Of a stretch of 20,000 nt of DNA, positions 1 through 20,000 are shown one piece after another. This DNA comes from Proteromonas lacertae. Its lineage: Eukaryota. Under the pieces are notes generated by a model. That model had not been told where the DNA came from. It worked only from the letters and a program-made list of their open reading frames with translations, and did no database searches. The first letter of the stretch is position 1. Every line of letters starts with the position of its first letter. A program made the translations under genes and the position numbers. The stretch is taken from the NCBI GenBank assembly GCA_002245135.1, contig NGBS01000600.1:119950-139949 (forward strand). The letters are read 5' to 3'.

Positions 1-479
1 GAACCGTGGTTCATATATAAATTACCTACTAGTATATATTCTGTAAGTAAAAAATAACATAGAAAATAAATAATTAATAATATTATAACCATTTATATAG
101 AAAATAAATAATTTTTTGCTTCCTATCTCAATGAAAATATCTATATAATTTCTATATTATTTTAAAATAGATGATAAATTAATATATTTTGATTGTAAGA
201 ACTATTAATCAAAAGAAGTGATAAACATATTAATTAATAATTAGCATTAATATTCCATTTATGAAATATATGACTATTGTTTTAGTATTATTTTCTGTAG
301 CATAGTTGATTAGGCCTAATTGCTACTTAGAAAGAAGATTACCGAAAAGTAAAGGTAAATATATTGAAATTATTATACTTCGACTTTACCATATAAAAAT
401 CATAAAATAGAAGCAATATAAACTATTGGTTACTCTTGAAAATAGACCTTAAAAATAAAACTTAAACCTTTTTCTACTG

Positions 480-1633
480 ATGATTAAAAGAAAAACTAAC
501 AAATATAAATACTGATATTATTTTTCATTAAGCAATCATTATATTTATATTTCATAATAATAATTTTATTAATAAAGAATATATTATTTAAACATAAATT
601 ATTAAACATATACGATGATATTTTAAATCCCATTCAAATTGAAAAGGGGTTATATATATTTTCCGCTATAATAGATAAGTATAGAATTAGGATGTTAATA
701 TTTAATAATAATAAAAGTATCAGAAAATGGTATAATAAATTGTACTGTAATTATAAAGGGGATAATACTTATAGATACATAGCACATATAAAAAGCTACA
801 GCAATATGCATGAGCAATATTATAACTTATTTTGTGGATTATTAAACATAAATATTCATAAGAATATATTATTCATATCAAATAAACCTATCAAACTATT
901 TAATAATTATAATCATACAAAAAAGTATGAGTTATTATTTTGCCTAACAACATTATTTAATTACAATAAGACAGATAGGTTTATAGAATTTGTTGAATAC
1001 TACAGATATTTTGGTGTAGATAAATTTATTGTATATAACACTAATTGTTCAAAAGAAATAGAGAAAATTTACAAATATTATAAACTATTAGGCATAATGG
1101 ATATAATATACGATAACTTTACTCATAATTTATATGAAAAAAAGAGATTTCACTTATGGAAGCACAATGATTGCTTTCATAAATATAAATATTCTGCTAA
1201 GAGAATTATATTTACTGATCATGATGAAATTATATATTCATCTAAATATAAGAATAGTAGAAGCTTATTCTCTTTTTTAAATAAAGACGCTTCGTCGTAT
1301 CTTTTCTATCCAAAATTAATAATTACCAATGGAAAAGGCTTCTTTAATTATGGTAATTATTCAATATGCCCAAATAAACTTTGGAAATATGTTGTTAACA
1401 AACCAAATTGTATTCTTCATGTTAATATACATTTTGTAATAAACAAAAGAAAATGCTATACAGAAAATGTAGATGTAAGTATAGCATACGTAATTCATGC
1501 TAGAAATGAAGTTTCTTATCATGCTAGAGCATGCAAATTATGGAATTATGAAAATAATTATAATCAACAAAAATTAATTTTATCAAATTTTACAAATAAA
1601 GCTAAAGAAGACATAAAAGAAAAAATGGTGTAA
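480..1633 (+). CDS. Glycosyltransferase family 92 (DUF23)-like type II membrane protein; 5' end needs one frameshift
   Basis: ORF 692-1633 has GT92-like motifs (EFVEYYRYFGVDKFIVY, NDCFHKYK, IIFTDHDEII, K..V.P, HF). The frame stays open upstream to 509 and encodes a hydrophobic anchor (LYLYFIIIILLI) and LYIFSA. The nearest ATG (480) is out of frame by 1 nt at an A-run near 507-509. Confidence 0.8.
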
Positions 1634-1683
1634 AATTTTATCTTAAAATAATAAATAATAAGAGAAATAGATCTTATGTTTTT

Positions 1684-2655
1684 ATGATTAACAATTTATT
1701 AATAATCAATTAATCTATATACACTTTTAATTATTTTATACTGTTATATACATTTACTTTATTTACATTTGAGTTATTCAGAAGAACAGAACTATTATAA
1801 CTTAATTATATCTAAGAAAGAATCTCTGAAAATAGAGAATGAAATAAAACACAACCCTCCATATAATGAAGAAGAATTAATATTACCAAGAATTATAACC
1901 TTAAAAGTTAAAAGAAATATAAAAGTTAAGTACAATAAGGATATAAAATATATCATTGCTGTATTATCATCTCCACATAATTATAAAAAAGATATTCTTT
2001 TAGATATAATTACAAAATACACAGATTTATAAAATATACAAAAATGATATTCTTTATTGGAGCATCCATATTAGAAGATGTTGATATTCTAGAGAAAGAA
2101 ATGATTCTATATGATGATGTTGTTCAGTTTCAATTTCAAAATAGTTACTTAAACTTAACTCTACTCTCTATTATGGCTATGCAGTACTGTTATTTCAATT
2201 TTAAGAATATATTATTCTATATTAAAACTGATGATGATATGTTAATTAACTATACACTTTTAAAATATTTAATAAAAACCACTGATCCTAATAGTAACAA
2301 TATATATGGTCATATGCAGAAGGAAAGAAAAGTAAATAGAAACAAAATCAACATAAATTATATACCATATTTACAATATCCTTATGATTATTTACCAGAG
2401 TATGTATTTGGTGCGTTAATAATTGTCAGTAAATATTCACTAACTAAATTATACAATCAAACTTTATATAGTCAATATTATGTATGGAGAGAAGACATAA
2501 ATCTTGGAATTTTATGTAATATAACAAAATGTAAAGTTAAACAATTTCCCTCCAAAATAGATATTTTATTGCAAAATAGTAGTTGCAAAATATATGATAA
2601 TGTGATAGCAATAGAGTTTAAGTCTTTAAAGGATAATTTTTATTGCTCATATTAA
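1684..2655 (+). pseudogene. GT31 beta-1,3-galactosyl/GlcNAc-transferase family gene, frameshifted (ORFs 1769-2032 and 2044-2655 are one gene)
   Basis: Motifs IIAVLSSPHN, FFIG, E..LYDDVV.F.F.NSYLNLT, KTDDD (2224-2238), PEYVFG and EDINLG. Adding one A to the A6 run at 1985-1990 restores YKKRYSFR... in frame with ORF 2044. The TM segment lies in frame at 1706-1768; the start at ATG 1684 also needs a shift. Confidence 0.8.
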
Positions 2656-2845
2656 TCGATAAATATATAAAGACTATACTACAATTATGCATCAACACTA
2701 GTTAGAATAACAATTTATCCATAACAATTTTTGCAATACAGTGATTTTGTATTTACTAGGTAGATATAAGAAATGAATACTGCAGAGAGGATGAAATTAT
2801 GTTGTATGATGATGATAATGTAGTAGAATCATCTTTTGATCTTCC

Positions 2846-3623
2846 TTTAATAATAATAATATATATATATATATAGTACTTGCATTTTGAAATATCTTCT
2901 TTGTTTCAAAGGTATGTTGTGCGCCGTTTGTCATAGTTAACCGTTTGTCTACCAGACACTTTTAAAACAAACTAAATGTATATTCTTACTTGTCTTGATT
3001 AAAAATTGTTACTTTTATACTTACTTTGCTATATAACCTTACCTCTGCAGTATACACTTTTGTTAATATAAATAGTTTGAATATTTGTGCCGTTTGTTTT
3101 CTAGAAATTTTTGAAACAAACTAAATTCATATTTAGCTAAAATAAACTAAAATACATTAGCTGAAATGATTAGAATATAATAATTATTAAATCCTTCTAT
3201 ATAAAAGAAAACATGTAAAAAATTGGCTTGAGTAATGCTTGATTCTGTATTTTCTTTTTTCATTTTAAATGTCTTATGATCAACATTAAGTTGTTCTAAT
3301 CATTTCAGCTAATGTATTTTAGTCTATATTAGCTAAATATGCATTTAATTTGCTTCAAAAATTTCTAGAAAACAAACGGCACAAATATTCAAACTATTTA
3401 TATTAACAAAAGAGTATACTGCAGAGGTAAGGTTATATAACAAAGTAAGTATAAAAGTAACAATTTTTAATCATGACAAGTAAGAATATACATTTAGTTT
3501 GTTTTAAAAGTGTCTGGTAGACAAATGGCCAACTATAACAAACGGCGCACAACATACCTTTGAAACAAAGAAGATATTTCAAAATGCAAGTACTATATAT
3601 ATATATATATTATTATTATTAAA
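2846..3623. repeat. Long inverted repeat (foldback): 330-bp arms 2846-3175 and 3294-3623, 118-bp spacer
   Basis: Direct reverse-complement match read by eye, including an (AAT)n(AT)n microsatellite at both outer ends. Scattered mismatches occur only inside 2915-3554. Confidence 0.95.
2915..3554. mobile_element. Non-autonomous MITE-like element with ~260-bp TIRs (TGTTGTGCGCCGTTTG...CAAACGGCGCACAACA), hAT-associated family
   Basis: The same terminus ends the copy at 6040 and begins the copy at 11590, next to a hAT transposase. Subterminal CCGTTTG motifs repeat at 2924, 2941 and 3090. No ORF. Confidence 0.8.
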
Positions 3624-3747
3624 ATACTTACTTTATAGAAGCATGTACAGCGAAAGGTATAGAAGCATCATTATTTTATAGAAGTACATGCACAGTCACT
3701 CAAGGCATTAAGATATTTCTAGTTATTTTTATACTTAATTGGTAACC

Positions 3748-4268
3748 ATGCAATTCATCGTCAAATGTAGAGATCTCTTACGAAAGGCAAAGCAGAAGAC
3801 AATAGCCCGATGCCATGAAGAACATAAAGCCTTGGAAGGGAACGCTTAACTCACACCTAGATTATGTACTGCAGTAGATGCCATATATAGATCTGGGAAA
3901 CCTACTAAGAATCAACAACCAGCCATCTCCATCAACTCCAGTGATAAAACAAGGGATATAATTAATCAGCTTAAACAACACAGTATACATGAGATTCTTA
4001 AGACAGTCAAGGACAACAATGATCTAATCGACCATGATGGGATGTTCGATAAGATCCAAAGGTAAAGTCACTTCCGATGTGCTGTCTCTTGAGTCTGTAT
4101 CATCGCTTAAGACAATATGAAGATCATCACCTACTCAGGATAGAATCAATGAGGAGGCAAAAACAGCTTAGTAGTCCTCCTAAGAAGAGACCTATAACAA
4201 CACCCTTACTACCATCGCTAGGTGCTTCAAGTGATCCTCCAGCGAAGCATCTACGGATCTACGGATAA
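3748..4268 (+). pseudogene. Decayed orphan gene in a GC-richer patch resembling the 12861-20000 block
   Basis: ATG 3748 frame reads MQFIVKCRDLLRKAKQK... with in-frame TAA at 3847 and 4063, then shifts into ORF 4077-4268. Preceded by AATTGGTAAC at 3737-3746. Confidence 0.5.
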
Positions 4269-4313
4269 GGAACGTGATTCATAATTAAAATAATTAATTA
4301 TATTCTATTGTGT

Positions 4314-5156
4314 TTAGATATGAATGAAATTATTATTACTTATTTCTGATTTATACTCGTTAAATATATCTTTTCTAAAATTGTATAATAAATTAATTTT
4401 TGCATGATATATTTTCATTAAATCTTTGCTAATATTATATTCTTCAAAATATGGTATCATATTTTCAATCATATACTTTTTGAAATTACTGAATATTTTA
4501 TAAGATTCTTCAATACCTACAGGATTATTTATGAAAGGATGAAATTCTGAAAACACTAAATCAAAGCAATGGAGTATATTTTCTTTAATCATTCTAGGAA
4601 TCATGTAATATTCTTCACCTTCTATATCAAATTTTAAAATGTTAAAATCATTATGTCTTATGTTTAACATAAAATAACTAACTATATCGATTGATCTTAT
4701 TTTCATTATTTTAGCACCTCTTTCTGATTTATTATAATATGCAGAACTTCCTAATGTTCCTGAAGTGGATTTAAAATTTATGAATCCACTTCTATTTGAT
4801 ACAACAACAGGACAGTTAACAAAAAAATTACACATATTTGTTACTGTTTTTAAAAAATTAACATTCTCTTCTATAAAATTACATAAATGAGGATTTGCTT
4901 CAAATACATGTACAGTTACTTTATTAGTCGGAAAATGTTGAAAAAAAGGATAAGGCACATGATATGATCTCTTTCTATTTTTATATCCGAAAAGCCATAA
5001 TAATGAGTCTCCATTGTTTGAACCTAAATCATAATATGAAATTTGGTTGTATTTCTTTATATTACAACATTCATATGAGTTGAATGTGTAAACGAATAGA
5101 GATATATACATTAAATTAATTAATAAAATTACATACCACAAAAATACAATTTTCAT
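4314..5156 (-). CDS. FkbM-family (Methyltransf_21-like) SAM-dependent methyltransferase with N-terminal membrane anchor
   Basis: YYDLGSNNGDS (SAM motif I), VHVFEANP, ILKFDIEGEEY, FSEFH; hydrophobic N-terminus. Confidence 0.85.
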   Translation of the reverse strand: MKIVFLWYVILLINLMYISLFVYTFNSYECCNIKKYNQISYYDLGSNNGDSLLWLFGYKNRKRSYHVPYPFFQHFPTNKVTVHVFEANPHLCNFIEENVNFLKTVTNMCNFFVNCPVVVSNRSGFINFKSTSGTLGSSAYYNKSERGAKIMKIRSIDIVSYFMLNIRHNDFNILKFDIEGEEYYMIPRMIKENILHCFDLVFSEFHPFINNPVGIEESYKIFSNFKKYMIENMIPYFEEYNISKDLMKIYHAKINLLYNFRKDIFNEYKSEISNNNFIHI

Positions 5157-5179
5157 ATTTATTGTGATGATAATTAATT

Positions 5180-5553
5180 ATGTTTATATATATATCAGTT
5201 ATATTTTGTATTTTAGAATCGTTAATTCTTCTAAATATATTTCATTTAAGTTGCTGCACAACAATTCACATAATGATAACTGAATGTAATAGATATACTT
5301 ATTTAAATAAAACATTATTCTCTTTATATTCACATTTACTGAAATATGACCAAAAATTAGATTATACAATTATATTTATTGATCAAGGTACTTTAGAAAG
5401 ATACATAATAAGAACAAATTATAATTTAAGAAATACCTTTTTTATAAGCCCTAAGAATTATGAATACTCGTTTAAAATACTATTCTCTTACATTTATTAT
5501 AATTATGTCTTTTTGCTAGAAGAAGATTGGATTATAAACAAAGAAATATATAA
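5180..5553 (+). pseudogene. GT-A fold (GT2-like) glycosyltransferase, 3'-truncated by a TIR element
   Basis: TM anchor, then IMITECNR..YL..TL.SL, IFIDQG and YVFLLEEDW (DxD-like). The frame runs into repeat-derived sequence from ~5555 and stops at 5593. Confidence 0.65.
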
Positions 5554-5554
5554 T

Positions 5555-6040
5555 TGTACTAGACATTTTTTAACTTTTACATTACTTAACTAATTTCACA
5601 ATTAACAATGTCCTACCTCTGAAGTATACTCTTTTTATTAATATAAAAAGTTAATATAGACAAAAATACACTACTTTAAATCTTTATATAAATAAAGAAA
5701 TGCAAAAATAGGCTTGAGTGAGGCTTGATTCTGTATTTTCTTTTTTCATTTTAAATGTCTTATGATCAACATTAAGTTGTTCTAATCATTTCAGCTAATG
5801 TATTTTAGTCTATATTAGCTAAATATGCATTTAATTTGCTTCAAAAATTTCTAGAAAACAAACGGCACAAATATTCAAACTATTTATATTAACAAAAGAG
5901 TATACTGCAGAGGTAAGGTTATATAACAAAGTAAGTATAAAAGTAACAATTTTTAATCATGACAAGTAAGAATATACATTTAGTTTGTTTTAAAAGTGTC
6001 TGGTAGACAAATGGCCAACTATAACAAATGGCGCACAACA
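5555..6040. mobile_element. Second copy of the MITE-like element; right arm near-identical to copy 1, left arm degenerate
   Basis: 5711-6040 aligns ungapped to 3225-3554 (offset 2486) with only a few mismatches. 5555-5655 has remnants of the left arm (cctacctctgaagtatactc...). The left boundary is approximate. Confidence 0.85.
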
Positions 6041-6099
6041 GAGGATTATTACCTAGAGATCAGTGATTAGCCAAAGGTGAGGAGAGTAACCAAAGATGA

Positions 6100-7133
6100 T
6101 CATATAGAACTGTAATCACTTGATGATTTATCCTTTTCTATAATATCTTTATCCAACAAATCTTGTAATGCACATTTAGCATTTAAATAATCATCAATAC
6201 TAAAACCGAATTTCGCAGTTTTGATATAAGGCTTAACTCTCGGATCTAACAAACAACATATCAAAGGTATTGGTGATTCTTTTATAATTATTGTTAGCAT
6301 TTGATTTATATCATACTTTATACTATCATAAATTTCATTAACTTCAGAACATTTATCTTTACTTAATTCAAATAGCTCTTTCTGCAGTTTTAATATAGAT
6401 AAAAGGGTTTAACAACACTAACAACTTCATTTAGTATTTCAAAATGGATTGACGTTTTTGTGGGGATATATGGTAGTAATGGTTCATTTTTAGGTATTAT
6501 TCCATTAATATTTTCAATAATTTCATTATATTCTTGATTCTTTTGATCAACAAATCTAATAATTTAGGTTTCTCTTCATTAATTTAATTTAACACTAAGT
6601 ATAAGCTGCTCCATCAAGTAATAGTCACAGTGCCTACTGATATATTCTGTTTTGCTTTATTAGACACTGTTCGTAGTTGTTTACCCAAAGTAAAGAATGT
6701 CTGAATTGTCTCATCAACAGGATTACCTAAATATAATAGAACTTTATACCTTTACTTGTGCAGATTTATTTCTTAAATAATCATTATATACATCTCTGCG
6801 AGGTGTTAAGTATCCCAGCTTATAACAGAATATTCTGAATTCTGTTAAATCTAATATTGTAGTATAAACTTCATTGTAAGTAATAAACTTATATTAATTA
6901 TCTTTTATATCTTCCACATTTATTTTACTATCAACTGGATCTTTGTAGTTATGATGACTCATCATATGCCCTTTTATGGCTTTACTGTTTTTAACATTAC
7001 ATTTGTATTGATTACCACATTTACATATCCAGTAAGTCGCTGAAAAATTGAAATCTAATCCTTCTAACTTTTCATCTTCATATAATCTTCTTTCTTAGCT
7101 TGATGTATCAGACGGTAGATTTATTTCAGTCAT
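6100..7133 (-). pseudogene. Degraded hAT-superfamily transposase
   Basis: Minus strand encodes a BED-like finger (WICKCGNQYKC...KGHMMSHH, ~6950-7035), T*WSSLY matching the TRWNS motif (~6600-6620) and CLLDPRVK (ORF 6100-6300). Many stops and frameshifts; no C-terminal dimerisation domain seen. Confidence 0.75.
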
Positions 7134-7357
7134 AGATTTAATGAAAAATGATAACTAAAATTATCAAGCCAAAAAGCTTGTTTGTTTTTCTTTGAAAAAT
7201 TATTTCTCTTTTATAACATAATATAAAAAATGCTTGAAAGCTTTATTTTTGAAAATTATCTTAAGAAAAAGTAAAATCACTGTAACATACTGAATAAGAC
7301 ATTATGGTCATTGCTGGATATCAATATTCATAGAGAAATATATTTAATGATTCTTTA

Positions 7358-8088
7358 ATGTTATATATATCATTGTATTTATTTTCCTTTTATATATTTT
7401 ATTTATTGTTTTTATTCTATAGTAATACTATAATTAATTTTGAAATTAATGGTGATTCAATATTATGGGTGTTTGGCTATAGAAACATTAATACTTCTTA
7501 TCATGTGCCTTATCCATTATTTCAACATTTTCCTACATCAAAAGTATTAGTTCCTTCTTTTGAAGCAAATCCAATGTTATGCAAAATTATTAACCAAAAT
7601 ACCAATTTTCTAATGAAAGTTAGGAACAATAAATTTTACAATAACATCAGGAATATAAGGAAGCTCATTATATTGCAACATGACAAAAAGATCTAAACAA
7701 GTTAAAGTAGTATCTGTCAATATTGTGAATTATATCCTTAAATATATAAATATTGATGATTTTAATATTCTAAAATTTGATATAGAAGGCGAGAGTATTT
7801 TATGGTTCCTAATTTAATTGAATTAAATGTTCTAAAATATTATGATATTGTTTATTCTGAGTGTCACCCTAATATAAACTATCCAATAAGTTTAAGTGAG
7901 TAAAATAAATATTTTCATCTTTTATAAATTATATGAATGAGAATACTATTCCATATAATGAAGAATATAATATTAGCAATGAGTTACAGAAAATATACCA
8001 TTATAAATTGAATACTTTATTTTATTTTAGAAATGATTTATTTAATTATCATAATAATTATAAAGATAATAATTATATTTCCTTGTAA
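7358..8088 (+). pseudogene. FkbM-family methyltransferase pseudogene, paralog of 4314-5156
   Basis: NGDSILWVFGY..SYHVPYPLFQHFPT...FEANP, then DDFNILKFDIEGE, FSECHP and IPYNEEYNIS in shifting frames. Internal deletions (motif I YYDLGS is missing) and an in-frame TAA near 7901. Confidence 0.85.
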
Positions 8089-8202
8089 TAAAATATGGAG
8101 GTTATTAAGGTTTAAACAAATTATTATGGCAGTAAGAATTATTAACCTTTTGATAAATCACTTTTTAATTGATTATAAAGCAAAAAATGTAAATAATATA
8201 AT

Positions 8203-9240
8203 ATGGCCATCTTAATGACTTGTTTTATAATACATTTTATAATTTTGTTATTATATATATATAATTTCTTTTGTATATATAGAAAACATCTCAATCTGTT
8301 TTCTGGAATTGACAGATTAATATATTATGAAAATAAATATAAAAAATGTAATTATACGAAAAATATTCTTTATTGTGGAAGTAAATTTGAAGGGTATAAA
8401 ATAGAACAAATAGATTTCAATACACATTATTTTTATGTAACAAATTTATCAAGAATTATTAAAATTAACAAATATTCAAAAAATAATAAGTGCAGAACTT
8501 CAAAGAATAATATTTTTATTGGTATAACTTCTGCACCAAACTATTATTTACAAAGATCTTCATTTAGATTATCATATAGCAAACATAAAAAATGTGTAAA
8601 GTATGCGTTCTTTACAGGAATGTCTTATAAACACTATGAAAATGATTATCTATTAAAAGAACAGCACCAATATAATGATATAGTTATTTTTGATTTTGTA
8701 TCAACCTATTTTAATTCCAGCTTATTGATGGTTTTAATTATGAAATGGGTGTATAAAAACTGTAAAGAATTTTTATATTTCGTATATCATACATCTGATG
8801 TATTTTTTAATGTTGATTTATTTTTTCAACATTATAATAATACAGATTATAATTATATAGCTAAACTAATATATAGCGCAAAAGTAATAAGGACTAATAG
8901 GAGTAGGTTTTTTATACCTTTAAATATTTACAATGAATCTGTTTTTCCAACATTTCCAAGTGGACCATGTATTGCTATATCATATAATACTATTAAAAGT
9001 ATAAGTTTATTCAACTATAACAGAATAACAAATGTTTGGATTGATGATGTAATAATTGGTATGGTGTTTAATTATTTGCATATCAAAGGTAAAGATATAA
9101 ATAAAGAATGTATAAATAATTATCCCAATTATAAATTAGTACCAAGTTTAAATTACATTAAAAACAAAATTATATATATACATTCTTTGCCACCTGCTGC
9201 TATATATTATTTACATAACAGCTTAATGAGAATAATATAA
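8203..9240 (+). CDS. GT31 galactosyltransferase-family type II membrane protein
   Basis: TM anchor; IGITSAPN...RSSFR, FFTG, E...YNDIV..DFVSTYFN, FPTFPSG, IDDVIIG. The DxD position reads HTSD. Confidence 0.85.
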   Translation: MAILMTCFIIHFIILLLYIYNFFCIYRKHLNLFSGIDRLIYYENKYKKCNYTKNILYCGSKFEGYKIEQIDFNTHYFYVTNLSRIIKINKYSKNNKCRTSKNNIFIGITSAPNYYLQRSSFRLSYSKHKKCVKYAFFTGMSYKHYENDYLLKEQHQYNDIVIFDFVSTYFNSSLLMVLIMKWVYKNCKEFLYFVYHTSDVFFNVDLFFQHYNNTDYNYIAKLIYSAKVIRTNRSRFFIPLNIYNESVFPTFPSGPCIAISYNTIKSISLFNYNRITNVWIDDVIIGMVFNYLHIKGKDINKECINNYPNYKLVPSLNYIKNKIIYIHSLPPAAIYYLHNSLMRII

Positions 9241-9628
9241 TATAACTATAATTCATATATAAATTAATTACCTATAAATAGAAAAACTCTTCTTTATAAT
9301 CATCTTTTTTTTAAAAAAGAGTTTTTCAAGTTATGCATATAGCATACATAAATTTAGATATAAATGTTTTTAATAATAAAATATATGTTATAACATTTTC
9401 AAATATCCATTAGTTTAAGAGTTACACTCTTCTTAATCTATATCAAAAGATTAGTGAATAAATAAGTCACTATAAGATATATAATACTCACATCCTATGA
9501 CAGAGTCAATTCTCCTATGTTTGTTTTTAGTATGGATGAAAGTGGTTTATATTATGATAAAAGTAAGCTATAACAGCAAACATAATCTTTAAATGATCTA
9601 ATTTCATTTCAAAATTTATATAAATATA

Positions 9629-10366
9629 ATGAATATCTACTGCAAAGTAATAGTAGCTTATATATTTTTATTAGCTATATATAATATTCTTATAATTTAT
9701 TCATCTAAAAGTATATACGTAGTAGTTTCATCTTGCTCAAATAAGACATATATGAATATAAAAGAATCACTAATTCCATTTGAAGTTATTTTTTTGTTTT
9801 GCAATAGAAGTACAAATTTGGTTGATTCATATGAGGCAGGTCCTATGTTAGATTTTATCATCAAAAATTATAATAGGAAAGGTAATATAAAATATATTTT
9901 TATTCATGATCATGACATTTCATGGCACTATAAACAGAGCATTTATATTAGATTCAGAAATAAGAAACTTTTAAATTATTTCAAAAATGTCAAATTCGGA
10001 GGAATCTATTGTATGAATATCAAATTTGGTATAAAAAGTAGATATGAGTTTTTATTTAACTTAACTTACGGAGTTGATAAATATATGAGAATGAACAAAT
10101 ATGTAAACATGTCTATATTGCATTTATATACACAAAAAATAGTTTTTCCTTGTTGCTCAACATTTATTGTAGATAGTTCACTAATTAAAGAATATCCTGT
10201 TTCTATTTTTAGAAACATAAGAAAAGGACTAAAAGAATATGTAAAAATTTACAAAAAAAACAAATTATCAGCTCAGTATATGGAATATATGTGGATTATA
10301 TTATTTGGAAGAAAAAAAATAGAATATCCCTATGATTGCAATGTAAATAATATTTATACTATGTAA
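9629..10366 (+). CDS. DUF3431-family membrane-anchored protein (putative glycosyltransferase-like)
   Basis: EA.PMLDFIIKNY, YIFIHDH..SWH, PCCSTFIV, I..YP and MEYMW..LFG match the DUF3431 pattern as I recall it. Confidence 0.75.
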   Translation: MNIYCKVIVAYIFLLAIYNILIIYSSKSIYVVVSSCSNKTYMNIKESLIPFEVIFLFCNRSTNLVDSYEAGPMLDFIIKNYNRKGNIKYIFIHDHDISWHYKQSIYIRFRNKKLLNYFKNVKFGGIYCMNIKFGIKSRYEFLFNLTYGVDKYMRMNKYVNMSILHLYTQKIVFPCCSTFIVDSSLIKEYPVSIFRNIRKGLKEYVKIYKKNKLSAQYMEYMWIILFGRKKIEYPYDCNVNNIYTM

Positions 10367-10394
10367 TTGATTTTTTAATTTATTTATTTTGTTA

Positions 10395-11408
10395 CTATAA
10401 TATATCTTTAGGATATGCAAATAAACTAAATTCACATGACCATGGTTCACAGTTATTGAACTGATGATATTCATAAATATAATTATCAAGATATGCTTCT
10501 AATAGATGCCTTATTTTAAAGTACTCATCATAGTTATGATATATAGCTATACTTAAAACAGGTCTTTGTAGAATAATTGTATTTTTTGCGCCAAAAATAA
10601 AATTTAATGCTGATCCTTCTATATCCACTTTAATAAATCCTATCCTATTTTTATTGTAAAAATGTTCATTATCAAGTGTATCTATTTTTACAATTATTTT
10701 TTTTTCATTCCCTTTTCCTATTCCCACTCCTCCATGACCATAATCAGACAAAGAAATATTTCCTGAAAAATTACTTAATCCCATTTCATGTATTATATAT
10801 TTTTCTGGTTTAAGTAAATTTCTGACTATTGTTCTTTTTAATTTCTTTAAATTTATTCTAGAAAATTCATATAAATGTATTATTTTTTGCGTATAGTTTT
10901 GTAATACAACCAATGAATCTCCAATACATGAACCTACATCAATAATGTCCTTGTCATATATATATTTCTTAATTTTAATACTTGAAAATCTTAATCCATG
11001 GTGATAGTAAAAAACTTCTTCAGTATAATATTCTAAAGAGTATAACTGCTTATATGTTTCTATTTCTTTTTCAAACAATTTATGGTTTGTAACTTGATGT
11101 TTTGTTAAATGCTTGATTAATCTATCACATAATAATGAATCGATAATTATGTTAAACTGAGAATCTAGAGCAGAAATTGATTTTTCATCACTACTTGACT
11201 TTAAAAACATAAAATATGCAGAAATGAATTTCTTTATTTTACTATAATTATTATTGTATTTATTTAACAAATTATTCTTTAATTCTATATTAGTTTCGTA
11301 TAGATTATATCCTGTAGTAGCACATCTGTTATTTTCATTTAAAATATAGCTTTTATAAAATATTAAAATAAACAATATAATACATATGCATAGGATTATA
11401 ATTTTCAT
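10395..11408 (-). CDS. FkbM-family SAM-dependent methyltransferase (second subfamily), membrane-anchored
   Basis: FYYHHGL, DIIDVGSCIGDS, IHLYEF, IGFIKVDIEGS, GAKNTI..QRPVLSIAIYH. The likely start is MKIIILCICIILF at 11408; the ORF extends to 11492. Confidence 0.88.
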   Translation of the reverse strand: MKIIILCICIILFILIFYKSYILNENNRCATTGYNLYETNIELKNNLLNKYNNNYSKIKKFISAYFMFLKSSSDEKSISALDSQFNIIIDSLLCDRLIKHLTKHQVTNHKLFEKEIETYKQLYSLEYYTEEVFYYHHGLRFSSIKIKKYIYDKDIIDVGSCIGDSLVVLQNYTQKIIHLYEFSRINLKKLKRTIVRNLLKPEKYIIHEMGLSNFSGNISLSDYGHGGVGIGKGNEKKIIVKIDTLDNEHFYNKNRIGFIKVDIEGSALNFIFGAKNTIILQRPVLSIAIYHNYDEYFKIRHLLEAYLDNYIYEYHQFNNCEPWSCEFSLFAYPKDIL

Positions 11409-11589
11409 GTTAATTTGATGTTCATTACTATAATAAGCAAATGAATATATATAAAAATGTAATGCCGAAAATAGCATATTTAAATTGACCATTCAAACAC
11501 CACTATTCAAGTGTCAAGCTTTTTATAATACTGGCGGAATAGGATTTACAATTAAAGTGACAAGGCAAAAACAAATTAATGAAAATATA

Positions 11590-12860
11590 TGTTGTGTGCA
11601 GTTTGTCATAGTTGGCCGTTTGTCTAACACACACTTTTAAAACAAACTAAATACATATTTTTACTTGTATTGATGAAAAATTGTTAGATTTATACTTACT
11701 TTGTTATATGACCTACCTCTTCAGTTTAATTTATCATTGGAAAAATATTGTTTTATAAAATATATACTATCGTACAACATACACATTTGTTAAATCTTCT
11801 TATTATTTTATTTATTTTTAGTATTCTAATCCAAATGATAATAAGAACTAATGTTTTTATATTTTATAAATCTCTATTTCTCGAAATTAGCACTTTCATT
11901 TCAATATGCTCAGATGATATATTACATTTGTTTAAATTGCTTAGTCTTACAGTTTCACTAAAGATTCATTCTGATACACTAGAAGATGGTTGGCGTGCTA
12001 AGTACTTTTTCGCAATTTTAAAAACACGTAGAAAATAAGCTTTAACAGTAAGCCATATATTAGATAGATCTTCTCCAGTGCTAAATATTTCTCTATATTC
12101 TAGATAATTCATCACTTCTTTATCATTACTTAATCTTCTACCCTTTATTGATTTACTTTTTAAATACTTATCTAGTTCATTGTTATAACTAATATATTCA
12201 TCTTCAATATCTAGAGTGTTATCATTATCATAATCTATTAAATTATCTAATGTATTCTTAGCTTCGCTATATTCTTCGGCAGTAAATCCTAATAAAGGTA
12301 TAGCAAACAACATAATAAAGGTATTGGTGTTTCATTGTTAATTATTTTTATCTTTTTCTATGAGATTTCTTTTTATATTTTTTGCATATTCATTTTGTTT
12401 TGATGGATATATATCGGTATTAAGTTCATTAATTACTTTCTTTATATTTAACATAGCCATCCCCAAATTGGTTTCTCTTTTTTCCATTAACAATGTTATG
12501 TTGTAAAATGGTTTCAAAATGTTTACTAAATAATCAAGAACAATATAATTAGCTGATTTATTACTCGTATAATAGAAAAAAGTGAATTCCATCTTGTATT
12601 TTTTATTATGCCTACAGAATTCTCAATCTTTTTATGATTTACTACAGTTTATAAAAGTTTAGATAATCCAACAAATTAATTTATTGTCTGTTTAACAATA
12701 TTTTCTTATTCACCACTTTTTTTATCCAATTCATCCAATGCTTTGTTGATAGACAGTTGGATTGTATGAAGAAAACATCTTATATTTGGGATATTTATAT
12801 CTTTGATGGATTTTATAACATTTGCTACATTTTCGCTTGTAATGCAATTAAATCTGATAT
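11590..12860 (-). mobile_element. 3' portion of a hAT DNA transposon: TIR 11590-~11725 plus transposase remnant, 5' part interrupted at ~12860
   Basis: 11590-11725 is a diverged copy of the MITE TIR (tgttgtgtgcagtttgtcatagttggccgtttgtct...). It lies downstream of the transposase fragments. Confidence 0.8.
11864..12860 (-). pseudogene. hAT transposase pseudogene (catalytic and dimerisation regions)
   Basis: ITSENVAN, RCFLHTIQLSI (CxxH motif), TRWNS (12583-12597), LKPF..IT..ME and LARQPSSSVSE*IFS (dimerisation motif), ending RNRDL* at 11864. Confidence 0.88.
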
Positions 12861-13125
12861 AGTGTGACTTCATTGATGCAATCGATGAAGCTCCCGTAAG
12901 GGTCAACTCTGAATTTAGAAGGGGACTAACTCCTAGAACACTCGTTAGAACTCTGTGACAATATCCCATAGTCCCATTTACGTAAGGTTCCTACGGGATT
13001 CCTCCCAACAGGGTCTACTTCTCAACGGGGTCTGCTTCCCTACGGGGACTCCTGTAAGCTATTTCTATACCTACCTATACCTATCTATGAGACGATCTCC
13101 TACGGGTACTCCTGGAAGCTATCTA
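12861..13125. repeat. Terminal hairpin and short direct repeats at the left end of the insert
   Basis: Hairpin cttcattgat-gca-atcgatgaag (12868-12890). 24-bp repeat cctacggg(g/t)actcctg(t/g)aagctat at 13039 and 13099, partial at 12990. 17-bp tandem caac(a/g)gggtct(a/g)ctt at 13006 and 13023. Confidence 0.75.
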
Positions 13126-13237
13126 GAAGTGTTGGTTACCTCAAGGTGATGATTCTAATCATGCTCTTGACTCTCCTTGCTACGCTGGTGATCTTGTAAG
13201 GGCTTTTAATTGAACCGTGGAAACCAATCGTGGAACC

Positions 13238-13297
13238 GGGAGTTTACAATTGTTAACTTGTTACCAATTGTTAACTCCTGGACTTTACAATTGTTAA
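13238..13297. promoter_or_regulatory. Triple CAATTGTTAA(C) motif upstream of the first ORF of the insert; putative promoter element
   Basis: Copies at 13247, 13265 and 13288; related copies at 15161, 15191-15204, 19091 and 3737. Confidence 0.5.
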
Positions 13298-13332
13298 GAT
13301 CTCCATTGAGTCTTTTCTGATCTGTGAATACT

Positions 13333-14075
13333 ATGAAGAGAACCAGACCTATCAATGCCTCCGAGGAATCTTCTAACGATGAGGAAGACACTAAGGTGTT
13401 CAGAATTAAGCTTAAGCCGGAGTATAAGAAGTTGAAGGCTGAGATGATTGCTGCTGCCGATGATGATGATGTTCCTCCTCCTCTCCCTCCTAAACCTCCT
13501 AAACCTCCTAAATCTATACTAACAATCACTAACTCCAAGGATGAAGACGATGATGATGTTCCTTTCAATGCAGAGATCATGGACCTGGTAAGAGACTTCA
13601 AAGCTGACAATACACCGATAAAGCTAGGGTCCGTGATTACTTACCTTGATTATAAACGATGTTGTTTGAATGAGTTCCTGGATGCCCTTTACAATTACGT
13701 GTCGAAGGAGATCACCTTGAATGAAGACATATCATGACCAGGATGAAGAAGCGCTGTAAGCTTATCAGATACAACAATCGCAAGGAAGAAGACTATGGAT
13801 ACATCCCCCTAGGCCATCTCATGGAGCTTTGCAACTGCACCTGTGCATTCAGAACATTGAAGTATCTTCTTGGCTATGACATCGAACAGCTTACTGCTAG
13901 CAAGAAGATGAAGCAGTACATGGACTTCCTCCAGCCAACCTTGAAGGTTAAGTACTTATTGAATATCTTCTCAGTAATGAAGAACAAGTTCGATCAGTTC
14001 TGTATCATTAGTCCTAAGATGGATGATCTTGACCTTACTGAATCTACGGATGTTGAATCCTCCGGTGAGGACTAA
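13333..14075 (+). CDS. Orphan ORF pair (13324-13737 and 13734-14075), possibly one frameshifted gene; acidic and Pro-rich N-terminus
   Basis: ATGA overlap at 13734-13737; DDDDVPPPLPPKPPKPPK tract; no family recognised. Confidence 0.5.
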
Positions 14076-14158
14076 CTAGCATTACTTAAACCTGATAATC
14101 TCTTGTTCTATTCTATCTCAGCGTTGTCCTTGAAGGTTCCTTTGAAGTGTCTTTTCAA

Positions 14159-14248
14159 TTGTTCATTGCATTGTTGTCTTGAGGAGATCACTTACGGGGA
14201 CGCTTAGTGTTATTTAAGCAATCCCCCAAGACAACAAACAATAAACAA
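14159..14248. terminator. Imperfect long hairpin between convergent genes; putative 3'-end signal
   Basis: ttgttgtcttg (14171-14181) pairs perfectly with caagacaacaa (14227-14237), extendable to ~30 bp with mismatches and G-U pairs. Confidence 0.5.
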
Positions 14249-14347
14249 AGACTAATTAATTACTTCTTTAAGTGGACGTGGAAGGATCGGAGATCTCTAC
14301 AGAAGGAAGTAAGGTTGAGGTTCAGCTTCTCTAATTGAATCGCCTTC

Positions 14348-15102
14348 TTAAGGATTGGAATTGATAGATGAAGTCTGGTCATAAACTGATAGAACATTGA
14401 CGGCAAAGTCATCTTCCCAGGAGTTTGTGCTCGAGCCATCGAAGTAGTAGTTCATGATCCATTGCAGTGCTTCCACCTTCCACATCTTGTTATTGTAACT
14501 CAATTGTCCATATCGTTCCTTTGCCGAGAGGACAAAGAAGTTATATTCATCGAGCAGTAGTTGATATACATAGCCTGGGTAAAATCTCTCAGTGATGTTA
14601 AAGACATGATCTTGCGTGGCATTGCTAAGGATCACTATCGGTAGATTTGAAGATAGGCTCATACAATGCATAAGGAGCTGACCGATGGTATAGTCCAGTT
14701 GTTGCATGATGCTATGATCTTCAACCCCGAGGTTGTTAAGGGAACATCTCTGATCGAAGTCTTCCCATAGTTCTTCATCATATAGGAGGCTGGGAATAAG
14801 GTATCGTCAAAGTCAAGGATGATGATTGTCTTGAGAATAGCGATGGAGATCCCCTGGTTGTATTAGTAAGGATGAGCAATGCCTAAGAGTTGATCGAAGG
14901 CTGTTTTATAGGAAGATCGATTCTCTTGACTGGTGACTCCTGGTAATCCATTGACGAATTGCGGACTGTTGCTATACTCCATGTGAGTGTGTTCATAAGG
15001 CATTGCTTTGATGGAGGCTATTTGAGGGTGATCATTCTCGGGAGTAGATTCACCGATAAGTAAAGGAGGACGGTAAGGAGCAATCGATCTAGTAATGACC
15101 AT
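14348..15102 (-). pseudogene. HAD-superfamily hydrolase-like gene split by one TAA and one frameshift
   Basis: ORF 14863-15102 continues past TAA into YNQGISIAILKTIIILDFDDTLFP (DxD motif, 14800-14814). It then shifts into ORF 14348-14707 with IVILSNA, VLSAKERY and WKVEA. Confidence 0.7.
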
Positions 15103-15240
15103 GATTGAAAGGCAAGGAAATTGATCAATGCTGGGAATGTCGATTCATAACTCACTTCGGAATTGTTAACACTTCAGAACTTCTTCCGGCGGGAGTTACC
15201 AATTTACTTAATCGTTCATTTCCTTGGATCTTACTGAGCA

Positions 15241-16694
15241 ATGGATTTTGACTTTGATCGCTTAGTGCTTCCGTTATGGACTTATAGCTTCCGTGAGTTC
15301 TTCTGTCATGACGAAGTGCTGGTAAGCGTCTTTGGAATCCTCCTTATATTGAACGTCCAGATGTTCCTTGAAGATCACCCAGCTATTGAGCATAGCAGTT
15401 GTTGCAGATTGATCCGAAGTATCTTGTTTACCATCCTTCTAATGATGATGCTGATAGCTCTTTGGGTTGCTATGAACTCTATACCTTAAGTAACTTCTCC
15501 TATCGATAAATACTCTTTAATTAACTCTTACCAGATGTTGTTCTTGGGATGGACTTATCATAGCAGGCATCTCTGTATTCAACTTTTTCTGATCCTCCTA
15601 GAGAGACTTTGCCTTATGAATACTCAACAAGCATTATCTACCCGTACTACCTCTAGCCTTGAATTACAACAGTGTGAGCCTATGGCTACTTCTACTCATA
15701 AGAAGTCCAAGGTACTTATCATCACTCCCGTAAAGGTAAAGAATTCACGTTCAATTGCTAAGCGTAGTAAGGCTATGAAGTCATCCACCAATTCCAATGA
15801 CTCCAAGAAGCGTAAGCTTAATAAGTACTTAGCACTCAAGGCACCAGTAATATCTCAATCATCGAAGGCATCTCCTACTGTTGCTAGCACTACACTTAAG
15901 AAGAAGCTCCCCAGAGGCAAGACAACTTCCTCGGCACAGTCATCCAAAGATGTCACTATCAAGAACTTAACGAAGACCTTGAAGTCCATCCGCAGCAAGG
16001 ACAAGATCATTGACTATGTGGCTATATGCTCTGACTTACGAAAACATCTTCGTTCCTGCTATCAACTACTTCAAGAGACTAAAGCAAAAGCTGATAAGCT
16101 CACTTCCGAGGAAGTACGTCTATCATCAGAGATCATGGACAAGATCTTGGAAGCTATAAAGCACTCTAGCAACCTCCTCAACGATGAAGTCAAGAGTCAG
16201 GACGCTTACATTAATAAGATCCTTGACGATCTTAAACTAGCTTCTGTATCTGATCCATCAGTGACAGCTACATCAGTTCCTGCTTCATTACCAACCCCAA
16301 CATCTATTCCCAAAGATGATATTCAAGTAACTACCGATAGCTTTAAGGTAAAGCAAGAGAATCAATCATCCAGTTCTACACCCTCATACACTACTTCAAT
16401 TCACCGATAGTAAGTTCCTTGGTCTGGCAATCCAACAACCTCTGGACTATCAACACCAGCAAGTACTTCCCCATCAATTCCTTTACAAGTTCCCATGCAG
16501 GTTCCTATTCAGGCTCCTTTGAAAACTACAAAGACTGTTAAAGGTAAGAGATCTACAAAATCATCCTTTCTACTCCTCCAGCATCAATGAACTACTACTC
16601 TAACTACAATCCTTATGCTGCTTACGTTCCATCATTCAGAGGAGTCTATCAGCAACAGGCCCAACAAATACCGACCTTATCCAGATACTTCTAA
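15241..16694 (+). pseudogene. Orphan gene(s): N-terminal multi-TM region, Lys/Ser-rich linker, coiled-coil-like segment, S/T/P-rich tail
   Basis: ORFs 15241-15489 and 15535-16410 share a frame and are separated only by TAA 15487. The frame continues after TAG-TAA (16408-16413) to 16590, and a shifted frame ends at 16694. Confidence 0.5.
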
Positions 16695-16870
16695 GTTCCT
16701 TAATCACTTATTGTTAATAACCTTGAGTTGTTTACGGGCTGCTGCAATCATCGTCTAGGATCTATCGGAGATGCTTATTATCACTCCCTTTATCATCTCC
16801 TATCGATGATATCTACTTTGATTATTGTCCATCCCTACATAAAACCTTTAAGATCACTTAGGTAATTTAC

Positions 16871-18980
16871 TTAAAGGCAATGATCACCATCACAATAGCT
16901 TACTTCAATCGGGAATGGTTGATTGTAGTCTCCATCTAGTTCATTTCCTTGAACTTCCTCGGGACTTAGATCGATCTTGATAATCCCTTGAGGAGCTTCT
17001 GATAAAGTCAGGTTCTGATACTTGACGTAGGAGTCGGTAATACTCCTCCTTGGAGATCTCTTCATAAGGCATCTGTGGGTAGGTTGTTTTCATCTGGTCA
17101 GTGGCAACTGAAGGTAAGAATGATACTCCCTTGAGTTGATATTGAAAGTAGTCTAGTGCGTGTTGAATATGGGGCCCTTCTAGTTTTCGGATCAAAGGTA
17201 ATCGTACAGGACACTTGATTGTCAGCCCAGTACTTCTGAACGAAGGCTAGCAACATCAGCTGCTCGTACATCGGTACCTCCTTGATAGTTCTAACTCCTT
17301 TTACTTCGACTGGGAAGGAGATCACCGAGGTTGTCTCTGGGCAATAGAAGTCATCTTCAATCGGATACTTTGCATGCTTCAAGACTCTAATTAATGGACT
17401 ATTCTTATCTATCCTAATCCTTCTAACGTAGTAGTTGCTCTGTGGGAAGTGAATCCCTGGAGTTGCTCAAGCAAGTAGACTGACTGTACCACTTGGCTTT
17501 ACCGATGTTGTCTTGATTGATCGTGGAATGCAGAACCACTCGAGTAGATCCTATCCCAGTGTTGGATAGTTGAATAGCCTTCTTCCATCCAAGTCTTGAG
17601 AATATCAACTCCGTACTTATCAATGAACTGTGCTATCCCACTGATACTGCATCCGATCCTTCTATTCCTTAACATCACTCTGTTGGTCTCTGGCCAGTGA
17701 GTCATCCCCAGAGTCACAGTCTTGGCATATAGGTAAGCAAACTTTAGTGTCCTTAAGAACTCTCCTAGATTATGTTGACGATAAGGAAACGTCTCTACCA
17801 GGCAACACATCTCATAAAACTCCAGCGATTGTTCTAGACAAGGATTACCACCGAGAACTCTTCGATCCTTCTTATTCTTTGGATCGCCCTAGCCTTCCAT
17901 ACTCTTGCATGTTCTTCAACCAGCAGATACCAGGCTCTCCATTCTTCCGTATGCGTTCAGTTATATTGCTATAGTCCATTCCTTTGATTGCAAAGACACT
18001 GTTGTTGGATGCCCATCCAAAGGAGCTTCTGTCTGGGTTGAGATCATAGTCCTTGAGGTTAAGGAACTCTTCATCGTGATGTTCTCCAAAGGCTATCTCT
18101 GCGGATCTTTGGACATTACCACTGACTATGCATCTACCGATGAGGTTTCCTAAGTCCACGATTGCTCTTGTTGATATGGCTTACCGATGAGATCATCCAG
18201 GACTAGTCGGATAGAGTGATGAAGCTCCTTCAGAGGAGTTGCCCACTAGCAACTCCTCCGAATACTTTAAGTACCTTTCCCTTGTCTCGGATTTCTCGTA
18301 GTTGAAGTAAACAGCTGGCTGCTTTACGAAGTGAAACATCTTAACCTTGTTACCTTCCACATCCTCAGATTCATACATCTCACGCCTTCCATAGTAGACT
18401 CCAACAAGAGACTCAAGGAGTTCACCCAGCCTTCTCGGGAGTCAGGAATCTCGTAATACATGGACTGTTGTAAGCGATCGGGTCCTTGAATGATAATCTT
18501 TTCTTTACCGGTAGTATCAAAACCTACTCCAACTCCCAGCATACTCGCATCCATCAGGAACTTGAAGGGCTTTACGGGATCAATATCGATATCCTTAGTT
18601 GATACGAATGCACAGTTGTTGAGTGCAGCACTTAGCTTCTTCCAGAGGTAGGAACTTCATGTTGAACATTAGATCATACATCTCCTTAGCTGAGCTTAAT
18701 CCTTGCTCTTCATTCCATCCTAAGCATTGCTCTTGTATGTAGTCCTTCTGCAGTGTATAAGTGCCTTCAACAACTCTTCTTACCGTCTGATACCATTCTT
18801 CATAGACTGGAGGATCATCGTTGATTAACCTGGAGTACGTTCTACGATAGATGAACTCACCGAGACCATTGAATCCAAAGGGGCCTTTACGGTCTTATAC
18901 TTATCGATGAAACTATCGGGGAGATGAAATGATAAGGACGACTATGCCGTGCAAGACATATTGCTTATTGCTAGACTCAT
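16871..18980 (-). pseudogene. nrdJ: Monomeric class II (adenosylcobalamin-dependent) ribonucleotide reductase, fragmented
   Basis: Reassembled motifs: GFNGLGEFIYRRTYSR, AALNNCAFVST, FLMDASMLGVGVGFD, IPDSREGWV, VSGNVQRSAEIAFG, GEPG, GGNPCLEQ..E.CCLVE (thiyl Cys at 17838-17840), NRRIGCS, VKPSGTVSLLA, WADNQVSCT, YPQMPYEEI and C-terminal CDGDHC. Many frameshifts, stops and one motif deletion. Confidence 0.95.
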
Positions 18981-19398
18981 AAGAAAGTCAATGACTAGGA
19001 GTTGTCGGTGATGCCAAGATCCCTTGAAGTAAGTTGTACCATAAACATCCGTATTACGTATTAGTAGGTTCCATTCCCATTTTCCCCGGACAATTGTTAT
19101 TAGCTTCTAGTGGCTCCAGATACGTCAAGGGGGTCTCACTTCATCAGCTCAGTATAATCCAACATAAAAACTCCCATTAATACTTACCCAACTGCGAGGT
19201 GCTTTCTCTTGACTGCTCCAGCTTACGACTTCACTGACATGGAATAGCACTCGTGTTTATCCTTCCAGGCAAAGCTCTTCTTCTTCTAGACATCATCTTC
19301 AAATCACTTTGGTTATAAGTTCCTTTGAAGTTCATCCTAGAGCATCTCCGTAGTGTTGATGTTAGTGCGTTATAGAACACCCCAACAAAGTCAATTAA

Positions 19399-20000
19399 TT
19401 AGAAGGGAAGATCGTTAAGCAAGTTACATTGAACTCCACGGTCCTTGAATACTACAATTGGCCTTGATACTCCCACGATATGATCTGTTTCAGATACCTT
19501 ACAATAATGACCACTTCCATCTTCAAGAGGAACGTAAAGTGTTGGTCTACGACATCTAAGGTTAGTTATTATCTCCTCCTTTACCTTCATTGACTTCAAA
19601 GGTAGTTCAGGTGCACACTCAGGTATTGGAATCTCGAATGCTTCTGGGGAGTACTCAGGTATTGGAATATCAACTGGGTTGTTGACGATAAGCTTATCAG
19701 AGAAGGTAAGTTTCTTATGGTGTTGATGATTCTTCTTTGACGATACCTACGCACTCTTCACAGCTCTTGTAATATCCTCCATCCCGTTTCAGAAACTCCT
19801 TCCTTGGGTGGATCTTGAAGCACCTATAGCATAAGACTCCATTCAAAGGTAACTTATTCTAATATAGATTCACACGTCTCATCCTGTATAGTTGTTGATA
19901 CTTATTGCGTTCTTCACGGCATTGACTACAGATCTTATAGAAGTGCTTGCAGTCTCGTTTAATTTCTCTAGGGCGTCTTCTACGACTATAGCAACAAATA
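19399..20000 (-). pseudogene. Orphan gene with two CxxC...YKxCxxC zinc-finger-like repeats (5' end outside the window)
   Basis: Minus frame from the window end: ..CCYSR...FYKICSQCRE...NLY*NK...CYRCFK...EF....YYKSCEEC. It then shifts to a 12-aa tandem (DIPIPEYSPEAF/EIPIPECAPELP; 16-bp repeat at 19617 and 19653) and ORF 19399-19599. Confidence 0.55.

What the first reader, a model, noticed from the sequence alone, without database searches (positions are those of the whole stretch)
12861..20000. Candidate novel endogenous large DNA virus or giant mobile element integrated into a hAT transposase
Seen: an abrupt GC rise exactly where the hAT frame (…IRFNCITSEN) loses hAT-like sequence, followed by more than 7 kb of compact intronless orphan genes. 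The block has its own upstream motif and hairpins, and carries nucleotide-metabolism (RNR), HAD and CxxC-finger genes. Known: RNR plus many orphans is typical of large dsDNA viruses. Inference: a fossil virus of this protist-like host, inserted after the transposon, possibly of an undescribed lineage.
Basis: partly seen in the sequence, partly recalled or inferred. Interest (0 to 1): 0.85.

Follow-up and report, generated by a model that had tools for sequence, protein, structure and literature searches.

The report
Integrated virus end carrying B12 reductase
A GC-rich block with its own gene signals interrupts a broken transposon in an AT-rich genome, likely that of a gut protist related to Blastocystis; it is likely one end of an integrated Polinton-like DNA virus that probably took an oxygen-independent, vitamin-B12 DNA-precursor enzyme from its host lineage, but no capsid, polymerase or integrase gene was found in the visible part.

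Summary
Observation largely confirmed. GC steps from 23.5% to 41.9% at 12861, cutting a decayed hAT transposase (PF05699). The block opens with a 470-bp non-coding arm with hairpins and short repeats, followed by about eight genes with their own codon usage and an intergenic motif. Only one gene is identifiable: an intronless monomeric class II (B12) ribonucleotide reductase with 9 frameshifts and 1 stop. It groups with Blastocystis enzymes (99/99 once three rows are left out); grouping with the sampled giant-virus or phage copies is rejected. So it points to host capture, not giant-virus ancestry. The flanking genes (FkbM, GT92, GT31, DUF3431, hAT) fit the published Proteromonas repertoire, a lineage with 285 endogenous capsid genes, many pPolB/A32/integrase genes and 11 class II RNR domains. 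Best reading (0.5): the terminal arm of an integrated Polinton-like virus. A larger undescribed virus (0.2) is not excluded. 'Fossil' is doubtful, because conserved RNR residues are almost intact and the frameshifts may be assembly errors. No hallmark gene, far end, target-site duplication or junction read could be tested.

The parts
11864..12860 (-). 3' half of a decayed hAT transposase (second acidic motif region, CxxH motif, dimerisation domain), broken by frameshifts and stops; cut at about 12860
   Evidence: PF05699 22.6 bits, cut-off 21.4; frames and weak similarity to the second hAT relic
11588..11725 (+). 140-bp copy of a repeat end shared with 2915-3554 and 5676-6040. It faces the right way to be this hAT's terminus, but that is not shown
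   Evidence: 87% identity
12861..13332 (.). Non-coding terminal arm of the block; begins with AG; holds short repeats and hairpins; candidate terminal inverted repeat (partner not in window)
   Evidence: change point; no coding signal above 3 bits in any frame; repeats
12868..12890 (.). 10-bp stem hairpin (one G-T pair) 7 nt inside the junction
   Evidence: -6.0 kcal/mol, 0 of 300 shuffles as low, window chosen post hoc
13039..13122 (+). Two copies of a 24-nt repeat (13039-13062, 13099-13122)
   Evidence: 2 matches, 0 in 200 shuffles
13236..13298 (.). 22-bp-arm hairpin built from three copies of the AATTGTTA motif, upstream of the first gene
13333..13737 (+). Orphan ORF, 134 aa, acidic and proline-rich
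   Evidence: coding signal; no significant family hit; fold pLDDT 43
13734..14075 (+). Orphan ORF, 113 aa, CxCxC motif, overlapping the previous stop by 4 nt
   Evidence: coding signal; no relatives
14348..14862 (-). HAD-like gene (DxDDT motif) split over two frames; putative phosphatase, lead only
   Evidence: frames; Atlas 0.90/0.89/0.88/0.86; no real hit
14863..15102 (-). Orphan ORF, 79 aa; may be a further upstream piece of the HAD-like gene
15103..15240 (.). Divergent intergenic stretch with AATTGTTA and GGGAGTTACCAATT, the same words as upstream of the first gene
15241..15489 (+). Orphan ORF, 82 aa, hydrophobic
   Evidence: no family hit; weak coding signal
15535..16730 (+). Long low-complexity gene (Lys/Ser-rich, then Ser/Thr/Pro-rich); open to 16410, and probably continues in other frames
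   Evidence: no significant family hit
16974..18935 (-). Monomeric class II (adenosylcobalamin) ribonucleotide reductase, intronless, 9 frameshifts and 1 stop, 64% identical to a Blastocystis enzyme
   Evidence: PF17975 and PF21995; TIGR02505 pieces; PDB 1L1L; alignment; trees
19399..20000 (-). Gene with two CxxC...CxxC zinc-finger-like units and a proline-rich linker; broken; runs off the window
   Evidence: weak PHROGs HNH hit, E 0.022; no relatives for the C-terminal piece
3737..4276 (.). Separate 540-bp patch with the block's composition, starting at an exact GTTACCAATT motif: likely a one-gene relic of the same element class
   Evidence: GC 41%; z 5.9 under the block model, held-out block pieces 5.0-7.5, host model 1.6; edges and motif; no sequence homology to the block

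Best explanation
The block is likely the terminal arm and accessory-gene region of an integrated Polinton-like (double-jelly-roll) DNA virus, which likely inserted into an already present hAT transposase in a genome that is probably of a Proteromonas-type anaerobic gut stramenopile.

Shown: the sharp boundary, the non-coding hairpin/repeat arm, the separate codon usage and intergenic motif, and an intronless class II RNR that groups with Blastocystis enzymes.

Inferred mechanism: an element-encoded integrase, expected in the unseen part, joined the AG end into the transposase and displaced its 5' half. The arm would be one terminal inverted repeat, and its outer hairpin might prime replication. 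The AATTGTTA/GTTACCAATT words would be the element's promoter. The RNR was probably captured long ago from the host lineage (long branch; GC3 0.49 against 0.17 in host genes). It would supply dNTPs with the host's B12 in an oxygen-poor gut, where the class Ia enzyme usual in giant viruses cannot work. This copy may be dead, or only badly assembled.
For: 1. Boundary at 12861 in mid-hAT, but at the edge of a 470-bp non-coding arm with hairpins and repeats. Polinton TIRs are 100-1500 bp, and palindromes at element ends beside the TSD are described for virophages and a PLV subtype in Halocafeteria.
2. The host side carries FkbM x2, GT31 x2, GT92, DUF3431 and hAT. In the published InterPro table Proteromonas lacertae has 70, 59, 48, 7 and 47 of these; all eight Blastocystis have 0 FkbM and 0 DUF3431.
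3. The same table gives P. lacertae 172 pPolB, 60 A32 ATPase and 54 rve integrase domains, with no poxvirus-VLTF3 row and no row with 'capsid'. A survey found 285 endogenous MCP genes there.
4. It has 11 class II RNR alpha-helical domains against 2-5 in Blastocystis, which would fit extra element-borne copies.
5. Window RNR + Blastocystis group is 99/99, with AU p 0.02, 0.002 and 0.0006 against three viral groupings.
6. RNRs occur in 51 marine PLV genomes and in one EMALE type.
7. A second patch of the same composition lies inside host DNA.
Against: 1. No MCP, pPolB, ATPase, protease or integrase was found in 7.1 kb. That is a long hallmark-free stretch for a 13-30 kb element.
2. About 23% of the block is intergenic, against 5-10% in EMALEs.
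3. The host is inferred from gene families only. Its GC (23.5%) is below the 27% given for P. lacertae and close to tortoise Blastocystis (21.5-21.8%). Other AT-rich protists were not compared.
4. The 11-domain count could be host paralogues or split gene models.
5. Class II RNRs also occur in NCLDV contigs (L058 has Capsid_NCLDV), and one HAD-like Atlas lead is an NCLDV-rich cluster (0.88).
6. Tree support was 91, 94 and 86/93 in the three larger sets and reached 99/99 only after L077, L078 and L094 were left out. No oomycete, amoebozoan, Euglena or Proteromonas enzyme was in the trees, and the AU groups were named after earlier trees had been seen.
7. An AG near a change point with an 89-nt plausible range is weak evidence.
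Confidence: 0.5

Rival explanations
1. The block is the end of a larger endogenous virus (Nucleocytoviricota, mirusvirus or an undescribed group) infecting anaerobic gut stramenopiles.
For: 7.1 kb of accessory-type genes without a hallmark; loose gene spacing and its own upstream motif; a 2-kb metabolic gene; class II RNRs in NCLDV-type contigs L058, L064, L077, L002; HAD-like lead in an NCLDV-rich cluster.
Against: The RNR does not group with those contigs (AU p 0.02 and 0.002). No non-RNR part of the block matches any of the 95 loci held. The P. lacertae domain table shows Polinton-type rather than NCLDV markers, though gene prediction may miss broken viral genes.
Confidence: 0.2
2. The block is a non-viral, cargo-carrying DNA transposon (rolling-circle or DDE/recombinase type) without a capsid.
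For: A sub-terminal hairpin a few bases inside the end resembles a Helitron 3' end (recalled, not tested against a library); host-lineage RNR as cargo; a stray one-gene patch elsewhere.
Against: The end lacks the CTRR that I recall for Helitrons (one search shows the junction). The genes have a uniform non-host codon usage and a shared upstream motif, which points to a long separate genome history rather than recently captured fragments. No transposase or helicase was found in the window.
Confidence: 0.12
3. The junction is an assembly chimera between host DNA and unrelated DNA (a repeat copy from elsewhere in the genome, a free virus or a contaminant).
For: The join is at a repeat (hAT); the block is full of one-base indels, as in false consensus contigs of multicopy EVEs; no reads were seen.
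Against: The break falls at the outer edge of a long non-coding arm with a terminal hairpin rather than inside a block gene. A second patch of the same DNA type is embedded in host sequence on both sides. The RNR is of the Blastocystis group, not bacterial; only 1 GTDB locus was confirmed, at 63%.
Confidence: 0.1
4. The block is ordinary or horizontally acquired cellular DNA (a GC-rich host region or a piece of another stramenopile), and the RNR is a housekeeping paralogue.
For: Class II RNR is a normal cellular gene of Blastocystis; human Blastocystis subtypes have 39-55% GC.
Against: The RNR has no intron and a long branch (0.54-0.62). The orphans tested have no relatives among 5.8 billion proteins or 1.84 billion representatives, although Blastocystis proteomes are in the first collection. 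No recognisable cellular gene lies beside the RNR.
Confidence: 0.08

Closest known systems
Endogenous double-jelly-roll viruses (PLVs) of Proteromonas lacertae: 285 MCP genes (PMC10120064, supplement Tables S1, S3, S4; mentioned in bioRxiv 10.64898/2026.07.28.741278)
   Same: Probably the same kind of host; GC-shifted insertions; frameshifted genes that may be consensus artefacts.
   Different: Those were counted by capsid gene. The window shows no capsid, so identity with that group is untested. I saw no description of their accessory genes or of an RNR.
Halocafeteria seosinensis PLVs and virophages; Cafeteria EMALEs (bioRxiv 10.64898/2026.07.28.741278; PMC8547959)
   Same: Bigyra hosts, TIRs of hundreds of bp, terminal palindromes, type-specific promoter motifs, nesting with host transposons, an RNR subunit gene in EMALE07.
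   Different: Those are mostly lower in GC than the host, whereas here the element is 18 points higher. The EMALE07 gene is a class I small subunit; here it is a whole class II enzyme. There the transposons insert into the virus; here the reverse is inferred.
RNR-bearing marine PLVs (51 genomes; bioRxiv 10.64898/2026.05.28.728513)
   Same: Small eukaryotic DNA viruses carrying an RNR as an accessory gene.
   Different: The class was not stated in the passages I saw (0 occurrences of 'class II'; supplements closed). They are marine virome contigs, not integrated elements of a gut protist.
Monomeric class II RNR (NrdJ/RTPR; Lactobacillus leichmannii 1L1L; eukaryotic clan with Blastocystis, Euglena, Dictyostelium; PMC3605638)
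   Same: Domain set, and three of four checked motif stretches read intact; 64% identity to a Blastocystis enzyme.
   Different: Intronless, GC3 0.49, long branch, broken in this assembly, embedded among orphans.
Giant endogenous viral elements of Nucleocytoviricota
   Same: Orphan-rich, compositionally distinct block with nucleotide-metabolism genes.
   Different: No NCLDV marker was found. Described NCLDV families use oxygen-dependent class Ia RNR (PMC10598087 passages), and the window RNR is rejected as sister to the sampled NCLDV class II copies.

Membership tests
Polinton / Polinton-like virus | Double-jelly-roll major capsid protein, minor capsid protein and A32 ATPase | tested here: inconclusive
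   None found in the 7.1 kb visible; the element runs off the window; no custom PLV MCP profiles were available
Polinton / Polinton-like virus | pPolB or primase-helicase, and rve integrase or tyrosine recombinase | tested here: inconclusive
   Not found in the window; the rest was not available
Polinton / Polinton-like virus | Terminal inverted repeats of 100-1500 bp | not testable with these tools
   One candidate arm, 12861-13332; the partner end is outside the window
Polinton / Polinton-like virus | 5-8 bp target-site duplication; 5'-AG end (the AG rule is recalled, not from a call) | tested here: inconclusive
   The block starts with AG at the ML change point, but the range is 89 nt; the TSD needs the far end
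Polinton / Polinton-like virus | Length 13-40 kb with a GC shift against the host | tested here: inconclusive
   GC shift met; length is at least 7.1 kb, total unknown
Nucleocytoviricota GEVE | NCLDV core genes (MCP, PolB, A32, D5, VLTF3, RNA polymerase) | tested here: inconclusive
   None found in the window; RNR not sister to the sampled NCLDV copies
Mirusviricota | HK97 capsid, terminase, portal | tested here: inconclusive
   No hit in Pfam or PHROGs; no mirusvirus-specific profiles were available
Monomeric class II RNR | RNR_Alpha and insertion domains, RTPR family match, conserved Cys/Asn/Glu motifs | tested here: met
   PF17975 above cut-off, PF21995 E 4e-5; TIGR02505 in four pieces; three of four motif stretches intact, one with a stop
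Monomeric class II RNR | Intact reading frame | tested here: not met
   9 frameshifts and 1 stop in this sequence; real or artefact unresolved
hAT transposase (interrupted element) | C-terminal dimerisation domain | tested here: met
   PF05699 22.6 bits against cut-off 21.4
HAD phosphatase | Motifs I-IV and a Rossmannoid fold | tested here: inconclusive
   DxDDT seen; Atlas NIF lead 0.86; no profile hit; model pLDDT 48 with no Foldseek match
Helitron | Rep-helicase; 5' TC and 3' hairpin plus CTRR (recalled) | tested here: inconclusive
   Sub-terminal hairpin present, CTRR absent at the junction; no Rep-helicase found in the window

The most novel reading that the evidence does not exclude
The block is one end of an undescribed lineage of integrating DNA viruses of anaerobic gut stramenopiles, larger than ordinary Polinton-like viruses and still active. 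It replaced the oxygen-dependent reductase of giant viruses with a B12-dependent one taken from its host, and the frameshifts are only assembly errors.
Probability: 0.2. Interest if true: 0.75.

Novelty: new variant of a known kind. Interest (0 to 1): 0.45.

Why it matters
Endogenous DNA viruses in protists are common, and they have already been counted in Proteromonas by their capsid genes, so the insertion itself is not surprising. The new point is the cargo: a whole oxygen-independent class II RNR, apparently taken from the host lineage, in an integrated eukaryotic virus-like element. If the far part proves to be a PLV or a larger virus, it would be a clear case of a eukaryotic virus adapting its dNTP supply to an anaerobic gut host. 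It would also give a handle on viruses of the Blastocystis/Proteromonas group, for which the egovirus study found no gene-flux link. It is also a caution that an RNR among orphans is no sign of a giant virus.

Tried and rejected
Data that could not be had:
- No whole genome was held and no read data were obtained, so the far end and the junction are untested.

Orphan searches that found nothing:
- 13734-14072 in 5.8 billion proteins, in metagenome contigs and in the Atlas.
- HAD-like pieces in viral contigs, in the PDB by sequence and among 1.84 billion representatives. The 2 hits there are repeat proteins, named as a bacterial prealbumin-like-fold protein and an insect protein; rejected as chance.
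- 19402-19746 in viral contigs.
- 0 of 10 window proteins are in the collection by exact sequence.

Other negative results:
- Single-sequence folds were unusable (pLDDT 48 and 43). Foldseek on the first gave nothing at E<=0.001 in BFVD or PDB. The wide VIA search did not run, and the second model was not searched.
- Rfam: 0 matches.
- The 12 metagenome loci found with the hAT piece encode an unrelated enzyme-like protein in gene-dense, bacterial-looking contigs that shares one short word with the query; rejected. No intact hAT relative was found to fix the junction to the base.
- Earlier-findings look-ups by place, words and host protein returned nothing.

Ideas considered and dropped:
- Blastocystis as host: suggested by the RNR hits and by GC, but weakened by 0 FkbM and 0 DUF3431 in all eight genomes and by the lack of any named hit for the DUF3431 gene.
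- Stop-codon recoding: the one RNR stop lies at a conserved Gly, and the other breaks are frameshifts.
- Homopolymer test of the frameshifts: 4 of 9 lie at runs of 3 or more, against 0.12-0.27 expected per break; inconclusive.
- The careful 42-row tree did not finish; the quick tree was used.


Full report
1. The observation. GC is 23.5% over 1-12860 and 41.9% over 12861-20000; the maximum-likelihood change point is 12861, range 12804-12892. The block differs in more than GC: AAAA/TTTT are at 0.22 of expectation, lysine is mostly AAG, and GC3 is 0.34-0.60 against 0.17 in host genes. Left of the step lies the 3' half of a decayed hAT transposase on the minus strand. Its C-terminal piece passes the PF05699 cut-off when read with X at one stop, and the frame with ITSEN...CFLHTIQL runs into the block. 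No intact relative of this hAT was found, so the junction is placed by composition.

2. Anatomy. The stretch 12861-13332 shows no coding signal. It starts with AG and has a 10-bp hairpin at 12868-12890, two copies of a 24-mer, and a 22-bp hairpin made of three AATTGTTA units. Both hairpins beat 300 of 300 shuffles on windows chosen after seeing them; the arm as a whole does not fold unusually. About eight genes follow on both strands, with about 23% intergenic DNA. AATTGTTA occurs 5 times in the block, always intergenic and upstream of a gene (shuffle mean 0.27), though three hits are one cluster and the word also occurs in the AT-rich host part. Apart from the RNR, nothing was identified in Pfam, PHROGs or NCBIfam. 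The HAD-like gene rests on a DxDDT motif and Atlas leads of 0.86-0.90 to oomycete-, ciliate- and NCLDV-rich clusters and a NIF cluster. The CxxC gene rests on motifs and a weak HNH hit.

3. The RNR. It is a monomeric class II enzyme at 16974-18935 on the minus strand, 64% identical to a Blastocystis protein, with only 9-, 8- and 4-residue insertions (so no intron), 9 frameshifts and 1 stop. Of the 120 hits listed (6664 found), three of the top ten are Blastocystis sp. Blastoise proteins, and a large gut cluster contains a Blastocystis sp. JDR protein. Class II RNR is a known cellular gene of Blastocystis (PMC3605638, passages). Most of the viral loci I checked are phage-like, but L058 carries an NCLDV capsid, and L002, L064, L077 and L095 are GVMAG contigs. 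The window joined the Blastocystis group in all four trees: SH-aLRT 91 (64 rows), 94 (42 rows, quick), 86/93 with the long row L078 inside (21 rows), and 99/99 after leaving out L077, L078 and L094 (18 rows). The group of six in that last tree holds three named Blastocystis proteins and three unnamed ones that cluster with them. AU tests reject window+L058 (p 0.02), window+L058+L064 (0.002) and window+two phages (0.0006). These groups were named after earlier trees had been seen, and no other eukaryotic class II enzyme was available, so 'from the host lineage' is likely, not shown.

4. Dead or mis-assembled? Only 4 of 152 near-invariant positions are changed (2.6%; median of intact rows 0.6%, highest 6.2%), which is little for a gene with nine indels. 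Four of nine breaks lie at runs of three or more bases, a mild and inconclusive excess. Against a pure artefact: there is one stop in a conserved motif, and five host ORFs (1548 codons, chosen because they are intact) have no break. Bellas et al. report that frameshifts in multicopy EVEs are often false consensus (PMC10120064, section 7 read). So 'fossil' is not established.

5. The host. The left 11.5 kb holds GT92, two GT31, two FkbM, DUF3431 and two hAT relics. The DUF3431 gene has 5 relatives, all unnamed. In the InterPro table of PMC12129017 (supplement file 10, rows seen), Proteromonas lacertae has FkbM 70, GT31 59, GT92 48, DUF3431 7 and hAT 47, while all eight Blastocystis have no FkbM or DUF3431. 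This is a lineage-level inference from family counts; GC (23.5% here, 27% in that species) does not match closely, and other AT-rich protists were not compared. The same table gives P. lacertae 172 pPolB, 60 A32, 54 rve and 11 class II RNR alpha-helical domains (Blastocystis 2-5), and the supplement of PMC10120064 lists 285 endogenous MCP genes.

6. A second relic. The patch 3741-4276 is 41% GC and scores like held-out block DNA (z 5.9; block pieces 5.0-7.5; host model 1.6). It begins at an exact GTTACCAATT, whose only other two copies in the window are in block intergenic DNA (noticed post hoc). It shares no sequence with the block. It suggests that DNA of this class is really resident in the genome.

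7. Explanation. I read the block as the terminal arm and accessory region of an integrated virus-like element (about 0.7 for a virus of any class), most likely Polinton-like (0.5), inserted into an older hAT. The order is inferred from the junction lying inside the transposase but at the edge of the arm. Integration by an rve integrase, hairpin priming, promoter function of the motif and dNTP supply under anoxia are all inferred. Rivals: larger virus 0.2, capsid-less cargo transposon 0.12, chimera 0.1, cellular DNA 0.08. It works like a PLV end; membership is not shown, because every defining gene would lie outside the window.

8. Print. What I saw of each paper:
- PMC10690189 / PMC12129017: abstract, passages, supplement rows.
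- PMC10120064: passages, section 7, supplement rows.
- bioRxiv 2026.07.28.741278: passages, section 7.
- Passages only: bioRxiv 2026.05.28.728513, 2026.06.19.733378, 2025.04.19.649669, 2024.03.23.586382, 2023.08.22.554363; PMC8547959, PMC12220804, PMC3605638, PMC5608401, PMC10598087.
RNRs are reported in 51 marine PLV genomes without a class in the passages seen; that preprint's supplements are closed and may state it. A search for 'Proteromonas' with 'ribonucleotide reductase' gave 0 papers. A five-term search on class II RNR, cobalamin, Nucleocytoviricota and Polinton gave 2 papers; I read passages of one. Searches listed nothing describing this combination. The primary Proteromonas genome paper did not appear in my searches and was not seen. 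The 5'-AG rule for Polintons, the Helitron end rule and the hAT and HAD motif patterns are recalled.

9. Verdict. A real, foreign, virus-like insertion of a kind already common in protists, with one notable cargo gene.

Noticed in passing
window 3737-4276: A 540-bp, 41% GC patch with the block's word usage, ORF remnants on the + strand and the block's GTTACCAATT motif at its left edge; a likely one-gene relic of the same element class.
   Followed up: partly
window 2846-3623, 5676-6040, 11588-11725: A repeat family: a 339-bp inverted repeat with a 100-nt spacer ending in (TA)n, a 99% identical copy of its right arm facing into the second hAT relic, and a 140-bp end copy. The core ends read TGT...ACA, so it may be a separate non-autonomous element rather than hAT ends.
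   Followed up: partly
window 6060-7150, minus strand: A second, more complete but heavily broken hAT relic with a BED-finger-like N-terminus and an LDPR motif (weak PF14372 hit, E 0.078), about 42% identical to the first over a 50-codon stretch.
   Followed up: partly
window 692-11492: A cluster of apparently intronless glycan-modifying genes (GT92, GT31 x2, FkbM x2, a broken FkbM paralogue at about 7358-8045, DUF3431), possibly a surface-glycan gene island. CpG is depleted on both sides of the junction (o/e 0.42 and 0.56).
   Followed up: partly
L058:5986-10933: A viral contig carries an NCLDV major capsid protein, a Holliday-junction resolvase and a class II RNR, although described NCLDV families are said to use class Ia; GVMAG contigs L002, L064, L077 and L095 also carry class II RNRs, and L095 has two RNR ORFs in tandem.
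   Followed up: partly
window 14253, 15517, 19394: TAATTAAT/TTAATTAA words lie in intergenic DNA downstream of block genes; possible 3'-end signals.
   Followed up: no
PMC12129017 supplement file 10: Tortoise Blastocystis Rus-B has 36 integrase-like (tyrosine recombinase) domains, 3 viral-coat-subunit domains and a CRESS Rep domain; ST4-BT1 has 4 pPolB and 19 rve domains. These suggest endogenous viral elements, and the word 'viral' does not occur in the preprint's main text outside the references.
   Followed up: no

Follow-up and report, generated by a model that had tools for sequence, protein, structure and literature searches.

The window, which is the whole 20,000-nucleotide stretch of DNA that was analysed, holds a gene for a monomeric class II ribonucleotide reductase (NrdJm, also RTPR). 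This gene lies in a foreign-looking block beside AT-rich host DNA, and the features of the window are as follows.

3700..4285, no strand: second patch of 39% GC within the host DNA, with a word bias like that of the block (z = 5.2)
11588..12860, minus strand: remnant of a host DNA transposon (terminal-repeat-like end, decayed transposase), whose 5' end adjoins the block
12861..20000, no strand: foreign-looking block with 42% GC in spacers as well as genes, extending past the end of the window
13324..13737, plus strand: 137-aa ORF with a proline repeat, without known relative
13734..14075, plus strand: 113-aa ORF, with no match among 1.84 billion representatives
14348..14870, minus strand: frameshifted gene with a DFDDTL motif
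15679..16410, plus strand: Lys/Ser/Thr-rich ORF, without known relative
16871..18959, minus strand: NrdJm/RTPR, intron-free and broken in the assembly, alignable from 18938
16877..16915, minus strand: NrdJm tail FPIEVSYC..C (motif of the Blastocystis clade and C-terminal Cys pair)
16877-16894, minus strand: CDGDHC, the C-terminal Cys pair, in another frame
17485-17499, minus strand: KPSGT
17802-17813, minus strand: EMCC (second redox Cys)
17832-17846, minus strand: NPCLE (thiyl-radical Cys and Glu), within 17802..17846
18606..18620, minus strand: NNCAF, first redox cysteine region, aligned with 1L1L via P0001
18630..18645, minus strand: 16 nt in place of 57 nt in relatives (net 41-nt loss, PGRGLWxxG segment removed), with a frameshift point near 18645
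19402..20000, minus strand: broken gene in which a PE-rich repeat comes after three CxxC pairs, without family match

The reductase gene and its breaks

In the minus-strand translation of 16500-19400, ribonucleotide reductase is distributed across all three frames. Six of the seven minus-strand pieces scanned matched the RTPR model of NCBIfam (TIGR02505), in the same order as in the model. The N-terminal piece matched the Pfam family RNR_Alpha (PF17975, 1e-26) and a second piece the monomer insertion domain (PF21995), the latter as a fragment at 4e-5, below the cut-off. The sole match of the central piece in the PDB was the L. leichmannii enzyme (1L1L), in which NPCGE and EPC align with NPCLE and EMCC of the window copy. 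Relatives of the window copy are fitted far better by 1L1L than by the dimeric 1XJK.

The window gene is a full-length monomeric class II ribonucleotide reductase in which all catalytic cysteine motifs are present, and the family, domain and structure matches bear out the earlier note, which had named it as a full-length NrdJ/RTPR with these motifs. The window copy has the domain order of TIGR02505 and 1L1L, together with NPCxE, the two redox cysteines, the alpha domain, the insertion domain that mimics a dimer and the C-terminal cysteine pair, while an open frame with the PPGRGLW segment was not found for it in the window. Unlike RTPR of the L. leichmannii type, it is broken in the assembly, has a tail of the Blastocystis type and lies in a foreign block in a eukaryote-like genome.

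In the NrdJm family, adenosylcobalamin generates a thiyl radical on the cysteine of NPCxE. NTPs are converted to dNTPs via the two redox cysteines, the C-terminal cysteine pair relays electrons from thioredoxin, and neither oxygen nor a second subunit is required. As a member of this family, the enzyme encoded in the window would be expected to catalyse adenosylcobalamin-dependent reduction of NTPs.

NrdJm is interrupted by 10 frameshifts and two in-frame stops and has lost a net 41 nt after KFLP. Frameshift-aware alignment to the Blastocystis protein P0001 gave 399 identities over 626 aligned residues, with nine frameshift points (near 18892, 18645, 18400, 18296, 18237, 18181, 17886, 17539 and 17181) and one in-frame stop (near 17467). 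The tenth frameshift lies between the YPQMPY region and the C-terminal cysteines, and the second stop separates the alignable start from the ATG closest upstream of it. Single-base events account for eight of the frameshift points (six losses and two gains).

The spacing from KFLP to AALNNC is 19 residues (57 nt) in 228 of the 262 relatives in which it was measurable and 16 nt in the window. The segment removed, PGRGLW, is near-invariant, being present in 249 of 273 rows. The loss of a GLWAMG-like segment claimed in the earlier note thus stands as a net loss of 41 nt, and the breaks in the gene exceed those stated there.

Substitutions are few, since only one of the 77 invariant columns and three of the 124 columns conserved at 95% are substituted in the window NrdJm, one of the latter being an alignment artefact at the tail. 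The corresponding medians for intact relatives are 0 and 1. Between the host transposon copies found in this window, 49 mismatches but only 3 gaps were counted, and the ratio comes from these few gaps in AT-richer DNA. Applied to ten indels, this host ratio predicts 56 to 163 substitutions, with 11 to 31 stops or conserved-site changes, whereas at most four were seen (P = 0.02 for the deficit of lesions at the upper limit of the host ratio and 2e-9 at the point estimate). Five host ORFs (4,659 bp, chosen as long and open) contain no breaks, against about 20 predicted from the frameshift rate of the gene. Conserved-site substitutions are few and the host ORFs are unbroken, so this type of damage, mostly indels, is peculiar to the block.

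A homopolymer test did not tell error from random indels (p = 0.15), and a comparison of mean run length gave p = 0.016. False frameshifts of such a kind have been reported in multi-copy endogenous viruses (Bellas et al., PMC10120064, section 7), and the breaks in NrdJm are probably, for the most part, artefacts of the consensus. A loss of 41 nt would be large as an error of the consensus, and the odds that it is a true lesion of this copy are about even. Real decay of the gene, as read from the lost segment at the outset, is hinted at by this loss, but the other breaks, dominated by indels, are more like errors of the consensus.

Runs of four or more identical bases are depleted throughout the block (12861-20000), to 0.5, 0.28 and 0 of expectation for runs of 4, 5 and 6 or more, respectively. 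Its frequencies of runs of 4 and of 5 are below those of all 42 control loci of similar GC. Either this depletion is a property of the element itself, or runs were systematically shortened in the consensus.

Kinship with the Blastocystis lineage

The best matches of the central piece were Blastocystis NrdJm (among the best 120 of 7938). Over the whole read-through (~655 columns), identity was 56 to 60% with Blastocystis NrdJm and at most 57% with all others, and a scan of metagenomes gave only relatives of 55 to 64%. For phylogenetic analysis, 288 proteins and 237 loci gave 404 rows and 123 representatives. Proteins shorter than 540 or longer than 830 aa were dropped, as were loci without an open NrdJm of more than 500 aa, so that 197 of the 237 loci were kept. 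The trees are unrooted, and sequences from Proteromonas, Dictyostelium and Euglena are absent from them.

Repair of the frame and an NrdJm tree, the check suggested in the earlier note, placed the window copy as sister to the Blastocystis clade and not nested inside it. Support for this pairing was 0.973 with FastTree (123 representatives) and 99/95 with IQ-TREE (LG+G4, 44 rows made up of 43 chosen and the window copy), where the crown without the window copy had 98/99. Under a mixture model (24 rows, 23 plus the window copy) the sister pairing dropped to 85/77, with 97/96 for the crown excluding the window copy. AU tests rejected nesting of the window copy with P0001/P0010/P0003 (p = 0.015) and its grouping with the giant-virus rows L058 and L096 (p = 0.038), both groups having been named after the first trees. 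The window copy sits on a long branch outside the whole Blastocystis clade.

The tail motif [FY]Pxx[VIA]S[FY]C..C is found in 76 of 107 rows of the Blastocystis clade and in none of the 297 others; it was defined after the sequences had been seen and lies outside the read-through used for the trees. Four rows only in this clade are named as Blastocystis. Chromosomal NrdJm of Blastocystis (P0001, P0002, P0010 and P0156) are the closest matches to the window copy and have the tail motif in common with it. The window copy branches outside their clade and has ORFans, not recognisable cellular genes, as neighbours. Judged from these sequence comparisons, kinship of the window NrdJm with the Blastocystis lineage is well supported.

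Blastocystis has at least two old lineages of NrdJm paralogues (P0001/P0010/P0003 and P0002/P0030), and the window copy split earlier than both.

Two other placements were rejected. For a bacterial origin, the scan of prokaryote genomes gave one 20-residue match, and the best matches to named phages were below 48%. A pairing of the clade with the GVMAG rows L064 and L077 had a FastTree support of 0.52 and was lost in IQ-TREE.

The nearest relatives come from an anaerobic gut protist without class I ribonucleotide reductase, in agreement with the anaerobic setting proposed from the sequence alone. Blastocystis is described in PMC3605638 as apparently without the class I enzyme, and the counts published in PMC10690189 are zero for both P. 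lacertae and Blastocystis. The same counts give 11 proteins with the NrdJm alpha domain in P. lacertae and 2 to 5 in Blastocystis, which may include fragments, and two cobalamin adenosyltransferases in P. lacertae. Monomeric NrdJ is reported as patchy among eukaryotes and horizontally moved (PMC3019208). The suggestion that the element is a vehicle for nrdJ among protists was not borne out for distant protists. What the tree indicates is that the gene was captured from the lineage of the host itself or exchanged with it.

The foreign block and the host DNA

The block is compositionally foreign and free of introns. GC content changes at about 12861 from 0.235 to 0.419, and spacers in the block have 38 to 44% GC. 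Third-position GC is 0.48 in NrdJm and 0.42 to 0.60 in the genes of the block, compared with 0.16 to 0.20 in the five host ORFs. A codon model trained on the block revealed closely packed genes on both strands. The DFDDTL motif of the gene at 14348..14870 is one that we take to be HAD-like; look-alikes of this gene in the Atlas are unnamed clusters, mostly from oomycetes, ciliates and Nucleocytoviricota (0.88-0.90), and are leads only.

The non-coding left end of the block (13003-13299) contains short direct repeats (17-mers, of the type TTACAATTGTTAA, in 3 copies), which are possibly a terminal or promoter region.

For the neighbour genes, no relative was obtained via Pfam, PHROGs, the representatives, homologue search, the Atlas or the PDB, and all five scans for them on viral contigs were empty. 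Exact look-up found none of 10 window ORFs, tblastx of the block against the 237 NrdJm loci gave nothing for the neighbours, and Rfam gave no match. A structure search with low-confidence single-sequence folds (pLDDT 41.5 and 38.0) gave no match at E ≤ 0.001. Among the pieces scanned of the 7.1 kb of the block that lie in the window, there was no capsid, polymerase, packaging ATPase or integrase. The hallmarks of Polintons (pPolB/primase-helicase, integrase, A32 ATPase and double jelly-roll capsid) were likewise absent from the pieces scanned in these 7.1 kb of a block that continues beyond the window. Core genes of Nucleocytoviricota and Mirusviricota (PolB, major capsid, D5, VLTF3 and RNA polymerase) were not found within the window. 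A virus-like element, as claimed in the earlier note, agrees with a gene-dense block of foreign composition in an AT-rich eukaryote-like genome, but a hallmark gene to go with it was not found in 7.1 kb.

The junction of the block is sharp and lies at the transposon remnant. A single family of DNA transposons, presumably hAT-like and with long terminal repeats, is represented by two decayed copies, at 5676-7200 and 11588-12860. The patch at 3700-4285 has host DNA on either side, and only one of 70 control pieces scores as high. True integration of the block would be favoured, because this patch has the word bias of the block and is flanked by host sequence.

The same patch has stops in every frame, and its dinucleotide and 4-mer biases are as in the block. 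At 2846-3623 lies an almost perfect palindrome of 780 bp, which consists of transposon-like terminal repeats and has arms that are identical over their outer 68 bp. Either it is a fold-back element, or it arose as an artefact of the assembly.

An intron-free cluster of glycosylation genes occupies 692-11492 and, according to Pfam, encodes GT92, two GT31, two FkbM plus one decayed FkbM, and DUF3431. FkbM and DUF3431 number 70 and 7, respectively, in P. lacertae and 0 in 8 Blastocystis genomes in the InterPro table of supplement 7 to PMC10690189. The mix of glycosylation genes in the window matches these published P. lacertae expansions, as a resemblance at the level of the lineage only. On these counts a Blastocystis host was rejected.

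Interpretation of the block

The best explanation, with a probability of about 0.55, is that a virus-like element, endogenous to an anaerobic and probably Proteromonas-like gut protist, carries an NrdJm of the host lineage, which would supply dNTPs without oxygen. The block of 42% GC would be an endogenous DNA virus or virus-like element, and its NrdJm gene would probably have been acquired from the host's own lineage, in which case a host orthologue would branch at the same place. Where the host lineage lacks the class I enzyme and has a cobalamin adenosyltransferase, a single NrdJm gene of 2 kb could raise the dNTP supply for replication of the element in the anoxic gut. Most of the single-base frameshifts would stem from a false consensus among many copies of the element. 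We infer here that the element is viral and multi-copy, the latter from published genome counts, and likewise its function and the direction in which the gene was transferred.

Viral capture of a host ribonucleotide reductase is a known type of event; a class II enzyme in an element of an anaerobic gut stramenopile would be a modest departure from it, of more interest if the element is Polinton-like. A literature search mostly confined to papers outside subscription found no title or start of an abstract that described such an element. If virus-like, the element, with an NrdJm in common with the Blastocystis/Proteromonas lineage, would point to a DNA virus of these common anaerobic gut protists and would show how dNTPs are made by a eukaryotic virus without oxygen. 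NrdJm is easily searched and could act as a marker for finding the element, which is no more than a lead as long as no hallmark gene accompanies it.

More tentatively, the block may be one end of an endogenous virus of an anaerobic gut stramenopile, Polinton-like and present in several copies, with a working B12 reductase from the host lineage, the frameshifts being assembly artefacts. Endogenous DNA viruses of protists, Polinton-like ones among them, as described in PMC10120064, resemble the block in their sharp GC shift, transposon surroundings and fragmentation of the false-consensus type. The term 'ribonucleo' is absent from the main text of that paper. Unlike Polinton-like viruses, the block has no pPolB, integrase, ATPase, capsid or pair of terminal repeats in the window, in which one end is visible. 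A Polinton-like identity, if true, would mean a virus of middle size that integrates and has a supply of dNTPs independent of oxygen. It would also account for the published excess of NrdJm in Proteromonas (11) beside 172 viral-type PolB and 60 A32 ATPase, listed together with 54 rve integrases in counts that may include fragments (PMC10690189).

It is unlikely that the block is not integrated at all and is DNA of a free virus, or of another, related protist, that a low-depth or chimeric long read has linked to the host contig. Such a false join would explain why the block alone is unpolished, with no break in the five host ORFs chosen as open, and would fit a block that extends past the end of the window. 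The nearby palindrome at 2846-3623 could then be a fold-back artefact. Against a false join, the patch at 3700-4285 has the word bias of the block with host DNA on both sides, and the junction lies at a transposon remnant, which would be a common setting for integration.

Scanning of 26 neighbours revealed open NrdJm frames on giant-virus contigs (L058, L096 and L064; L002 and L077 are labelled as GVMAG). On L058 (5986-10933), NrdJm and a major capsid gene of NCLDV are ~2 kb apart and the contig also carries an A22 resolvase, while the NrdJm contig L096 has a capping enzyme and L064 a topoisomerase IB. These genes occupy at least two places in the tree. Like the window copy, they encode a single-gene, oxygen-independent reductase, in a setting of eukaryotic viruses that is putative for the window copy, but their frames are open, they are without the tail motif and they do not group with it. 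The relatives on viral contigs that the earlier note looked for therefore exist as intact genes, but they are not close to the window copy, as the AU test shows.

All described NCLDV families carry an oxygen-requiring class Ia enzyme, according to a statement in PMC10598087. Class II ribonucleotide reductase in giant viruses may be under-reported, because no paper joining NrdJ and Nucleocytoviricota was found in a search that left most subscription papers outside its scope. A search of the same scope for Blastocystis and Mirusviricota found no paper, and the egovirus study (10.1101/2024.03.23.586382) reported no gene flux of these gut viruses with Blastocystis.

A lineage of large DNA viruses as donor of NrdJm to the ancestor of Blastocystis and Proteromonas, with the block as a relic of the donor lineage, is quite improbable. 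The window copy does branch outside the sampled host genes, and intact NrdJm occurs on giant-virus contigs such as L058. The NrdJm of Blastocystis and of oomycetes formed no group in either the IQ-TREE or the mixture-model tree, and viruses were proposed in PMC3605638 as vectors for another eukaryotic NrdJ clan. However, grouping with L058 and L096 was rejected, deep nodes of the tree are without resolution, and a Proteromonas host gene, absent from the trees, could sit beside the window copy.

Least probable is a reading without any virus, in which the gene is nrdJ of the host itself, or a paralogue, from a region of the host genome that is richer in GC: a Proteromonas-like orthologue would be expected exactly at the branch of the window copy, sister to Blastocystis, and a lineage without class I enzyme must carry NrdJ, but the neighbours are tightly packed ORFans without Pfam, PHROG or representative matches, and GC is ~40% in spacers as well as in codons, with a sharp boundary.
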